Positions 1 to 64,000 of a stretch of DNA of 64,000 nucleotides are shown here, one piece after another. The position numbers and the translations under genes are program-made. The stretch lies in the sequence record MZ779063.1. One strand, given 5' to 3'. The notes beneath the pieces were generated by a model. It had not been told where the DNA came from. It saw only the letters and a list, made by a program, of their open reading frames with translations, and searched no databases. Position 1 is the stretch's first letter, and each line of letters starts with the position of its first letter.

Positions 1-64
1 TTCAATAATCCAGTACAAGATTAAAAAGTTGAATTTGAAAAAGCGTAACGTAAGATATTTTAAT

Positions 65-85
65 TATATATTATAATAATGAAGA
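65..85 (+). promoter_or_regulatory. Early phage promoter TATATATTAT-W4-ATGAAG
   Basis: Same motif and spacing at 4028, 8130, 9329 (+) and 32877 (-); resembles the phiKZ early consensus TATATTAC. Confidence 0.7.
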
Positions 86-133
86 AAGAGATTATCATTA
101 ACTCTTTCTAATAAATTAAAAGGAGAAATTATT

Positions 134-238
134 ATGAAAAACTTAGTATTGAAATTAGTAGCAGGATTTGGATTAGGAATTGTGATGGCAGTTGTTTTAG
201 ACAAGATTGAAGAAATGACGTTCTCTAATTTAAAATAA
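134..238 (+). CDS. 34-aa hydrophobic peptide MKNLVLKLVAGFGLGIVMAVVLDKIEEMTFSNLK
   Basis: Not in ORF track; AAGGAG RBS just upstream, one TM-like segment. Confidence 0.7.
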   Translation: MKNLVLKLVAGFGLGIVMAVVLDKIEEMTFSNLK

Positions 239-264
239 AGGAGGAAAGAGGATAATTGATTTAA

Positions 265-320
265 AGACCTAATGAACATAATGGATCAAGTTCATTAGGT
301 CTATAATTTTCTATGATCCA
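265..320 (+). other. Predicted H-type RNA pseudoknot (intergenic)
   Basis: Perfect 13-bp stem 265-277/290-302; loop bases 282-288 (TGGATCA) pair with 314-320 (TGATCCA). Confidence 0.55.
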
Positions 321-353
321 AACTAAAACTAAAAATAAAAAGGAGAAATTAAA

Positions 354-530
354 ATGTTAGAATTAAATGGAATTGAATTTGTAAATGAAAAGGAAATTAA
401 AGAAGAGGAATTATTATTTAATTATTCAGATGAAGCAAGATATCCATCTGAACAGGCTTATAGAGAAGTAGATTTAATCATTGAGAGCTTCGACAATACA
501 GCTTTCGGATTAAGAAAATGGGGAGTGTAA
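354..530 (+). CDS. 58-aa hypothetical protein (MLELNGIEFV...GLRKWGV)
   Basis: Not in ORF track; AAGGAG RBS at ~340, translated by hand. Confidence 0.75.
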   Translation: MLELNGIEFVNEKEIKEEELLFNYSDEARYPSEQAYREVDLIIESFDNTAFGLRKWGV

Positions 531-535
531 TTAAA

Positions 536-841
536 ATGGTCAGAGAAGAAAAAATCAAACAAATGAAACAAGAATTACAAGCAATTTTAGACAAAGAAAT
601 TAGGTTTAATGGTAAACCAATTTCAAATAAACAATTTGAGAGAAAATTAGAACTAATGAAACAAATAGAAAAGTTAAAATTTGACATTAGATCAGAAAGA
701 TATCTGAGAAATGTCAAAAAGAATAAAATCACTGAGTTTAAGGGTAAAAGTGATTATGCGAAAGCAGGAAGACTACATCAATCTTTCCAAAGTAAAGAAG
801 AGCATAAAATATGGAAAGACGATTTATTAGTAATTCAATAA
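536..841 (+). CDS. Basic hypothetical protein
   Basis: ORF 518..841; ATG at 536 preferred because GGGAG RBS precedes it. Confidence 0.7.
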   Translation: MVREEKIKQMKQELQAILDKEIRFNGKPISNKQFERKLELMKQIEKLKFDIRSERYLRNVKKNKITEFKGKSDYAKAGRLHQSFQSKEEHKIWKDDLLVIQ

Positions 842-849
842 TATATTAA

Positions 850-1059
850 ATGGAGGAATTTAAAATGAAAAAGATTATTAAATTAAAAACTGAGTATGCA
901 TTAATTTTAGGAATGTTAGTTGGACTATTATTAGGATTATTAACTATGAATTTCTTTTTAGCGTTAGATATTATGTTCATGACAACTTTAGCATTTGTAG
1001 GTATGAATCATTATATCGGTGAAAAAAGAATGAATAATAGAAAAGGGGAAGTAAATTAA
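850..1059 (+). CDS. Small membrane protein (2 TM)
   Basis: Hydrophobic; likely start ATG 865 after GGAGG. Confidence 0.7.
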   Translation: MEEFKMKKIIKLKTEYALILGMLVGLLLGLLTMNFFLALDIMFMTTLAFVGMNHYIGEKRMNNRKGEVN

Positions 1060-1060
1060 T

Positions 1061-1255
1061 ATGCAGAATAAAATTAAGATAAAACCATGGATAGTATTTT
1101 GGACCGTATTTATTATTGGATTTATAGTTGGAGAAATTCTAGGTTATGTAGAAGGTAAATCATTGTTTGTAGGTATCGTATCAGCATTTATTTGTTTAGG
1201 AATTAATTATATGGTTGGAGAAATTAGAAGAGATATTATTAGAAATAGAAAATAA
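1061..1255 (+). CDS. Small membrane protein (2 TM)
   Basis: Two hydrophobic segments, AAGGGG RBS. Confidence 0.7.
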   Translation: MQNKIKIKPWIVFWTVFIIGFIVGEILGYVEGKSLFVGIVSAFICLGINYMVGEIRRDIIRNRK

Positions 1256-1282
1256 AAATTAATTAAATTATAAGGAGTTGAA

Positions 1283-1396
1283 TTGGATATGTTATTAGAA
1301 AACTTCATTACAATTATCGTGTTACTTGGCTTAATGAAATTTACAGGTTGTTTCAAATTTATGAAAGAAATCTGGTCTAACAAAGGTAACAAATAG
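1283..1396 (+). CDS. 37-aa hydrophobic peptide (MDMLLENFITIIVLLGLMKF...)
   Basis: Not in ORF track; AAGGAG RBS with TTG start (in-frame ATG at 1289). Confidence 0.65.
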   Translation: MDMLLENFITIIVLLGLMKFTGCFKFMKEIWSNKGNK

Positions 1397-1474
1397 CAAT
1401 AAAAGAGTGGATTATTTTCTATGATCCACTCTACATATTTAAATTAAAAAAAAAAACGAAAAGAGGAAATTAAA

Positions 1475-1981
1475 ATGAAAAAATTATTAATGACATTAGC
1501 ATCAATCGCTTTAATCGCAGTTATCGGAGCAGCAGGGATATTTGGTTATAGTAGTTTTAAAAGCTTAACAGTCAATAAAGAAGATAGTAAGACTGAAGAA
1601 GTATCTAAAAAGAAAGAAGACAAAAAAGAAAAGAAAGAACAAGAAGAATCAGATAATGTAGAAGTAAATCAACAACAAGATCAAACTCAAGAAGTAAATA
1701 ATAATGAACGACAAAATCAAACTACAGAAGATAATAATACAAATGTACAACAAAATCAACAACAAGAACCAGTAGTTGAAGAGAAAACTCAAGTAACAGA
1801 TAATGAAGGTAATAATATAGATGATATGGATTCAGAAGAATTTATTTCTAAATATACGGAAGGAATGGATGAAGAAGAAGCTCAAACAGTAAAAGACATG
1901 GCTGAAGAAGATTCAGGATATGAAGATTTCTTACGTGGACAAGTAGAAGCTAGACAAAATGGTCAAGGCGGAAATTACTAA
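1475..1981 (+). CDS. Membrane-anchored/secreted protein, paralog 1
   Basis: N-terminal MKK + hydrophobic helix ending GYSSFK, Q/E/N-rich linker. Confidence 0.85.
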   Translation: MKKLLMTLASIALIAVIGAAGIFGYSSFKSLTVNKEDSKTEEVSKKKEDKKEKKEQEESDNVEVNQQQDQTQEVNNNERQNQTTEDNNTNVQQNQQQEPVVEEKTQVTDNEGNNIDDMDSEEFISKYTEGMDEEEAQTVKDMAEEDSGYEDFLRGQVEARQNGQGGNY

Positions 1982-2004
1982 TAAGAAGAAAAGAGTGAAA
2001 TGAA

Positions 2005-2472
2005 ATGAAAAAAATCTTAAGTATTTTAACAGCGATAGCTTTAATCACAGTTATCGGAGCAGCAGGAGTATTCGGATATAGTAGTTTTAAAGAATTAAAT
2101 AATAGTAAAGATAGTCATAAAGTTGAAACAAGTAAAAAACAAAAAGAATTAGATGATAAAAATAACACTCAACAACAAGAACAAAATACATCAAAAGAAA
2201 ACAACAATATCCAACAACAATCAAATGAAGATAGCCTAACAGAAAATATGGATGAAGAATATAAAAAACAACAGGAAATGTATGAAAGGCAATCAAAAGA
2301 TGAAGCTCCAGAACCGGATTCTATAATTGGCAACCCACCAAAAAATTATGAAACTCCAGAAAAAGATAAAATAACTATAAGTGAGTTAAGAGAAGTTTTA
2401 GGCGATGATATTGATGAAAGTAAAATTGATGAAGCAAAAGCGTCTGGCGAATATATTAATGATGAAGAATAA
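2005..2472 (+). CDS. Membrane-anchored/secreted protein, paralog 2
   Basis: N-terminus nearly identical to paralog 1 (VIGAAGVFGYSSFK). Confidence 0.85.
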   Translation: MKKILSILTAIALITVIGAAGVFGYSSFKELNNSKDSHKVETSKKQKELDDKNNTQQQEQNTSKENNNIQQQSNEDSLTENMDEEYKKQQEMYERQSKDEAPEPDSIIGNPPKNYETPEKDKITISELREVLGDDIDESKIDEAKASGEYINDEE

Positions 2473-2503
2473 AAAATAAATAAAAAGAATAGAGGAAAAT
2501 AAA

Positions 2504-2980
2504 ATGAAAAAATTATTAGTATCATTATCAATCTTAGCAGTAATTGTAGTATTAGTAGCGGCAGGTGTGTTTGGATATTCAAAATATAAAGAAGTAGAAA
2601 TGAAACAACAGAATTTAGAAACACAATTAGAAGAAAAAAATTCCAATGAGCAAACTAATGAAAACGATCAACAACAAGAACAAGCAAATACAAATGAATC
2701 TCAAAATCAAGAAAATAGTTCAACAAAAAACAATAACGACAATAAACAAAAAGTATCTAGAGACAATGTATTTGACTATGCTTTAGCTGCAGTAAATGAA
2801 GTAGGTGACGCTGATTTAATGAAATTCCAAGAACCTTCTTACAGTGATGGTGTATGGACAATTGACACTAATAATAAATCTGGTTCAGGATCTAATACTA
2901 TAAAAGTATACGATGATGGCTGGGTACAGATATATGATGGATCTGGTGAAATAGCTCATGAAACAAAAATAGAACTATAA
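2504..2980 (+). CDS. Membrane-anchored/secreted protein, paralog 3
   Basis: Same anchor (AAGVFGYSKYK), Q/N linker, distinct globular C-domain. Confidence 0.85.
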   Translation: MKKLLVSLSILAVIVVLVAAGVFGYSKYKEVEMKQQNLETQLEEKNSNEQTNENDQQQEQANTNESQNQENSSTKNNNDNKQKVSRDNVFDYALAAVNEVGDADLMKFQEPSYSDGVWTIDTNNKSGSGSNTIKVYDDGWVQIYDGSGEIAHETKIEL

Positions 2981-3000
2981 TTATTAAGGAGTGTTGATGA

Positions 3001-3246
3001 ATGATTAAAACAGAAACAAAAAATGAACATTTATTTTTCAAATTTATTTCAGAATTAGGACTAACTAACGTGTATGATAACTTTATTGTAAGTGTTCCTT
3101 CAGGTCCTAAATTCATTAGATTAAATGAATTTGATGAAATAGAAGTATATGAAAAATGTAATGAAAATTTACTGAAAGTAGTCAATATAGATCCTAAATT
3201 TGATGATGTATTTTCGTTATTTTTCAAAATAACGAAAGGAATTTAA
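3001..3246 (+). CDS. Hypothetical protein
   Basis: AAGGAG RBS, followed by terminator. Confidence 0.75.
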   Translation: MIKTETKNEHLFFKFISELGLTNVYDNFIVSVPSGPKFIRLNEFDEIEVYEKCNENLLKVVNIDPKFDDVFSLFFKITKGI

Positions 3247-3252
3247 AATATT

Positions 3253-3288
3253 ATAGTCATGAATCTATTTATGTAGATTCATGACTAT
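3253..3288 (+). terminator. Intrinsic terminator-like hairpin
   Basis: 15-bp stem 3253-3267/3274-3288. Confidence 0.7.
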
Positions 3289-3324
3289 TAATTATATATT
3301 TTTTTATAAATATAAGAAAGAGAG

Positions 3325-4026
3325 ATGACATTAATTGTGTATGAAATTTCAATAGCTTTAATGTTTTTAATTGTAATATATTTTTCATTCAATACAATAT
3401 ATAAAACATTAGTAAGTGCGTATAACGAAAAATTAAAAGGAAAGTTCTTTTCCACAACGTTTTTTACATTTAGTTTATTATTTCCAATAATGATTATTGT
3501 ATTTTACAATATAGATGGAATAAATATTAAAATAGAATATGTTTTATTTTATTTCCTGTTGTTAATAATTAACTTTGCATTAAATAAATTTCTTAAAGTT
3601 CATGATATTATAGTATATACGTCATTATTCTATTCTTTATTTATAATGAATTACCATTATGAAATAGCTAATGACTTATATTTTGCTATATTTATTGTAA
3701 TAATCAATTTGATAATTCCATTAATTAAAATTGAATTTCAATTAATTGAAATGGCAATTCAAACTGATGGAGAATATAAAGATATAGATGTAAAAAAGAA
3801 TATAGTAAGACAGAATTTAAAAATAGTTAATTTAAATGATAATAATACACAATTCTCATTAGATGATTTTCTTGAAAGTAAATTTAATAATGATGAAGAA
3901 TCAATAAGTGTCTTCTTAGATGAAATGATTGAAAGAATATATTCTGAAAGAATAAATATAAAATTGTATTGTTATCATATATTAATGGGATTATTAACTA
4001 TATACTTTTTATTATCTCAAATTTAA
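3325..4026 (+). CDS. Polytopic membrane protein
   Basis: About 5-6 hydrophobic segments. Confidence 0.75.
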   Translation: MTLIVYEISIALMFLIVIYFSFNTIYKTLVSAYNEKLKGKFFSTTFFTFSLLFPIMIIVFYNIDGINIKIEYVLFYFLLLIINFALNKFLKVHDIIVYTSLFYSLFIMNYHYEIANDLYFAIFIVIINLIIPLIKIEFQLIEMAIQTDGEYKDIDVKKNIVRQNLKIVNLNDNNTQFSLDDFLESKFNNDEESISVFLDEMIERIYSERINIKLYCYHILMGLLTIYFLLSQI

Positions 4027-4027
4027 A

Positions 4028-4068
4028 TATATATTATAAAAATGAGTAATATTAATTAATATTACTCA
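4028..4068 (+). promoter_or_regulatory. Early promoter followed by perfect 26-bp palindrome
   Basis: TATATATTAT 4028-4037; TGAGTAATATTAATTAATATTACTCA 4043-4068. Confidence 0.7.
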
Positions 4069-4091
4069 AAAAAAATAAAGGAGTTTTTATC

Positions 4092-4622
4092 ATGGAAAAT
4101 AATTATTATGCAGTTGCACAGTTCCAAAATCAAAGAGAGTTTAAAGGAAAAGAGTATATTTATAAAGTGCCAGAATATTTATTAACGAAAGAAAATTCTT
4201 ATTTCCACAAATACGCATTAGTTTCTAATTTAAATTTAAATGAAGTTAATTTAAATGATGATGGAGTTCATAAAGATGATTTAGAAAAATTTGCAAGTTC
4301 AGTTAAAGTTGTTAAAGTATTAAAAATTATGAATGAAGAAGAATTTATACAATCAGAATATGTAAACTCTGCAGAGGATTTAAATCAAAGAATTAATCGA
4401 GAAGGAGAATCTTTTGAATATAAAAATATCGTATCATTCTTCGATAATGAATTAAAAACACATATTGATTATATTTCTGAAAGTAACAGAAAAGAAAAAT
4501 TAGAAAAATTAATGAAAATCAGAATGGAAAAATTAAATAAAGAAAAGGACTTAAAAGAAAGAGTAAGTGAATATAACGATAAAGAATTAGATAAATTATT
4601 TATCGAATATAAAAAATTATAA
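4092..4622 (+). CDS. Hypothetical protein
   Basis: 176-aa ORF, GGAG RBS. Confidence 0.8.
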   Translation: MENNYYAVAQFQNQREFKGKEYIYKVPEYLLTKENSYFHKYALVSNLNLNEVNLNDDGVHKDDLEKFASSVKVVKVLKIMNEEEFIQSEYVNSAEDLNQRINREGESFEYKNIVSFFDNELKTHIDYISESNRKEKLEKLMKIRMEKLNKEKDLKERVSEYNDKELDKLFIEYKKL

Positions 4623-4629
4623 ATACATT

Positions 4630-4661
4630 ATCCCAATGAGATGAATTATTCTCATTGGGAT
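4630..4661 (+). terminator. Intrinsic terminator
   Basis: 12-bp stem ATCCCAATGAGA/TCTCATTGGGAT with T-rich tail. Confidence 0.75.
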
Positions 4662-4694
4662 TATTTAATTACTTAATTAGGAGATGAAAAGGAT

Positions 4695-5525
4695 ATGTAT
4701 AACAATAAAAATTTTATGTCAAGTTTAAATTTAAGTGAAACGAAATTGAGTGAATTTATAAATAAAGAAGATATAAATTCTGATGTGTCTAAGAAAGTGT
4801 ATTATGAGAAAGTTATTGATTTATATATGGATCAAATATTTAATGTAGATAATGAATTCTTAAAAAGTCTAATTGACTTTGATGATTTAAAATATACTAA
4901 AGATGAATTAGATTATATAATATATGAAGAAATGGGAGTAAATAGAAATAATAAAAAAGACTTATCTTTAATTCTTAATAGAGTATATGAATCTTATAAA
5001 GAATCTAAATCAGATAAAAATTATTATTTAATGAAATATTTATTACCGTTTACTCTATATAATGATAGAATTTTTAATAAAAACTTTTATTTACATTTTG
5101 GAGCTAATAGATTTTTTAAAAATGAATTTATAGATGCAATTACTGATACTTTTATGTATATTAGAGATAATAATATAGAATGTGAAGTTATAGAATTATT
5201 ATTTAACGATATACTCACTAAATTATATGTGCACAGTAATGAAGTAGTATCTAGAATTTTAGTTAGAATAGCTAAAAAGGATTCTAGTTTATTATTTACC
5301 AATGATACTATATTTAATATACTATATTCTTTATATTCGCATCAAACTATTAAGAAAATAAAAAGAAATATAAGTATAGAAAGTATCGAAAAAATTATTA
5401 AAATGAATAGATATACTTATATTGAAAGAATTGAAAAAGCTATAGGAAGACAATTATCTTTTTATGATAATCCAAACGGTAAAGAAATAAAGAATATGAT
5501 AAAAGAATTTAAAAATAATAAATAG
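4695..5525 (+). CDS. Hypothetical protein
   Basis: 276-aa ORF with RBS. Confidence 0.8.
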   Translation: MYNNKNFMSSLNLSETKLSEFINKEDINSDVSKKVYYEKVIDLYMDQIFNVDNEFLKSLIDFDDLKYTKDELDYIIYEEMGVNRNNKKDLSLILNRVYESYKESKSDKNYYLMKYLLPFTLYNDRIFNKNFYLHFGANRFFKNEFIDAITDTFMYIRDNNIECEVIELLFNDILTKLYVHSNEVVSRILVRIAKKDSSLLFTNDTIFNILYSLYSHQTIKKIKRNISIESIEKIIKMNRYTYIERIEKAIGRQLSFYDNPNGKEIKNMIKEFKNNK

Positions 5526-5540
5526 GGAGTTGAAACGGAT

Positions 5541-6038
5541 ATGTTAAAAAATAAAAATATTGAAATTAACCAAGATATTATTAATAATGAATTAATGAAA
5601 ACAAAATATATGGAAGAGGCGATGTTAAAAGTGTTAAATCAAGACCTAGTAATCAATTTAAGATTTTTAAAAGATAATCTACTATCTGGATGGGAATTTG
5701 AAAATAATGTAGCTGAATTTAAAGAAATAGAAAAATTCTATGATCCGTCATTAAAAATAAGACTAATTTTTAAAGTTAATGAAAAAGAAATCAAGTATAC
5801 ACTTAATGAAGATATTCAAGATATGTTAGAGAATTTCATGATTAAGAAAGCTGATGATGAAAGAGCATGTGAGATTATTAAATCTGTTATTGAGTATGAA
5901 TTCTTTAAGAAAGAAAATAAAAAAGATCATGAACTTGATATGAATACAATAGATTTATTAATGGGTAAAGTTAATGAATTAAAAATTAAATACAATATCA
6001 GTAATAAACAAGCTAAGAAATTATATATAGCATTTTAA
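5541..6038 (+). CDS. Hypothetical protein
   Basis: 165-aa ORF with RBS. Confidence 0.8.
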   Translation: MLKNKNIEINQDIINNELMKTKYMEEAMLKVLNQDLVINLRFLKDNLLSGWEFENNVAEFKEIEKFYDPSLKIRLIFKVNEKEIKYTLNEDIQDMLENFMIKKADDERACEIIKSVIEYEFFKKENKKDHELDMNTIDLLMGKVNELKIKYNISNKQAKKLYIAF

Positions 6039-6063
6039 AATATAACTAAAGAGAGGTAATTTC

Positions 6064-6690
6064 ATGAGAAACACAGTGAATATATTTGATTGGTATATCT
6101 ATAAAAATGGAGAATATACAATGATTCCTTTCTTCTTCAGATTAGCTTCAGGATTATTAATATTAATTGTATTCTCATCTTTAATTGCAATTAATATTAA
6201 ATTATCTTTTATATCATTAATGATAACAATTCCAACATTTTTAATAATTAATCTATTAATTTATTTATATTTTAATAAAAATTGTCTTAGAGAATATGGA
6301 GAAATAAATAAATCTTTTAAAGTGAAAGATAAATATTATTCTTTTTGGTATATTGAATTAAATGAAGATAATGAGGTTTTTAAAGAAGCTTTTAATAATT
6401 TTAAAAATGAACACGAATGGATTATAGAAGAAGAAAATATAAAAAATCTATCAGAAATACTGTCACAAAAATTTTTTATAAAAGACACTAAAATAGTAGA
6501 GACTGTAGCGAGAGAAAAAAGAAAACATTGGAAGAACAATATTGACACTAATAGACTGATAACTTATAGAGAGTTTCTTAAATATAGAAAGAATAAAAAG
6601 AAATTTGAAGAGTCTAAGAAGTTAGAAAAGGAAATAAAAGAGTTTCAAGATTATTACAATTTAAACACTAAAGGAGAAATTAAAAAATGA
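6064..6690 (+). CDS. Membrane protein (2 N-terminal TM) with basic tail
   Basis: Hydrophobic residues ~20-70. Confidence 0.75.
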   Translation: MRNTVNIFDWYIYKNGEYTMIPFFFRLASGLLILIVFSSLIAINIKLSFISLMITIPTFLIINLLIYLYFNKNCLREYGEINKSFKVKDKYYSFWYIELNEDNEVFKEAFNNFKNEHEWIIEEENIKNLSEILSQKFFIKDTKIVETVAREKRKHWKNNIDTNRLITYREFLKYRKNKKKFEESKKLEKEIKEFQDYYNLNTKGEIKK

Positions 6691-7151
6691 ATACTAAAAT
6701 AATCGCAGCATTTCCGGGTACAGGTAAATCTTACATCAAAAATAATATCTCATTCTTAAAAACATCTGATTCAGATTCAACTAGTTTTTCATGGATAATT
6801 AAAGATGGAGAAAAAGTTAGAAATCCTAAATTTCCAACGAATTATATTAGTTATATTAAGGATCTCTATTATAAAAATGTAATGGATTATATTTTCGTAT
6901 CAACTCATAAAGAAGTTATCCAAGAGTTGATTGATAATAATTTAGAATTTGTAGTAGCTTATCCAAAACGTTCAGATAAAGAATTATATTTAAAGAGATA
7001 CAAAGAAAGAGGTTCAGATAGTAAATTTATTGAGCTTCTTGATAATATGTTTGATAGTTTTATAGATGATATAGAGAATAGAGTTCCTGAAGAAAACAGA
7101 ATTGAACTTAATCATAATGAATATTTAGCTAACGTATTAGATAAAATTTAA
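6687..7151 (+). CDS. P-loop NTPase / nucleotide kinase-like protein
   Basis: N-terminal Walker A IIAAFPGTGKS with short NMP-kinase-like length. Confidence 0.7.
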   Translation: MNTKIIAAFPGTGKSYIKNNISFLKTSDSDSTSFSWIIKDGEKVRNPKFPTNYISYIKDLYYKNVMDYIFVSTHKEVIQELIDNNLEFVVAYPKRSDKELYLKRYKERGSDSKFIELLDNMFDSFIDDIENRVPEENRIELNHNEYLANVLDKI

Positions 7152-7168
7152 ATAAGGAGAAATTAAAA

Positions 7169-7627
7169 ATGAGATACTTTAAAGGTATAGTAGCAGGAAA
7201 AGACTTTTTCTTAAAAGCAGATAATGAAGAAAATGCCATTAAGGAATTAGCATCAAAAGAAATTAATTCTATAGGATCTTTTACAATGTTAAGTAATGAA
7301 AAACAGAAATACCTAATAATTTTCTTTAATGAAGATGAAGATAAATTTGTTGTTGGAAATGGATTAGAATCATATATATCATTAGACAGTCTTAAATCTG
7401 AATTAGAATCTAAAGATTTAGAATGTTATTATTTAGATTTAGGTAATACAGATAATATCGAGATAAACGGTATTATAAAAAATCAAGAATACACATTAAC
7501 AGAAATAATAATGGAAAGTATTAAATTAACTATGAATGATTTTTATCAACAAGTTATAAATTCTGTATTAACTGAATTAACTGAAAAAGAATACAAAAAT
7601 TCAATAGTTGTTAAAAATTTTAAATAA
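7169..7627 (+). CDS. Hypothetical protein, C-terminal tag family member 1
   Basis: Ends ELTEKEYKNSIVVKNFK. Confidence 0.8.
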   Translation: MRYFKGIVAGKDFFLKADNEENAIKELASKEINSIGSFTMLSNEKQKYLIIFFNEDEDKFVVGNGLESYISLDSLKSELESKDLECYYLDLGNTDNIEINGIIKNQEYTLTEIIMESIKLTMNDFYQQVINSVLTELTEKEYKNSIVVKNFK

Positions 7628-7646
7628 CTAGGAAGGAATAGAAATA

Positions 7647-8117
7647 ATGAGAAATAAAAAAAGAAGCATAGATAGTTTGATAAATAATAATCTAGAATTA
7701 CCAATTGAGATTACTGAAAATTATATAAATAATTTTATATACAAATCATTAACTGCTATAAATAAGAAAAAAGAAATAAAACCAAATCAAACTTATATAA
7801 TTAATCATAAGAATGAATTATTTAATAAAGCAGATAATTTCATAAATTGTATTTTAGAATTATTAAAAGGTGATGTGGGTACTTTAATAGATAAAAAAGA
7901 TTTAAAGTTAAAAAGAAATGTAAAGAAAGACAATATAAGTAATTGTCTTACAATATATACTATTGTAGAAACTTTAACTTACAATAATTCTATAACAATG
8001 ATGATGGTAAAAAATGTAAATAATACCAATAAGGAAGTAACTGGTGAACTAATATTTGATATTAATATAAGTGATAAATTAGGTAAAGATAATTACAATG
8101 AAAATATTTATATTTAA
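7647..8117 (+). CDS. Hypothetical protein
   Basis: 156-aa ORF with RBS. Confidence 0.75.
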   Translation: MRNKKRSIDSLINNNLELPIEITENYINNFIYKSLTAINKKKEIKPNQTYIINHKNELFNKADNFINCILELLKGDVGTLIDKKDLKLKRNVKKDNISNCLTIYTIVETLTYNNSITMMMVKNVNNTNKEVTGELIFDINISDKLGKDNYNENIYI

Positions 8118-8129
8118 TTACTATTTAAA

Positions 8130-8149
8130 TATATATTATATAAATGAAG
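8130..8149 (+). promoter_or_regulatory. Early promoter TATATATTAT-ATAA-ATGAAG
   Basis: Match to the recurring motif. Confidence 0.7.
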
Positions 8150-8172
8150 TTAATTAAAATACAGGAGATGAA

Positions 8173-8520
8173 TTGGATATGTTAAACGATACTAAAAAAG
8201 TTTTAGACAGAATATATGACAAAATAAATGGTGATTTAATTGTTATTTCAGAGTGTAAAGATCTATTTGATAAGGAATTAAATTACACTTTAACTGAAGG
8301 TAATGAAGAAACAACAAATCTTGATTATTTGGCAGATTCTTTAATTGTAGTTTCTTCAGATATATTTACTTTAAATGAAGTACTTAATATTGATGAAGAA
8401 ACTATTAATAATGAACTATTAGCAGAATTTAAACTAAGCTATAGAATGATACAGAATTTTCATATGAAATTAGAATTAAAAAAATATAAATTAAAAAAGA
8501 TTAAAACCTCGGTTGAATAA
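8173..8520 (+). CDS. Hypothetical protein
   Basis: 115-aa ORF, AGGAG RBS. Confidence 0.75.
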   Translation: MDMLNDTKKVLDRIYDKINGDLIVISECKDLFDKELNYTLTEGNEETTNLDYLADSLIVVSSDIFTLNEVLNIDEETINNELLAEFKLSYRMIQNFHMKLELKKYKLKKIKTSVE

Positions 8521-8539
8521 ATATAGGAGATGATTAGGA

Positions 8540-9025
8540 ATGAATTATTTAAAGAATGAAAAAGGGGAGGTCTTTCCAGTCAATGAAGAAGGAATGGAGA
8601 ATATCATATTCTTTCTTCTAGACTACTCACAGAAAAATGATTATAACACAATGAATTTGATTAAAGAGATAAATGATCACGTGATGAAAGGCGAAAATAT
8701 AAGTAATGAATTTATTAATGAAAAAACAAAAGAAACGATATTAACTTTAGGTAAAGTAAAAGGTAATTTAACTAATGAATTAGCTAGAAGTGGTTATATA
8801 GTTAATTTCTCTAGAAATAAAATATCACTATCGATATATGTAAAAAATAATAGTTTTAAATTAGTAAGAATTTCAGATCATAATATTAATAAAAAAATAA
8901 ATAAAAAAGGTGTAATCAGTAATAGATTTGACGGACAATTAGTATGTAAAAATAATCTAGTTAAATCTTCTGATTTGAAAAAGCATGGAATTGATATTAA
9001 TGAAGGAATATATTATTTAGAATAG
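8540..9025 (+). CDS. Hypothetical protein with SxxIY...VRISDH motif
   Basis: 161-aa ORF; RISDH-type motif. Confidence 0.75.
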   Translation: MNYLKNEKGEVFPVNEEGMENIIFFLLDYSQKNDYNTMNLIKEINDHVMKGENISNEFINEKTKETILTLGKVKGNLTNELARSGYIVNFSRNKISLSIYVKNNSFKLVRISDHNINKKINKKGVISNRFDGQLVCKNNLVKSSDLKKHGIDINEGIYYLE

Positions 9026-9026
9026 G

Positions 9027-9320
9027 ATGAAACTATATATGAAAAAGATAATAATGTTTTTAGGTATTTTGTTACTAACAACGGTATTGGTCGGTTGTGG
9101 AGAAAGTGTTGATTCAAAAGATAAAAAAGATTCAATCAAAACAGTAACTATTTATAGTAAAGGCGGTAAAGTATTACATCAATATGAAGGAAAAGTTAGT
9201 GCTGAGAGAGTAACGGATAACAAATTTACTAAAATTGATATAGACGGTAAGAAATTAAGAGTTGTAAATGCAGATGTAGTTATTGAAGAAAAAGGTATTG
9301 AGAAATTTGAAACAAAATAA
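9027..9320 (+). CDS. Lipoprotein
   Basis: Signal peptide MKKIIMFLGILLLTT with lipobox VLVG-C. Confidence 0.8.
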   Translation: MKLYMKKIIMFLGILLLTTVLVGCGESVDSKDKKDSIKTVTIYSKGGKVLHQYEGKVSAERVTDNKFTKIDIDGKKLRVVNADVVIEEKGIEKFETK

Positions 9321-9328
9321 AGATTAAG

Positions 9329-9372
9329 TATATATTATAATTATGAAGAAAGATATTATCATATATCTTTCT
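9329..9372 (+). promoter_or_regulatory. Early promoter plus conserved 5' hairpin
   Basis: TATATATTAT 9329-9338; hairpin 9347-9372 homologous to 83-109. Confidence 0.7.
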
Positions 9373-9382
9373 AATAAAATTA

Positions 9383-9694
9383 ATGGAGGAATTTGTTATG
9401 GCAAAATTAAATGAAGAAGTATTAAGAGACTTTCAAGTAAAAACTGAAATTGATGGAGAATTTGAAGTAATGGAATCTGATGAGCTTGGTGTTGATGAAG
9501 CTTATGAAATTGAATTAATTAAAGAATTGGGATTAGATGTCGATTCAAGTGTATTCTCTTATGCAATATCAGAAAAAGATGATGAAGAAAATACGTATAC
9601 TTTAGAATATAGTCATGAAGGCGTTCTATTAACTATTCATGATATCGATTTTGAAAATGGTATTCATGATACTATTTATAAAAATGTAATTTAA
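9383..9694 (+). CDS. Small acidic hypothetical protein
   Basis: Likely start ATG 9398 after GGAGG; D/E-rich. Confidence 0.75.
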   Translation: MEEFVMAKLNEEVLRDFQVKTEIDGEFEVMESDELGVDEAYEIELIKELGLDVDSSVFSYAISEKDDEENTYTLEYSHEGVLLTIHDIDFENGIHDTIYKNVI

Positions 9695-9703
9695 TGATTT
9701 AAG

Positions 9704-9736
9704 TATAGCTGATATCTTTAACGGATATCAGCTATA
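9704..9736 (+). terminator. Intrinsic terminator
   Basis: 13-bp stem TATAGCTGATATC/GATATCAGCTATA plus T-tract. Confidence 0.8.
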
Positions 9737-9777
9737 TTATTTTTATTTTTTTACTTAAAGGAGATGAAAAGGATAAT

Positions 9778-10389
9778 ATGAATTATTTTGAATTGGAATA
9801 TACAGGTTTAATTAATAATAATAAATTAGATAATCTAGTTCTACACAAACAAGAAAATGAAGAAATTGAATCGGGTGTTTTAAATATGGTTTTATTTAAA
9901 TTGTATCTAAAAGAATTCTATAATGATAATATGGATGATAATGATTTATGTAAGAAACTAAAAATGGAAATAAGAAGTATTCATAGTTATAATAATTCAG
10001 AAATTTATATTAATGAAGACTTTGCTGAAATATATGATGGTATTAATCCGAATAATAATATTAAATCAGGAAAAATAAATAAAGATTATGAATATTTATT
10101 TAAATTTATTAAAGATAATATAAATGAAAAAGATTTAAATAATATACATGTGATTAAATTTACAACATTTGAAATAGAGAAATATAAACCTGTTGTGATT
10201 TTTATAAACTCAGATAAACTTAGAATTAAGACCAATAAATCAATTAGTAGATATACATCAACAAATGAATTTGTATTCTATAATATTTCAAGCGAAAGTT
10301 TATATACATTAATGAAAAATACAAATAGAATAAGAAATATAACGGAAAAAGAATATAAAAAAGAATTAGTTAAAAGGAGTTTTTTATAA
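9778..10389 (+). CDS. Hypothetical protein, C-terminal tag family member 2
   Basis: Ends NITEKEYKKELVKRSFL. Confidence 0.8.
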   Translation: MNYFELEYTGLINNNKLDNLVLHKQENEEIESGVLNMVLFKLYLKEFYNDNMDDNDLCKKLKMEIRSIHSYNNSEIYINEDFAEIYDGINPNNNIKSGKINKDYEYLFKFIKDNINEKDLNNIHVIKFTTFEIEKYKPVVIFINSDKLRIKTNKSISRYTSTNEFVFYNISSESLYTLMKNTNRIRNITEKEYKKELVKRSFL

Positions 10390-10937
10390 TGTATGAAGTT
10401 AATAAAAAATTTAAATATGCTAAAAGAGATAAAGAATTCACATTATTCCACCATAAATCAAAAGAAAAAATAACTGATTCATTTATAATTAATAATTATA
10501 TTTCATATGTATTATATCAATGCTACGAAAGAACACCAGGAAATGCAGAAGTTTGGTTGGAAATTAATGATATAAATAATATAAAAGGTGATTTCTTATT
10601 TAAATTTATGTTTGACAACAGACCTTCTTTTGGTTCTAATTATTTTCCTAAGTGTAAATTAAATATACAAGATAACAGTGATAATAATATTGTAACTATT
10701 GAATTTAGTGATAAATATAAAAGACATAATTTTATTCTAGAAGAAATATCTAAATTTAATAATGTTCATATTAATTTTTATGAAGAAGTATTATTTACTA
10801 ATGAAGATGAAGAATTCAAGTTATTAAAGAATGTATTTAAAACTGATAACATTAAATATTACCAAAATAAAGATTTAATTAGTTATATTTCAGACAAAGA
10901 AGCTAGAAAAATTTTAGTAAAAGAAAACTTTAAATAG
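10389..10937 (+). CDS. Hypothetical protein, C-terminal tag family member 3
   Basis: Ends YISDKEARKILVKENFK; TAATG coupling to previous gene. Confidence 0.8.
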   Translation: MYEVNKKFKYAKRDKEFTLFHHKSKEKITDSFIINNYISYVLYQCYERTPGNAEVWLEINDINNIKGDFLFKFMFDNRPSFGSNYFPKCKLNIQDNSDNNIVTIEFSDKYKRHNFILEEISKFNNVHINFYEEVLFTNEDEEFKLLKNVFKTDNIKYYQNKDLISYISDKEARKILVKENFK

Positions 10938-10953
10938 AATAGGGGCAAATAAA

Positions 10954-11487
10954 TTGAATAAATATTTTAAATTTAAATTAAATAATAAAAGTGATTACGA
11001 TGTATTTAAATTTTCAGGAAATGAAGAAGAAATAAGCGATTCTAAAATTATAGAGTCTTATTTTGATTATATGTTTAATTATTATATAAATGAAGCAATA
11101 CCTGACTCCAGTATGATTAATATTGCTGTATTTACTGAAGGTAAAAGAAAAAGATTATTGAGATTTACTATAGATAAACCACCAATTTATATAAAAGAGC
11201 CAGTTAGTACTTTATTTATGAATGAAAATGATGAAGATAAACAAATTAATTTTAAAGAATTTAACGAAATTAAAAAATTTATACACGAAAAGATTATGGA
11301 ATTGAATAAAGGTGAATTTTATATTTATATTGATTATAATTTTGATTATTCTTATAGAATAGATTACGATGATGTATTTGATAAAATATTATTTAATAAA
11401 AATAATCTAAATCTTTATTCATCATTTATTAAAGAAACAGATGAAAATGAATATAAAAATTATCTAGTAAGAGAGAATTTTAAATAA
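10954..11487 (+). CDS. Hypothetical protein, C-terminal tag family member 4
   Basis: Ends ETDENEYKNYLVRENFK. Confidence 0.8.
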   Translation: MNKYFKFKLNNKSDYDVFKFSGNEEEISDSKIIESYFDYMFNYYINEAIPDSSMINIAVFTEGKRKRLLRFTIDKPPIYIKEPVSTLFMNENDEDKQINFKEFNEIKKFIHEKIMELNKGEFYIYIDYNFDYSYRIDYDDVFDKILFNKNNLNLYSSFIKETDENEYKNYLVRENFK

Positions 11488-11504
11488 GGAAGTGAGACAG
11501 ATAA

Positions 11505-12281
11505 ATGGAATATGTTATGATAAATAAATTATTAACAAAAAATGATTCATCTGAATTAAAAATAAACATGGTTAAACTATATAAAGAGGAAGAAGACTTT
11601 TTCAATTTCTTTTTAAACTTTATTATAGAATATAATTCATATTATATAGGAAATTATAAATACTTTTATAGTATAGATTCATTATCAGATTATAATTCAG
11701 ATTATCAAATAAATGGAAATCCTTATGTGCCATTTGAGGAAGGGATAAAGGTAAATGAAGTCATTCATATTTATAAAAATAAATTATTTAGGAATATAAG
11801 TAAAGATATTGAAAATAGAATAACCGTACTTTATGTAGAAGACAAAGAAGACGATATTTTCTATTATATATTAATATCTAATTACTTTAATAAAAAATTT
11901 AAAAAAGAATATAAAGAAGAACTTCCCGATAAAGAAAAATTGTTAGCTAGACTTATAGTAAGATCCTTTCTAAATGAAAAAATTTTATTAGATTCACATT
12001 CAGAATTTTTAGTTATTAAAGATAAAGAAAAATTGAATAATTTAATTAATAATTTAATGAAAAATCAAAAATACAAAATTTTAAACTTTGATTTCTTAAG
12101 TAATAGGGAATTAAAATATAATGGAGTAATATTTAATACAAATTTATATGATAATAAACTAATCCTGAAGTATTTAAAAGGAATAGACTACAAAGATATT
12201 ATTAATAAAGATAAAGAAAAAATTACGTTTATAAATGAAAAAGGATATAAAAAACTAGCAGTGAAAGAATCATTTAAATAA
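11505..12281 (+). CDS. Hypothetical protein, C-terminal tag family member 5
   Basis: Ends FINEKGYKKLAVKESFK. Confidence 0.8.
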   Translation: MEYVMINKLLTKNDSSELKINMVKLYKEEEDFFNFFLNFIIEYNSYYIGNYKYFYSIDSLSDYNSDYQINGNPYVPFEEGIKVNEVIHIYKNKLFRNISKDIENRITVLYVEDKEDDIFYYILISNYFNKKFKKEYKEELPDKEKLLARLIVRSFLNEKILLDSHSEFLVIKDKEKLNNLINNLMKNQKYKILNFDFLSNRELKYNGVIFNTNLYDNKLILKYLKGIDYKDIINKDKEKITFINEKGYKKLAVKESFK

Positions 12282-12359
12282 ATAATAAATATTCTCATCC
12301 ATTCATTATATAATAACTTTTAATTATATAATAATTTTTAGAATGGATGAGATGCTTTT

Positions 12360-13019
12360 ATGAGTAATTATTTATATCGTTTTAACAAAGAGAATGTAAA
12401 TATCTTCTATCATAAAAGGACTAATAATGGTCATAAAATGTTATTTAATAATAGTAATGATAAAGATAGATCTATATACTTAATAAATACTGATGAAGAA
12501 ATCAATAATATGGAACTAGTATCTAAATATATTGCTGGAAAAGTATTTGAAATACTAAACCAAGAAAATATGAAAATAGTACATATGGATTTCTTTAATA
12601 GTAAATTAGAATTCTTTATAAGTAGATCATCCAAGAATAAATATATAATGAATATGTATTTTAGTTTAAAAAGTTATAATGATCTAATAGAAAATGAAAA
12701 AGAATTTATAGATAGTGTTAATGAGCTTAATTTAGACTTTTTAAAATCAGTTTCTTTAGATCAAGACAATAATCATGTATTAGATATGACATTAATATTT
12801 TTAATAGATAAAAATAAAATAGATGAATTTATTAAAAATCTATTTTACATTAATTATGTAAAGATAATAGAATTTATAATAGATACTATATCAGTATATG
12901 CAGATGATTACAAGAAATTTAATGAAGAAATAAATATTCTTTTGGATCATAGAAATTTTGTAGAGGAAATAACATATAAAGAATATAAAAAGATAATGAC
13001 AAAAGAGATGTTTATTTAA
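12360..13019 (+). CDS. Hypothetical protein, C-terminal tag family member 6
   Basis: Ends EITYKEYKKIMTKEMFI. Confidence 0.8.
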   Translation: MSNYLYRFNKENVNIFYHKRTNNGHKMLFNNSNDKDRSIYLINTDEEINNMELVSKYIAGKVFEILNQENMKIVHMDFFNSKLEFFISRSSKNKYIMNMYFSLKSYNDLIENEKEFIDSVNELNLDFLKSVSLDQDNNHVLDMTLIFLIDKNKIDEFIKNLFYINYVKIIEFIIDTISVYADDYKKFNEEINILLDHRNFVEEITYKEYKKIMTKEMFI

Positions 13020-13032
13020 GGAGTAATTAACT

Positions 13033-13743
13033 ATGAAGATTTCAGCCAATAAAGAATTATTAGGAAAGAAAGTTATACCTTTAGGTTTTAAACAACTTAA
13101 TAACTTATATAAAGATCATGATTATGTATATTTAAGAATTCCTGAAATATTTAATGTATTTGATAAGTATCAATTTAAAGATGATAAATTTGTATATCTT
13201 AAAACAGAAATAAAACCCAGTACTATTGTAGATTTAATAGATTCTTTATCAAGTGGTTTTAATTGGTTAATAAATGAATATATTTCTAATGATATACTAA
13301 ATATACATTATATAAAGAAAAATTTATTAGACATTTCCAATAGTGAATATAAAACTCTAGAAGAAACAAGATCTCAGTTAGATTTAGAATTAGAATTCAT
13401 AAGTAGTAATGAAAAACAAAGAAAGCAATCTAATATTTTAATAAAGGATATTCATAAAGAAATAAATTATATAAGGAATGAATACACAAAAGTATTCACT
13501 CTTAAGAAAAGTAAAACCAGAAATAATAAACCAATAAAAATAAAAATTAGAAATTTATATGATGAAGATCCAATATCTATATTAAAAATAATATTAGACT
13601 TAGGAGAAGAATATTGTATGAATAGTACTATATTTAACGCATTTACTTATTCATTAATGTTAACAAATAATTTAGATTTCATAGACGAAAAAGAATTTCA
13701 GGATATAGTTAAGAAAGAGAAAGTGAAAAATACTTTCATTTAA
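13033..13743 (+). CDS. Hypothetical protein, C-terminal tag family member 7
   Basis: Ends FIDEKEFQDIVKKEKVKNTFI. Confidence 0.8.
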   Translation: MKISANKELLGKKVIPLGFKQLNNLYKDHDYVYLRIPEIFNVFDKYQFKDDKFVYLKTEIKPSTIVDLIDSLSSGFNWLINEYISNDILNIHYIKKNLLDISNSEYKTLEETRSQLDLELEFISSNEKQRKQSNILIKDIHKEINYIRNEYTKVFTLKKSKTRNNKPIKIKIRNLYDEDPISILKIILDLGEEYCMNSTIFNAFTYSLMLTNNLDFIDEKEFQDIVKKEKVKNTFI

Positions 13744-13749
13744 AACATT

Positions 13750-13790
13750 ATTCATATAGTTTGAGGAAATTTTCCTTAAGCTATATGAAT
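13750..13790 (+). terminator. Intrinsic terminator closing the early block
   Basis: Long stem ATTCATATAG...CTATATGAAT with long T-tract. Confidence 0.8.
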
Positions 13791-13939
13791 TATTTTATTT
13801 TTTTTCTAAAAATATAAACTAATTTATATTAATAATTTTTATAATGTATCATTCACTTAGTCGCAAATATTTATTTATTTTAAGAACATAAATTTTATAT
13901 CAAATAATATAGAATTTTTAAAAAGGAGAATTTAATTTT

Positions 13940-14503
13940 ATGGAAAAATATGATAAATTAACTGAAGAATTAGAAGCTTTATATGAGCAATCTCAAGAAG
14001 AAGCTCTAGAAGAACAGTTCGAAAGCATTATCGAATCAACTGATGAAGATAAAGCAGAAGAAGTTGAAGATAAAGATTCTAAAGAAGATTCAGACGAAGA
14101 AGAAACATCTGTTGAAGAACAATTTAACAGTATCTTAGAATCAGAAGATGAAGAATCTGATGAGGAAGAAGATGACGAAGATTCAGAAGAAGAACCGGTT
14201 GAAGAATCTGATGAGGAAGATTCAGAAGACGATTCAGAAGATGATGAAGATTCTTTAGAAGAAGAATTAAATCGTTTATTTGAAGAAAATGAAGACCCAG
14301 AAATGGATGTCGAAAAGCAAACTACAAAAGCTAATGACATGAACTCAAAAAAATCATCTGACTCTACTGAACATCCTGAAGAAGATGTGAAAAAAATCAC
14401 TTCAGAAGATGAAGACGAAGAAGAAGATGCTGAAGATGACGAAGAAGAATCTACTAATGAAGATGAATCATTAGAAGAATCATTAGATCGTATCTTTGGT
14501 TAA
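13940..14503 (+). CDS. Extremely acidic repeat protein (possible prohead core/internal protein)
   Basis: D/E/S tracts punctuated by LEEQFESIIE / VEEQFNSILE / LEEELNRLFE / LEESLDRIFG. Confidence 0.75.
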   Translation: MEKYDKLTEELEALYEQSQEEALEEQFESIIESTDEDKAEEVEDKDSKEDSDEEETSVEEQFNSILESEDEESDEEEDDEDSEEEPVEESDEEDSEDDSEDDEDSLEEELNRLFEENEDPEMDVEKQTTKANDMNSKKSSDSTEHPEEDVKKITSEDEDEEEDAEDDEEESTNEDESLEESLDRIFG

Positions 14504-14524
14504 TTATTAATTAATCTTTAAAAT

Positions 14525-14558
14525 ATCCCCTAACCTTATTAATTTAAGGTTAGGGGAT
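14525..14558. terminator. Bidirectional terminator
   Basis: 14-bp stem between convergent genes. Confidence 0.8.
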
Positions 14559-14572
14559 TAATATTGTATTTT

Positions 14573-15031
14573 TTATCTGAAATAATTAGTATTATCAGTC
14601 ATTTTTCTTCCAAAAGCATCTAGTCCATCTAATGGATTAACTTTATCTCCAGTTGTTTTAAAATCATCTCCACCATAAGTGCCGCTAAAATTTGTATCTA
14701 CGCCTTTAGATAATTCTTCACTCATTTTATTTAAGTGTCTTACTCTTTCAACTTTTCTCTGATAATAGTCTTCTGCTTCTTGTTGAGATTTTAATCTATT
14801 TTCATCAATAGTTTCGTTATCTTTTAATTTAGTTACTGGAGTAAAACCATCCATAACTACATAAAATTTATCAATTTGATCCTGATAAATAAAAGGTATT
14901 TTAGTTTTTAAATGTAAAGTAGTTGGTTCATCTTCATACTGTAATGTCTCATATTCAAGTATATTACCTTCTTTATCGACAGTGACAGATATATCCATCA
15001 TAATTTCTTCTTTTTTCTTTTCTTCTGACAA
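14573..15031 (-). CDS. Hypothetical protein
   Basis: 152-aa ORF downstream of the tail fibre gene. Confidence 0.75.
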   Translation of the reverse strand: MSEEKKKEEIMMDISVTVDKEGNILEYETLQYEDEPTTLHLKTKIPFIYQDQIDKFYVVMDGFTPVTKLKDNETIDENRLKSQQEAEDYYQRKVERVRHLNKMSEELSKGVDTNFSGTYGGDDFKTTGDKVNPLDGLDAFGRKMTDNTNYFR

Positions 15032-15055
15032 GTCTTTTCATCTCTCTTTCATATT

Positions 15056-18052
15056 TTAGTTTCTTCCATAAATATAAGAGTTTAGGAACCAAGCATTTCC
15101 TTTTTGACCTGGTTTAACACGAGCTCGTATAGCTACTGAAGCTATAGATTGTTGTGGTATTCCTAAATCAACAATAATCTCTTTAAATTTAGTTTTAGTA
15201 ACACTAGTAGAAGTGTCTTTAGGTATTGATACAGTTTTATCAAAAATTACACCATTCTGTTCGTTAAAAGAGTCTACTTTAATATCTATACCACATTGTG
15301 GAGTAGCATACCATATACCAATGTGTAACCATCTAGTTTCATGTTGACCGTATAATGTCATAGCACGTCTAAAGTAGCTACCTGTAGTCTTATCACTAAA
15401 CATAAATGCATTACCGACATTTTTAAATCTAGGAGTACCATTAGACATTAAATCTTGCACACCAGGTTCTGAACGTACATAAGCTGTAGTGAATCGTGGC
15501 ATACCATTGTATACTAAATAACCACCATCAGGGCGTTTGATAGTGATACCGCCTTTAACTTCTCCCATAGCATCTAACATAGTTTGAACAACTATATTTT
15601 TAGACATTAAATTAGTAATAGCAGCTTCTTTAATAGTAGCTCTACCATTAGAAATTATTACATCACCATCATTAATATCAACCATCTTAGATTTTAATTT
15701 AATACTATTAGGATCAATATCAAAAGAAGATAATTTATCATTAGATGAAGATGACATAGTAATACCATCAGCTAATAGAGATAATGCAGAACCCATTTTT
15801 TCTATTTTAGTTTTATCAGCATTGTAAGTTTCTTTAGTAACACTTAGAGCGATATTATTTTCTGTTTGACTAATTCTACTTTCCATATTAGTAATTCTAG
15901 CATTACTATCTTTAATAGACGGTTGCCAAGCAGTAGATTTATTACCTTCTTCAACTTTTAATCCTTCAATATCAACAGACATTGGGAAAGTTCCATTTTT
16001 ATTAATAATCATATTAATTAATGTGTCAGTTGTAAATGAATCATTAGGAATAAATACTACTTCTATTAATGTTAAAGCAGAAGTATCATCAAACGTAATA
16101 TTACGTGAATCTTGACCTTTAGCAACACCATTAACAAAAGTATTAGTTATAGTTGAATTAGGTATACTAATATCAACATTAGTTAATGTACCAGTTTTCT
16201 TTTCTAAGTTAAAGCTTAATATGTGTTCACGTCTATTTCTAACTTTATCTAATTTAAATTTAATACCTTGACCGTTAGCAGTTAAAGCTGTATTAAGTTC
16301 TCCGTATTCTAAATAATTAGTTTTAGTTAAAGTTACAGAACCAATTGGTGTAATATTAGCAATGCTAATTAAGTTCATACCGCCAACTGTAATTTTACCG
16401 GCTTCTGTAACAGCATAACCATTAGAAATACTGTCAATAGATTTTTGAATAGCATCTTTAATATTCGATTGAGCTTCATTATATCTCAAGTAGTTAGTAT
16501 TAAATTGAGCTATTTCTTCTTGAGTGGCTACACCGTCAATAATAGTATTAGTGATATCTTGTATTAGTATATTATATTTCTCATTAAATAAATCATATTT
16601 ATTTTTTAAATCTGTTTTTACTGAATTAGCCATCATTTTATTAGGATAAAGTGTATTAAAGATTTTATCTATTTCAGCTTTATCTTTATCAATAACATTT
16701 TTCTGTTTATCAATAGCAATTCTTTCAGCATTAGATATAATACCATCTTTGAAAGCTTCAGTAACTGTATCACCTAAACCTACAGCATTCTTTTCGATAT
16801 TAGTTATTTTACCATTAATAGTTTTATTATAGTTTTCTAACATATTATCATAATCTTCAGGTGCAGCTGTCCAGTCAGAAGACACACTACCTCGTTCAAC
16901 TTTAACTCTAGCAATATCAAATGTACCACTTAATCCATTAAGGTCAGTATCTACTCCAAGAAGCAATTTAGTATTATTTCTTCCAGTTAGTGTTTGTTTA
17001 TATACAAATGAATATCTATGCCATTCTTCATCAATATCTAAATACTTTTCAGCGATTGGTGTAGAATAATTACCAGAAGGATCAATGAAGTAACAATAAT
17101 CAAGTCTATTAAATGTATCTGATCTAAAATCAAATGAAATAGTATAAGTCTCATTATATTCTAGTTTAAAACCATTATAACTTTGAGCTCCTACTTGTCC
17201 TTCAATACCTTCAGTATTAATTGTAAAATAACTTTTACCGTTACTGTCTTGTCCAAAAGTTAAAGCATTTGGGTTTGATGAATTTAAAGCATCCGGTTTT
17301 AACAACCAATTACCTGAAACAGCTAAAGAATTTTCTAATAAGTTTTTACCACCAATAACAATACCGTCAATTTCAGATTTAGAAACTGTTTGTTCTATTA
17401 AGTCTGCAAATTGAGATATCTGACTTTCAAATTCAGTTACTTTATTATTAACCGTATCTATATCAGCTCTAGTAACTGTATCTTGTAGAACTCTAGCTGT
17501 TTGTTCTCTAAATGATTCTAATTTAGTAATACTATCATTAATTTCATTAAGAGTGTAATCAGTAGCTATACTCTTAATGGACTCTGCAGTTTGTTCTACT
17601 TTAGTACTTAAATATTGTATAGATGATTCATATTTATTAACTTTAGACATTGCTATTGATAGGGACTCTTCATTAGATGAAACTCTTCCATTTAAAGAAT
17701 CTAGATTACCTTTAATATCAGAATCCCATCCACCTTCAGCAACGCTATCAATATAGTCAATACTTAGTTTTTGGTATTTTCTTAATTCAGTTTTTAATGT
17801 ATCAAGTGTAACATAGTTAGATAAATCTAAATCAATATCGTGACTACCATCTAAATTTCTTAATTTTTCTATTAAATTATCATTTTCTTTATCTAAAGAA
17901 TCAATACTTGTATTTAAGACATTAATTCTATTTTTATTATCTTCTGACAGATTTTTAATGCTATCTTGTTCTTGTAATAAAGAATTGAATTTCGATTTAA
18001 TAGAATTTATTTCTTCATTTATTTGAAGAAGATTTTTTTCTTTATCTTCCAT
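15056..18052 (-). CDS. Tail fibre / receptor-binding protein (998 aa)
   Basis: Coiled coils alternating with GGxNL...KVExGxxxxxWxxxxxD beta-sandwich modules; C-terminal RWLHI...DLGIP domain. Confidence 0.75.
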   Translation of the reverse strand: MEDKEKNLLQINEEINSIKSKFNSLLQEQDSIKNLSEDNKNRINVLNTSIDSLDKENDNLIEKLRNLDGSHDIDLDLSNYVTLDTLKTELRKYQKLSIDYIDSVAEGGWDSDIKGNLDSLNGRVSSNEESLSIAMSKVNKYESSIQYLSTKVEQTAESIKSIATDYTLNEINDSITKLESFREQTARVLQDTVTRADIDTVNNKVTEFESQISQFADLIEQTVSKSEIDGIVIGGKNLLENSLAVSGNWLLKPDALNSSNPNALTFGQDSNGKSYFTINTEGIEGQVGAQSYNGFKLEYNETYTISFDFRSDTFNRLDYCYFIDPSGNYSTPIAEKYLDIDEEWHRYSFVYKQTLTGRNNTKLLLGVDTDLNGLSGTFDIARVKVERGSVSSDWTAAPEDYDNMLENYNKTINGKITNIEKNAVGLGDTVTEAFKDGIISNAERIAIDKQKNVIDKDKAEIDKIFNTLYPNKMMANSVKTDLKNKYDLFNEKYNILIQDITNTIIDGVATQEEIAQFNTNYLRYNEAQSNIKDAIQKSIDSISNGYAVTEAGKITVGGMNLISIANITPIGSVTLTKTNYLEYGELNTALTANGQGIKFKLDKVRNRREHILSFNLEKKTGTLTNVDISIPNSTITNTFVNGVAKGQDSRNITFDDTSALTLIEVVFIPNDSFTTDTLINMIINKNGTFPMSVDIEGLKVEEGNKSTAWQPSIKDSNARITNMESRISQTENNIALSVTKETYNADKTKIEKMGSALSLLADGITMSSSSNDKLSSFDIDPNSIKLKSKMVDINDGDVIISNGRATIKEAAITNLMSKNIVVQTMLDAMGEVKGGITIKRPDGGYLVYNGMPRFTTAYVRSEPGVQDLMSNGTPRFKNVGNAFMFSDKTTGSYFRRAMTLYGQHETRWLHIGIWYATPQCGIDIKVDSFNEQNGVIFDKTVSIPKDTSTSVTKTKFKEIIVDLGIPQQSIASVAIRARVKPGQKGNAWFLNSYIYGRN

Positions 18053-18090
18053 TATTAAATTTCACCAAACTTTCATTTTTATTTAAATAA

Positions 18091-18102
18091 TAAGTTGATG
18101 TT
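18091..18102 (-). promoter_or_regulatory. Late promoter AACA-N6-TA
   Basis: AACA TCAACT TA upstream of fibre gene; matches AR9 late consensus. Confidence 0.6.
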
Positions 18103-18114
18103 TTATGATTTTAA

Positions 18115-18621
18115 TTAAACGAATAATGAAAGATTGATTGCATTTGTATAAGGATCTGATAATTTATATACATAAATATTAGTAATCATTAAATCTTTCA
18201 TTTCAATTTCATTATTTTTCATCAATTCATCTAACTCTGTATCTTCTTTAATAGAATCAAAAATAGCTGGACCGATATACTTTAATACTTCTTTGTCTAA
18301 TTTGTCAGCTACATCTTCTTCATATTCTCTTAAGTAAGCTTCATACTCATCATTATTTCCCTGAAAACTTTGTTTATTTTTAGCATGCAAATCTTCATCA
18401 TCTAATTTAATAACAAATGTTGGTTTTTTAACATCAATATGTTTTTCTGCCGCTTCAGATCTAAATTTAAAGTTTTCAGATTTATTAATAGTATCACGAA
18501 TAATATCAACTGTATTCTCTAAATCGATATAGTTCATAATGTTATTTCTAATTCTCATTATTAACTGCAAATCTCTAATATCTTTTTCTTCATTAACTAA
18601 TACATCTTTATTATTTCTCAT
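18115..18621 (-). CDS. Hypothetical protein
   Basis: 168-aa ORF coupled to rusA. Confidence 0.75.
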   Translation of the reverse strand: MRNNKDVLVNEEKDIRDLQLIMRIRNNIMNYIDLENTVDIIRDTINKSENFKFRSEAAEKHIDVKKPTFVIKLDDEDLHAKNKQSFQGNNDEYEAYLREYEEDVADKLDKEVLKYIGPAIFDSIKEDTELDELMKNNEIEMKDLMITNIYVYKLSDPYTNAINLSLFV

Positions 18622-18623
18622 TT

Positions 18624-19274
18624 TTATTTATTCTCCATTCTTTTCTCTTTTATTTTTTCTATTAATGTTTTATACTTGTCTAATAATACTTTATCCATTC
18701 TACCTTTAGATTCTTCTAGATCATCTTTTACATATTTAATATGTATGAATGTTTTATCTTTAAAATCACTAGAATACTTCTTAAGAGAAGTTACTTTAAA
18801 TATCTGAGCATCATCTTTCCAAAACATTTCATTCATAACATCAAATGTAGTTTTTTGGAAATTATCAACATCAGGAGTATTTGTTCTCTTAATTAAACCT
18901 AAAAGTTTAAATAATATAAGTTTTATTGAATCAGTATTATTACAAGGATTTCTTTCTGTAATTAATTCAAATTCAATAGGTTTTTCAAAATTATTTTTAA
19001 TGATATCTTTTATAAAATCTTCTTTTAATTCTTCTTTCATTCTTTTCTTTAGTTCTTTTTTATATGTGTGTAAAGGATCATAAGTTCTCATTCCGCTTTT
19101 TCTATGTCTAAGATATTGATAAACTTCATGATCATCTATAGAAATAATAATTTCATTATCATTTACACTTTTATATTCAATATTACAATTTTTAACTTCT
19201 TCAATTTTATCTAATATCTTTTTAGGTACTTCTTTTTTCTTTTTAGGCATTTTTTCATTCAATTCCTTTAGCAA
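18624..19274 (-). CDS. rusA: RusA-family Holliday junction resolvase
   Basis: PDVDNFQKTTFD...WKDDAQI acidic catalytic motifs. Confidence 0.85.
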   Translation of the reverse strand: MLKELNEKMPKKKKEVPKKILDKIEEVKNCNIEYKSVNDNEIIISIDDHEVYQYLRHRKSGMRTYDPLHTYKKELKKRMKEELKEDFIKDIIKNNFEKPIEFELITERNPCNNTDSIKLILFKLLGLIKRTNTPDVDNFQKTTFDVMNEMFWKDDAQIFKVTSLKKYSSDFKDKTFIHIKYVKDDLEESKGRMDKVLLDKYKTLIEKIKEKRMENK

Positions 19275-19329
19275 AGTGTATATTTATAATAATAACGTTA
19301 TATGTATATTAAAATTTTTTATAAAATAA

Positions 19330-19361
19330 ACGGTAACATTCAATTTAATGAATGTTACCGT
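19330..19361 (-). terminator. Intrinsic terminator after holin
   Basis: 13-bp stem ACGGTAACATTCA/TGAATGTTACCGT. Confidence 0.75.
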
Positions 19362-19369
19362 AGAATATA

Positions 19370-19909
19370 TTAATTTGATTGATCTTCAGCAGATCCTCCA
19401 CCTAAGATTTCAGGATTGTAATTAGCATCAGCTCTAACATCTGATTCTATTAATTCTTCATCATCTTCAGTAGAAACTTGTTGTTCTAAACCTTCACTCT
19501 CAGGGATTTCTGGATCCTTTGACAAGTTTGTAGTTTCTTGGTTGCTCTCTTGCTCCAAAAAAGGTTTCACTGGAGGAAGAACCGTACCGTCATAGTCCAT
19601 TGCTTGAAGAGATTTTTCATTATTTGTAGTAGGTCTACTTTTAGCTAAGTTACGTTCAGAGTCAGCTATTCCTTCAGTAGTACTATCTACAAAACGACCA
19701 ACTAAACTAGATATAACCCCTGCTAAAACTTGAACAATACTTAAAACATTAGTTTCAGTGTCACCAGAAACTTCTCCGCCAAAAGCACGAATTAAGAAAA
19801 TAACTACGTTGACTAATTGAACTAATAGGGCTGCTGTCCATGCTTTATTTTTAAATCTAACTAATACGTTAATCTGTTTATCTTTACCAATTTTTAAATT
19901 TTTTCCCAA
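19370..19909 (-). CDS. Holin, phiLC3-like, with acidic C-terminal extension
   Basis: VRFKNKAW...2 TM...VDSTTEGIADS signature. Confidence 0.8.
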   Translation of the reverse strand: MGKNLKIGKDKQINVLVRFKNKAWTAALLVQLVNVVIFLIRAFGGEVSGDTETNVLSIVQVLAGVISSLVGRFVDSTTEGIADSERNLAKSRPTTNNEKSLQAMDYDGTVLPPVKPFLEQESNQETTNLSKDPEIPESEGLEQQVSTEDDEELIESDVRADANYNPEILGGGSAEDQSN

Positions 19910-19949
19910 TTTAATATTTCTCCTTTTTTATTAAAATAAATATTTAAAA

Positions 19950-20507
19950 CTATCCTCCAAATATTCTTCTAAGTATATCTAAGATTACTGAAGGAGCTAA
20001 TATCAAAGACACTATATTGACAAATAAATTTCTTTTAAAAGTTTTATTTTCTTTTTCATCATTAGAACCGTCTTCAATCTTCTTAAACTCAATTTCAAAG
20101 TCTTCTATATTAAGTTTACTATCTAAACCCAATCTTAAATCTTGTATATCACTAGTTATTTTTCTTTCAACTTGTTCAACATTTTGATTTAATTCTTGTT
20201 TAACAGATTGTATTTGTGATTCTAATTCATAATGTCTTCTTTTTCTTTCTTCTTCTTCAATTTTTCTATTTTCTCTATCTTCTTTCATTTCTTTTCTAAT
20301 TTCTTCAGTATTTTTACCCATGCTTTCAAGTAATACTTCTACACGTACTAAAGTGTTACTTGTTTTTTGACTCTCGGATTTAACTTCATCTATTTTCTTA
20401 TCAAACTTCTCTTCAATTTCTTCTTTAAGTGAATTATTTGACTTTAGTAATTCTAATTCAGTTATAGATTTACTATTTTCATACAATCTTCTTTTATCTT
20501 CTTCCAT
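19950..20507 (-). CDS. Coiled-coil protein with C-terminal TM anchor
   Basis: Heptad-rich, C-terminal LFVNIVSLILAPSVIL; typical pre-holin position. Confidence 0.7.
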   Translation of the reverse strand: MEEDKRRLYENSKSITELELLKSNNSLKEEIEEKFDKKIDEVKSESQKTSNTLVRVEVLLESMGKNTEEIRKEMKEDRENRKIEEEERKRRHYELESQIQSVKQELNQNVEQVERKITSDIQDLRLGLDSKLNIEDFEIEFKKIEDGSNDEKENKTFKRNLFVNIVSLILAPSVILDILRRIFGG

Positions 20508-20988
20508 TTATAATAGATTCCATTCTCATTTCAAGAATTGTAAATACTGCAAAGAAGAGATTTAGGAAAGAGATGATGATTTTTAATATTATAGTAGATT
20601 GCATACCAGCACTATCTAAAGATAGAATAGCGTATATTAAAAATAGAGCGAAGTTAATAAATGCACCTATAGTCATTAAAGGTTTTGTCATGAAATTATC
20701 CAAGAATAGGGAAGCGGCTAAAGCCAATCCTCCAATAATTAAAAATACTCCATATGTTTTTAAATCCATAAAATGAGAAATAGCCACATAAATATCTGAT
20801 GTTCTATAAGCTTCTCTTGTTCTAAAAACAAATTGAAAACCATAAATTAAAGAATAAACAGCTAAGAAAATAGGAGTTATATAATATTTAAATTGCTTAA
20901 GAAAATAATATAATTTGATGACTAAACTATTTGCTTCTTCAACACTTAGATTATCTTCTCTATCATTATTTTTATTATCGTCCGTCAT
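20494..20988 (-). CDS. Four-TM membrane protein
   Basis: Four hydrophobic segments; overlaps next gene. Confidence 0.75.
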   Translation of the reverse strand: MTDDNKNNDREDNLSVEEANSLVIKLYYFLKQFKYYITPIFLAVYSLIYGFQFVFRTREAYRTSDIYVAISHFMDLKTYGVFLIIGGLALAASLFLDNFMTKPLMTIGAFINFALFLIYAILSLDSAGMQSTIILKIIISFLNLFFAVFTILEMRMESIINGRR

Positions 20989-21031
20989 AGTTATTTTTCA
21001 CATCCTATTCTTTTATTATAAATCTTTATTA

Positions 21032-21043
21032 TAAACCTTTGTT
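21032..21043 (-). promoter_or_regulatory. Late promoter AACA-N6-TA
   Basis: AACA AAGGTT TA upstream of membrane/holin operon. Confidence 0.6.
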
Positions 21044-21088
21044 CCTTTAATAGTCTTGATGAGTCCTATAAATTTTCGAGCAAAATAA

Positions 21089-21122
21089 AGTCCCTAACAC
21101 TCAAATAAGAATGTTAGGGACT
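21089..21122 (-). terminator. Intrinsic terminator
   Basis: 11-bp stem AGTCCCTAACA/TGTTAGGGACT, T-tract on minus strand. Confidence 0.75.
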
Positions 21123-21261
21123 GTTTGAAGACTTTGCCAAAATTAAAAGAAAAAAGAATAAAGATAGACAAGAACAAAGAAATTGTATGAAAGATATTTA
21201 TGTAAATAACTTTCATATAAATATGTTCTATTTTTCTTTATTCAATTGATGCTGATAAGAA

Positions 21262-21678
21262 TTACTGGTTAGGTAAAGATCCACCTTGAGCTGTTGAAGG
21301 GTTTTCAGGATCTTCTTCTTGAGGTTCTACTTCTGTAGCTCGACCAACACCTTGAACTTCAGAATCTTCAACTGAATCCTCAACCATATGTTCTTCATCA
21401 ATAGGATCGATTTCTTCAACTAATTCTTCACTACTATTGTGGGTTCCGCTTGTATACCATGTTTGAGATCCTCTAAAATCATTAGCTGGATCATATGATG
21501 GATCCGTCACCCAATCACCATTATTAGAATTTTCTTCATTGAAAGCAATTTCATTTAAAATTTCTTCAACTAATGCTTTTAACCCATTGCCTTCAGAAAC
21601 TTCTTCTAATTCCAATACTCCTTTAGCAACTAAGGTTGCATGAAAAGTTACAATAAAAGATTTTTTACTAAATTCCAT
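21262..21678 (-). CDS. Hypothetical protein with acidic C-terminus
   Basis: 138 aa, AGGAGG RBS. Confidence 0.8.
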   Translation of the reverse strand: MEFSKKSFIVTFHATLVAKGVLELEEVSEGNGLKALVEEILNEIAFNEENSNNGDWVTDPSYDPANDFRGSQTWYTSGTHNSSEELVEEIDPIDEEHMVEDSVEDSEVQGVGRATEVEPQEEDPENPSTAQGGSLPNQ

Positions 21679-21693
21679 AATATAAAATTCCTC

Positions 21694-22062
21694 CTATTTT
21701 CTATTAGCCATTAAAGCAGCTAATCTCTCTTGAAGCTCACGAATTTCTTTTTCTTCAGGAGTTTCTTCTGGTTCTTCTTTCTTATTAAAAGTTTCACCTG
21801 GTTTTTCAGCTAATCTAGGAGTAGCATTTTCATATTCTATTTTTAATTTTTCCATCTGTTCACGAATATTATGGTCTACAATAAATATTACAGATTCTTT
21901 AGTTGAATCATTCATATTTCCTATAGAATAACCATAGAAATATCCTTCTTCATCTATATCTTGCATATTTATGATTAGCCAGAATCGACCATCAATTCTT
22001 TTTCCTCTTTCATCATACATATTTTTATGTGTTTCTACAAATGCCAATAAGAAAACCTCCAC
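21694..22062 (-). CDS. Hypothetical protein (possible tail-fibre chaperone)
   Basis: Immediately downstream of the large fibre gene; EETPEEKEIRELQERL coiled tail. Confidence 0.65.
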   Translation of the reverse strand: MEVFLLAFVETHKNMYDERGKRIDGRFWLIINMQDIDEEGYFYGYSIGNMNDSTKESVIFIVDHNIREQMEKLKIEYENATPRLAEKPGETFNKKEEPEETPEEKEIRELQERLAALMANRK

Positions 22063-22108
22063 TATATTATTTTAATTTATAAATAATAGTTTAAAATAAT
22101 ATAGTTAG

Positions 22109-25100
22109 TTATCTCACATCACTTTCAAAATTACTTAATGACATACGCACTATAGATATTTGACCTAATTGTGCACTTCCTGTAGAACCTGTTATAGAAA
22201 GCTGTATCAGTAAATATTTATTAAAATTATCAGGAACTCCTAAATCTATAGTTGCTATTCTTGTTGAAGTATCAACTTTAGAACTTCCTGTTACCCCTAT
22301 TTCTTTATGCATTTTTATATCACTATTTGTTTTCCAACCCATACCATCACTAAATGTAATATAAAGATTATTGCCTTCAGTTACTGTTGCCCTGTAAACA
22401 AATTTTAGATATCTTCTATTATGATGATAACTAAATACATTTAGTGTCGCTTTGTCTTTACCTGATGATTCATCTAATTGTGCATTATCGTAACCATATT
22501 TATAAATATCTCTATAAATATTATATGTTCCAGCTCTAGTATCGTCTAATACTATAGGTCTAAAGTTTTTTTCATTGGTAGCATGAGCAGATCCACTAAC
22601 CCAGTTCCAAGTTCTAACTCCAGGCATAGTAGGCATAAAGTTAGTTTCAGATAAGAACATACCTTCAACCATTTGGTCAACACCGTTTTTTCTTATATTT
22701 AATCCAGTTGAATTTATTTCCACAAAATTATCAGTATCTAGAGCACTTTTTGATATTCTCAATACATCATTTGTAAATGAAAGATTGCCTTTATTATTAT
22801 ATATTTTAACTTTATCCGTATTTAGATCTATACTACTAGATATCATTTTAATTGATTCCGAGTTCATAGTTATCTTACTTGATAAAGAACTAGTGCTATA
22901 TTTATCTAATGCCGAAGGTGTCCATGGTTTTAATTGATTACCTTTTTCTAATTTTGGAAGAGCGTAATAAAATACAGTTCCATCATTATAAGCATCAGTT
23001 TTATCATAGTTGTTATAACGTAATAGAAATCTTAGATAATTGGTTCTTCCATTACTAGAGTTTCTAGGTATTTTAGCTGTAAAACTATATCTAACCCATT
23101 TATCAAATATAAATTCACTAGCAGGTATCTCAACTACACCAAATTTAGGATTGGTAGTTTGTTGTATATTCTCATAAGTTGCCACCTCAAAATATATCTT
23201 ATAAGTAAGGAATTTTCTAGCTGTTGCAGGAATGTATATATAAACAGAGCCTGTTACTTCATCTCCAATACTAAATTGACCTTCTTGACCTACAGGTAAA
23301 TAGCTTGACATTACTGCAGGCCATGTTGTTCCAAAGTTATTATGTTTATATTTGAAGACATCTTTTACTTTATTAATATCAAAACTAGTATCGTCATTAG
23401 AATCTTTCGACTCAATTACAGTTATATTTTCAAAAGAGGCAGTTATATCAGCATTATCTGTAGTTCCTGCTTTTGCAGCATAAAATAACAACTGATTAAT
23501 TTTATCCTCATTAGGAGTAGTAATTTCTATTACGTTTCTTTTAGTTGTGCTAACAGGATAATCTATTCTATTAACTGAACTAATTTCAGGTAATGTATCC
23601 AAATCAGTTGAATACCCTGAACCTTTATAAGGATATCTATATGGGTACAATGAAATTAAACCTTCACTATTTTTCCCAGATTGTATATTATAATCAAATG
23701 CTACTTTATATTTAGTATTCTTTTTTAGATATCCATTTAATGGAAGAGTCATTCTTTTATAAGTTCCTCTGGATACATTGTTTACACGATAAACTGAACC
23801 TAAAGCTAGATTGTTATCGGTATTAAAAGTCATATCATCTTCAGAAGCTATTGAAAATCTAGGATTTTTAGGATAATTTCCTTCATCCAGTCTTATATTT
23901 TTAAAGTAAAACTTACCATCTGAATATGGTGAAACGGAGGCTATTATTAATCTTAATTGAGTCATTCCGCTTAAATCTGAGCTAGTTAGATTGAACGTAG
24001 TTTGGAAAGTACTCCAATCATCATTGATATCATTTTCAGCAGATATTGTATAACTTAAAGGATTGATTGAACTTGATGATTTGTTCACACGTAAACTTAC
24101 AGTAATAGACCCTTTAGTAGTTTCTAAAGATTTTCTAACATCAAAACTAAAAGTATAAGTACCTGGCTTAATTTTAGATAATTTTAAACTTCCATCTGCA
24201 TCTTTATAATCAATATTAGATGTTTGCCATTGTTTCCATCCTTCATTAGAATTTGAAATTATAGAAAGATAATCTCTATAATTTGTAGTTGTATCTGTTG
24301 GATTTGATTCAGTTGATCCACTAAATGTGTATGTCCAGTAAGGTGAGTCAATCTTATCCGCAAAGTTTAAATTGTTTGATGTATCATCATCATTAGTTTT
24401 CCAACCTTCCCATCCATTTCTAAGATCAGAGTTAATAAGTGCGTTATCTGCATTAAGATAATTATTTATTTTATTAACAGATAACTCAATAGAATCTGCC
24501 TTTTGATCTATTTTAGAAGAAACAGTCGATATTGAAGTCTCAATATCTTCGGGAGCTGGTGTCCAATCAGTAGATTTATTACCTTTTTCAAGTTTAATCC
24601 ATTCTATAGTTGATAGATAATTTCCATCTTTAGGCATATCGTATATTGTTAATAACTTACTTAAATTTCTTGAAGATTGTTTGGCAACCCCAGTACCTAT
24701 CCATAAACCCTTTTTAGAATCATATGTTAAATTACATAAGTTTGTATAACCGTCATCAATATAAGCACTAAAATAGTGGTCTTTATTATTTGTATTACCT
24801 TTTATTGTAACTGTATAAGTCTCATCCACTATCCAATCTAATGACAAATTATATGGTTTCCCATATAATGTATGATTTACATATTTATTATTTTTACTAT
24901 CTAAAACTAAATTTCTTCCACCAATTCGAATATCATTAATTTGAGAGTTTACATCTTCGGGAGCTGGAGACCAGTCAGTTGCTTTATTACCCTTTTCAAT
25001 TTTAATATTTTCAATAGAGAATTTATCTCCATTGTTATTGTTATAAGCATATATAGCCCATCTAGTGTTAGTTCCAGAAGTCTTAGTTATTTTAGAAGTG

Positions 25101-28100
25101 TATTTATATCTAAATTTTTTATTACCAACATTAGTTATTGTATCGCTACCAATAGACATACCTGGATCTACTACACTATCATATATTCTGAAAACATCTC
25201 CACGTTCCATTTGTAAGTCAAATGATATAGAAATTTCATCTCCGACTTTTACTTTATTCAATAACTCATCAATATAAATTCTCCATAAATATTGATAAGA
25301 TCCATTTGAATTATCTTCAAAGCCTTTATTCCAAGATAAACTGTTTTCTAATAAGTTTCTTGCACCAATCTGTATATTATTAATATTTTCATTAACTCTA
25401 TTTTCTACTGCAGTAACTTGTGATGTAATTTGATTTGGTAATTGTTGGATACTAGAAGTATTAGCAGCAATTTTACCATCCATCTCATCTTGTTTACTAA
25501 CAATACTAGTAATCTTATCAGTTTCTACTTTTAATTCACTGTATTGATTTGTAGTTTTAGTATCTAATGTCGTAATAGAAGAAGCGTTAAGTGTAATATC
25601 TTTCTCAGTTTGAGTTATACGAGTTTCATTTTTAGCAAATCTACTTCTATAATCTTCTGGCGATACGTCCCAAGAAGAAGCCACATTACCTTCTTCTAAT
25701 TGAATATGACCTACATAAGTATCCTTAGTTGTATTATCAGCAGTAAACTGAATTTTAAGGAAATTATTAGTTTTAGAATTGAATCTCAACTCATAACGAG
25801 TAGGAGTTGTTGTCAATGTCTTAGCAGATTCAGTCATAGTAATAAGATAATCTTTAGGAGAAACTTCAGTAGTTAAACTTGAAGCTTTCGTAATAGGTGT
25901 TTTAATTACTGGAGACGCAGCTGCTGAATAAGCATCATAGCTTAATACATAATTCGTATTAGGTTTAACTGCAACTATTTGAGACACTTCAGATAAATTT
26001 GTTCTAGTATTAGCATAAGTTATACTATTATTAACTTTTTTAGTAATGCTAGCTAAGAAAGGTAAATCAAATTTTTCAGTTCCAGCAAGCATGTTCTTAG
26101 TACCAATTTTAACTTTTCCCGATATAGCTTCAGTACTAGTCTCAGTTGTTACTCTTTGATCTATTCTACCAATTTCAGCAGTAATATTTGTATTTAAATT
26201 TGATACAGTTTCATTAACGCTAGTTTTAGTGGCATAATCTTTAGAAATATCTTGTTTAATAGAATCAGCTGTAGTAGTAATGCTAGCCTGTAAAGTTTGT
26301 TTAGTGTCATTAATAGCAGATTGTCTATCTGTAACTTCTTGAGTTATTTTATCATTAGCTACTTTTAATTCACCAGTTAAATCACTGATATTGCCTTCAT
26401 TTTTAGTAACTTTATCAGCAGTAATAGTATAGCTATCATTAAGTTGGGTTACTTTAGTTGACAAATCAGAATAATTTTCATCACTTCTATCTATTCTAGA
26501 AACTAATGATGTGATATTATCAGTGGCTACTTTTAAACTACCTTCTAAATTAGTGACATTTTCTTGAGTGACTTTTTGTTCTTCAGAAATAGCTTTAATT
26601 TCTCCAGCAACTGTTTCTAATCTAGATGATATATCTCTGACAACTTTATCATCTAAATCTTCTATTTTCTTAGATACTTCTTGACGAATCATATCTACTG
26701 TTTGACTGACTTCAGAGAAACCTTCGACTACCTGTTTACGATAATCATCCATTTCTTTTTTAGTCATCATAGTGGCTACTAATTCATTAGTGTCAATTAC
26801 AGTTTTCTTAACAGATTCTAATCCAGTGACATCGTACATTTCTAAATTAGTAACCCAGAATTTAGGTTCATCAGAACCATCTTCAAATTCTGTTACATCT
26901 GAATCTTCAGATTGGTTTACCTTAAAGTATAATGTCATATAGAAAGCACCGTATAAGAAACCATTAGTACCTCTAACATTTTCTTTAGTAATTAAACCTT
27001 GACGGTGATACCAACCATTAAATTCTTCAGGATCGTCATCTTCTTCTGTATTAGGAATATCTTCATCTTTAATTAAAGACCATTCAACATTACTATCAGT
27101 GAATGTTCCTGAAACTTTAGTTCCGGCAGGGAAACCTCCATCTTCAGAATCGTAATTAATTAAATCAAAAGGTCTATTTAAATAGATACAATTGTTTTCT
27201 CTATCAATAGCTCCAAAATCCCAACCGTTCATGAATACATTTCTAGAATAAGTTGATTCTCCATAATTATAACCATCATTACTCTTGAAATTCCAAATAA
27301 CTAATGAATGATTATCATTATAATCTACTAAATTAGGATTAATATTTTTATTAACTATTCCTGCATTTGATACATTATAATTATTAGTCATATTCTTAAT
27401 AGCTTCTTCTTCATCTACCGGAGTTGAATTAGTTTCAACTGGTTCTTCAGATTCAGACATAGGGAGATCAGGTTCTGTAGTTTTATCTTCTTCAGGAGTA
27501 TCATCTGCATATATTACACTATCTTCTTCTTCATCAGGTAATGCATTAGGATCATCTATAGAAAGAATATCATCTGCATCACTAGGTAATATAACTGATC
27601 CATCTCTATCGTAATCATAAACAGGAGTATCATCTTCTTCATCTAACGGTGCAGATTGGAATCTATAAGTGTCATCAAGACCATCAAGACTCTTGAAATA
27701 AATAACTTTATCCCCTTGTCTTAATTCTTGAGCTAATTCAATTACAGGTTTCTCACTACCCATTACATGTTGTGATTCTATTAATTGTCCGTCTTTATCA
27801 TAACTTAAATGACCTATAGAAGAAGGAAGAGAATTATTATTCTTCATAAACATAGAAAGTTTGTATGTTTTCTCTGGATTAATTGGTATTAATCTTTCAG
27901 AAGAAACAGTATTGTTAAATCCTTCCATTCTAAATGAAGCTGCAGATTGGAAAGCGTCTGAATTATCGTAATACATTCCAGGAAAGTTTGATTCATCTCC
28001 TTGATCTGCATTACCATTAAAAATTAAGTTATCTCCACGAGAATCCATATAGTAATTAAATTCTTGTTGTGATACTTCTAATTCTTGACCTAAATCTTCT

Positions 28101-30097
28101 CTAACACTATTAGCTTCAGCCATAGCTTTATCTATATCTTTAGATTTTTGATCTAATTCTTCTTGTTGTTTTTCTAACTCTGTTTTAGTATTCTCTAAGT
28201 TAACTTTAGATTCAGCAATTTCATCTTTAGTTTTTTGAATCTGTTCTTGGATAAGATCAAACATATCTTGTTTATCTATAGTACCATCTATTAAACCAGA
28301 TTCAGAGTTAAGAGGTAAACCTAATACGCTTGATAGATTTTCTTTTAATTGATTTAAATTTTCTTTTAATCCTCTATCGGAATCATTAAGGTCATTTTCA
28401 ATTCTGTTAACTTTAACTCTCATTAATTCTAAAGAAGTTTTTACTTCATTGATATCTTCAGTTACGTTGATATTTCCTGTCAATTTTTGAGTTTTACTGT
28501 CATAAGATAAACCTAAAACTCTTCCAATTTCAGAAAATACAGTATCTTTAATACCATGAGAATATTCATTTTGAAGTTTATTCATTTCTAAGTTAATAGC
28601 TTCATTAGATAATTCAATAATACGTTTAGTGCTATTGATTACAGAATAAAATCCTACAAAAGATTTATTAATATCTTTCATTAATGATTCATTCTGATCA
28701 GCTCTATTAAGCTTATTAACTTCAGATTTTATTTTATCGAAATTAGTATCAATTTCTTTAATTTTGTCTCTAACCTGAATCTTAATTGCATCTTCTTTAA
28801 GATAAGCAGAATCAAATATAGATTTCAATTGATTATTAACTTGATCTTTTTGAGATTTAATTAAATTAAAATCAGAAATAATGGCATCAAAGTTAAGTTC
28901 TTTATTTGATTGTAATACACTTAGACCATCTGTACCACTACCGTTATTAGTGCTAATATCATTAATATAATTTTTAAATGATTCTAATTGTTTATTAACT
29001 AAAGATTCAACCAATTTAACATTATTACTTTCAGAAGATGTATTATCTTTAATAAAGATGTTATCATTAGCGTATTTAGTATAATTCTCTAACATTTCAG
29101 GTTTATAAACTTCATTAGAATTTTTATACTTAGCAAAGAAGTTAAATTTCTCAATATTATAATCAAATAAACTTCTCTCTAATTTATATATTTGAAACCC
29201 TGCTGTTAATTCAGGTTTTATATTTTTATAATTGATGAATATTTGACTTGATATAAATTTATTATAATGACAATTAGTCCAATTTCTTAGAACTAAACCA
29301 GTCATTTTTAAATCTATAGCATTCAAAGAACTGTCATTAAGGTATTTAGAAGCAATCTCTTCCATTTCATCTCTAGTTTTTCCTTTAACTTCCATAGTGT
29401 CAAATATATAATTTTCATCTTTAATAAATCTAGCTTGGTTTAATGAATCTTTAACAGTAATAGATTCATTATTATCATTATACATAATTAAGCCAGTTTT
29501 AATATTTGATTTATCTACATTAAATTCAAAACCAGGAATTCTACCAGAAACTTCTTTAGGATTAGATTTTCTTAAATCTTTACCTTTATTAATTATTAAA
29601 GTTCTTTCATTTGTATTAATATCATACTTATGTCTAATAGATAAATCTTTTTCAAATAAAATATCTAATAATTTTTCAAATACAGATTTATTATTTTTAG
29701 ATAAAGTAATTTCTTCATCAACAACCAAATCATTATATTCAATATTATACCCTGTATTCAATAATAGAGTGCTTAATACTGATTTTAATTGTCCTTTTAA
29801 TTCTTCATTAGAATTCACAAAAGTATTATTTAAATCTTTTACATAAGAAGGAATTAATGAAGATTTTAAACCATCTTCTTCAATACAAACAAATTCAGAA
29901 TCATTCTTACTTTCATCTTTAATAATTATATGTGTATTTTCTGAAATGTAGTTTTTACTTTTGAATTCAATATTAATAATTTCAGTTTTCTTACTAAAAT
30001 CATATACTAATTTCTCACTAGAAATTACATTTTCAAAAGTTTCTGCAACTAATTTACCTTCAATTCTTTTACGTTCTTTATCTAGAATACTAATCAA
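22109..30097 (-). CDS. Giant tail fibre / minor structural protein (2662 aa)
   Basis: Tail-spike-like N-terminus, coiled coils, repeated IGxRNL...LExGNxxxxWxPxxxD modules, C-terminal RRYLK...DLGVP domain. Confidence 0.8.
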   Translation of the reverse strand: MISILDKERKRIEGKLVAETFENVISSEKLVYDFSKKTEIINIEFKSKNYISENTHIIIKDESKNDSEFVCIEEDGLKSSLIPSYVKDLNNTFVNSNEELKGQLKSVLSTLLLNTGYNIEYNDLVVDEEITLSKNNKSVFEKLLDILFEKDLSIRHKYDINTNERTLIINKGKDLRKSNPKEVSGRIPGFEFNVDKSNIKTGLIMYNDNNESITVKDSLNQARFIKDENYIFDTMEVKGKTRDEMEEIASKYLNDSSLNAIDLKMTGLVLRNWTNCHYNKFISSQIFINYKNIKPELTAGFQIYKLERSLFDYNIEKFNFFAKYKNSNEVYKPEMLENYTKYANDNIFIKDNTSSESNNVKLVESLVNKQLESFKNYINDISTNNGSGTDGLSVLQSNKELNFDAIISDFNLIKSQKDQVNNQLKSIFDSAYLKEDAIKIQVRDKIKEIDTNFDKIKSEVNKLNRADQNESLMKDINKSFVGFYSVINSTKRIIELSNEAINLEMNKLQNEYSHGIKDTVFSEIGRVLGLSYDSKTQKLTGNINVTEDINEVKTSLELMRVKVNRIENDLNDSDRGLKENLNQLKENLSSVLGLPLNSESGLIDGTIDKQDMFDLIQEQIQKTKDEIAESKVNLENTKTELEKQQEELDQKSKDIDKAMAEANSVREDLGQELEVSQQEFNYYMDSRGDNLIFNGNADQGDESNFPGMYYDNSDAFQSAASFRMEGFNNTVSSERLIPINPEKTYKLSMFMKNNNSLPSSIGHLSYDKDGQLIESQHVMGSEKPVIELAQELRQGDKVIYFKSLDGLDDTYRFQSAPLDEEDDTPVYDYDRDGSVILPSDADDILSIDDPNALPDEEEDSVIYADDTPEEDKTTEPDLPMSESEEPVETNSTPVDEEEAIKNMTNNYNVSNAGIVNKNINPNLVDYNDNHSLVIWNFKSNDGYNYGESTYSRNVFMNGWDFGAIDRENNCIYLNRPFDLINYDSEDGGFPAGTKVSGTFTDSNVEWSLIKDEDIPNTEEDDDPEEFNGWYHRQGLITKENVRGTNGFLYGAFYMTLYFKVNQSEDSDVTEFEDGSDEPKFWVTNLEMYDVTGLESVKKTVIDTNELVATMMTKKEMDDYRKQVVEGFSEVSQTVDMIRQEVSKKIEDLDDKVVRDISSRLETVAGEIKAISEEQKVTQENVTNLEGSLKVATDNITSLVSRIDRSDENYSDLSTKVTQLNDSYTITADKVTKNEGNISDLTGELKVANDKITQEVTDRQSAINDTKQTLQASITTTADSIKQDISKDYATKTSVNETVSNLNTNITAEIGRIDQRVTTETSTEAISGKVKIGTKNMLAGTEKFDLPFLASITKKVNNSITYANTRTNLSEVSQIVAVKPNTNYVLSYDAYSAAASPVIKTPITKASSLTTEVSPKDYLITMTESAKTLTTTPTRYELRFNSKTNNFLKIQFTADNTTKDTYVGHIQLEEGNVASSWDVSPEDYRSRFAKNETRITQTEKDITLNASSITTLDTKTTNQYSELKVETDKITSIVSKQDEMDGKIAANTSSIQQLPNQITSQVTAVENRVNENINNIQIGARNLLENSLSWNKGFEDNSNGSYQYLWRIYIDELLNKVKVGDEISISFDLQMERGDVFRIYDSVVDPGMSIGSDTITNVGNKKFRYKYTSKITKTSGTNTRWAIYAYNNNNGDKFSIENIKIEKGNKATDWSPAPEDVNSQINDIRIGGRNLVLDSKNNKYVNHTLYGKPYNLSLDWIVDETYTVTIKGNTNNKDHYFSAYIDDGYTNLCNLTYDSKKGLWIGTGVAKQSSRNLSKLLTIYDMPKDGNYLSTIEWIKLEKGNKSTDWTPAPEDIETSISTVSSKIDQKADSIELSVNKINNYLNADNALINSDLRNGWEGWKTNDDDTSNNLNFADKIDSPYWTYTFSGSTESNPTDTTTNYRDYLSIISNSNEGWKQWQTSNIDYKDADGSLKLSKIKPGTYTFSFDVRKSLETTKGSITVSLRVNKSSSSINPLSYTISAENDINDDWSTFQTTFNLTSSDLSGMTQLRLIIASVSPYSDGKFYFKNIRLDEGNYPKNPRFSIASEDDMTFNTDNNLALGSVYRVNNVSRGTYKRMTLPLNGYLKKNTKYKVAFDYNIQSGKNSEGLISLYPYRYPYKGSGYSTDLDTLPEISSVNRIDYPVSTTKRNVIEITTPNEDKINQLLFYAAKAGTTDNADITASFENITVIESKDSNDDTSFDINKVKDVFKYKHNNFGTTWPAVMSSYLPVGQEGQFSIGDEVTGSVYIYIPATARKFLTYKIYFEVATYENIQQTTNPKFGVVEIPASEFIFDKWVRYSFTAKIPRNSSNGRTNYLRFLLRYNNYDKTDAYNDGTVFYYALPKLEKGNQLKPWTPSALDKYSTSSLSSKITMNSESIKMISSSIDLNTDKVKIYNNKGNLSFTNDVLRISKSALDTDNFVEINSTGLNIRKNGVDQMVEGMFLSETNFMPTMPGVRTWNWVSGSAHATNEKNFRPIVLDDTRAGTYNIYRDIYKYGYDNAQLDESSGKDKATLNVFSYHHNRRYLKFVYRATVTEGNNLYITFSDGMGWKTNSDIKMHKEIGVTGSSKVDTSTRIATIDLGVPDNFNKYLLIQLSITGSTGSAQLGQISIVRMSLSNFESDVR

Positions 30098-30151
30098 ATT
30101 TAATTCACCATCCTTTCATTTAATTGATATTAATGTGTTCCATGTCAATAA

Positions 30152-30574
30152 TTAATAGTCTTCTAATTGTTCAGCTAGCGTATCAATAATAGCAGCTTTT
30201 TTCCCTGATAGTTGAGTTTCCATATTATCAATAATATTTAATAAAATAGATTTATCTCTAACAGTAATAACTGCTTTTTCTTCATCAATAGCTAATATAT
30301 CTTCTTTAGCATTTGGGAATTCACTTACATTAAGAATAATACTTTCTGGATCTTTAGGGTCTTTAACAATATTACCATTTTCATCTTTTTTAGAAAATTC
30401 GTCAACCATATCTTTTCTATCTTTAGCATATTCTTCATAAGATTCTTTAAGTTGATTAATGAATTTAGTTCTATGTCTAGATTTATTACCATTAAGTGGA
30501 ATATTGAATAACACATCATATACAGTTTGTAAATCTTCATTTTTAATTGTAACTTGTTCAATTGTTTCTACCAT
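30152..30574 (-). CDS. DUF1617-like protein
   Basis: IPLNGNKSRHRTKFINQL...FSKKDENG pattern typical of DUF1617 next to Firmicute phage tail genes. Confidence 0.7.
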   Translation of the reverse strand: MVETIEQVTIKNEDLQTVYDVLFNIPLNGNKSRHRTKFINQLKESYEEYAKDRKDMVDEFSKKDENGNIVKDPKDPESIILNVSEFPNAKEDILAIDEEKAVITVRDKSILLNIIDNMETQLSGKKAAIIDTLAEQLEDY

Positions 30575-30691
30575 TTTTAGAAAACTCCTTTTAAATTGAT
30601 ATTTATAATATAAATTAAGTTATTATGGCATTTTAAAAAATTACTCAACATTTTATTTATTATGAAACTAATAGAAAGTGGGTAGAAATAT

Positions 30692-31954
30692 ATGCCTCAT
30701 TTAGGAAAAGAAAATGGTTATTCCATGTGTACTGCATCACCTTCATTATCTAGTGTTATATCAGGTGTACAATCATTCATGTGGACATATTTTAAATCAA
30801 TGTTCCCTAGTAATTTTTTTGCTTCAACTTATGTAAATACTTCTCTTAATTCAAATTCACTAAAAGATATGAAGGAACGTAAAAAAGGTTTTCCTCATTT
30901 ATCAATGAATACACAATTTGAATTGGGTGATGGTTTTATGTCAGGTTTACCTATGTGGCATAAGACTGATAGATTTGTAATGAAAAATCTTAAAAGAAAT
31001 TATAGATTGATATTTGAAGACGATACAAGAGGAATTAGAATATATACAGTTCCTCAAAGATATAAGATAGTATTTAATTACGGTATACTATTACAAACAG
31101 AAATGGGAGCTTGGAACGTTCTTAATCACATTAATCAAACGTTTGAAAATGGTGGATATAATTATGCTAATGAAATAAGAATACCAACAAAATTACCAGA
31201 AATATTTATTGTTAATATATGTAGAAAACTAGGTTTAGATATTAATAACAATAAAGATAGAATGCAATTAAATGATTATATGATGACAAATGGTTTAGGT
31301 CCAATTACTAATAAAAAAGATTTGTCTACTGGTAAAGAAAAGTATACTTATGATTATACTACTAATATATTATTAAATTATCCTGATTTAACTAATTATG
31401 AAAAAGAAGTAACTAATCTAATAAATAAATCAGCTTCAGTTAGATATGCGATATCTGCTGAATTATGGGTACCTGGTAGTTATATATTAGAAATTGAAGA
31501 TGATTTCAATATTCAAAGAGAAATTGATTCACTTTCAGATGATGTTTTACAATTCGACATTGCTATTTTACAAGATATGATTCCTAAGGAAAATGAAAGA
31601 GGAATGAAATTATTATTAGAAAGAAACTTTAATACTGAAATGAATGTTAAATTTGATTCAACTCAGATTGAAGAAATATTAGATAAAGATGTTATAAATT
31701 CAATTAAAGAACTTAATAAGATTAATGGGGACATTCAAAAAATCGTAGAATTCAAATTGTTTAAAAATAATAAACCTATGAGTAAAGATGAATATTTCGT
31801 TGATTATGATACATTTGAATTAATTGTAAAAGAACCTGAAGATAATAAGGTTCACACACTTGTAATGTATGCGGATACACGTAAGATTAATATGATAAAT
31901 GAATTAATAAATCAAGGAAGAAAAAAAGATTTATACAAAATGGACATATTTTAG
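30692..31954 (+). CDS. Putative tail completion/terminator (T4 gp15-like) protein
   Basis: VPQRYKIVFNYGILLQTEMGAWNVLNHINQTF resembles the gp15 core; structural neighbourhood. Confidence 0.45.
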   Translation: MPHLGKENGYSMCTASPSLSSVISGVQSFMWTYFKSMFPSNFFASTYVNTSLNSNSLKDMKERKKGFPHLSMNTQFELGDGFMSGLPMWHKTDRFVMKNLKRNYRLIFEDDTRGIRIYTVPQRYKIVFNYGILLQTEMGAWNVLNHINQTFENGGYNYANEIRIPTKLPEIFIVNICRKLGLDINNNKDRMQLNDYMMTNGLGPITNKKDLSTGKEKYTYDYTTNILLNYPDLTNYEKEVTNLINKSASVRYAISAELWVPGSYILEIEDDFNIQREIDSLSDDVLQFDIAILQDMIPKENERGMKLLLERNFNTEMNVKFDSTQIEEILDKDVINSIKELNKINGDIQKIVEFKLFKNNKPMSKDEYFVDYDTFELIVKEPEDNKVHTLVMYADTRKINMINELINQGRKKDLYKMDIF

Positions 31955-31974
31955 AAAAAAAAATCAAAATATTA

Positions 31975-32006
31975 GAGGTAACTATCAAATTAATGATAGT
32001 TACCTC
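31975..32006. terminator. Bidirectional terminator
   Basis: 13-bp stem between convergent genes. Confidence 0.8.
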
Positions 32007-32013
32007 AATTTTA

Positions 32014-32820
32014 TTATTTTACATTAGTTCTGTATTCAAGAATAGTTTTTACTAAAAGCATATTAGCATTTAATTCTTTAGAAGTTCCTTCAGCTTCTTC
32101 AGCTTTAAGTTTACCTACTTGTTCTAAAGACATCATTTCCATTGGATTAATATTTTTAGGAATTTTACCTGAATTAAGTTTAATAACTTCGCTAGCTTGC
32201 ATAGCTTTAATAGATTCATTTAAAAATTCATTAATGACTGAATCTGAAAAGCTTTTAATAACTTTGTTATCTTCTTTTTTAGTGATATCATTACCTTTAA
32301 TTAAGTCTGCTCTGTTATAATATACAAATAAATCAATATAAGTTACTAAGATTATATTGTATATTTCTTGGAAGTTTAAATTAGTGCCCATATTTTCATC
32401 AGTGTAATTCAACATTAATGCAAATACTCTTTCACTAATATTACTTTGTCCTTCTGGAAGAAATTCATCAAAACCTACACTTCTAGACATTGATAAGAAG
32501 TCCATAATATTTCTTGCAAAGTTTTCTTCACTGTTTAATTCATTTTCATCAGTAAAGAATTTAACAAAATCAGAATATGATAGACCAGTAATATCATCTG
32601 ATTTTCTTCTAATCATTTTCATACTATAAAAATCTCTAAATGTTTTACTATCTCCAGTTGAACCTAATTTATCTTCTAAGATTTCTAATTCTTTTCTGTT
32701 GGATTCTTCTTTCATTTCTTTCATTAATACATTTGAAACATCCTCGTTAATTCTTTCTAAATCATTGTTAAATAATTCAATTGCTTGGTTTAATTCTTCC
32801 ATTATCCATTTCATCTCCAT
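32014..32820 (-). CDS. Hypothetical protein with its own early-type promoter
   Basis: 268-aa ORF. Confidence 0.8.
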   Translation of the reverse strand: MEMKWIMEELNQAIELFNNDLERINEDVSNVLMKEMKEESNRKELEILEDKLGSTGDSKTFRDFYSMKMIRRKSDDITGLSYSDFVKFFTDENELNSEENFARNIMDFLSMSRSVGFDEFLPEGQSNISERVFALMLNYTDENMGTNLNFQEIYNIILVTYIDLFVYYNRADLIKGNDITKKEDNKVIKSFSDSVINEFLNESIKAMQASEVIKLNSGKIPKNINPMEMMSLEQVGKLKAEEAEGTSKELNANMLLVKTILEYRTNVK

Positions 32821-32858
32821 TTATAAAAATTATTTAAGATTATTTAATTACCATTAAT

Positions 32859-32877
32859 CTCATTTATATAATATATA
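32859..32877 (-). promoter_or_regulatory. Early promoter TATATATTAT-ATAA-ATGAG
   Basis: Match to the recurring early motif on minus strand. Confidence 0.65.
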
Positions 32878-32901
32878 TTTAAATAATGTTTATAATTTTA
32901 T

Positions 32902-33555
32902 TTATATATCTGAAGCTTCTAATAATTCATTATACTGTTCTATTTGATGATCTAACATGTAATCTTTATAATACGAAACAAATTCATTTACTTTACCAAA
33001 TATTGAAGATAATGGAATGATAATTTTACCTGCATGAGCTAATTGATGATTTGTTTTGGATAGTAATACTAAACCTACTTTATTATCGAAATGTAATTTC
33101 ATAACTCTTTCTGCTATATCTATTGATGTGAATTGTTCATCTTCCATTATAGCTCTATTAACTACTATTTCTACAATCTCATATAATGTAAAAGGAAAGT
33201 GATGATATTCCATTGTAACCATGTCTTCTGTTAAATTTGACATTGTTATATCATTTTTTAGATTGTATTCTTCTTTTAATATTGATAAATACTTTTTATA
33301 TTCATTTGATCTTCTTACTAATCCTTCTACATTCTTAATAAATTTCTTTAAACTATTTTCTGATTCTATTTCAAAGTATAAACTTGATATTTGAAATTTA
33401 CTTTTTTTATTTACTAATGTTGTATTATTATTTGAATCTTTCTTGATTAGTATATTATTAATTCTATTATTTTTATTTAATTTAACTTTACTACTTGAAA
33501 ATTTCTTATTATTAAATTTTATATCTACATTTTTATTACTACTCATTTTATTCAA
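32902..33555 (-). CDS. HNH-fold (bba-Me) nuclease-like protein
   Basis: MEYHH...GLVLLSKTNHQLAH pattern; N/K-rich N-terminus. Confidence 0.5.
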   Translation of the reverse strand: MNKMSSNKNVDIKFNNKKFSSSKVKLNKNNRINNILIKKDSNNNTTLVNKKSKFQISSLYFEIESENSLKKFIKNVEGLVRRSNEYKKYLSILKEEYNLKNDITMSNLTEDMVTMEYHHFPFTLYEIVEIVVNRAIMEDEQFTSIDIAERVMKLHFDNKVGLVLLSKTNHQLAHAGKIIIPLSSIFGKVNEFVSYYKDYMLDHQIEQYNELLEASDI

Positions 33556-33963
33556 TTCCTTTTTATTAATTAAAAATTAATTAATTTATTATATTTATAT
33601 TCCTTATTTATTAAAAATTCTTTAATTAAAAATATATTTATTAAAAATTTATTAATAATATTTATATTAATTAAAATTTAATAATTAAAAATAAATAAAC
33701 TACCCCCTAAATCCCCCTTCTTGTAAAACAAATTCCAAACTATATATTAAATTATTAGCTCAGAAAATTAAAAATTTTTACTAAATAATATATCTGTTAC
33801 AAAATGTATTAATCTAATACAGATATATTAATTCTTTTTTATAAGTATAATTATATAATTATTTCAATCATTGGTATGTTTATTTTTGAATTGAATAGAG
33901 AACATATTAAGTTAATATAGATTTTTAAATTAAAAATATTATAGAAAATATACAGAGATATAT

Positions 33964-33975
33964 AACAACCTTTTA
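33964..33975 (+). promoter_or_regulatory. Late promoter AACA-N6-TA
   Basis: AACA ACCTTT TA upstream of baseplate operon. Confidence 0.6.
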
Positions 33976-34013
33976 TTAAATATACAAAGAGAGCGAGGAT
34001 TAAATGAGATATA

Positions 34014-36557
34014 ATGGCTATAGAATTTAATGATTTTAATAGATTCAGTAAAGATGATTTAAGAAAATACAATCCTCTCTATTTTTATAAAGCATTTACT
34101 GAAGAAGATATAGAAAATTTAGATGATGTTATTAAATATTGTCAAGGTCTAATTATTAAAGATCAGTCAATGGCAGATAAATTAGAATCAAATGACTCAA
34201 TGATGGAATCTGATTTATATATAAGAGCTAAAGATGATACGCTCGATGATTACTATTCAGTTTTCGATAGAGATAGTATATTAAGAACGTATAAAGAAAA
34301 AAATCCATACTATGGTAAATTAAGAAATTTATATGATATTGATCCATACGATTCAAGAACGACTAGCGATTTTCAAATAATAAAAGCACTTAATAAAACT
34401 TTAGATAATAAAGAAGAATCTATATTATTGGAAAGTTATACAGAATCAGTTGAATATTTTAAAAAAGTAACTCATACTAGAGCGTTTAATAATCAAATAT
34501 ATTACAGAGAAATGTTTTATATGTATCTAATTAATGCAACTCTACATAGATATATTAATAAAACTATGTATAGAATATTCGATGTTGATAGATATACAAG
34601 GAGAGATCTTAAAAATGCATTTATATCTAATGGTTTGGATTACTTTGATGAGTTCCCACTTGAATATCAAAGAAGAACTTACAAAAGATTAAATGATTTA
34701 ATTAGAAATAAAGGCACTAATGAAATATTTCCTATAATTGAAGAAATATTCTCTATTAATTCTATTGATATTAATAAATATTATCTAGCTAAGCATCCGA
34801 ATGATTTGAAATTTTATAAAACTAATGTAAATGATAATTTCAATCCTTATAAAAATAACCAATATAGCTACAATGAAATTGTCGATCTTGATCCATATTG
34901 GAGAAATACTAAAGAAGAAGTTATGGATAAAGCATTTAACGTTATACAAACTAAATATTTGTCTACTGATGCTGTTATAGATATAATTAATAACAGTAAA
35001 TCTTTATCATTCTTATACAGTTTAATTAACTTAATGAAAGAAGATAAAAATATTATCGAAGATGACAGTTTCAATATGACTAATACAAGAATTAGTTCTA
35101 GAAAATTTAATGTCTTTGACGGAATTGTTACACTTAATACACTTGTCATAAATTATATTAAATGGAATGATAACATTAAGAATGATAAAAATATGAATAT
35201 ATATGCGTATAATTTTAATTCAGATATAAAAGATACTGTAGATGATATTCGTAATTATATTTATTCTAGACAATTTGATAAATCAGACTATACTGATTTT
35301 GCTAGAGAATTAAATTTCCTTAATATTAAGAAATTTAAAAATAGAAATACATTAAGCTATGAAGATATCATAAATGAATATGAATCATCTGACTTAGCTC
35401 AAAGACAATTTAAATTCATCTCTGAAATGTTAACTGGTGAAAATGGATCAACTCAATTAGAATATTATATTGAAAATGATTTAATTATTGATGGTATGCG
35501 TTATTTATGGACTCAGATATCAAAACCAGAAAGAAACTTCTTATTCAAAAATATTTCTTATTATGAAAACTTTATGAAGATATATAAGAAATTCTTAAAT
35601 GTAATGGTAAGAGATGGAAGAATTGATAGAGAAGACGTATATAAAATAATGATTGAAGACGAATCAATTGATAAAGAATTAAAAGATTTTGTTAAAGTTA
35701 TGAATGTTAGATTTTTAAATGAATCTTACGATAGATATAAAGACAATAAGAATGCTGAAAATATTGAAAATATAGTTACTGCAGTCAGAAAATCTATAGA
35801 CTATTCAATTAAGAATAATCAATATACTTCTAAAAAACAAATATCTAGATATCCTGCATTAAAATCATATATTTCAGATATATTAGTTTATGATGATTCT
35901 GATAAAGATTTAATAAATATTTATGATATTATTAATATGTATAAGCATAATGAAAAATTCCGTAAAGAACTAGAAGAATTAATATATAATGCGAATGATC
36001 CTCATTTAAGAGAAAAATTTATTACATTGCATAAACAACTATTTATCAATAATTCTAGTAATGATGTATTTAATGGATTTAAGACCTATTCAGATTATCT
36101 TAAATTTAAAGAACCTGATTTGTATTATTATACTATTGTAGAATCAGAAATATATGATGAAGATACATTTGATAGAGAAACTATCTTTAGAGAAAGAATT
36201 TTTGAATTAGTTAGTAGTATTGATAATCATTTAAATTTAAAAGAACAGTATTTCACTAATAGTAATTTTGTAGGTATAGTTAATTTTATCAGAGATTATA
36301 TTACTATTTTAATTACATTATTTAAATCTTATTCAACTGATTTAATTTATACTAGTCTATTATTTAAATTAGATGATAAATTTGAAAATAGTATACATTT
36401 AATAGACGAAGCCAATGTTAAATATAGTGGAACTTCTAAAAAAGTAGATAAAATCAATACACTTGACAATAAAAATATCATTGATAAAATTAATAGAAAA
36501 GAAAGTATTGAGACTAAAGATGAATTAAAAATCTCAATAATTAAGAAGGGAGATTAA
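34014..36557 (+). CDS. Baseplate wedge protein (T4 gp7/P2 gpI-like)
   Basis: LIRNKGTNEIFPIIEEIF wedge motif; structural cluster. Confidence 0.55.
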   Translation: MAIEFNDFNRFSKDDLRKYNPLYFYKAFTEEDIENLDDVIKYCQGLIIKDQSMADKLESNDSMMESDLYIRAKDDTLDDYYSVFDRDSILRTYKEKNPYYGKLRNLYDIDPYDSRTTSDFQIIKALNKTLDNKEESILLESYTESVEYFKKVTHTRAFNNQIYYREMFYMYLINATLHRYINKTMYRIFDVDRYTRRDLKNAFISNGLDYFDEFPLEYQRRTYKRLNDLIRNKGTNEIFPIIEEIFSINSIDINKYYLAKHPNDLKFYKTNVNDNFNPYKNNQYSYNEIVDLDPYWRNTKEEVMDKAFNVIQTKYLSTDAVIDIINNSKSLSFLYSLINLMKEDKNIIEDDSFNMTNTRISSRKFNVFDGIVTLNTLVINYIKWNDNIKNDKNMNIYAYNFNSDIKDTVDDIRNYIYSRQFDKSDYTDFARELNFLNIKKFKNRNTLSYEDIINEYESSDLAQRQFKFISEMLTGENGSTQLEYYIENDLIIDGMRYLWTQISKPERNFLFKNISYYENFMKIYKKFLNVMVRDGRIDREDVYKIMIEDESIDKELKDFVKVMNVRFLNESYDRYKDNKNAENIENIVTAVRKSIDYSIKNNQYTSKKQISRYPALKSYISDILVYDDSDKDLINIYDIINMYKHNEKFRKELEELIYNANDPHLREKFITLHKQLFINNSSNDVFNGFKTYSDYLKFKEPDLYYYTIVESEIYDEDTFDRETIFRERIFELVSSIDNHLNLKEQYFTNSNFVGIVNFIRDYITILITLFKSYSTDLIYTSLLFKLDDKFENSIHLIDEANVKYSGTSKKVDKINTLDNKNIIDKINRKESIETKDELKISIIKKGD

Positions 36558-36562
36558 AAAGC

Positions 36563-37399
36563 TTGTTTAATTTTGATAGATTTTCAAGAAGACTTGTTGA
36601 AAGTAACGCTATGGAACAAGAAAAAATAGATGAGATAAGCTCAAGAGTGGAAACAAGAGACTCTAACGCTATTAATATCAAATCAGATTTTAAAGAAGAT
36701 ATAGGAAATTACATTAAAGGTATTGTTAAATTTTCTAATCCTAGAACAGGTGAACTAATACATCAAGAAGAAAATTTAGTTTTAATGAGAACTCGTGTTT
36801 GGTTATTAGAAAAATTATTTGGTAAAGGTATACCTTCAAACTATAATGCAGATAGTACCCCTGATCGTACAATTTGTTTATTCTCGATTGGGTCAGGTGG
36901 AGCAGATGTTAACAATGCAGCTTTTTCTCCTTATACAGTTAAGTATTCGGATCAAAAATTAAATAGACCAATTCCATTTGTAGTAGAAAATCCAGATAAA
37001 GAAAATTCTGATTTAACTGCAAATAATCCTAGTATGATTGAAGAATTATCTGATGAACAGAGAAGAAAATATTATCTTCCTGAAGATAAACAAGATGGAA
37101 CTACTAGTTTCTATGGTAAACGTTTTACTAATGCGACTAAAGAAAATCCTCTTGGAGATTCAAAAGGATGGATTATTGATAATGAAGATGGTTCAGTAGC
37201 ATTTTCATTAAAAATGTCAGTAGAACCAGATGAAGCTAGAGGTTCTATCGTAAATGAATTAGGTTTATGGTTAGCTAAATATAATGAAACTGAAAATAAA
37301 TTTGATGGTACTGAATTAGCTACAAGACTTACATTTGATAGTCGTTCTTTAAAGAACTTATCAGATGGATTAGATATAGAATATATTATTTATATTTAA
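36563..37399 (+). CDS. Baseplate/tail-associated structural protein
   Basis: NLVL...IGSGG...INELGL-type pattern (IVNELGLW...LATRLTF). Confidence 0.5.
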   Translation: MFNFDRFSRRLVESNAMEQEKIDEISSRVETRDSNAINIKSDFKEDIGNYIKGIVKFSNPRTGELIHQEENLVLMRTRVWLLEKLFGKGIPSNYNADSTPDRTICLFSIGSGGADVNNAAFSPYTVKYSDQKLNRPIPFVVENPDKENSDLTANNPSMIEELSDEQRRKYYLPEDKQDGTTSFYGKRFTNATKENPLGDSKGWIIDNEDGSVAFSLKMSVEPDEARGSIVNELGLWLAKYNETENKFDGTELATRLTFDSRSLKNLSDGLDIEYIIYI

Positions 37400-37406
37400 T
37401 AAAATA

Positions 37407-37436
37407 ACCACAACGATAAATTAATATCGTTGTGGT
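37407..37436. terminator. Bidirectional terminator
   Basis: 12-bp stem between convergent genes. Confidence 0.75.
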
Positions 37437-37440
37437 ATAT

Positions 37441-37659
37441 TTATTTTTTATCTTGTTCTTTTATCTCTTCTAATAGGATTTCATTAAAAGTAGATAACTT
37501 ATCTATTACTTTTCTTTGATTTCTATTTTCTTTTTCTATCATATTAATTCTTATAGATATATCTTCCAAATTCTTAAGGATTAATTTAGTTCTTACAATT
37601 AATGGTAGACTTATCAATAAGAAATATATTAAGAGGCAAAGGATAACAAGCTGTATCAA
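37441..37659 (-). CDS. Small membrane-anchored coiled-coil protein
   Basis: GGAGG RBS with TTG start; N-terminal TM then heptads. Confidence 0.7.
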   Translation of the reverse strand: MIQLVILCLLIYFLLISLPLIVRTKLILKNLEDISIRINMIEKENRNQRKVIDKLSTFNEILLEEIKEQDKK

Positions 37660-37728
37660 TAGCGGTTTCCTCCAGTACTTACATTATAGAAAAAATTTTA
37701 TAGAAAAGGGAGCGTTGATGAAAATACT

Positions 37729-38397
37729 ATGAATTATAAAGAATCGTTTAAAGAATTTGACTTCAGCAGAGACTTTGAAGCTGTAGTCATAGATAACTCA
37801 GATTTTGATACAAAATATGAAGTTAAGCTATTTGTTTTTGAACTAATAATGACCACCTTGCAAGATTCCCCAAGAAATATCAAAAGAAATCTATATGCAT
37901 CAAATATTATTAATATAGAAGATTTAGATATATCTGAGAATATTGATATTGGAAATTATTTAGTCTGTCAACCGTTGATGAATAATGATCTTGATAAACC
38001 TTTAAGAAAACCTGAATTATATGACAGAGTTTTACTTAAATTCCATAATGCAAATCCTAAATTCCCATATTATTACGATATGCATCTTCCAAGAAAATAT
38101 AAACCTGAAGAACCTCATATTCCTAATAGAAGACAAATCAAAGGAAATTATTATAGATTGCTTATGTATAGAGAAGAAAACATGACAGGAAATGACGTTA
38201 ATGTAGTAGGAATAACACTGCATGGTCTAGGATATTCTGTCAATAAATATGATAGTAAAAACTATATATTCGATAGAACTATGTTAGAATCATTATTACA
38301 GTTCCAAAAAGATAATAACCTTAAACAAGATGGAGACGTTGGCCCAATTACATTTAACAAATTAATAGAAAAATACAATGCAATTAGCTATTGTTAG
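37729..38397 (+). CDS. Baseplate spike-like OB-fold protein fused to a peptidoglycan-binding domain
   Basis: gp5/gpV-like N-terminus (AVVIDN.D...VKL...PELYDRVLLKFHNANPKFPY); PG_binding_1 C-terminus (GNDV...LGY...FQKDNNLKQDGDVGPIT). Confidence 0.7.
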   Translation: MNYKESFKEFDFSRDFEAVVIDNSDFDTKYEVKLFVFELIMTTLQDSPRNIKRNLYASNIINIEDLDISENIDIGNYLVCQPLMNNDLDKPLRKPELYDRVLLKFHNANPKFPYYYDMHLPRKYKPEEPHIPNRRQIKGNYYRLLMYREENMTGNDVNVVGITLHGLGYSVNKYDSKNYIFDRTMLESLLQFQKDNNLKQDGDVGPITFNKLIEKYNAISYC

Positions 38398-38414
38398 AAA
38401 TGAGGAATTAAAAA

Positions 38415-38999
38415 ATGTATTATGAAATTAAACAAGATAGACGAAGAAGAAGTAGTACTTTTCAAACACATATAATAATTACTCATATGAATAATTTAAT
38501 ACTTAAGGAAAACAAATTTAGTGATAGAGATTTACTTAAAGGATCTTATAAATATTCTTGGGGTAAAGTTCAGAATTATCTAATTAGACATGCTAATATT
38601 AGAGCATTACCTATGCATTATTATGTAGAATTAATAGATAAAGATTACGCTGTTATGGAAGGATTATCTGATTATAAACCTAGCTACTACCTTCAAGAAT
38701 TAGCAGATAAAGGAATTATACCTCAGAAATATAAAAATAGTATTTTAATAGCTGTAGCTGATGATTTTAATTTATATAATCCTGATGTACGTATGTTTAA
38801 ACATCTAGCAGATAAATTATTAGTACCTTTATGTAAAAGACATCGATTAAGTTTTCATGAGATAAAATTATTAGATGAAATTTATAGAGATGACTATCTT
38901 GATCATCTTGATGAAAATCGTTTTGAAACTAAATCTATGAATAGATTTGATAAACAGAGATTAAAAAATCAATTTAATATCTATAATGTAATGAAATAA
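38415..38999 (+). CDS. Degenerate Amidase_2 / T7-lysozyme-fold protein
   Basis: IIITH, MHYYV, NSILIAVADDF...P...L...L pattern, but the terminal GH/C zinc-ligand region reads KLLDE. Confidence 0.55.
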   Translation: MYYEIKQDRRRRSSTFQTHIIITHMNNLILKENKFSDRDLLKGSYKYSWGKVQNYLIRHANIRALPMHYYVELIDKDYAVMEGLSDYKPSYYLQELADKGIIPQKYKNSILIAVADDFNLYNPDVRMFKHLADKLLVPLCKRHRLSFHEIKLLDEIYRDDYLDHLDENRFETKSMNRFDKQRLKNQFNIYNVMK

Positions 39000-39337
39000 A
39001 ATTTATTTATATTTTGTTACTAACAATATAAATATAGAAATTTAGATTTCTATATTGTTTTACCTTTTGTTTTGTCTTATGTTTGTGCTCTGATTTCAAA
39101 GTCATTTTGCTCTTAACTTCGTATAGTATAAAACTTTGCTATTTATAATTTTTTTAGCTAAGTTAATAAAGCTTATAAGCTTTATTGGACAAACTGCCAT
39201 GTCAAATTTATAAATAACTTACAATATATTAGCGTATTAAGTTTTTATAATAAAAAAATTATTGCTTTCGCTTAATGATTAAATTTCTATTTTAATCTTT
39301 ATTTATGATTTACTCCTTATATAAATAAAAAATAAAT

Positions 39338-39367
39338 CCCCAATACCATAGAAAAATGGTATTGGGG
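39338..39367 (-). terminator. Intrinsic terminator
   Basis: 12-bp stem CCCCAATACCAT/ATGGTATTGGGG. Confidence 0.8.
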
Positions 39368-39374
39368 TATTTTA

Positions 39375-40088
39375 TTAACCGAAATATAATTTCTTTCTGT
39401 TACTATTAAATATAGAATAATTTTCCATCTTTTCTACTAACTCTCTACGTTTATCTCTTGCTTCACGTAAATCATCCATATTAAGATTTAATTCTCCAAA
39501 AGTAGTTTGTAAGTTCTGGAATCTACTTCTCATAGCATATAGTGATATTTGAACATCATAAGAAGCTAATTCTAAGAAATAGTCATGCATATTATTTGGT
39601 ACAGAACCAAAATGTTTATCATGATAAGTATTCAGAACTATTAGTAAATTAACAGAACCAATTACAGCAGAACTTAATATTTCTATTTTATTAGGATGAT
39701 GGTATCTAAAAGTAGATGGTGATAAATTAATTGCCATTAAATCAGACATCATTTGACTATCTATAGGATTTCCCATAGCAAATCCTGCATAAGGACTCAT
39801 ATTACCTGCATATCCAGTTAAATTAGTAACAGGATTATTAGCTCCAATTACTCTATTAATATTAACTATAGGATTCTCAGAATCTATATAGAACATATTA
39901 GTAGTTCCTTCTACTTTATCTTCTGGTTTTATAATTACTCTTTCTTGCTTAGGATGAAATTTACTAAATGTAGGAATAGTGAATCTTTCTACTGTTTTAA
40001 TAATTTCATCAGGTTTTAATTCTAAATCAGTGAACATGAAACCTACATCACGTTCAATATAGTTAAGTATTTCTGTATTGGTTAACAT
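39375..40088 (-). CDS. Neck/head-completion protein (T4 gp13-like)
   Basis: EILNYIERDVG...ELKPDEI...TFSKFHP resembles the gp13 N-terminus. Confidence 0.6.
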   Translation of the reverse strand: MLTNTEILNYIERDVGFMFTDLELKPDEIIKTVERFTIPTFSKFHPKQERVIIKPEDKVEGTTNMFYIDSENPIVNINRVIGANNPVTNLTGYAGNMSPYAGFAMGNPIDSQMMSDLMAINLSPSTFRYHHPNKIEILSSAVIGSVNLLIVLNTYHDKHFGSVPNNMHDYFLELASYDVQISLYAMRSRFQNLQTTFGELNLNMDDLREARDKRRELVEKMENYSIFNSNRKKLYFG

Positions 40089-40112
40089 AACCTTTAATCA
40101 CATCCATACACA

Positions 40113-40955
40113 TTATTTAAAGTTTCTATAGAAATCATCAAGTCCATTAAGAACAGATTCTTCTAAGAACACTTTGATAGTTTTATTACTTTCTCTAATT
40201 GAAGCTAATTGAGAACCTTTATCATAACTGATATTAGATTCATCAACTCCAGCAAATCCCATATCTTCTGCAATGTATTTCACATTATCTGAATTTTCTT
40301 TAATATAAGTTAAAACTTCTCTAGGAGAGAATTCAGTAATTTTACCATTAGCAAACATATCAATTGATTCATTTACCATTTGTAAATCATTAGGATTATA
40401 GTTATTATGACCTTCTGAAATAATATTTTGAATATAAGAATCTTGATGAGATGGAATTACTACCCAATCATAGCAAATTAATCTTAAAGGCTTAGTAACT
40501 TCAACTTCACCAGAAGGAGTTCTATTAATTTTACTGAAACCACGCATTGAGAAAGATACGTCAGATTTTTGTCTAATTAAACCTTTCATATCTTTACCAG
40601 CTGCTGTTTGAGCTGTTTCTACTTCTCCCATTAATTTATTACCATTCCACCAAGTTCTAGTAACAATATGAGAAATATTGCGTTGATCAATATACATTTG
40701 ACGTTTAGGTTCATCACTTAAGGGATGTCCTGATTCCCCGTAAAAAGTTCTTCTTGCTAATTTTTCTTGTATTACTGGACTATCTAAACCACTTTGAATA
40801 ACATCTTTACGATAAACACGACCATTACGGTTTTGTCTATCCGCTTCTTGTAACTCAGCAATGAATCTAACCGATTTATTATTATCTTGAACTACTTCTG
40901 GTTGAGAAGTTGTATTAGATTCATTAATAAGATAAGCTTTTATATCTTTAGACAT
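40113..40955 (-). CDS. Prohead core protease (T4 gp21-like)
   Basis: QEADRQNRNGRVY, GESGHP, ISH, SFSMRG, D...PS motifs. Confidence 0.9.
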   Translation of the reverse strand: MSKDIKAYLINESNTTSQPEVVQDNNKSVRFIAELQEADRQNRNGRVYRKDVIQSGLDSPVIQEKLARRTFYGESGHPLSDEPKRQMYIDQRNISHIVTRTWWNGNKLMGEVETAQTAAGKDMKGLIRQKSDVSFSMRGFSKINRTPSGEVEVTKPLRLICYDWVVIPSHQDSYIQNIISEGHNNYNPNDLQMVNESIDMFANGKITEFSPREVLTYIKENSDNVKYIAEDMGFAGVDESNISYDKGSQLASIRESNKTIKVFLEESVLNGLDDFYRNFK

Positions 40956-40989
40956 TTATTTAACTTCCTTTCACATATTAAATTTAGAA

Positions 40990-41027
40990 TATTTAAATGT
41001 TTGATAAGCAATTTTAACAATAGAATA
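40990..41027. promoter_or_regulatory. Divergent pair of late promoters
   Basis: AACA TTTAAA TA on minus (40990-41001) and AACA ATAGAA TA on plus (41016-41027). Confidence 0.65.
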
Positions 41028-41055
41028 TTAACCTTAATGAAAATATGAATAGGAT

Positions 41056-42075
41056 GTGAAATACTTGAAGAATTTCAATGAAGTAGAAAGTGAATTAAAA
41101 TATTTCATAGAACAAACAGATAACGATTCTTTTCCTGTTGATTTATATGATAAATTGATTGATATTGAAAAGTATGCAGATGTAGATTCTTTTACAAGTG
41201 ATCAAGTTAGGAAATCGGTTAAATATCTTGTTGCTTTAAAAGATTCACTAGAAAGATTTGAAATTGAAAATGAACAGTCTGAAATGGCAGTTAATATGGT
41301 TCTTCATAAAATAGAATTTTTAAAAGATAAGTATAATACTCTTTATATTAATAAACGTGTTCCAAATAATGGTTACATAGATAATTTATATAAAGAAGAT
41401 TTCAGTTCTAATATTAATACAGAATTTAATTTTAAACAATTAACTGTAGCATTAGCTGAAAGTCCTGCTGATTCTAAACTAGAAAGAAAAGCTGTTATTA
41501 ATTTCTTAATGGAAGGTAATATGAATTATCTCAATGAAGCTTATGACGATGATGATGACGAAGATTATCTTGATGGTCTTGATAGTAGTTTTGAAACTTC
41601 TAAAGAACCTAAAGTTGCTGAAAAGAATTTAAATAGATTAATTGGTTCTGTTAAAAAAGCAACCGCTTCTTCTAAAAATATGAATGATAAACAATTAGCT
41701 AAAGCTAACCGTATTAGATTTGTAAGAGCTTTATTAACTGGAATTTTATTCTGTATTGGTTTAAAAATTAGTTCAGCAGCTATTGGTAAAGCTAAAACAG
41801 CTTTAATAGGGTTATTGACTGTAATTGTTTATAATGCAAGTAAAGGTAATGAACTTAATAGACTTATCATTGTATTAGAAGAAAGAATCCAAACTTTAGA
41901 GAATAGAATTGATTCGACTGATGATGGAGAAAAGAGAAAAGAATTAAGAATATTAAAATCAGATTTAGAAGGTCAACTTAAGAAAGCTAATTTCCAAAAG
42001 AAATCTATTGAGAAAACTAAAAATGCGATTTCTCGTGGAGATGTAAACGATAGTGGGTCAGCGTATGACTATTAA
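41056..42075 (+). CDS. Putative prohead core/internal head protein
   Basis: Between protease and capsid; L/I-x-E sites; hydrophobic hairpin plus coiled coil. Confidence 0.5.
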   Translation: MKYLKNFNEVESELKYFIEQTDNDSFPVDLYDKLIDIEKYADVDSFTSDQVRKSVKYLVALKDSLERFEIENEQSEMAVNMVLHKIEFLKDKYNTLYINKRVPNNGYIDNLYKEDFSSNINTEFNFKQLTVALAESPADSKLERKAVINFLMEGNMNYLNEAYDDDDDEDYLDGLDSSFETSKEPKVAEKNLNRLIGSVKKATASSKNMNDKQLAKANRIRFVRALLTGILFCIGLKISSAAIGKAKTALIGLLTVIVYNASKGNELNRLIIVLEERIQTLENRIDSTDDGEKRKELRILKSDLEGQLKKANFQKKSIEKTKNAISRGDVNDSGSAYDY

Positions 42076-42739
42076 TAATAGAGATCTTTTATCTGAATCA
42101 ATTAAAAAATTATTAAATGGTAATAATATTCTTAATGAAGCTGAAGATGATGAAACTAATAATGATTCTTCAGATACTAATACAGATGATACAAGTTCGG
42201 AAGATACTACTAATGATAATGAAGAATCTTCAGAAGAAAATTCAGAAACAGAAGAAGATAATCAAGATGATAATAATGAAGATGATTCTAGTGCAGATGA
42301 CTCTGAAAGTGATTCAGGATTAGATGATGGTTCAGAAGAGAATTCAGATGAAGACAATCCTTTAGACGATCAATCTGAAGAAGAAAATAATGAGCCTAAA
42401 GAAACTAATTCAGATAAATATCTAAAATTACAAATATTTAATAAATTAAATGATTTAATAGATGTTTCATTAAAATTTAAAGATATTGTAAATGAAAAGA
42501 ATATGGAATCATTTGATAAAAATGAAAAAGAAAAAATGAGTGAGATTACTGTCCAAACTTCAAATAACTTAGACAGTTTAATTGATAGTATTAATTTATT
42601 TAACAATAAATTTATAAATAATATTGATGCTGATAAATGTCAAAAACTTTATACGAAGTTTGAAAGTACTTATGAAGAGATCTTCAATATTTATTTAAAA
42701 GAATACAATAAATTGAATAAAGACAAAAAAAGCAAATAG
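42053..42739 (+). CDS. Putative scaffold/core protein with acidic insert
   Basis: LLSES, ILNEAE sites then D/E/S/N tract; likely start ATG 42065. Confidence 0.55.
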   Translation: MGQRMTINNRDLLSESIKKLLNGNNILNEAEDDETNNDSSDTNTDDTSSEDTTNDNEESSEENSETEEDNQDDNNEDDSSADDSESDSGLDDGSEENSDEDNPLDDQSEEENNEPKETNSDKYLKLQIFNKLNDLIDVSLKFKDIVNEKNMESFDKNEKEKMSEITVQTSNNLDSLIDSINLFNNKFINNIDADKCQKLYTKFESTYEEIFNIYLKEYNKLNKDKKSK

Positions 42740-42788
42740 TTTTATATTTCAAATTTTATTCCGTTTTATTAATATTTATAAAATTAAT

Positions 42789-42800
42789 AACATTAACATA
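42789..42800 (+). promoter_or_regulatory. Late promoter AACA-N6-TA
   Basis: AACA TTAACA TA upstream of major capsid gene. Confidence 0.65.
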
Positions 42801-42917
42801 TGAAAAGAAATATTTCATTACAAATAATGATTATTTTTTATAAACAAATTTATATAATAAAATTAATAAATATAAACTACACGCTAATATATTTAAGAAA
42901 AGGAGCAGAAAAAATTT

Positions 42918-44522
42918 ATGTTAAACCCAAACAGAATTAAAGATGAATTTTCGGTTCGTTTAGAAGATATCGAAAACTCTATTAATGAATCATATAACCT
43001 TAGTACTATCGGCGGAGATTTCGCTGCTATTGCTACTGACGATGCAGTATTTGAAAGCTATAAAGATCAATTATTAGAAGGTTTTGACGCTGCTGAAGGA
43101 GAAGCTTTAGCTGGAATGTTAGATAATACTCGTGAAGAAATCTTAATGGAATCTTCAATGGGGCCTATCCAACCTTACGCTTCACTTTCTATGCCTATTT
43201 TAGTTAAACTTTGGGCTCGTTTAGCTTTAACTGAAGCTTTACCAACTCAAGTTGCTAACAAACCAAACTTTACAGTTCCAATCTTAACTCCATATGTTGT
43301 GGATGCAGATGGTAACAAACATGCTTTACCAGAATCAATTAATAACACACCTGAAACTTTAGTTGGATTAGTTCAAATTAAAGAAGATATCGCAGTTGAA
43401 GGTGGAAAAATTACTGATTACGATTTATTTAATGGATTAAAAGAAGGTAAAGAAGTTCGTAAAGGTATTGACCGTTTAGACCGTAAATTCAAAATCGTTG
43501 AAGCTAAATGGAGTGATTCATTCGATGAACGTACTTCAGCTGCAGGATTCGTTGAATTAGGTTCTAATGTAGTTAAATTACAAGACAATGATACATTAGT
43601 AGGACAAATTAAATATCCTACAAATGGTGATGGTGAAGTTGAAACTGACACTGTCTTAGGTAAAGTAGATGTTTCTACAGGTGAACTTACTTTGACTTCA
43701 GCTTCAGGTAAATTAACTGATGTTAAAGTTAAAGGTTATGTAGCTTCTGAACAACATACTTCAGCTACAAACGTTGAACTTGGTTTAACTCGTAAAGACG
43801 TTGTTATTGATACAGCTCAACACATCGAAGCTACAGTACCTCTTGAAGTAATTCAAGATATGAAAGCTACTTATGATATCGATGGAGTTGCTCGTTTATC
43901 AGAAACTATGTCTCAATTATCTAGTCAAAAAGTTGACTTAGACATTATTGAATTCTTAGATCACGAATATAAAGAAACTGATGCTAAATATCACTTCAGC
44001 TTCGATGTATTCCCACATAGTGATTACAGTGCTCATCCTAAAGATTGGTTAGAAGGTCTACGTGAAGTAATTGACCACACTACTCAATCAATGAAAAACG
44101 ATTACAAATTATATGACGTTCAATTCGTTATCGTTGGTAACCCATTAGACGTTCGTTTAATCCCTAACGTTTCTTGGACTTTCAATGGTGGAGACCGTAA
44201 CGCTGATGCTTATTCTAACGGAATCAAAATTAACTATTCATTAGGTGCTGCTTCAGGTACTGCTAACTACCGTATTATCGGTTCTGACTTAGTACGTCAA
44301 GGTGAATTAACTATTATTGCTATTCCTCAACAAGATAACTATAAAACATTCATGTTCTACCCTTACACATTCAATGTTGTAAATGGTGGAGGTTACCTAA
44401 ATACTCGTAACCCTAATGTTCCTAACATGATGATGACTCGTAGATATACAGTTGAATCATTTGTTCCGATCATTGGACGTATTACAATCAAAAACAACAA
44501 CGGTTCAGTATACGCTCGATAA
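42918..44522 (+). CDS. Major capsid protein
   Basis: 534 aa, strongly biased codon usage, cleavable N-terminal propeptide (ILME-S), C-terminal MMMTRRYT...GRITI, position after protease/scaffold. Confidence 0.85.
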   Translation: MLNPNRIKDEFSVRLEDIENSINESYNLSTIGGDFAAIATDDAVFESYKDQLLEGFDAAEGEALAGMLDNTREEILMESSMGPIQPYASLSMPILVKLWARLALTEALPTQVANKPNFTVPILTPYVVDADGNKHALPESINNTPETLVGLVQIKEDIAVEGGKITDYDLFNGLKEGKEVRKGIDRLDRKFKIVEAKWSDSFDERTSAAGFVELGSNVVKLQDNDTLVGQIKYPTNGDGEVETDTVLGKVDVSTGELTLTSASGKLTDVKVKGYVASEQHTSATNVELGLTRKDVVIDTAQHIEATVPLEVIQDMKATYDIDGVARLSETMSQLSSQKVDLDIIEFLDHEYKETDAKYHFSFDVFPHSDYSAHPKDWLEGLREVIDHTTQSMKNDYKLYDVQFVIVGNPLDVRLIPNVSWTFNGGDRNADAYSNGIKINYSLGAASGTANYRIIGSDLVRQGELTIIAIPQQDNYKTFMFYPYTFNVVNGGGYLNTRNPNVPNMMMTRRYTVESFVPIIGRITIKNNNGSVYAR

Positions 44523-44552
44523 GAGTAGTACTTTATCATTGCTATTTATATT

Positions 44553-44581
44553 ACCCATACATCTCTCTGAGGTGTATGGGT
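44553..44581 (+). terminator. Intrinsic terminator
   Basis: ACCCATACATCTC/GAGGTGTATGGGT plus T-tract. Confidence 0.8.
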
Positions 44582-44615
44582 TTATTTTATATCAAAAAGG
44601 AGAATATAATTCATT

Positions 44616-45770
44616 ATGAATTTACAAGAAGAACAACAATTAAATAAAATTAATAAAATAATGAATATCAATGAAGATGCTTTTAATTTTAGTAAAAATA
44701 CTTCATTATTGAGAGAAATAGATGAAGAATTTAAAACATTATTAGATAGTTATAATTATGATAAATCTGATTTTGATTTAATTGATAAACATGAAATAAA
44801 TAAAATATCTACTAATATTTCTAAAATCACTAAGAAGCTATTTAATACTAATATGAAATTAAAATTTGTTGAAGCTGATCCTAAAGGAAAAGATAAATTT
44901 AGAGTTGAATCAATTGCAAGTACAATTATAAAACCAGAACAAATTAGAAATACATTAGATGGAATTTCTAAAATAGTTATAGAAGAAAAGAATGGAATAT
45001 ATTATTCTAAACCTAGAGAAATTGAAGTTTTTATGGAGTTATCATCTTTAAGATACTTTTTAGAAATGAAAAAGAATTCTAAGAAGGTATCTTTTTCTAA
45101 TTTTAATGAAAGAGTTTGTACTTCAATATTATTACATGAAATAGGACATAATTTATTTTTACCTATTGAAATTAAAGTAATAACTCAAGGTAAAGAACCT
45201 GCTTTTGAGCTTAAATATAAAGACAATAAACCGGTACAATTTCAATATACTAAAGATATAGAAGCGGACACTGATAGAAATTTAAAATTAGCTGGTCCTA
45301 TGATAATTTCTATGACACTAATGGTTGCTATTTTAACTTCATTAACAGGTGTAGCTGCTATAACTGGAATTGCTTCTATTTTTTCTTTCTTTAAATTAGG
45401 ATCAATGGATAATAAAAGAGTAGAAAAAATGAATTATAATCTATCTGAAAGATCTGCTAATCAATTACCTGCTTTATATGGATATGCAAAAGAGAATATA
45501 ATGCTTTACGATATGGTTTATGCTGCAACTAATAGTAAAATGGAAAAAACTAAAAATAATATTTTCAGTAAAATATTTAGAGGATTAATGTATCCTGGTA
45601 GATTATTTATTAGAAATTATAAAGACTATTCATCAGATTCCATTGATAATACTATTAAGACTCTTAAATTTGAAATAAGTAACCCTAATAATAGTAAAGA
45701 AGTTAAAGAAAGTTTAAAACAACAACTTTCTGATATTCAAACTTTGATGAAGAAATCAGATAGAATGTAG
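44616..45770 (+). CDS. Putative virion zincin-like metallopeptidase
   Basis: ILLHEIGH (HEXXH) and distal ERSANQL..LYGY; hydrophobic central segment. Confidence 0.6.
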   Translation: MNLQEEQQLNKINKIMNINEDAFNFSKNTSLLREIDEEFKTLLDSYNYDKSDFDLIDKHEINKISTNISKITKKLFNTNMKLKFVEADPKGKDKFRVESIASTIIKPEQIRNTLDGISKIVIEEKNGIYYSKPREIEVFMELSSLRYFLEMKKNSKKVSFSNFNERVCTSILLHEIGHNLFLPIEIKVITQGKEPAFELKYKDNKPVQFQYTKDIEADTDRNLKLAGPMIISMTLMVAILTSLTGVAAITGIASIFSFFKLGSMDNKRVEKMNYNLSERSANQLPALYGYAKENIMLYDMVYAATNSKMEKTKNNIFSKIFRGLMYPGRLFIRNYKDYSSDSIDNTIKTLKFEISNPNNSKEVKESLKQQLSDIQTLMKKSDRM

Positions 45771-45795
45771 ATAAGAAAAGTGAGTTGAAATAAAT

Positions 45796-47829
45796 ATGAC
45801 TACTAAACCAAAATTAAAGAAAAAAGTGTATTACGATTATAAAACTAATAATGTTAGTTTTTTAAGAGTAGCTAGAGATCTTAAGAAGAACAACGTTAGA
45901 AATTATGGTATTCCATTAACTTTATATGATAAAAATCTTGTGGGAGTAGATCCTTGGGATCCTGAACTTTCTGATGAAATGAAAACTCGTGTGTTAAGAG
46001 AAGCTAAAATTAATATATGGTTTTATCTAAGGGAAGTTATAAGAGTTCCTGTTCCTGGTGGTAAGGTTATGTATGAACTTCATAGAGGTAATATGGCTAT
46101 GACTTTTTGTATGCTACATAACCTCGATACAGCTATAATGCTTCCACGTCAGCACTATAAAACATATTCAGCTGTATGTTATTATTCATGGATAATGTTA
46201 TTAGTAGGTAGTAACTATACAATGCTATTTACACATAAATCATATTCAGATACAACGGAAAACTTAAAACGTCTTAAAAACTTATTTAAAGAGAAGTGTT
46301 TACCTGAATATGTATTAGCTAACTTTGGTGATAAAAATGATAGAGATAAGATTAATGAGTTTCAATTAGCTAGTAATAATAATACCATTAAAACAGTTTC
46401 ACCACCAACCAATGCTGAATCTGCAAACAAGGCAGGAAGAGGTAGTACCGTTCCAATGGTTTGGCTAGATGAGTGGGCTTTCATTCCACATAATCAAACA
46501 ATGTTTGAAGCAATGAGACCAGCAGTCTCTACAGCATCAGCTATAGCTAAAAAGAACGGTACACCTTATGGTCTTCTTATCACCACAACACCGAGTACTT
46601 TAGATGTACCTCAAGGACAGTTTTTCTTTGAACAAATGAATGATGCGGCTCAATGGACAGAAAAAATATATGATTATTACATTAATTCTGAAGAAGAAGG
46701 TAACGAAAAATTAGAAGAATATATGGAAAGTAATTCAGGTAATTCATTCATCTATATAGAATATTCATATAAAGAATTAGGTAAAGATGACACTTGGTTA
46801 GAAAAGCAAAAACGTCAAATTGGTTCTTTAGAAGCAGTTAAACGTGAAATACTTCTTGAATGGGCATTTAGTAACGATGATTCATTATTTGATGAAGAAC
46901 AAATGTCAGAATTATCATTATATGCAAATAAAGAGATATATAATACTATTGATTTTAAAATAAATGGTAAAACTTATTATGTTCATATGATTAAAAAGAT
47001 GGAAAATATGCATGAAAAGAACTGGCTTGTTGGTATTGACATATCTGGCGGTCTTGGTCGAGATAATACTGCATTTACTGTAGTTGATCCGGGTACATTA
47101 GAACCAGTAATGGTCTTCCAAAATAATATAATTAATGGTCCTACTTTCAGAAAATTAATTAAAGAACTTATTACACTTTATATACCTAATGCAGTATTAA
47201 TACCTGAACGTAACTATGCTGGTACAGTAATGATAGAAGATATGATTCAAACTGATAATATTGGAGATAATATTTTTTATTCATTAAAGAATAGAACAGC
47301 AGAAAAACAAGTTGAAGTTAATAAACAAGTATTTAATGAAATGCCTAGACATAGCACTAATAAAGTTACTAAACAAGTAAGAAGATATGGTATCGATACA
47401 ACTAAAAAATCTCGTGACTTAATGCTTAATGAAATTTTATCAATGATAGTTGAAGAAAAGCCTTATCTGGTTAATAATAAACCATTATTCCAACAAATAA
47501 AATCTCTTCAAATGAAAAAAGGTAGAATTGATCATCCTGATGGCGGTCATGATGACTTACTTATGAGTTATTTATTCTGCTTATACGCATACTATTATGA
47601 AAAAGATATTAAGAAATTTGTTAAAGTTAAATACGGTTCAATAGTATCTCCAACTGGAGAAAATGCGGAAGAGATTGAAAAAGAAAGACAAGCTAGAAGA
47701 AAAGATATTGCATCCATAAAACGTATTGGTGGAATTATTGATGGTAATTCTCCTAGCAATCCTCTATTACAGAATAATAATTCCGCTCCAAATCAAAAAT
47801 CAAAAAGAATAATGAATTTATTGGATTGA
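45796..47829 (+). CDS. terL: Terminase large subunit
   Basis: LPRQHYKT Walker A region, GRG...VWLDEWAF Walker B, ITTTP coupling motif, GIDISGG...D and HDDLLMS nuclease motifs. Confidence 0.9.
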   Translation: MTTKPKLKKKVYYDYKTNNVSFLRVARDLKKNNVRNYGIPLTLYDKNLVGVDPWDPELSDEMKTRVLREAKINIWFYLREVIRVPVPGGKVMYELHRGNMAMTFCMLHNLDTAIMLPRQHYKTYSAVCYYSWIMLLVGSNYTMLFTHKSYSDTTENLKRLKNLFKEKCLPEYVLANFGDKNDRDKINEFQLASNNNTIKTVSPPTNAESANKAGRGSTVPMVWLDEWAFIPHNQTMFEAMRPAVSTASAIAKKNGTPYGLLITTTPSTLDVPQGQFFFEQMNDAAQWTEKIYDYYINSEEEGNEKLEEYMESNSGNSFIYIEYSYKELGKDDTWLEKQKRQIGSLEAVKREILLEWAFSNDDSLFDEEQMSELSLYANKEIYNTIDFKINGKTYYVHMIKKMENMHEKNWLVGIDISGGLGRDNTAFTVVDPGTLEPVMVFQNNIINGPTFRKLIKELITLYIPNAVLIPERNYAGTVMIEDMIQTDNIGDNIFYSLKNRTAEKQVEVNKQVFNEMPRHSTNKVTKQVRRYGIDTTKKSRDLMLNEILSMIVEEKPYLVNNKPLFQQIKSLQMKKGRIDHPDGGHDDLLMSYLFCLYAYYYEKDIKKFVKVKYGSIVSPTGENAEEIEKERQARRKDIASIKRIGGIIDGNSPSNPLLQNNNSAPNQKSKRIMNLLD

Positions 47830-47836
47830 TTACAAT

Positions 47837-47870
47837 AAAGGTAATGGCATAATAATTTGTCATTACCTTT
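47837..47870 (+). terminator. Intrinsic terminator
   Basis: AAAGGTAATGGCA/TGTCATTACCTTT. Confidence 0.7.
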
Positions 47871-48007
47871 TTATTATCACAAATTTTTATTATTCCATCT
47901 TAACTAATTTGTATAATAGAATTTCAAGAATAATTTTAAATTAGAATTTTTTCTAAATTTAATAGAATAATATAATATATAATAATAAAACGGATGGTGA
48001 AAATAAA

Positions 48008-48799
48008 TTGGCAAAAACATATTTAATTGACGATAAAGATGATTTAGAAATGGTAAAAGAAGAATATGATGAAGTCATTATGAATATATCTGAAGACATT
48101 ATGATTGATAATATTAAAGAACAAATTGAAGATTCAAATTCAAGACAGTTCTATATTAATCAATATCATAAAGATTTCTTTGAATACTTTGAAATTAGAT
48201 TTAAATTTATTTTAGAAAGATATAAAGAAGATAATGATATCTTAATTAAAACTAAACAAGTTTATCATGATATTCTTAATGAAATTCAAGAATCTATTGA
48301 AAATACTTATCAATTTTCTTTAGAATTTCCAGAAGATATTTTAATTGAAGATAAAGCTCAATACATTAAATCATTGTATAATTTCTTTGTATTAAATAAA
48401 AAAGAAACTTTAAATAATTTATTTATTAACTATATTGAGAAGAATATAATGCAATTAGCTAAAACTTATAAAGATAGTATGGATGAAGATGTTATTAACT
48501 CTCTTTCATATAATAACTTAAAGAAAACTATTGATAATGATTATACACCTTTAGTATATTCTATTCCTGAAATTATTGATGGTATTCATATTTCTGATAA
48601 TGAAGATGTAATAGAGACTATTATCTATGATGAAGAATCTGAATTAAATAACTATCAAATTGATAAAATGTTAGTAGAACAATCTGTAACAGATGTTAGA
48701 TTTGATAATCATTTAATTAATGTATTTAGAGATTCTTTTATAGAGAATAATGTATTACATCGAGAAGTTCAATACTATTTTATAGATAAGTATAAATAA
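48008..48799 (+). CDS. Acidic hypothetical protein
   Basis: 263-aa ORF, TTG start. Confidence 0.8.
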   Translation: MAKTYLIDDKDDLEMVKEEYDEVIMNISEDIMIDNIKEQIEDSNSRQFYINQYHKDFFEYFEIRFKFILERYKEDNDILIKTKQVYHDILNEIQESIENTYQFSLEFPEDILIEDKAQYIKSLYNFFVLNKKETLNNLFINYIEKNIMQLAKTYKDSMDEDVINSLSYNNLKKTIDNDYTPLVYSIPEIIDGIHISDNEDVIETIIYDEESELNNYQIDKMLVEQSVTDVRFDNHLINVFRDSFIENNVLHREVQYYFIDKYK

Positions 48800-48823
48800 T
48801 AACATATAAGGAGAAAAGCTAAA

Positions 48824-49570
48824 ATGACTGAAGATAAGAGCAAAGAATTAGATTTAGAAAAATTAGAACAAGATATAGAACAAGCTAATGATGAATTTGA
48901 AAAAGAAAATGAAAAGATTGAGAAAGAGTTAGAAGAAACAAAAGAGGGAATTAATAAAGAAATAGCTTCTTATTATGGTAAAGATAGTATTAGTCTTAAT
49001 GACACTATTTCAGTAGATGCTAAGGTTAATAGATACCAAGAAAAATTAGACTTTATTAATGGAGATTTAAGTTTTGATAGTGAAGATGATATTCCTGAAA
49101 GACTTAAACCTTTTAAAAATATGGAAATAAAAGATACTAAACAAATTGAAAATATTATTCAACAAATTAAAGACAGTAAAGAGGCTAAACATCTTGTAGA
49201 AAATATTACTATTAGTAAATTACCTGTTAATGATAATAAACTTAAAAAAGTAAATGAAAAATTAAATATGAAAATTTACAGATATAATAAGTTACATGGT
49301 AATGAAAATAATGAATATAATTACATTGATTTAGAAGATATTCATAATACTCTAAAAAATGCTTTAGACAACGATAGTTTCAAAGAATCAAATACATTAT
49401 ACAAATTTATGTGTGCATTAGGTTCATACATGTCGCAAAATTATGAAAAATATCCTTACTATATAAAATCTCTTTCTGAAAATGTTGACTACATTGGAAA
49501 ATTCGGTAATAAATTAGATCAGAACGAAGACTTTATCAAAGTAATAAATAGTATTCTTAAGAAATACTAA
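48824..49570 (+). CDS. Hypothetical protein
   Basis: 248-aa ORF, AAGGAG RBS. Confidence 0.8.
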   Translation: MTEDKSKELDLEKLEQDIEQANDEFEKENEKIEKELEETKEGINKEIASYYGKDSISLNDTISVDAKVNRYQEKLDFINGDLSFDSEDDIPERLKPFKNMEIKDTKQIENIIQQIKDSKEAKHLVENITISKLPVNDNKLKKVNEKLNMKIYRYNKLHGNENNEYNYIDLEDIHNTLKNALDNDSFKESNTLYKFMCALGSYMSQNYEKYPYYIKSLSENVDYIGKFGNKLDQNEDFIKVINSILKKY

Positions 49571-49612
49571 AATATATTATTAAAAATTATAAGAAAGAGG
49601 TTTGATTAAAAG

Positions 49613-49852
49613 ATGGAACAAATTAAATTTTATACTAAGAATAACTGTGCTAAATGTGGTTTCAGTAAAATGTTTTTAAATAATAAAGGTGTTGCTTACA
49701 CTGAAATCAATATTGATGAAGATGAAAGTGCTAAAGAAGAACTTTTATCTAAAGGATACCAATCATTACCTGTAATTGATTTTGGAACAGATGTAATCGT
49801 TGGTAATGATCCTGCTAAATTAAATCAAATTTTATCTACAGTTACTGCTTAA
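49613..49852 (+). CDS. nrdH: NrdH-redoxin (glutaredoxin-like)
   Basis: YTKNNCAKC...GY.SLPVI; TATATTAT motif at 49573-49580 upstream. Confidence 0.85.
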   Translation: MEQIKFYTKNNCAKCGFSKMFLNNKGVAYTEINIDEDESAKEELLSKGYQSLPVIDFGTDVIVGNDPAKLNQILSTVTA

Positions 49853-49876
49853 TTAAATATAAAGGAGATTATAATT

Positions 49877-50077
49877 ATGCAAACTATTTTTAATAGTCCA
49901 GAAGAAGTAGATTTTAAAAAATTAGCTGAGAAAGCTAGAAATAATGATAATGAATTAAATACAAAAGCTGTTCATGAAGGAGAATACAATTACAATTTCA
50001 GTATTGAAGGTTGGAATTACTCATTCAGTTCAGATGGAACTTATTGGAAATGGAATTATCAACAAGTTAATCAATAA
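49877..50077 (+). CDS. Hypothetical protein
   Basis: 66 aa, AAGGAG RBS. Confidence 0.75.
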   Translation: MQTIFNSPEEVDFKKLAEKARNNDNELNTKAVHEGEYNYNFSIEGWNYSFSSDGTYWKWNYQQVNQ

Positions 50078-50095
50078 TAATGATTAATAAAAAAC

Positions 50096-50126
50096 GATCT
50101 ATCACAGAGATAATCTGTGATGGATC
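50096..50126 (+). terminator. Terminator-like hairpin
   Basis: GATCTATCACAGA/TCTGTGATGGATC plus T-tract. Confidence 0.7.
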
Positions 50127-50164
50127 TATTTTTAACGAAAAATTTTATATTTGGAGAGATTTAA

Positions 50165-50569
50165 ATGAAATTACTTTATTTCTCATTAACAGGAAATAGT
50201 AAAAAATTTGCTGAGAAATTAGATAGCTCTATAGTAGGAGAACCTATTGAACTTAATAGAGATAATTGTGATGATATTAAAATGGATGAAGAGTATGTAT
50301 TAGTATGTGGATCTTACAATACTCCTCACGCTATTTACAATCATGTAGAAAAATTCTTTAATAATGGTAATAATTTAGAATTATGTAAAGGTATAATTGG
50401 CTCAGGAAATAGAAACCTAAATTATCAATTCTTAACTACACCTAAAAGATTATGTAGTGATTTTAATTTAGAATTGATTGCAGGAGTAGAATTGTTTGGA
50501 ATTAAAAATGAACATTTAGAAGTAAATAAAAAATTAGAAGAGTTATCTAACTCTAGTATTATAAATTAA
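50165..50569 (+). CDS. nrdI: Flavodoxin-like class Ib RNR assembly protein
   Basis: YFSLTGNSKKF, GIIGSGNRNL...F, VELFG motifs. Confidence 0.9.
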   Translation: MKLLYFSLTGNSKKFAEKLDSSIVGEPIELNRDNCDDIKMDEEYVLVCGSYNTPHAIYNHVEKFFNNGNNLELCKGIIGSGNRNLNYQFLTTPKRLCSDFNLELIAGVELFGIKNEHLEVNKKLEELSNSSIIN

Positions 50570-50595
50570 TATATTGTAAGGAGACTTTTAATAAA

Positions 50596-52797
50596 ATGCC
50601 AAAAGAAATAGACTTAACTTCAGAAAAATTTAAAGATTATTCATATAACGAATTAAACTCAAGAGGTTCACAATTAAAAGATGGTAATTTAGATTTAGAA
50701 TTTGAATTAACATCTGTTAAAAAATATTTCTTAGATTCAGTTAATAAGAATGTAAGATACTTTAAAACATATAAAGAAAAAATTAATTATTTAGTTGATA
50801 ATGATTATATTGATGGAGACATGATCAGTAATTATGATTTTGAATTTATTAAAGGATTAATGAAAGAATTAATGGCTTATAAACATAGATTCACTCGTCT
50901 ATTAGGAGCTAAGAAATTCTATGAACAGTATGCAATGAAAGATGATGCAGGAGAAATTTTATTAGAACTATATGAAGATAGAATTTTATTTGTAGCTTTA
51001 TATTTAGCTGATGGTGATGAAGAATTAGCTAGAAATATTGCTAATGAAATTATTACAGGTACTTTCCAACCTGCTACACCAACATTCCTTAATGCAGGTA
51101 GAGTACGTTCTGGGGAATTAGTAAGTTGTTTCTTATTAACTATGGAAGATTCTTTATCATCTATTTATAGAAATATTTCTAACGTGGCACAATTAAGTAA
51201 ACGTGGTGGAGGAATTGGAGTATCTTTAAGTAATTTACGTGCTGACAATGATCCAATTAAAGGTGTTGAAGGAGCAGCTTCAGGAGTAGTTCCAGTTATG
51301 AAAGTATTTGAAGACACATTATCGTATGTAAATCAATTGGGTCAACGTAATGGTGCAGGTGCACTTTACTTAAACATTTTCCATAAAGATGTAGTAAAAT
51401 TCTTAGATACTAAGAAAGAAAATGCTGATGAGAAAGTAAGATTAAAAACTATTTCATTAGGTTTAACAGTTCCAGATAAATATTATCAATTAGTTAAAGA
51501 AAATAAATCATTATATACATTTAGTCCATATGATATTAAAAAATATTACGATTTAGATTTCGATAGTATTGACTTTAATACTTACTATGATATCTTTGTA
51601 GATGATAAACGTATTAGCAAAGAGAAAATGTATGCTCGTGATTTAGAAACTACTATTAGTAAATTACAACAAGAATCTGGCTATCCTTATATCATTAATA
51701 TTGATACTGCTAATAGAGCTAATCCAATTAGTCATGGTACAATTAAAATGAGTAACCTATGTAGTGAAATTTTACAAGTACAATACCCTTCATTAGTTGA
51801 CGATAATCAACAATATGTTAAAACAGGAACAGACGTTTCATGTAACTTAGCTTCAACTATCGTACCTGGTTTAATGAAATCAGAAGACTTTGGTAAATCA
51901 GTTGGAACTATGTTAAGAAGTTTAAATTCAGTGGCAGAAAAATCTAATATTGAAGCTGTACCTACAGTTAAGAAAGCTAATGATTTATTCCATACGGTTG
52001 GTTTAGGTGCAATGGGATTACACACATATTTAGCTGAAAATCATATTCAATATGGATCAGAAGAATCTAAAGACTTTACTAATATTTATTTCATGTTATT
52101 AAACTATTGGACATTAGTTGAATCAAATAAAATTGCTAAAGAAAAAGATGAATCATTCTACTTATTTGATAAAACTGAATATGCTGATGGTTCTTACTTT
52201 GATAAACGTTATATTGGTAAAAATATTCAACCACGTACTGAAAAAGTTAAAGAATTATTTGAAGATATCTTTATTCCATCTGATAGTGATTGGGAACAAT
52301 TAAGAAATAATATCGTTATGGATGGTTTATACAATCAAAATAGATTAGCTGTAGCACCTAATGGTTCTATTGGTTATGTTAGAGAAGTATCACCTTCAAT
52401 TCACCCTATTGTTGAATTAATTGAAGAACGTGTAGAAGGTAAAACAGGTACTACTTTCTATCCAGCACCAGGTATTACACCAGATAACTTTGATTACTTT
52501 AAGAAAAATGCTTATCAATTAGATATGAGAGATATGATTGATTTATATTCAGAAGCTCAATATCATGTAGATCAAGGTATTTCTATGAATATTTATTTAA
52601 TGAATGAACTTGATCCAGATCTTTATGAATGGAAAAAAGATTCTTTAGATAAAGAAACTACTACTCGTGATATTAGTAGATTACGTAACTATGCTTACAG
52701 TAAAGGTATTAAATCTATGTATTATACTCGTATTTATTCACCAGACCATGATGAAAATTCTCAAGGTATTGTTGAATGTGAATCTTGTTCTATTTAA
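50596..52797 (+). CDS. nrdE: Class Ib ribonucleotide reductase alpha subunit
   Basis: PATPTFLNAG, VSCFL, SNLCSEI, APNGSI, YYTR, C-terminal CESC; no ATP cone. Confidence 0.97.
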   Translation: MPKEIDLTSEKFKDYSYNELNSRGSQLKDGNLDLEFELTSVKKYFLDSVNKNVRYFKTYKEKINYLVDNDYIDGDMISNYDFEFIKGLMKELMAYKHRFTRLLGAKKFYEQYAMKDDAGEILLELYEDRILFVALYLADGDEELARNIANEIITGTFQPATPTFLNAGRVRSGELVSCFLLTMEDSLSSIYRNISNVAQLSKRGGGIGVSLSNLRADNDPIKGVEGAASGVVPVMKVFEDTLSYVNQLGQRNGAGALYLNIFHKDVVKFLDTKKENADEKVRLKTISLGLTVPDKYYQLVKENKSLYTFSPYDIKKYYDLDFDSIDFNTYYDIFVDDKRISKEKMYARDLETTISKLQQESGYPYIINIDTANRANPISHGTIKMSNLCSEILQVQYPSLVDDNQQYVKTGTDVSCNLASTIVPGLMKSEDFGKSVGTMLRSLNSVAEKSNIEAVPTVKKANDLFHTVGLGAMGLHTYLAENHIQYGSEESKDFTNIYFMLLNYWTLVESNKIAKEKDESFYLFDKTEYADGSYFDKRYIGKNIQPRTEKVKELFEDIFIPSDSDWEQLRNNIVMDGLYNQNRLAVAPNGSIGYVREVSPSIHPIVELIEERVEGKTGTTFYPAPGITPDNFDYFKKNAYQLDMRDMIDLYSEAQYHVDQGISMNIYLMNELDPDLYEWKKDSLDKETTTRDISRLRNYAYSKGIKSMYYTRIYSPDHDENSQGIVECESCSI

Positions 52798-53031
52798 TTG
52801 GAGGTATTTAATATGACATTAAAAGAAAAATTTGAAAGTAAATATAGAAATTTAAATAAAGAACCAGAAATTTTAATTGTAGTAATTAAACTACCAAGTG
52901 GAGCTAAGGAAGTAATTTCCAATAGCTCTGACTTGGATAATAAAGTTCATTATTACTTAGAAAATTATGATGATCAATTTAGACATGTTAGAGATAGCAA
53001 TGTACAGATAATTGATTTCGTATTAGTTTAA
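52798..53031 (+). CDS. Small conserved phage protein between nrdE and nrdF
   Basis: VVIKLPSGAKEVI.N...K..YY...YDD pattern; likely start ATG 52813. Confidence 0.75.
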   Translation: MEVFNMTLKEKFESKYRNLNKEPEILIVVIKLPSGAKEVISNSSDLDNKVHYYLENYDDQFRHVRDSNVQIIDFVLV

Positions 53032-53056
53032 AAATAAAGAAAAAGGATGAAGTTAA

Positions 53057-54127
53057 ATGGATAGAGGAGATTTCTTAACAAGTTATACAAAAGATAAAGG
53101 TTATTATACACCTGTAAATTGGAATAGAGTAGATGATTATGTAGATATTATGACATATGACACTTTAGTATCTCAATTTTGGACATCAACACGTATTCCA
53201 GTATCTAATGATATTAAAGCTTGGTCTAATACTGATGATTTAACTAAAGGAGTAGTTAATAAAGTATTTGCTGAATTAACTATTTTAGATACACTTCAAT
53301 CTCGTGAAGGTTCTGATGCTTTAATGCATAGTGCATTAACTACATTAGAAGAAGATGTATTAAGAAATATCGGTTTTATGGAATCAATTCATGCTCGTAG
53401 TTATAGTACTATTTTTACTACATTATGTACTTCAAAAGAAGTAGATGAAAACTTTGAATGGGCAGAAAATAATAAATATGTACAAAAGAAAATTAAATTA
53501 ATAAATGAAGCTTATCAATCTGGAGATATTCTTAAAATTCAAGCAGCTTCAGTATTCTTAGAATCATTCTTATTCTATTCAGGTTTCTATACTCCTTTAA
53601 GATTAAAAGATAGTCTTAAATCAGTTCTTGAAATCATAAAATTAATCTTAAGAGATGAGTCTGTTCATGGTTCATATATTGGATATAAATTCAGTAAGAG
53701 ATTTGAAAAATTAAGTGAAGAAGAAAAAAATGAAACTAAAATGTGGGTAAATAACTTACTATTTGAACTTTATCAAGTTGAATGTGAATTCATTGAAGAA
53801 GTTTATACTGAAATTGGTTGGGCAGAAGATGTTAAATTATTCGCTCAATATAATGCTAATAAAGCTCTATTAAATCTTAAATTAGATCCTATTTTCGAAA
53901 CTACTGAAGAAGATGTAAACCCTATCGTAATGGCAGGATTAAAAACTTCTACAGGAAATCATGACTTCTTCTCTCAAGAAGGTAATGGTTATTTATTAGG
54001 TAAAGCTGAAAATACTAAAGAAGAAGATTATGATTCAATCGATATTAATGAACTTAATAAGAATATCATTGATTCGTATAAAGATAAAGCAGACGATAGA
54101 TTTAGTCATAGTTACTATATAGATTAA
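53057..54127 (+). CDS. nrdF: Class Ib ribonucleotide reductase beta subunit
   Basis: LDTLQ, MESIHARSYS (radical Tyr), FLESFLFYSGF, RDESVH, NHDFFS. Confidence 0.95.
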   Translation: MDRGDFLTSYTKDKGYYTPVNWNRVDDYVDIMTYDTLVSQFWTSTRIPVSNDIKAWSNTDDLTKGVVNKVFAELTILDTLQSREGSDALMHSALTTLEEDVLRNIGFMESIHARSYSTIFTTLCTSKEVDENFEWAENNKYVQKKIKLINEAYQSGDILKIQAASVFLESFLFYSGFYTPLRLKDSLKSVLEIIKLILRDESVHGSYIGYKFSKRFEKLSEEEKNETKMWVNNLLFELYQVECEFIEEVYTEIGWAEDVKLFAQYNANKALLNLKLDPIFETTEEDVNPIVMAGLKTSTGNHDFFSQEGNGYLLGKAENTKEEDYDSIDINELNKNIIDSYKDKADDRFSHSYYID

Positions 54128-54214
54128 TAAAAATTTTATTGAATGATTAACAAATATAGTATAATAAAAATAAAAAAGGTAATTTGTTTTTATTATGATT
54201 AATTTGCATACATT

Positions 54215-54246
54215 TCCCCTAACATTCTTAATTGATTGTTAGGGGA
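54215..54246 (+). terminator. Intrinsic terminator
   Basis: TCCCCTAACA/TGTTAGGGGA plus T6. Confidence 0.75.
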
Positions 54247-54271
54247 TTTTTTACGCCAAATTTTGATCTGT

Positions 54272-54283
54272 AACAAAGATATA
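54272..54283 (+). promoter_or_regulatory. Late promoter AACA-N6-TA
   Basis: AACA AAGATA TA. Confidence 0.6.
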
Positions 54284-54317
54284 TTAATTCAATTAATGGG
54301 AAAGGAGATAAAATGGA

Positions 54318-55064
54318 TTGAAACTTAAAGAACTTAAAAGAGATGGAAATTCTATTATATTCACTGGTGAAATATTAGACATTTACATTCCAAGAGAACA
54401 ATTCAAAAAAGGTTTATCAGAACATCGTGGTGAGTATATTAACACGTATGGAATGTTTCAATTTGAAATAAAAACTGAGAAGCAAGCTGAAGAAGGTAAA
54501 CAAGGTGTTTTAAGAAAAATGAAATATCCTAACCCTATCGATTTTAACTATGTAGAGAATTTTAAGTTTGATGGAAAACTGTCAGATAACATGGATTCAA
54601 TACAATATGAAGTCTTTAGACTAAGAACCGGATGTCAATTTGTAGCTAATGTTAATATAGAACAATCAGCTGAAACTGTTAAGAATTTCTTATTCTTATT
54701 CCATGCAGGTAAATTACCTACTTTTATAGATTATAATGATATTATTAAACTTCATTATGATGTATTGGATAGTAATAAAGTAAACCTTAAATCTAATTCA
54801 TTAACTTATGAATTGATTATTGCTGAATTATGTAGATATAAAGAAAATGTAGAAACGCCTTATAGAATAGCTTTAAATAAAAAACAAAATGTTGGCCCTT
54901 TAGATTATATTAATTACAATCTTAAAAAATTACCTAACCTTAATTCTACATTTGCTTCATTCACATTTGAAGGTATGGATGATACTATTGTGACATCTAT
55001 AGGTAGAACTGCTAAAGGTGGAACAGAAAAACGTTCACCATTAGAAGACGTAATGAAATATTAA
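54318..55064 (+). CDS. Split multisubunit RNA polymerase beta' C-terminal fragment (probably virion RNAP)
   Basis: NSLTYELIIAELCRY resembles RpoC NDKHIEVIVRQMLR; STFASFTFEG...SPLEDVM resembles RpoC region H SAASFQE...GLKENVI. Confidence 0.6.
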   Translation: MKLKELKRDGNSIIFTGEILDIYIPREQFKKGLSEHRGEYINTYGMFQFEIKTEKQAEEGKQGVLRKMKYPNPIDFNYVENFKFDGKLSDNMDSIQYEVFRLRTGCQFVANVNIEQSAETVKNFLFLFHAGKLPTFIDYNDIIKLHYDVLDSNKVNLKSNSLTYELIIAELCRYKENVETPYRIALNKKQNVGPLDYINYNLKKLPNLNSTFASFTFEGMDDTIVTSIGRTAKGGTEKRSPLEDVMKY

Positions 55065-55087
55065 TAAGAAAGGATGAATCTAATAAA

Positions 55088-55282
55088 ATGTTCTGGAAAG
55101 TATCAAAGAATCTCTTAAAGTTATCTAGAAGTATTTTAACATTCATTGAACTTAATTCAAATAAAAAGAAATATCCACCTTATTTAGCTTTTTTAGTATT
55201 CCAGAATAGTATAACAATAGATCAAGTTCCTAATGAATTTAAAGAAGAAGTTCAATATTTATTGGATGAAAGTTTTAAATAA
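55088..55282 (+). CDS. CD1375-like small phage protein
   Basis: LV...ITIDQVPNEFKEEVQYLL pattern. Confidence 0.55.
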   Translation: MFWKVSKNLLKLSRSILTFIELNSNKKKYPPYLAFLVFQNSITIDQVPNEFKEEVQYLLDESFK

Positions 55283-55320
55283 ATTATGATTGGTATCATT
55301 GTATATACTTTTCTAAATTA

Positions 55321-55332
55321 AACATACTATTA
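55321..55332 (+). promoter_or_regulatory. Late promoter AACA-N6-TA
   Basis: AACA TACTAT TA upstream of sheath gene. Confidence 0.65.
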
Positions 55333-55410
55333 TAAAATTTAATTATAATATAAAATCTATTGAAATTAATCACATAGATGTAAATATTCGAAAGGAAGGT
55401 TACAAAACAT

Positions 55411-58400
55411 ATGGCAGACTTTATGTATCTCCATCCTTCTGTACAAACACAAATCAACTCTTATCAAAATAATTACCCTACAGCTGAAGGTCCTGTAACA
55501 TTATTTGCTGCAGACACTTTTGAAAAAGGTAAAGATGGAGTTATTGATTTTGTAGGTACTGAAGAAGAATTTATTTTTAAATATGGTGAACCAAACTATA
55601 CGAAATACGGTCAAGCTGCTTATAACCTCGTGAACTGGTTACGTTCTGGTGGTCAAGCTTATGTATTACGTGTATTACCTAAAAATGCAACTTACTCTCA
55701 TGCTATATTAAACGTACAAAGTAGAGTACAAAAAGATGGTAAAAAAGTTTTAACGGATGCAAATGAATTAGTTAAAATTGATGATGTTAAAATTCGTCCA
55801 ACAATTGCATTTGTTAAGAAAAATAATAGAAATATTGAAGAATTAGTTAACGAAATCACTTTAGATCGTGGTAATGAACAAACAGTAGACGGTTATAATA
55901 ATAACTTCTTACTTTTAGCTTATCCAAATGGTCGTGGTGAATCTTATAATGATTTAGGTATTCGTTTAACTTTAAATACTTCATATGACACTAGTGGTCG
56001 TACTGAACGTGTTTATAACTTAGAAGTACTTGAATTTGACGAATTTAGTAATGTTAATGTAATTGATGGCCCATTCTTAGTTACATTTGATCCAGATTCA
56101 ATTTCAGATACTGGTGAATCAATGTTCATCGAAGAGGTTGTTAATCGTTATTCTAAATACGTTAACATCAAATTTAATCTAGAAAACTTCCAAAATCTAG
56201 CTAAAGAAATTAATCCTAATGTACATCCTGCAAGCATTGATGTTATTTCTGGTAAATCTAAAGTTAGTATTGATGGAACTCCTGAGACTTTCTACTCAGA
56301 AAAAACTAAACAATCTGAAGATATCCATATCACTTTACACCGTTACAATAATAAAGGTGTACCAGTAACTATTAGTGGTAACCCTGTATTGAATAAACCT
56401 GATTTTAACGATCCAGTTGAAAATGCATTAATTTCATTAGACAATGGTATGCGTGAAAAAACTTTCGTTACAGATTCAGATCGTCTTTCTTACATGAGAG
56501 ATCAATACAAAACTTTACGTTCTGATAATTTTACAGAATTTAAATCATTATTAAATAAAATTATTGTACCGGGTAATGGTTTATTTGAAGATGATGCAGG
56601 TAGCTTACCTAAAACTATTAAAGATAATTTAGTTTCTGCAAAATTAACACAAGAAGATGTAACTGCAGATATCAATGATGAAGAAGCAGTTGAAGAAGAA
56701 TTAGCTGGAAAATTCAAACCTTCTGAAATTAATTTCGGTGGTAAACCTGCTGGAGCAGCTGAACGTTTAGTTCAAGATTATAACACTTATTTTGAAGATT
56801 CAAATGAAGAAAATCTTTCTGCAGTACTTTCAGGTACAGAAGAAATTGGTTCTTTATTATTAAACGAATTCTTAGATAACGGTAATAAACTTAACGCTGC
56901 TTACGAATTAGTTTATAAATCTAATTCAGGTATTTCTTCAAATCCTAAATATCAAGCTGATGTTAAAGAATTACGTGATGTATTGGCTCAAAAAGACCAA
57001 ATCCGTATCTTTGGTATTCAACATAAATCTAATATCTTAGATATTACAAATGATATTGCTGAATTACGTATTGGTATGAAATCAGTTACTAACTTAGAAG
57101 GTATGTCTAAAGTATTAAATGATACTGAAACAGAATTACGCTATGTAATTGACAACTTAATGCCTGCTGTTCGTGAAGGACTTCCTAAAGAAGCAGTTGA
57201 CTTTATTAACACTGTTCCTGATGGTGATGATGAAGATACAGAACGTGATTTAGTTTCTCCAGAAGCTATGTTAAACTCATTAGCTGACAAACAAATGTTA
57301 GTTGACGATATTAACTTAGGATTAATGGAAGACAATGCTGCTAACCGTGAAGAAGTATTCGTAGCTTGTAATGAAATCGCTAACCAATTAGTTGATTTAA
57401 TTAACAGAGCTGTTTCAGTAGCTTCTGTATATAAAGTTGCTCGTGCGGTACGTATTGCAGCTAATACAATCTATTATGATATTTCTATCTTCCGTAAAAA
57501 TATTGATGAAATGATTCAAACTCGTTCTAACTATACAGAAAGAGATATTACATTGAATGCTCATCAAAATATTGAATTAGCTGTTGCTAACTTGAATAAA
57601 GCTAACTCTAAATACTTCAATACTAATCTTATTGATGTATCTAGTCCAGTTAAATTCTTATTCGGTTCTGATGGTGACTTCTCTTATGCTGAAGACATTT
57701 CATATAAAGATCGTAAAAACTCTGTTAACCGTGAATTAATTAAAGCTTATAAAGGTTTAATTGATGAAGAAATTACAAACACTAAAGCTTATCCATTTGA
57801 TGTTGTTCTTGATGCTCGTTATTCTAACGAAGTTAAGTTCGCTATCTCTGAATTAGCTAAAAATGTTCGTAAAGACTTTGTATTCTTAGCTGATACGGTT
57901 ACTGATCGTTACCCAGTTAGTCCTGAAGATGCAATTAGATGGAGAAAAGAAGAATTTGCTGTTTCTTCTGAGTATACAGCTATTTACTCTCAAGATTTAA
58001 CTTACTATGATGAGTACACTGGTAGAGACATTCGTTTCACACCAACTTATCGTTTAGCTTCAATGATTCCTTATCAAGCTGTTAACTCTGGTTTACACTT
58101 CCCAATTGCAGGACCTAGACGTGGACTAGTTGAAGGACATAAAGCTTTATCTTGGGCTCCTAATGAACCTTATAAAGAAAAACTTTATACTTCTAAAATT
58201 AACTACATTGAAAAAGATATTGATAGAACTAAATTTGGTGCACAAATGACTTCTATTAAATCTGATGGTCCATTATCTAACTTGAACAATATCTTTACAT
58301 TAAATCAAATTAAACGTGATGCAGAAACTCTTGTTTCTGATTACCAATTTGAATTAAATGATGATGAAACTCGTTCAATTATGGGTACAGAGTTGAATGC

Positions 58401-58563
58401 TTATCTTACTCGTTATGTATCTAACCGTAGCTGTGAAACTATTCAAGCTGAAGTTAGTGCAGATGAATACGATAAATCTCAACGTATTGTACGTGTTAAA
58501 ATTTCTGTTAAATTCAACAATGTTATTGAACGTATCTTCATTGACATTAATGTTGAAAAATAA
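55411..58563 (+). CDS. Tail sheath protein (1050 aa)
   Basis: HPSV N-terminus, EF..KYGEPN, YLRVL, C-terminal GPRRG, NNIFTL..IK, VKFNNVIERI. Confidence 0.92.
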   Translation: MADFMYLHPSVQTQINSYQNNYPTAEGPVTLFAADTFEKGKDGVIDFVGTEEEFIFKYGEPNYTKYGQAAYNLVNWLRSGGQAYVLRVLPKNATYSHAILNVQSRVQKDGKKVLTDANELVKIDDVKIRPTIAFVKKNNRNIEELVNEITLDRGNEQTVDGYNNNFLLLAYPNGRGESYNDLGIRLTLNTSYDTSGRTERVYNLEVLEFDEFSNVNVIDGPFLVTFDPDSISDTGESMFIEEVVNRYSKYVNIKFNLENFQNLAKEINPNVHPASIDVISGKSKVSIDGTPETFYSEKTKQSEDIHITLHRYNNKGVPVTISGNPVLNKPDFNDPVENALISLDNGMREKTFVTDSDRLSYMRDQYKTLRSDNFTEFKSLLNKIIVPGNGLFEDDAGSLPKTIKDNLVSAKLTQEDVTADINDEEAVEEELAGKFKPSEINFGGKPAGAAERLVQDYNTYFEDSNEENLSAVLSGTEEIGSLLLNEFLDNGNKLNAAYELVYKSNSGISSNPKYQADVKELRDVLAQKDQIRIFGIQHKSNILDITNDIAELRIGMKSVTNLEGMSKVLNDTETELRYVIDNLMPAVREGLPKEAVDFINTVPDGDDEDTERDLVSPEAMLNSLADKQMLVDDINLGLMEDNAANREEVFVACNEIANQLVDLINRAVSVASVYKVARAVRIAANTIYYDISIFRKNIDEMIQTRSNYTERDITLNAHQNIELAVANLNKANSKYFNTNLIDVSSPVKFLFGSDGDFSYAEDISYKDRKNSVNRELIKAYKGLIDEEITNTKAYPFDVVLDARYSNEVKFAISELAKNVRKDFVFLADTVTDRYPVSPEDAIRWRKEEFAVSSEYTAIYSQDLTYYDEYTGRDIRFTPTYRLASMIPYQAVNSGLHFPIAGPRRGLVEGHKALSWAPNEPYKEKLYTSKINYIEKDIDRTKFGAQMTSIKSDGPLSNLNNIFTLNQIKRDAETLVSDYQFELNDDETRSIMGTELNAYLTRYVSNRSCETIQAEVSADEYDKSQRIVRVKISVKFNNVIERIFIDINVEK

Positions 58564-58571
58564 TTAAACTT

Positions 58572-58605
58572 ATAGGATACGGCTTAATATACAGTCGTAT
58601 CCTAT
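58572..58605 (+). terminator. Intrinsic terminator
   Basis: ATAGGATACGGCT/AGTCGTATCCTAT. Confidence 0.75.
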
Positions 58606-58716
58606 TTTATTATATAAATAAAGATCTTATATTAAATTATACGTATGAAGATGGTATATAAACTTCTATAATATACATTTATGTAAATAAGATTAATGAA
58701 AAGGAGAAAATAATAT

Positions 58717-59523
58717 ATGATTTTACCAAGTAAAAATCAGCGTGTGTTTGATAATAACATCGCTAAGAACAAGTGGTTCTATAATGGACATATGAATCTT
58801 CAAACTCTTGAGTTTGATCCATTCGTAACTGGTTATTCATTCATAGTATGGACTAAGATTCCTTCTTGGGTTGAAAAACAATTCCCTGGTTTTAAAGCTA
58901 TGACTCAAAAGAACTTTAAATCATTCCAAGGTTTAGAAAACATTGAAATGACTACAAACGATTATATGCATACGTTTAACGGTAATAACTATCGTACAGC
59001 TGCTAGTATTACAAAAGGAAACACTGGTTTCCAAATGACTCACCAAGAATTCTCTGGTAGTCCAATTAAAAATATGTATCAATACTGGGTATCTGGTATC
59101 CGTGATCCTCGTACTGGTATTGCAACTTATCCTAAAATTCATAATTTAGAATATGCTGCTAAAAACCATACAGGTGAATTATTATATATTCAAACTCGTC
59201 CAGATGCTAATAATACATCTAAAAATAATATTGAATTCGCTGCTTATTACACTGCAGTAATGCCTACTCGTATTTCTCTTGATCACCATAACTACACTAT
59301 GGAAACTCATGAAGAAGCACAAATTGAGCAAGACTTTGCAGGTAATATGGAAATTTCAGCACGTGTAAATGACTTTGCTAAGTCTAAACTTAATGAAATT
59401 TACAGCTTCACTGAACAAGGTATGTTTGATCCATCTGCACCTAAAACTGCTGGAGATAACTTATCTGATTTCGACTATAATAAAGGTGGAATCACTGGTT
59501 CAGGTAACGGAGATCTTAAATAA
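58717..59523 (+). CDS. Tail tube protein
   Basis: Follows sheath; EFSGSPI..MY.YW..GI.D, AVMPTRI tube-like motifs. Confidence 0.8.
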   Translation: MILPSKNQRVFDNNIAKNKWFYNGHMNLQTLEFDPFVTGYSFIVWTKIPSWVEKQFPGFKAMTQKNFKSFQGLENIEMTTNDYMHTFNGNNYRTAASITKGNTGFQMTHQEFSGSPIKNMYQYWVSGIRDPRTGIATYPKIHNLEYAAKNHTGELLYIQTRPDANNTSKNNIEFAAYYTAVMPTRISLDHHNYTMETHEEAQIEQDFAGNMEISARVNDFAKSKLNEIYSFTEQGMFDPSAPKTAGDNLSDFDYNKGGITGSGNGDLK

Positions 59524-59542
59524 TAGATTCTCTCAAATAAAA

Positions 59543-59574
59543 TCCCCTAATACTAAATTAATAGTATTAGGGGA
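59543..59574. terminator. Bidirectional terminator
   Basis: 13-bp stem between convergent genes. Confidence 0.8.
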
Positions 59575-59585
59575 ATATTTTTGAA

Positions 59586-61751
59586 TTATTTATTAATTCT
59601 ACTGTATATATGACAAAATGTTATGTCGTCTAAATTTACTGTTTCATTTAATAATCTTTCTTTCCAGTTCTCTCCAAGATCATATATCATTTCTGATAAT
59701 ACTTTTTCTGTATAATTTTGTAAAGGAACTAGTTTAGCATCATATTTACTGAATTTTCGTATATAGTTTTCATAACTTAAATCGTCAGATACATATTTAA
59801 TAGATTCAAATATATAAGGTTTAAATATCATATATCTATCAAAATCCATATCATCATGAATCATCAATAATTTAGGTAAATAATAAGATTCAATAGGTAC
59901 TTTAATTTCTAATCCTTGAATATTATTTTTATAATGAACTTCATATTTTAATTTTCTATCTTTCCAATCAAAATTATTAAGAGCATAATGTATAGGTTCT
60001 TCTTTAAGGTAATAATCAATTCCATCATTACTATATGATTGAACACTATCAAACGATCTAGGATCGTTATCTGAATCAATATTATTTAACTCATTATCTT
60101 CATTAGTCATTACATAATCTTCATATATAAAATAATAATTTTTAATATTAGGATACACTAAAGCTTTTTTATTGACATTTGAATGTTTTTTGACTGTATT
60201 TGAATTTATAATAAGAGAATCAAATAAGAAATTATTTTTGTCAGGTGTAGTTATTTGTATATCATTTTCTTTTCTAAGATAAATTTCATTGATATATTCA
60301 TCTATATTCATTTCTGGAAATCTCTTATATAAACCTAATGTACATAAATTGTTATGATCTTCATGAACTTTAGCAATATAATTTTTACCATTAATATTTA
60401 CTACCGCTTCTTCTTGTTTAGAATTCTTTATTTGATCATTATTAAATTTTCTTCTAAATAATATTTTGAAATCATACATTCCAGATTCAGATAAATTTAA
60501 AGTATTCTTAACAGTTCCTGTAGTTAAAGAAAATTTATCAGATAAACTACTAACTTCTTCTATATTTGTAGTTTTATTATCTATTTTAAAAGTTTCTAAA
60601 GTTTTACCGGTTCCTTGATTATAAGAATCATTATCTATATAGAAATCTTTAATAGGTACTATAGTTCTAGTTCCTACTTTAAAGTGATTTTCTTGTTTTG
60701 AATAGAAAGGATTTTTAGCTTCAGGAACTTCAACTTCTTCTAATAATATAACGTTTATATCATTTTCTTTAGTAGAGAAGTTTTTATCATATTCAAATTT
60801 AAATGTGTGAATTCCTTCTTCTAAATATAAAGGCGGTTCTTCAAAATATTCATCTTTAGCATCATCATATTTTTCTAATATAGATCTAAACCATAATAAA
60901 CTTTTATTCGTAGGAGTTCTAAAATAACTTCCCACATTATCTATAAATACTTTATTCACTGTACCATTATTATAATGATTTCCAGCTTTAAATCTTACTT
61001 CATAATGGGATGATTTAGGAATATTAATTTTCATTTCTAATATTCCATCTTCTATAGTCACATATCCTTTTCCTAAGAACCTATCATAACCTGAATCTCT
61101 CTTATAAGCTCCATCAAATTCACTTTCTCTAGTTCTATAAACATCACCTAGATATGCATCATAGAATATTCTTCCATCTTCTACTAATCCATTATATATA
61201 ATGCCATCTATTAATTCAGATTCTTTTAATATTTTTTGATTAAACGCATAGTCTTTAGGATAATTATTATTATCTTTATAGACTGGTGGATAAGGTTCAA
61301 TTTTCACCTCACTTTCTACCAGATTGTTAAAATTTAAATCTTCATACTCAATATTACCTATATAATTGGTATCATATATTCTTTCCATTTTACCTAAGTA
61401 ATTATAATATATTGTAAATAAATCATATTTTAATTCACCAATTAATTCATAAGGTCTTTCTTCATAAACTAAAACATCTTTAGTTAATTCATTTTGATTT
61501 AATATAGGATTTTCAATTCCATATTCTTTTTTAATATAGGAAGCTGATTCAAATAAATTAACCTCACCATCTTCTTTAAAAGATAATTTTTTGTATTCAT
61601 CAGAATCAAATTCTATTTTTAATAATAATTTTTCTTTCTTTTTAGTTTTAGTTGTAATCAATGGTCTATTTTCATTATCTTTAATTTTAGTAATAACGAT
61701 TTCACCATTATTATTTTTATCAATTAACTCTTCTATTCTATAAAGCTTCAT
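59586..61751 (-). CDS. 721-aa protein with two putative carbohydrate-binding (CBM6/35-like) modules
   Basis: Two similar segments: S.HYEVRF...VFIDN...LYLEEGIHTFKF and SGMYDFKI...VNING...IYLRKENDIQI. Confidence 0.5.
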   Translation of the reverse strand: MKLYRIEELIDKNNNGEIVITKIKDNENRPLITTKTKKKEKLLLKIEFDSDEYKKLSFKEDGEVNLFESASYIKKEYGIENPILNQNELTKDVLVYEERPYELIGELKYDLFTIYYNYLGKMERIYDTNYIGNIEYEDLNFNNLVESEVKIEPYPPVYKDNNNYPKDYAFNQKILKESELIDGIIYNGLVEDGRIFYDAYLGDVYRTRESEFDGAYKRDSGYDRFLGKGYVTIEDGILEMKINIPKSSHYEVRFKAGNHYNNGTVNKVFIDNVGSYFRTPTNKSLLWFRSILEKYDDAKDEYFEEPPLYLEEGIHTFKFEYDKNFSTKENDINVILLEEVEVPEAKNPFYSKQENHFKVGTRTIVPIKDFYIDNDSYNQGTGKTLETFKIDNKTTNIEEVSSLSDKFSLTTGTVKNTLNLSESGMYDFKILFRRKFNNDQIKNSKQEEAVVNINGKNYIAKVHEDHNNLCTLGLYKRFPEMNIDEYINEIYLRKENDIQITTPDKNNFLFDSLIINSNTVKKHSNVNKKALVYPNIKNYYFIYEDYVMTNEDNELNNIDSDNDPRSFDSVQSYSNDGIDYYLKEEPIHYALNNFDWKDRKLKYEVHYKNNIQGLEIKVPIESYYLPKLLMIHDDMDFDRYMIFKPYIFESIKYVSDDLSYENYIRKFSKYDAKLVPLQNYTEKVLSEMIYDLGENWKERLLNETVNLDDITFCHIYSRINK

Positions 61752-61781
61752 TGTAATAACTCAACTCTCTTCTATAATATT

Positions 61782-63242
61782 TTATGATAATGCACTTCCA
61801 ATAGCACTGTTAGGATGAGGGTTTGCTTGAGATTTATAACCGTAAATAGTATCATCTATTTGTTGTTTAAATACTCTTCCTTTTAACACTTGCATACTTC
61901 TTGAATACTGATTTTGCATATTAATTTGAGCTTTATCTATAATTGATAGTTGATCTCTTCTAATACCTGCTAAACAATCAATATAAGAAATTAAACCTGT
62001 ATTAAATTTCATACGTTGGAATGATTTTGATGCCATTAAGTTAGGGTACATATCTCTTACATTTAGTGAAACTGTTATTTCTCTAGGGAAACCATCTGCT
62101 GTCCATGTACCTTCTTCTCCACGAACTATATTCATTGATGTTATAATACCTGTATGACATTCAAATCTACCAGGACAGTTTGCTCTAACAATGAATGGTT
62201 GTTTATATGAGAAAATAGAATCTTGTAAAGGTAAAGCTAATACCAATAATGACATGAACGGTAAATATACATTTTCAAAAATAGATTGAGGATCTCCATA
62301 CGCACTATAGAATTTAAATTCTAAGTTATAAGTACGGTCAAAAGTTGAGTTCATCCATACATCAGGATAATACATTGATGCTCCATCTAAATTTTCCATA
62401 AAGTTACCAACTATACCACCTAATACTGGCATATTTGCAACCATATCATTAATGCTATCTTTAATAGATCTTGTAATTTTACCTAAAATAGAAGCTCCTC
62501 CAATACGAGCCATTTCTTTTTCTTCACGTATTTCTTGGTTTTTATTATTAATCTGAGAAGCTATATCAGATTGATTATACTCATGCATTGCTGATTCAGA
62601 TACACTAGTAGCTTTATCCGCATAATAAGCTAAACCATAGTTTTTGTCATCTAAAGATCCACCTAAATCAAATGATCCTTTTAATCCCATAGATGCATGT
62701 AATTGACTTCCCATGGTTTGTACGTATTTATAATATTCACTCATTTTAGGTTCAAAACTAACCATACGTCCATCTTTAGTATTACCTATACCAACTAATC
62801 CAGCTGTAGTATTTGCCAATCTATCTAAACCTTCTCCAAAACTCCATAATTTACCTTCACCCGGTTTACCAAATAGTTTACCGTTCAATTTAGGCATACC
62901 TGGCATTATAAATACTAAAGGTAAGTCTAATTCAAATGTTCTTTTATATATTCTTCTATTAGGGTCATCTAAACTAGAGTAGTACATAGGCATTCCAAAT
63001 ACATCTAGTTCACCTTTAACATTTCTCAATTTAGTTTTATCGGAAGCACCATATTCAGAAATATTACGAGTATTACCTGTAGCATCTTTAAATACACCTA
63101 AATCATTCTGACTTGGATCATATTCTTGGAAATCATAATCACCTTTAGTTTCATCAGGTTTAGGTATTAAAGCAATATCGTCATCACTAATATCTAAAGG
63201 TTTCGTACTACCTTTTTCATTTTTATCTTTTTCTTCTGCCAA
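61782..63242 (-). CDS. Baseplate/tail tube initiator (T4 gp48/gp54-like)
   Basis: FDRTYNLEFKFY...PFI...GIITSMNI..G...DGFPREITVSLNVRD. Confidence 0.6.
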   Translation of the reverse strand: MAEEKDKNEKGSTKPLDISDDDIALIPKPDETKGDYDFQEYDPSQNDLGVFKDATGNTRNISEYGASDKTKLRNVKGELDVFGMPMYYSSLDDPNRRIYKRTFELDLPLVFIMPGMPKLNGKLFGKPGEGKLWSFGEGLDRLANTTAGLVGIGNTKDGRMVSFEPKMSEYYKYVQTMGSQLHASMGLKGSFDLGGSLDDKNYGLAYYADKATSVSESAMHEYNQSDIASQINNKNQEIREEKEMARIGGASILGKITRSIKDSINDMVANMPVLGGIVGNFMENLDGASMYYPDVWMNSTFDRTYNLEFKFYSAYGDPQSIFENVYLPFMSLLVLALPLQDSIFSYKQPFIVRANCPGRFECHTGIITSMNIVRGEEGTWTADGFPREITVSLNVRDMYPNLMASKSFQRMKFNTGLISYIDCLAGIRRDQLSIIDKAQINMQNQYSRSMQVLKGRVFKQQIDDTIYGYKSQANPHPNSAIGSALS

Positions 63243-63283
63243 TATTATTCACTTCCTTTAATTTCATTTATTTTGAAATAATA

Positions 63284-63323
63284 TATGCGGATATGACATA
63301 TAATAAACTGTCATATCCGCATA
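63284..63323 (-). terminator. Intrinsic terminator
   Basis: 15-bp stem TATGCGGATATGACA/TGTCATATCCGCATA. Confidence 0.75.
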
Positions 63324-63373
63324 ATCTTTACTATATAAAAGAGTTGTTCTTCTATTTATTCAAATTATTAACT

Positions 63374-64000
63374 TTATTTACCTGAAAATACTGGTATAGC
63401 AGATCTCACGTCAATATTGAATTGATCTCCATAAGCTCTATTAATAGCTTCTTGAAGATCAGAATCTCCTTGTGAAGGTCCATTATTATTACCTGGATTG
63501 ATAATAATAGTACTTCCGTTTCCATTATTACCACCTGTACCAGGATTATATGGATCATTAGGATTAACAATGACATTACCATTATTATTACCATTATTGC
63601 CATTAGCTCCATTGTTTCCATTTTGTCCATTATTTCCAGTATTGCCGTTGCTACCATTATTTCCATTTGCACCGTTAATAATATCTGGATTATTTTGTAA
63701 ATTATCTTTAATGATTCTATCAATTTCTTTATTAATTTCTTTGATAATTACATTACCTTTAGAATCAACTAAGTCACCTTTATTATTGATAGTCGTGTTA
63801 TTAAAGATATTATCACCTTTATTAATAGTAGTGTTATTACCTTTAAATGACATTTTTCTAAGTTGATCTAACATCTTAGCTGTATTTTTATCAATATTAC
63901 TTGTATGCTTAGTAATTTCATCTAAATCCATACGTTTTTGCTTATCAACTTTCATAGGTCCATTTTTGTAAGATACTGTAGAATTGTTATAATTATTGGT
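63374..64000 (-). CDS. C-terminal part of a tail-associated protein with Gly-X-Y (Asn-rich) repeats; 5' end outside window
   Basis: Frame stays open from 63955 to the window edge (TNNYNNSTVSYKNGP-M). Confidence 0.75.
   Translation of the reverse strand, partial: TNNYNNSTVSYKNGPMKVDKQKRMDLDEITKHTSNIDKNTAKMLDQLRKMSFKGNNTTINKGDNIFNNTTINNKGDLVDSKGNVIIKEINKEIDRIIKDNLQNNPDIINGANGNNGSNGNTGNNGQNGNNGANGNNGNNNGNVIVNPNDPYNPGTGGNNGNGSTIIINPGNNNGPSQGDSDLQEAINRAYGDQFNIDVRSAIPVFSGK

Follow-up and report, generated by a model that had tools for sequence, protein, structure and literature searches.

A terminator-type hairpin and a recurrent 11-nt box in a repeated early-region module of S6-like Staphylococcus jumbo phages

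Results

The locus and its predicted early transcription unit

Judged from sequence identity, the window (the whole stretch of 64,000 nucleotides of record MZ779063.1 that was analysed) derives from a jumbo phage of Staphylococcus that belongs to the S6/DC4 group and is related to AR9 and PBS1, phages with uracil-containing DNA. Over its first 3 kb, identity is 99.8% to vB_SauM-UFV_DC4 (DC4 below), a Staphylococcus jumbo phage, and 99.4% to phage S6, with further matches at 76–93% to eight S. aureus and S. lentus jumbo phages. The product of the major capsid gene (42918–44522) is 47% identical to that of Listeria phage LPJP1 and 40% identical to those of Bacillus phages AR9/PBS1, and the genome was therefore assigned to the AR9/PBS1-like lineage.

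In AR9, early promoters follow the consensus AAATATATATTAT-(6N)-G+1 and late promoters the pattern AACA-(6N)-T-A/G (PMC5312081). A predicted early promoter that fits the former at the right spacing lies at the beginning of the window, and transcription is therefore predicted to start at G81 (Table 1). The core TATATATTAT-N6-G recurs with its T at positions 4028, 8130 and 9329 on the plus strand and 32868 on the minus strand, and DC4 carries 29 such early-promoter core sites per genome. Matches to AACA-N6-TA were also spotted by eye, with no chance comparison, upstream of several presumed late (long-ORF) genes in the window.

The predicted early RNA would open with a 5′-terminal hairpin, the paralogous copy of which in DC4, AGAAAGATA / TATCTTTCT, preserves the pairing. 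The first gene encodes a 34-aa protein, with paralogues or orthologues of 48–56 aa annotated in DC4, AH12, LY01 and others. It is followed by a purine-rich tract and, at 265–320, by the element under study, for which an earlier sequence-only reading had proposed an H-type pseudoknot made of two perfect helices, S1 and S2. The AGAGGA (247–252) and the start-stop mini-ORF TTG-ATT-TAA (256–264) described in that reading as abutting the stem are both present, and the mini-ORF pattern (T/C)TG-NTT-TAA is retained in most copies of the element (MarsHill copy B has TCG); the A-rich tract and ribosome-binding site that it placed before the 58-aa gene are likewise there (AGGAG at 341–345, ATG at 354).

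By analogy with AR9, the element sits in a predicted early transcript between the 34-aa ORF and the 58-aa ORFan. The earlier description of it as intergenic and part of an early transcript therefore stands as a prediction, and only the claim that this is the "first" transcript has to be dropped: position 1 of the window corresponds to DC4 position 186001, i.e., mid-genome, and DC4 and S6 have a paralogous copy some 635 bp further upstream, so that "first" has no meaning here.

Table 1 Features of the element and of the box copies in the window
Feature	Position	Strand	Basis or remark
Predicted vRNAP early promoter AATTATATATTAT, 6-nt spacer, start G81	62..81	+	12 of 13 AR9 consensus positions plus the G
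5′-terminal hairpin of the predicted early RNA, AGAAAGAG / CTCTTTCT	83..109	+	Sequence
34-aa small membrane-type ORF, first gene of the early unit	134..238	+	No Pfam or PHROG family
SD-like purine tract (AGGAGG, AGAGGA) and start-stop mini-ORF abutting S1	239..264	+	Sequence
S1, 13-bp hairpin with 12-nt loop, terminator/attenuator-type	265..302	+	Covariation, RNAalifold
Proposed S2 5′ strand TGGATCA in the S1 loop	282..288	+	GGATCA unchanged in 10 of the 13 distinct copies
U-rich tract after S1, ATAATTTTCT (L3 of the proposed pseudoknot, runs into the box)	303..312	+	Invariant in all type-1 copies
Conserved 11-nt box TTCTATGATCC, overlapping the S2 3′ strand (314–320) by 6 of its 7 nt	309..319	+	Multi-genome exact counts
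A-rich unstructured spacer, (AAACTA)x3.5, with SD AGGAG	320..353	+	P(unpaired) about 0.9–1.0 for 320–325, S1 enforced
58-aa ORFan downstream of the element	354..530	+	No Pfam or PHROG family
Second box copy (box 1417–1427) in a plain 12-bp hairpin, AGAGTGGATTAT / TTTCT loop / ATGATCCACTCT	1404..1432	+	Covariation
Box copy in a CDS (ORF 5541–6038), codons F-Y-D-P	5736..5746	+	Conserved throughout the S6-like genomes, SA1 included
Box copy antisense to ORF 12360–13019 (sense codons D-H-R)	12944..12954	-	Sense GAT-CAT-AGA

A repeated module in a mobile cassette

The 265–320 element is one copy of a repeated intercistronic module of the early region of S6-like jumbo phages. Copies of the same build, termed type 1, number one to three per genome in ten genomes and are spaced 635–1,450 nt apart as separate cassettes; the copy upstream of the element in DC4 and S6 has its own early promoter, small membrane ORF and hairpin. 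The gene that follows differs by copy, being an ORFan of 58, 104 or 169 aa, none of which has a family. In AH12, the cassette of small ORF plus element is missing, and the homologue of the 58-aa gene is fused directly to the early promoter and leader. One metagenome contig has the same junction, and comparison of the reads of four DNA metagenomes with the element region gave additional variants and cassette junctions. Copy B of S6 bears the stem-loop of copy A, in contrast to DC4 and the window, which points to gene conversion between copies. S1 is to be regarded as a hairpin within a mobile early-region cassette.

S1 is a conserved sense-strand RNA hairpin

The 13-bp perfect stem of the sequence-only reading was confirmed, since AGACCTAATGAAC at 265–277 is the exact reverse complement of GTTCATTAGGTCT at 290–302. 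RNAfold gave −24.2 kcal/mol for positions 240–360 (z = −3.2, with none of 200 shuffles as good), to which S1 contributes −18.3 kcal/mol. In an alignment of 15 copies, 13 of them distinct, from 10 phages, eight of the 13 S1 pairs are invariant, two vary by wobble only and three show compensatory double changes among the distinct copies; 98.8% of the S1 cells are paired, against 21–42% in slid controls, and S1 is the sole helix of the RNAalifold consensus. All of the wobbles are G.U on the plus strand, and the structure is therefore selected in the sense-strand RNA. On this comparative evidence, S1 is a genuine conserved sense-strand RNA helix, far beyond chance.

Its form points to a terminator. 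DC4 has about 75 perfect terminator-type hairpins of at least 10 bp, and the style of the genome is a stem of 12–15 bp with an AT-rich tail, several of these hairpins, S1 included, having CCTAA/TTAGG arms. The S1 tail, AUAAUUUU, has five U in eight positions but starts with AUAA, a weak U-tract by bacterial standards; it resembles the tails of other hairpins in this genome, one of them located between convergent genes. S1 was not listed by a consensus terminator scan, presumably because its 12-nt loop exceeds the 3–8 nt that the scan accepts. Strong termination has been described for predicted hairpin terminators of AR9 (PMC5312081). By its sequence features, S1 is most likely a hairpin of the terminator/attenuator type. 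The sequence-only reading had named behaviour as a plain terminator as an outcome that would speak against it; for the S1 hairpin, this outcome is close to the best reading. The S1 loop is atypical of the hairpins of this genome: it measures 9–12 nt across copies and contains the conserved GGATCA, compared with a typical loop of 6 nt made of A and T only, which hints that the loop does something, possibly the formation of S2.

An 11-nt box conserved across three host genera

The U-rich tail of S1 runs into the box TTCTATGATCC, which is present in 10–12 exact copies in each of 10 S6-like genomes, against an expectation of about 0.2 (Markov-3) and no occurrence of the reversed-pattern control. 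Nine exact copies were counted in LPJP1 and three in AR9, each single-substitution neighbour of the box has at most two occurrences, and the box is invariant in the metagenome contigs too. About 27 distinct box loci were recognized in the S6-like phages. A literature search for the 11-mer returned unrelated primers only, a scan of IMG/VR for a 14-mer gave single chance matches only, and the box is apparently undescribed in the literature. No complementary trans-acting RNA was found in DC4 or SA1, with G.U pairs allowed.

The contexts of the box are diverse: it follows S1 in the type-1 copies, lies within a covarying plain hairpin, stands partnerless, or falls in a CDS as F-Y-D-P. In the plain hairpin at 1404–1432, the box forms the loop and 3′ arm, and the alignment (A2) shows 12 pairs, 2 of them compensatory and 3 wobble-only, with 96.8% paired. 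In LPJP1, the box comes immediately after terminator hairpins whose T-runs measure 10–12 T, and both in LPJP1 and at 89.6 kb of DC4 it is succeeded by G, an A-run, a hairpin and a T-run. It also occurs in early leaders of SA1, AR9 and probably LPJP1. Of the 11 boxes of DC4, 7 have an early-promoter-like site on the same strand within 1.8 kb upstream, and so have 7 of the 12 boxes of SA1; for random positions, the share within 1.5 kb of such a site is 13%. The boxes are thus concentrated in predicted early units, and they frequently border the T- or A-runs of terminators. A complement upstream of the box (shuffle p ≤ 0.05) was found at 7 of 26 loci, among them the type-1 element, the hairpins of type 2 and the leader in SA1 (TGGAT ... 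ATCCA); the nine copies of LPJP1 all lack one. The box is therefore paired recurrently, not universally; such pairing is not the reason for the conservation of the box, and it may modulate access to it.

The copies in coding sequence may have a mixed origin. Synonymous, A/T-richer variants of the F-Y-D-P copies, such as TTTTATGATCC, have no occurrence, so that pure protein conservation fits these copies only partly. One in-CDS box copy of SA1 is a synonymous variant in DC4, and some in-CDS copies may consequently be protein-driven. The antisense copy may be a coding by-product, as GAT-CAT-AGA consists of codons that are A/T-rich (judged from base composition, codon usage being uncounted).

Transcription mapped in AR9 bears directly on the box. 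Its three AR9 copies lie at 250969–250979 (−), 127565–127575 (−) and 22549–22559 (+). The first occupies positions +45 to +55 relative to the mapped early start of g292 at 251023, behind an annotated early promoter at 251030–251042, and g292 RNA declines after 5 min; no other start near the three copies is listed in Tables S2 and S3. The box is certainly transcribed within an early leader in AR9, and, with no start of its own at these copies, a promoter reading is disfavoured: judged from its sequence and the AR9 mapping, the box is probably not a promoter.

Several other identities of the box were tried and rejected: a degenerate early promoter (7 of 10 positions agree, and the spacing is incorrect); a host sigma-A promoter through the TATAAT of the type-1 copies (there is no −35, and TATAAT lies outside the common box); a self-cleaving ribozyme such as pistol (no Rfam match); and a leaderless mini-ORF beginning at the ATG within the box (the peptides are unconserved). 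UGAUCC is complementary to GGAUCA, which we take to adjoin the anti-SD in the 16S rRNA 3′ tail, and UUCU-UGA presumably bears a weak resemblance to rrn boxA.

The second helix of the proposed pseudoknot

The geometry proposed for S2 is correct. TGGATCA in the loop (282–288) is the exact reverse complement of TGATCCA at 314–320, which gives the 7 bp claimed, and the lengths L1 = 4 (278–281), L2 = 1 (289) and L3 = 11 (303–313) are as given in the sequence-only reading; in the window, the two perfect helices have the crossing topology of the H type. The functional unit could then be a true H-type pseudoknot of S1 and S2, an operator or nuclease block placed before the A-rich leader and controlling the translation or stability of the downstream ORFans, with the box conserved at this site by the need to pair with the loop. 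By an estimate from standard A-form geometry, the loops look long enough sterically, GGATCA is more constant than the 5′ portion of the loop, where both length and sequence vary, and elsewhere the AUGAUCC strand is paired, with covariation, to an upstream GGAU-containing strand; the recurrent upstream complements and the long, G/C-containing S1 loop described above point in the same direction.

The comparative evidence turns the other way. Six to seven S2 pairs are retained in 10 of the 13 distinct copies and five of the seven never vary, but the other two vary by breaking only, through two independent substitutions: G283>A in copy A of MarsHill and Madawaska and G284>T in copy A of AH12, PB50 and Machias each disrupt a G-C pair of the 5′ strand, and not one compensatory or wobble-type change was seen among the 13 distinct copies. 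Covariation in related phages, which had been suggested as a check, is thus present for S1, with its three compensatory pairs, and absent for S2, and RNAalifold returns S1 alone. The S2 3′ strand owes its invariance to its place in the genome-wide box; as this strand is invariant in about 27 loci, most of them partnerless (as are all nine LPJP1 copies), pairing cannot explain its conservation.

The argument from chance divides in the same manner. Two perfect helices had been held unlikely by chance, which is true of S1; for S2, the probability of a loop/flank complement of at least 7 bp, modelled with a 12-nt loop and a 40-nt flank, is 1.8% (shuffled) to 3.8% (composition null) per hairpin, and with about 75 strong hairpins per genome at 2–4% each, one such match is expected by chance. 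In DC4, 20 of 212 hairpin orientations with loops of at least 7 nt reach a loop/flank match of at least 7 bp.

A competing nested structure pairs 247–253 with 306–312 (helix P0) and, in addition, 240–242 with 317–319; the two parts are 94.5% and 87% paired across copies, with no covariation. This structure and S2 were judged sterically incompatible, since only A313 would link the base of S1 to the S2 3′ strand, with the S1 loop standing 13 bp away from that base in this estimate. The S2 duplex is worth −8.3 kcal/mol before any pseudoknot penalty, compared with the −5.9 kcal/mol that the nested extension would add; this difference favours S2, and with the penalty in mind the modelled energetics leave the two alternatives about equally good. 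The S2 complementarity is real and would at most provide a facultative masking helix for the box. An H-type pseudoknot as the functional unit is possible and, on balance, doubtful; the comparative data neither require nor support it.

Discussion

The best reading of the element, which we hold tentatively, is an attenuator-type S1 hairpin combined with an undescribed cis signal of early transcripts. We infer the attenuation at S1, the action of the box at the RNA level and the kind of factor that would read it. S1, placed after a promoter-driven ORF for a tiny membrane protein, would most likely attenuate transcription and/or stabilise the 3′ end of the short early RNA, and some polymerases would read through it into the downstream ORFans. 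The box would be an independent cis signal, recognised on early transcripts by a lineage-conserved factor, most probably in post-transcriptional control of early mRNAs, be it turnover, shut-off or processing. An exact requirement of 11 nt is long for the site of a protein RNase, and this counts against the reading, as does the negative outcome of the search for a complementary trans RNA in the phage.

A bolder version would make TTCTATGATCC the recognition signal of an undescribed early-transcript control system common to every PBS1/AR9-like jumbo phage with uracil DNA, in Staphylococcus, Listeria and Bacillus hosts alike. It would be a third class of cis element next to the early and late promoters, and access to it would be gated in the type-1 copies of S6-like phages by an H-type pseudoknot, the S1 loop masking the box. 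In this complete form, the proposal appears rather unlikely.

The box could instead act at the DNA level: a DNA-binding protein conserved in the lineage would use it as operator or roadblock to shut off or terminate early transcription, with the helices as overlapping terminators. DNA-binding proteins typically have exact, asymmetric sites of this kind, 11 bp long. Beside terminator T-runs, the box is met in either orientation with respect to the hairpin; it shows fixed synonymous sites where it falls in a CDS, lies within a divergent promoter region in SA1, and is found just downstream of early promoters in AR9, SA1 and LPJP1; some boxes are located past a terminator that looks efficient, or within the lysin gene at a great distance from predicted early promoters, and for those, as for the two orientations, the DNA-level reading is the better fit. 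However, in S6-like phages the box strongly favours the sense strand (sense to antisense about 8 to 1 in DC4, 9 to 2 in SA1), it is repeatedly embedded in RNA-type helices with G.U wobbles, and no candidate protein was identified. We consider a purely DNA-level site distinctly unlikely.

Greater difficulties arise when the element is compared with the promoter-early stem-loops (PeSLs) of T4-type phages (PMC2839356, PMC4122927), where stem-loop and promoter have no fixed relative position (PMC2839356). The likeness is considerable: both are short repeated intergenic modules of a hyperplastic early region, both combine a stem-loop attenuator with a conserved signal and precede ORFans, and cassette gain, loss and recombination, here including gene conversion, are common to the two. 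A PeSL-like cassette, with S1 as the end of the short early RNA and the box as a phage promoter of a third class from which the downstream genes are transcribed anew, would fit the architecture of stop codon, stem-loop, conserved box, A-rich leader, SD and start codon, the variable position of the stem-loop relative to the box among copies, which recalls the five PeSL subclasses (PMC2839356), and the internal promoters known in AR9 early operons (PMC5312081). Nevertheless, the PeSL signal is a sigma-70 promoter with demonstrated activity, and the box is neither sigma-70-like nor similar to either class of AR9 promoter. No AR9 copy has a mapped start of its own, and the g292 copy lies inside a leader whose RNA falls after 5 min. 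Several copies are followed by a terminator only 10–25 nt further on, and the late-promoter pattern AACA-N6-T-A/G (matches seen by eye, uncounted against chance) precedes several presumed late genes. The promoter cassette is accordingly improbable.

Least probable of all, to the point of deserving next to no weight, is the proposal of the sequence-only reading that the element mimics a type III toxin-antitoxin RNA antitoxin (ToxI/AntiQ-like, as pseudo-ToxI of phage phiTE) in counter-defence: a phage-borne early-region RNA that could form a pseudoknot is the whole of the likeness, there is no sequence similarity and no tandem array of repeats of about 35 nt (TRF gives a 6-nt A-rich repeat at 320–340 only, and copies are 635–1,450 nt apart), no ToxN/AbiQ-like endoribonuclease toxin gene was found among the eight neighbouring ORFs by Pfam/PHROG, no relevant Rfam family was returned at E ≤ 10 for window positions 1–3000 or the 70.6-kb locus of DC4, and the conserved part is a lineage-wide box that occurs also in phages of other host genera.

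The comparison with the T4 gene 32 operator, likewise put forward from the sequence, was not borne out either. A proposed pseudoknot followed by an unstructured A/U-rich leader up to the ribosome-binding site is common to both; the element differs in that its second helix lacks covariation, that it occurs in several copies per genome, and that the genes downstream are unrelated small ORFans differing between copies, with no autoregulated ssDNA-binding protein gene among the eight neighbouring ORFs (Pfam/PHROG).

Closer parallels for the preferred reading of S1 are offered by other jumbo phages with their own multisubunit RNA polymerases. The terminators of phiKZ consist of a sequence-conserved hairpin followed by a TTAT... 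3′ flank (PMC10914365), and those of 201phi2-1 are likewise conserved in sequence together with their 3′ flank (PMC11512511). The hairpins with CCTAA/TTAGG arms would be a comparable family. The sequences are unrelated, however, and unlike those flanks the box also occurs without a hairpin, inside hairpins, in early leaders and in CDS.

With respect to the box, T4 is a further point of reference, in which RegB recognises the 4 nt GGAG and RegA degenerate AU-rich sequences at ribosome-binding sites; the post-transcriptional shut-off of its early mRNAs has been reviewed (PMC3014915). As in T4, early mRNAs share a short recurrent cis signal, found chiefly in leaders and between cistrons, as a possible mark for a phage factor; in contrast to the T4 signals, the box is 11 nt long, exact, and located away from the ribosome-binding site.

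A methodological lesson can be drawn as well: a pseudoknot that looks convincing can arise when the loop of a terminator happens to match a frozen neighbouring signal. More generally, jumbo phages of the AR9/PBS1 type transcribe uracil-containing DNA with two unusual multisubunit RNA polymerases, and early and late promoters are the only cis signals that have been described for them. A box that is exact in phages of three host genera, is linked to early units and terminators, and is not a transcription start in AR9 points to a missing regulatory layer in these phages, which may consist of early shut-off, attenuation or RNA processing.

Gain and loss of the cassette

The whole cassette, made up of the small membrane ORF, the hairpin and the conserved 11-nt box, is subject to a presence/absence polymorphism, as is seen when L004 3115–3230 of the S6-like relative AH12 is set against window 82–356. 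The same polymorphism was found in a metagenome DNA run, X6, which shows a 136>362 joint. The breakpoints lie within two near-identical ribosome-binding sequences, and the gain or loss of the cassette is therefore consistent with homologous recombination between them. The small ORF belongs to a family of 34–56-aa proteins with a single N-terminal hydrophobic helix, every member of which is encoded by the ORF that comes first after an early promoter.

Translation signals and the box

In the window (239–264), as at the same place in the other copies of the module (type-1 copies), the stop codon of the small ORF is directly followed by a strong SD-like AGGAGG and then by a two-codon start-stop ORF, (T/C)TG-NTT-TAA, whose stop adjoins the base of the 13-bp hairpin S1. 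A ribosome that occupied this site would open S1 by unpairing its 5′ arm. In the 3′ tail of Bacillales 16S rRNA, the anti-Shine-Dalgarno sequence is preceded by GGAUCA; the S1 loop (282–288) presumably repeats this GGAUCA, to which we take UGAUCC (314–319) to be complementary. One further copy of the box (12944–12954, minus strand) is antisense within ORF 12360–13019, where it encodes D-H-R near the C-terminus.

A box-containing hairpin antisense to both neighbouring genes is located on the minus strand of the relative DC4 (70602–70911, L239), with better pairing on the strand opposite the box. Beyond it, approximately 170 nt of G+C-richer non-coding sequence, kept in PALS_2 and in part in one other S6-like phage, end at a bidirectional terminator. 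This locus may represent a small RNA gene.

Other recurrent elements

Terminator-type hairpin families sharing the arms CCCTAACCTTA, ATCCCAATACCT and GAGGTAATGACA occur genome-wide in DC4 (L211–L224) in 6–12 copies each, with loops mostly of 6 nt (TTAATT/AATTAA), and several of these families appear to be present in SA1 too. A ribosome-binding module, AGGAGATGAAAAGGAT(A)ATG, recurs upstream of window 4695, 8179 and 9778 and also in the SA1 genome, which carries 16 copies of the 11-mer AGGAGATGAAA.

Table. Features located in the window and in related phages (L numbers, retrieved sequence stretches)
Feature	Location	Strand	Remark
Small hydrophobic-helix protein	window 134–238		shortest copy
Small hydrophobic-helix protein	L001 1343–1513		
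Small hydrophobic-helix protein	L004 (AH12) 2533–2700		
Small hydrophobic-helix protein	L009 2538–2684		
Shared-arm hairpins (examples)	DC4 50995, 74921, 79861, 130425, 200525		200525 ~ window 14525
Predicted AR9-type early core TATATATTAT	window 62–81	+	G six bases on
Same	window 4028–4044	+	G six bases on
Same	window 8130–8146	+	G six bases on
Same	window 9329–9345	+	G six bases on
Same	around window 32868	-	G six bases on
Same	around window 47972	-	core match only
AR9 late pattern AACA-N6-TA	upstream of ORF 15056–18052	-	by-eye match
Same	upstream of ORF 34014–36557		by-eye match
Same	upstream of ORF 40113–40955	-	by-eye match
Same	upstream of ORF 42918–44522		by-eye match
Same	upstream of ORF 55411–58563		by-eye match

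Promoter classes

Early-promoter core sites number 29 in DC4 and 29 in SA1, with 24 of the 29 on one strand in each genome. At three of the cores in the window (62–81, 4028 and 9329), a hairpin follows, at the predicted +1 or no more than two bases from it. The AR9 late-promoter pattern was found upstream of genes presumed to be late from their long ORFs, which suggests, from the sequence matches, that both the early and the late promoter classes of AR9 are conserved in the S6-like phages.

Follow-up and report, generated by a model that had tools for sequence, protein, structure and literature searches.

A family of small proteins in Staphylococcus jumbo phages is recognizable by a shared C-terminal unit of ~17–24 residues, hereafter the tail. 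This unit looks less like a loose address tag than like a conserved keystone of an undescribed, private gene family. The stretch of DNA analyzed here (the window; 64,000 nucleotides) belongs to Staphylococcus jumbo phage vB_SauM-UFV_DC4 (record MZ779063.1). The explanation favored, albeit with modest confidence, is that of a lineage-specific multigene family produced by tandem duplication, in which the C-terminal unit serves as a constrained fold keystone and possibly as a shared interface. Duplication would have enlarged the family within same-strand arrays of genes that are probably early, and the upstream portions (bodies) of most members would have diverged until they were mutually unrecognizable. 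The tail would provide the final strand and the terminal helix of a domain and, as an ordered terminal part of the fold, would therefore act as its keystone, to be kept by each copy while the remaining surface changes quickly. Through the same unit, family members may also contact one another or a single shared partner.

Seven plus-strand open reading frames (ORFs) of the window, named here by their first positions, end in the tail with Phe as the penultimate residue, and six of them are contiguous, as originally described. The displaced member (UFVDC4_00206; 7169..7627; 152 aa) lies apart from the six-gene array by five non-tail genes; it scores 35 bits with a hidden Markov model (HMM) of the tail and 15.1 bits when left out of the training set. 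The array opens with a 203-aa gene (9778..10389), whose tail is supported by direct reading, the HMM and leave-one-out analysis, as are those of the 258-aa (11505..12281) and 219-aa (12360..13019) members. Between the first two of these lie a 182-aa gene (10389..10937) and its tandem duplicate of 177 aa (10954..11487). The last gene of the array (13033..13743; 236 aa) bears a tail variant with a four-residue insert and scores 24 bits.

The tail consists of a hydrophobic strand followed by the pattern [ST]-[DE]-E-K-E-[YIVF]-K-x-x-[LI]-[VI]-K-x-x-F-K-stop. All 30 paralogs end exactly with it, and 29 of the 30 have Phe at position −2. The charged positions −14, −13, −12, −10 and −5 are retained in 73–97% of tail-bearing members, and Lys or Arg occupies positions −13, −10, −5 and −1 in the same proportion, the final residue being mostly Lys. 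A Phe fixed one residue from the carboxy terminus, together with these conserved charges, suggests a common contact through the C-terminal unit; since both features exceed the needs of packing alone, the tail may have a role in binding a shared partner. The description of the tail as amphipathic is only approximate, as the conserved hydrophobic positions, plotted as a helix, fall on two faces (−11, −8 and −7 on one, −6 and −2 on another).

The HMM spans 24 residues and was trained on the seven window tails. Among 1359 six-frame pieces, the seven ORFs scored 24–40 bits versus 7.8 bits for the runner-up. In the leave-one-out analysis, six of the seven ranked right behind the training members, with 13.6–17.9 bits versus 7–8.6 bits for the best non-member. 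The insert variant at 13033 was not recovered in this way, and its form of the tail recurs in each of the five orthologs examined. While the tail was rightly assigned to these seven ORFs, seven is not the total: a scan of the whole DC4 genome (262 annotated genes) yielded 25 firm and ~6 borderline tail-bearing ORFs that form four clusters on a single strand. Every match ends 0–1 residue before the end of its ORF, a strictly C-terminal placement, and internal matches at E<0.01 are lacking in DC4 apart from the insert variant. The family thus amounts to roughly 30 genes per genome, or ~10% of the genes, in the Staphylococcus jumbo phages of the DC4, S6, PALS_2 and MarsHill group. These phages are uracil-DNA phages and are therapeutic candidates.

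Short conserved termini can also arise as artefacts, whether from a Lys/Glu/Asn-rich composition, from a DNA signal (for example, a terminator or ribosome-binding site) lying over the gene ends, or from recent gene conversion. The DC4 genome invites such a reading, being low in G+C (19–31%) and rich in Lys, Glu and Asn, with gene ends only 0–20 nt away from the next start codon. Three controls nevertheless refute it, leaving it next to no probability. Beyond the training seven, 14 real ORFs reached at least 10 bits at their C-termini, whereas 200 shuffles averaged 0.005; no tails were found in the Listeria jumbo phage LPJP1, a relative that is likewise AT-rich; and identical tail residues share codons at the expected rate (72.6% observed versus 73.0% expected). 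Replacements among tails are also conservative at the amino-acid level. Conservation of the tail acts on protein, not on DNA.

Sequence searches place the family in a single lineage. Nothing exceeded the threshold in Pfam for 27 members, and no match was obtained in PHROGs for the seven window genes or, by sequence profile, in the PDB. When 1.84 billion proteins were searched exhaustively with a profile of the 10954 gene, its own lineage alone came back; word-indexed protein database searches returned the same Staphylococcus phage group only, and in a tblastn search of 50,697 phage records a canonical member matched ten Staphylococcus jumbo phages only. Back-translated tail patterns gave no match with either pattern in IMG/VR, two matches in 185,579 cellular genomes (both due to chance), and 15 in metagenomes, only one of which represents a genuine contig. 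Beyond this contig, the family occurs solely in the ten Staphylococcus jumbo phages. About a tenth of the genes in a group of therapeutic candidates belongs to one undescribed family, and its C-terminal unit offers a handle on ~30 “hypothetical proteins” at once.

The family is mentioned neither in the genome papers of Staphylococcus jumbo phages nor in a survey of jumbo phages (Iyer et al. 2021, PMC7824862). That survey describes a comparable case in Bacillus phage G, a zinc-ribbon family of ~35 copies attributed to lineage-specific paralog expansion (Iyer et al. 2021, PMC7824862). Both families comprise tens of copies of small proteins per jumbo genome, mostly in arrays, within one lineage and with no role assigned. 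Unlike the phage G family, DC4 members are recognizable only by their C-terminal unit of ~17–24 residues plus a weak N-terminal hairpin, and their bodies have diverged past profile detection and lack a known domain.

Duplication within the family is documented by the neighboring genes 10389 and 10954. Each matches the same single gene of phages AH12, PB50 and SA1, and LY01 has a 10954-type gene only; DC4 and Madawaska thus have both genes of the pair, where AH12, PB50, SA1 and LY01 have one. A 10954 profile stripped of its tail finds 10389 at E 1.2e-14. By these sequence comparisons, the two are tandem duplicates and full-length homologs. A score of 100% from hhalign for the pair is inflated, because orthologs are common to both alignments, and the homology rests instead on the ortholog matches and the tail-less profile search. 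The original prediction had seen no similarity among the bodies, which is incorrect for this pair and holds for the remaining window bodies by profile searches. Two results of those searches count against a single family: hhalign of tail-less profiles was negative for all other pairs of window genes, and tail-less body profiles of the window genes placed 0–2 tail-bearing proteins among their top ten matches, which is no enrichment. Subgroups linked by sequence are present in the other clusters of tail-bearing genes.

Divergence of the bodies is rapid and proceeds beneath a stable tail. All 33 orthologs examined retain the tail, including those whose bodies are only 25–35% identical, in phages whose RNA polymerase beta-prime subunits are 89–95% identical. 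Among the divergent orthologs of the five fast genes, tail identity is 41–71% versus 22–36% for the middle of the protein, and pooled tail dN/dS is 0.19–0.20 versus 0.23–0.67 for the bodies. For instance, the tail is kept by orthologs of 7169 at 29% identity (body dN/dS 0.29–0.38), of 9778 at 30–37%, and of 11505 at 33–48%, the last with a tail identity of 47–71%. The slowest-evolving of the seven, 12360, has orthologs of 75–98% identity and a dN/dS of 0.07–0.11. Should the tail prove to be a fold keystone only, the family would show clearly how bodies can diverge past recognition while one terminus stays constrained, and would caution that families of this sort escape profile methods.

Large eukaryotic DNA viruses likewise carry multigene families, in which fast-diverging paralogs lie in tandem and vary in copy number between strains; these families are generally tied to host interaction. 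The likeness is evolutionary only, as those viruses belong to another realm with other hosts and share neither sequence nor fold relation with the DC4 family. The tail family may have a role in host takeover or anti-defense.

Structure models bear on whether the tail is part of a fold. In the AlphaFold model of the 10954 protein (pLDDT 88, pTM 0.84), the tail comprises a strand at residues 159–162 and a helix at 164–175 (pLDDT 85–95), and its blocks, at pLDDT 92, 95 and 85, are among the most confident parts. The tail is preceded by no disordered linker, with residues 131–177 at pLDDT 79–95 and no segment below 50. Burial of the tail is deduced from these confidence values, which are themselves raised by the tail's own conservation. 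Residues 2–21 of the model form an N-terminal hairpin. The corresponding motif is enriched among tail-bearing ORFs, with a median leave-one-out rank of 16 of 197 and 11 of 31 in the top 5%, and is weak in most window genes. The order of secondary-structure elements agrees between the 10954 and 9778 models (0 of 400 permutations reached the observed score; z 2.8), although the 9778 model is poor (pLDDT 55), which puts the argument for a shared topology on weak ground. In fold searches, the 10954 model matched nothing in the PDB (best E 0.04), and both models retrieved only their own orthologs and no other paralogs from the viral library BFVD (TM 0.65–0.79 for the 10954 matches). That all members have one fold in common would follow from the favored model, and we infer as much.

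The original prediction had interpreted the tail as a modular docking or sorting signal, i.e., a portable C-terminal peptide that brings unrelated effectors to one partner or place, with the phage RNA polymerase, the replication center or a host machine as candidates. Its position exactly at the C-terminus with Phe(−2) and the charges retained, its better conservation relative to the bodies, and the failure of profile and fold searches to detect homology among those bodies all agree with such an address. However, in the confident 10954 model the tail is ordered, continuous with the domain and linker-free; tandem arrays and a proven duplication point to common descent; and two unrelated-looking members agree in secondary-structure order. 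In addition, synonymous tail sites are saturated, so no trace is seen of tail DNA having moved between genes. An address tag is rather unlikely on this balance and is not supported in the form proposed. Also unlikely is the specific scheme in which ~30 structurally different early proteins are recruited through an invariant Phe-X-COOH helix to a single hub, be it a phage factory for transcription or replication or one host machine. A genuine address code of this kind would be the first effector-sorting signal to operate phage-wide.

The comparison with known C-terminal tails leads in the same direction. Those of SSB and the Phe-terminated ones of T7 gp2.5 and gp4 are acidic, follow a disordered linker, and occur on one or two proteins. 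The DC4 tail shares with them a short conserved extreme C-terminus and a critical aromatic residue adjoining the carboxylate. In contrast, it is mixed or basic in charge, is ordered in the model, and occurs on ~30 proteins; being Lys/Arg-rich and usually Lys-terminated, it does not fit an SSB-type acidic tail with a hydrophobic last residue. Nor do its columns match the bacterial sliding-clamp-binding consensus, which is of the QL[SD]LF type with a Leu-to-Phe spacing of 3, as the tail has no Gln and a spacing of 5. The original prediction also offered an alternative, in which the tail is the final conserved helix of paralogs that diversify quickly, and this reading agrees better with the arrays, the duplication, the subgroups, the shared element order and the fast bodies.

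Several tail-bearing members have early-type promoter motifs immediately upstream, and, judging from these motifs, the tail genes are probably expressed early. Were the tail a shared interface, one binding partner would account for the organization of much of the early program of these uracil-DNA phages. Early blocks would also suit a C-terminal degron, by which a protease or its adaptor clears a class of early proteins together at a set time of infection. Bacterial degrons such as the ssrA tag work from the extreme C-terminus, and the strict placement and fixed terminal register of the tail are of this kind. On the other hand, the model predicts a folded tail, not an exposed one, and the tail, to our knowledge, resembles no known Firmicute degron, which makes this reading improbable.

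The early-type promoters near several members argue against delivery to the capsid, whereby the tail would load the prohead and then be cut off by the prohead protease as a C-terminal analogue of the T4 sequence. DC4 encodes a prohead protease, and [LI]-x-E, a motif similar to the T4 cleavage site, opens four of the seven window tails. The motif is missing or altered in the other three, however, and T-D-E replaces it in the large array at 22–34 kb. Moreover, LC-MS detected 15 proteins in DC4 virions, none of them tail-bearing, although this proteome is shallow and the absence is accordingly weak evidence. The capsid-targeting signal of T4 is N-terminal and occurs on late, virion-packaged proteins, and the cargo-loading peptides of encapsulins sit behind flexible linkers on proteins encoded beside the shell gene. 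The concept of a common address, one short peptide on dissimilar proteins, is shared with both; the DC4 tail proteins, by contrast, are unseen in virions, lie near early-type promoters, and have a tail that is ordered within the modeled fold. Capsid delivery is very improbable.

Within the window, an extended early-promoter-like motif is common to four sites, and its core agrees with the one reported in MarsHill and AR9. One AR9-type site (4028..4050, plus strand) heads the block that contains 7169. Another (9329..9350, plus strand) is the nearest upstream of the six-gene array, and a terminator-like hairpin (9702..9738, plus strand) stands between the two, closely 5′ of the array. The motif scan of the window found no early-type promoter of the array's own, which, like the hairpin ahead of the array, speaks against the favored explanation. 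The sequence TATATTAT at 9733 was considered for this role and ruled out, because it falls within the terminator hairpin and does not carry the extended motif. A scan for sigma-70-type promoters gave fewer matches than shuffled sequence and is uninformative in DNA this AT-rich. A second terminator-like hairpin (13750..13790, plus strand) closes the array, and terminators are annotated in Madawaska at the same positions as both hairpins.

The window is 100% identical to part of the genome of Staphylococcus jumbo phage vB_SauM-UFV_DC4 (MZ779063.1; here DC4), its first nucleotide corresponding to 186001 of that record. Seven plus-strand ORFs of phage DC4, named by their start positions in the window (7169, 9778, 10389, 10954, 11505, 12360, and 13033), end in a common C-terminal segment, referred to here as the tail, with Phe as the penultimate residue. 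This feature and the gene order of the original prediction were both confirmed by reading the ORFs: six of the genes are contiguous at 9778–13743 (the array), and 7169 lies 2.1 kb upstream, separated from them by five genes without the tail. A 24-residue HMM built from the seven tails sets the members well apart, with scores of 24–40 bits versus a best of 7.8 bits among the other 1352 six-frame pieces. In leave-one-out runs with this HMM, six of the seven were recovered directly below the training members, and the tail of 13033, which has four extra residues, was missed. This variant is kept in every ortholog examined. With a model from the seven tails only, 14 further DC4 ORFs carry the C-terminal motif at a score of at least 10 bits, as opposed to a mean of 0.005 ORFs when the last 30 residues were shuffled (200 shuffles); the tail is thus far commoner than in shuffled C-termini.

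Composition and DNA-level artefacts are excluded as the source of the tail. Listeria phage LPJP1 is equally AT-rich and, of the relatives outside the Staphylococcus phages, the closest (46% identity in RNA polymerase beta-prime); its 3304 six-frame pieces contain no instance of the tail. Where tail residues are identical, 72.6% of pairs share a codon, against 73.0% expected from codon usage, and hence there is no nucleotide-level conservation, overlapping signal, or recent gene conversion. Judged from these codons, selection on the tail works at the peptide level and the copies are old.

Iteration of the tail model over the rest of the DC4 genome gave 25 firm tail-bearing ORFs plus about six borderline ones, all on a single strand. 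They lie in four clusters at record (genome) coordinates 13.8–18.8 kb, 21.8–33.9 kb (next to smc, with about 16 genes), 166.9 kb together with 172.8–174.7 kb, and 193.2–199.7 kb, the last being that of the window. The tail is strictly C-terminal: every match ends 0–1 residue before the stop, and no internal match was found in DC4 at E 0.01 apart from the 13033 insert variant. Counting back from the stop, 29 of 30 members have Phe at −2 and all have Val, Ile, or Thr at −6; Lys or Arg occupies −10 in 29 of them, Lys −13 in 25, and Glu −14 in 23. The conserved unit reaches upstream into a hydrophobic stretch, for a total of about 24 residues. A 165-aa ORF at window 5541–6038 (plus strand) ends in a sequence similar to the tail's first half but stops early, in Phe; the tail HMM gave it no score, and it may be a degenerate family member.

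Outside the tail (in their bodies), five of the seven proteins evolve very fast. When these five in DC4 are compared with their counterparts in AH12 or SA1, the last 17 residues are 41–71% identical and the middle 22–36%, while RNA polymerase beta-prime of AH12 and SA1 is 89–95% identical to that of DC4. Against Madawaska and LY01, dN/dS was 0.23–0.67 for the five fast bodies, 0.07–0.20 for 12360 and 13033, 0.19–0.20 for pooled tails, and 0.10–0.32 for neighboring genes; every value is below 1, so the genes are real and evolve under purifying selection. The tail is retained in all 33 orthologs examined.

The claim that the bodies lack mutual similarity fails for one pair. Genes 10389 and 10954 share a lone match in each of AH12, PB50, and SA1 (LY01 has the 10954 type only), a tail-less 10954 profile retrieves 10389 at E 1.2e-14, and by these matches the two are tandem duplicates. 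For the other window pairs the results were negative: hhalign of tail-less ortholog profiles gave no further link, tail-bearing ORFs were not enriched among tail-less profile matches, and fold searches with the 10954 and 9778 models found nothing beyond each model's own orthologs. Outside the window, a few subgroups within clusters are linked by sequence. Two weaker signals favor related bodies. The first is an N-terminal hairpin-like motif enriched in tail-bearing ORFs, with a median rank of 16 of 197 in leave-one-out runs and most of the signal coming from the 22–34 kb and 173 kb clusters. Two tail-less proteins top the scores for this motif, record 171866–172759, immediately upstream of the 173-kb cluster, and window 8540–9025; these may be relatives in which the tail was lost or was never present. 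The second is the secondary-structure order common to the AlphaFold models of 10954 and 9778 (hairpin, long helix, four strands, helix, strand, strand, helix, tail), a match that none of 400 element permutations equaled in score (z 2.8); given the poor quality of the 9778 model (pLDDT 55), it is suggestive only.

Dissimilar bodies with a common end could also be unrelated proteins bearing a free address tag. In the confident 10954 model (pLDDT 88, pTM 0.84), the tail forms a strand (159–162) and a helix (164–175), confidence over the last three blocks is 92, 95, and 85, and no low-confidence linker precedes the tail. We consider such a tag unlikely, and a degron at the same extreme C-terminal position less likely still. 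Instead, with modest confidence, we favor a clade-specific multigene family in which tandem duplication would expand membership and the C-terminal strand-helix unit would be held constant as the keystone of the fold, with the remainder diverging rapidly. The unit also keeps its charges and an invariant spacing of one residue between Phe and the carboxy terminus, which suggests that it would double as a common contact surface. The tail had been described as amphipathic; read as a helix, its conserved hydrophobic positions occupy two faces (−11/−8/−7 and −6/−2, by column counts), a pattern that would suit a surface amphipathic peptide less well than a helix with packing on more than one side. 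The four-residue insert of the 13033 lineage, about one helical turn, would hold Phe in register.

An extended AR9-type early-promoter-like motif of ~26 nt, approximately TTAAaTATATATTATAwwwATGAAG, occurs 40–60 nt upstream of start codons, at window 65–90, 4028–4050, 8130–8150, and 9329–9350 (plus strand), with 51 near-matches over the DC4 genome. It heads the block containing 7169 and immediately precedes the tail-bearing record genes 21815, 24456, 29063, and 174261. The array is flanked on both sides by terminator-like hairpins, and no extended motif belonging to it was found; TATATTAT at 9733 was rejected as its promoter copy since it belongs to the hairpin. Early expression is therefore a fair reading of these motifs for the family and unproven for the array. 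No tail-bearing protein is among the 15 seen in DC4 virions, and a capsid-targeting role for the tail, also less likely than an address tag, seems very improbable. Among the probable early genes, window 9027–9320 (plus strand) encodes a 97-aa product with a lipoprotein-type signal peptide and LVGC lipobox, a candidate membrane-anchored protein, e.g., for superinfection exclusion. Immediately following the array's terminator, window 13940–14503 (plus strand) encodes a tail-less, extremely acidic 187-aa protein, rich in Asp, Glu, and Ser, with internal repeats.

The relatives of DC4 (S6, PALS_2, Madawaska, MarsHill, LY01, AH12, PB50, Machias, and SA1) form with it an AR9-like clade with uracil-DNA and two multisubunit RNA polymerases. 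No relatives of the tail-bearing proteins were found in Pfam, PHROG, or PDB. Database searches, one of them an exhaustive profile comparison against 1.84 billion proteins, returned the same phage group only, and tail-pattern scans of cellular genomes gave chance-level matches only. The papers on the DC4 and MarsHill genomes and a jumbo-phage survey make no mention of the family. Metagenome contig Ga0079226_10017883 (5.2 kb, 21% G+C) carries six consecutive tail-bearing genes at 649–4553 on the minus strand, the counterpart of DC4 record 22–27 kb, and so reveals, in an environmental sample, a relative not yet sequenced. In LPJP1, five tandem genes at 32769–36976 on the minus strand have in common another conserved C-terminal segment, distinct from this tail; arrays of paralogs with conserved ends may thus recur across this group of jumbo phages.
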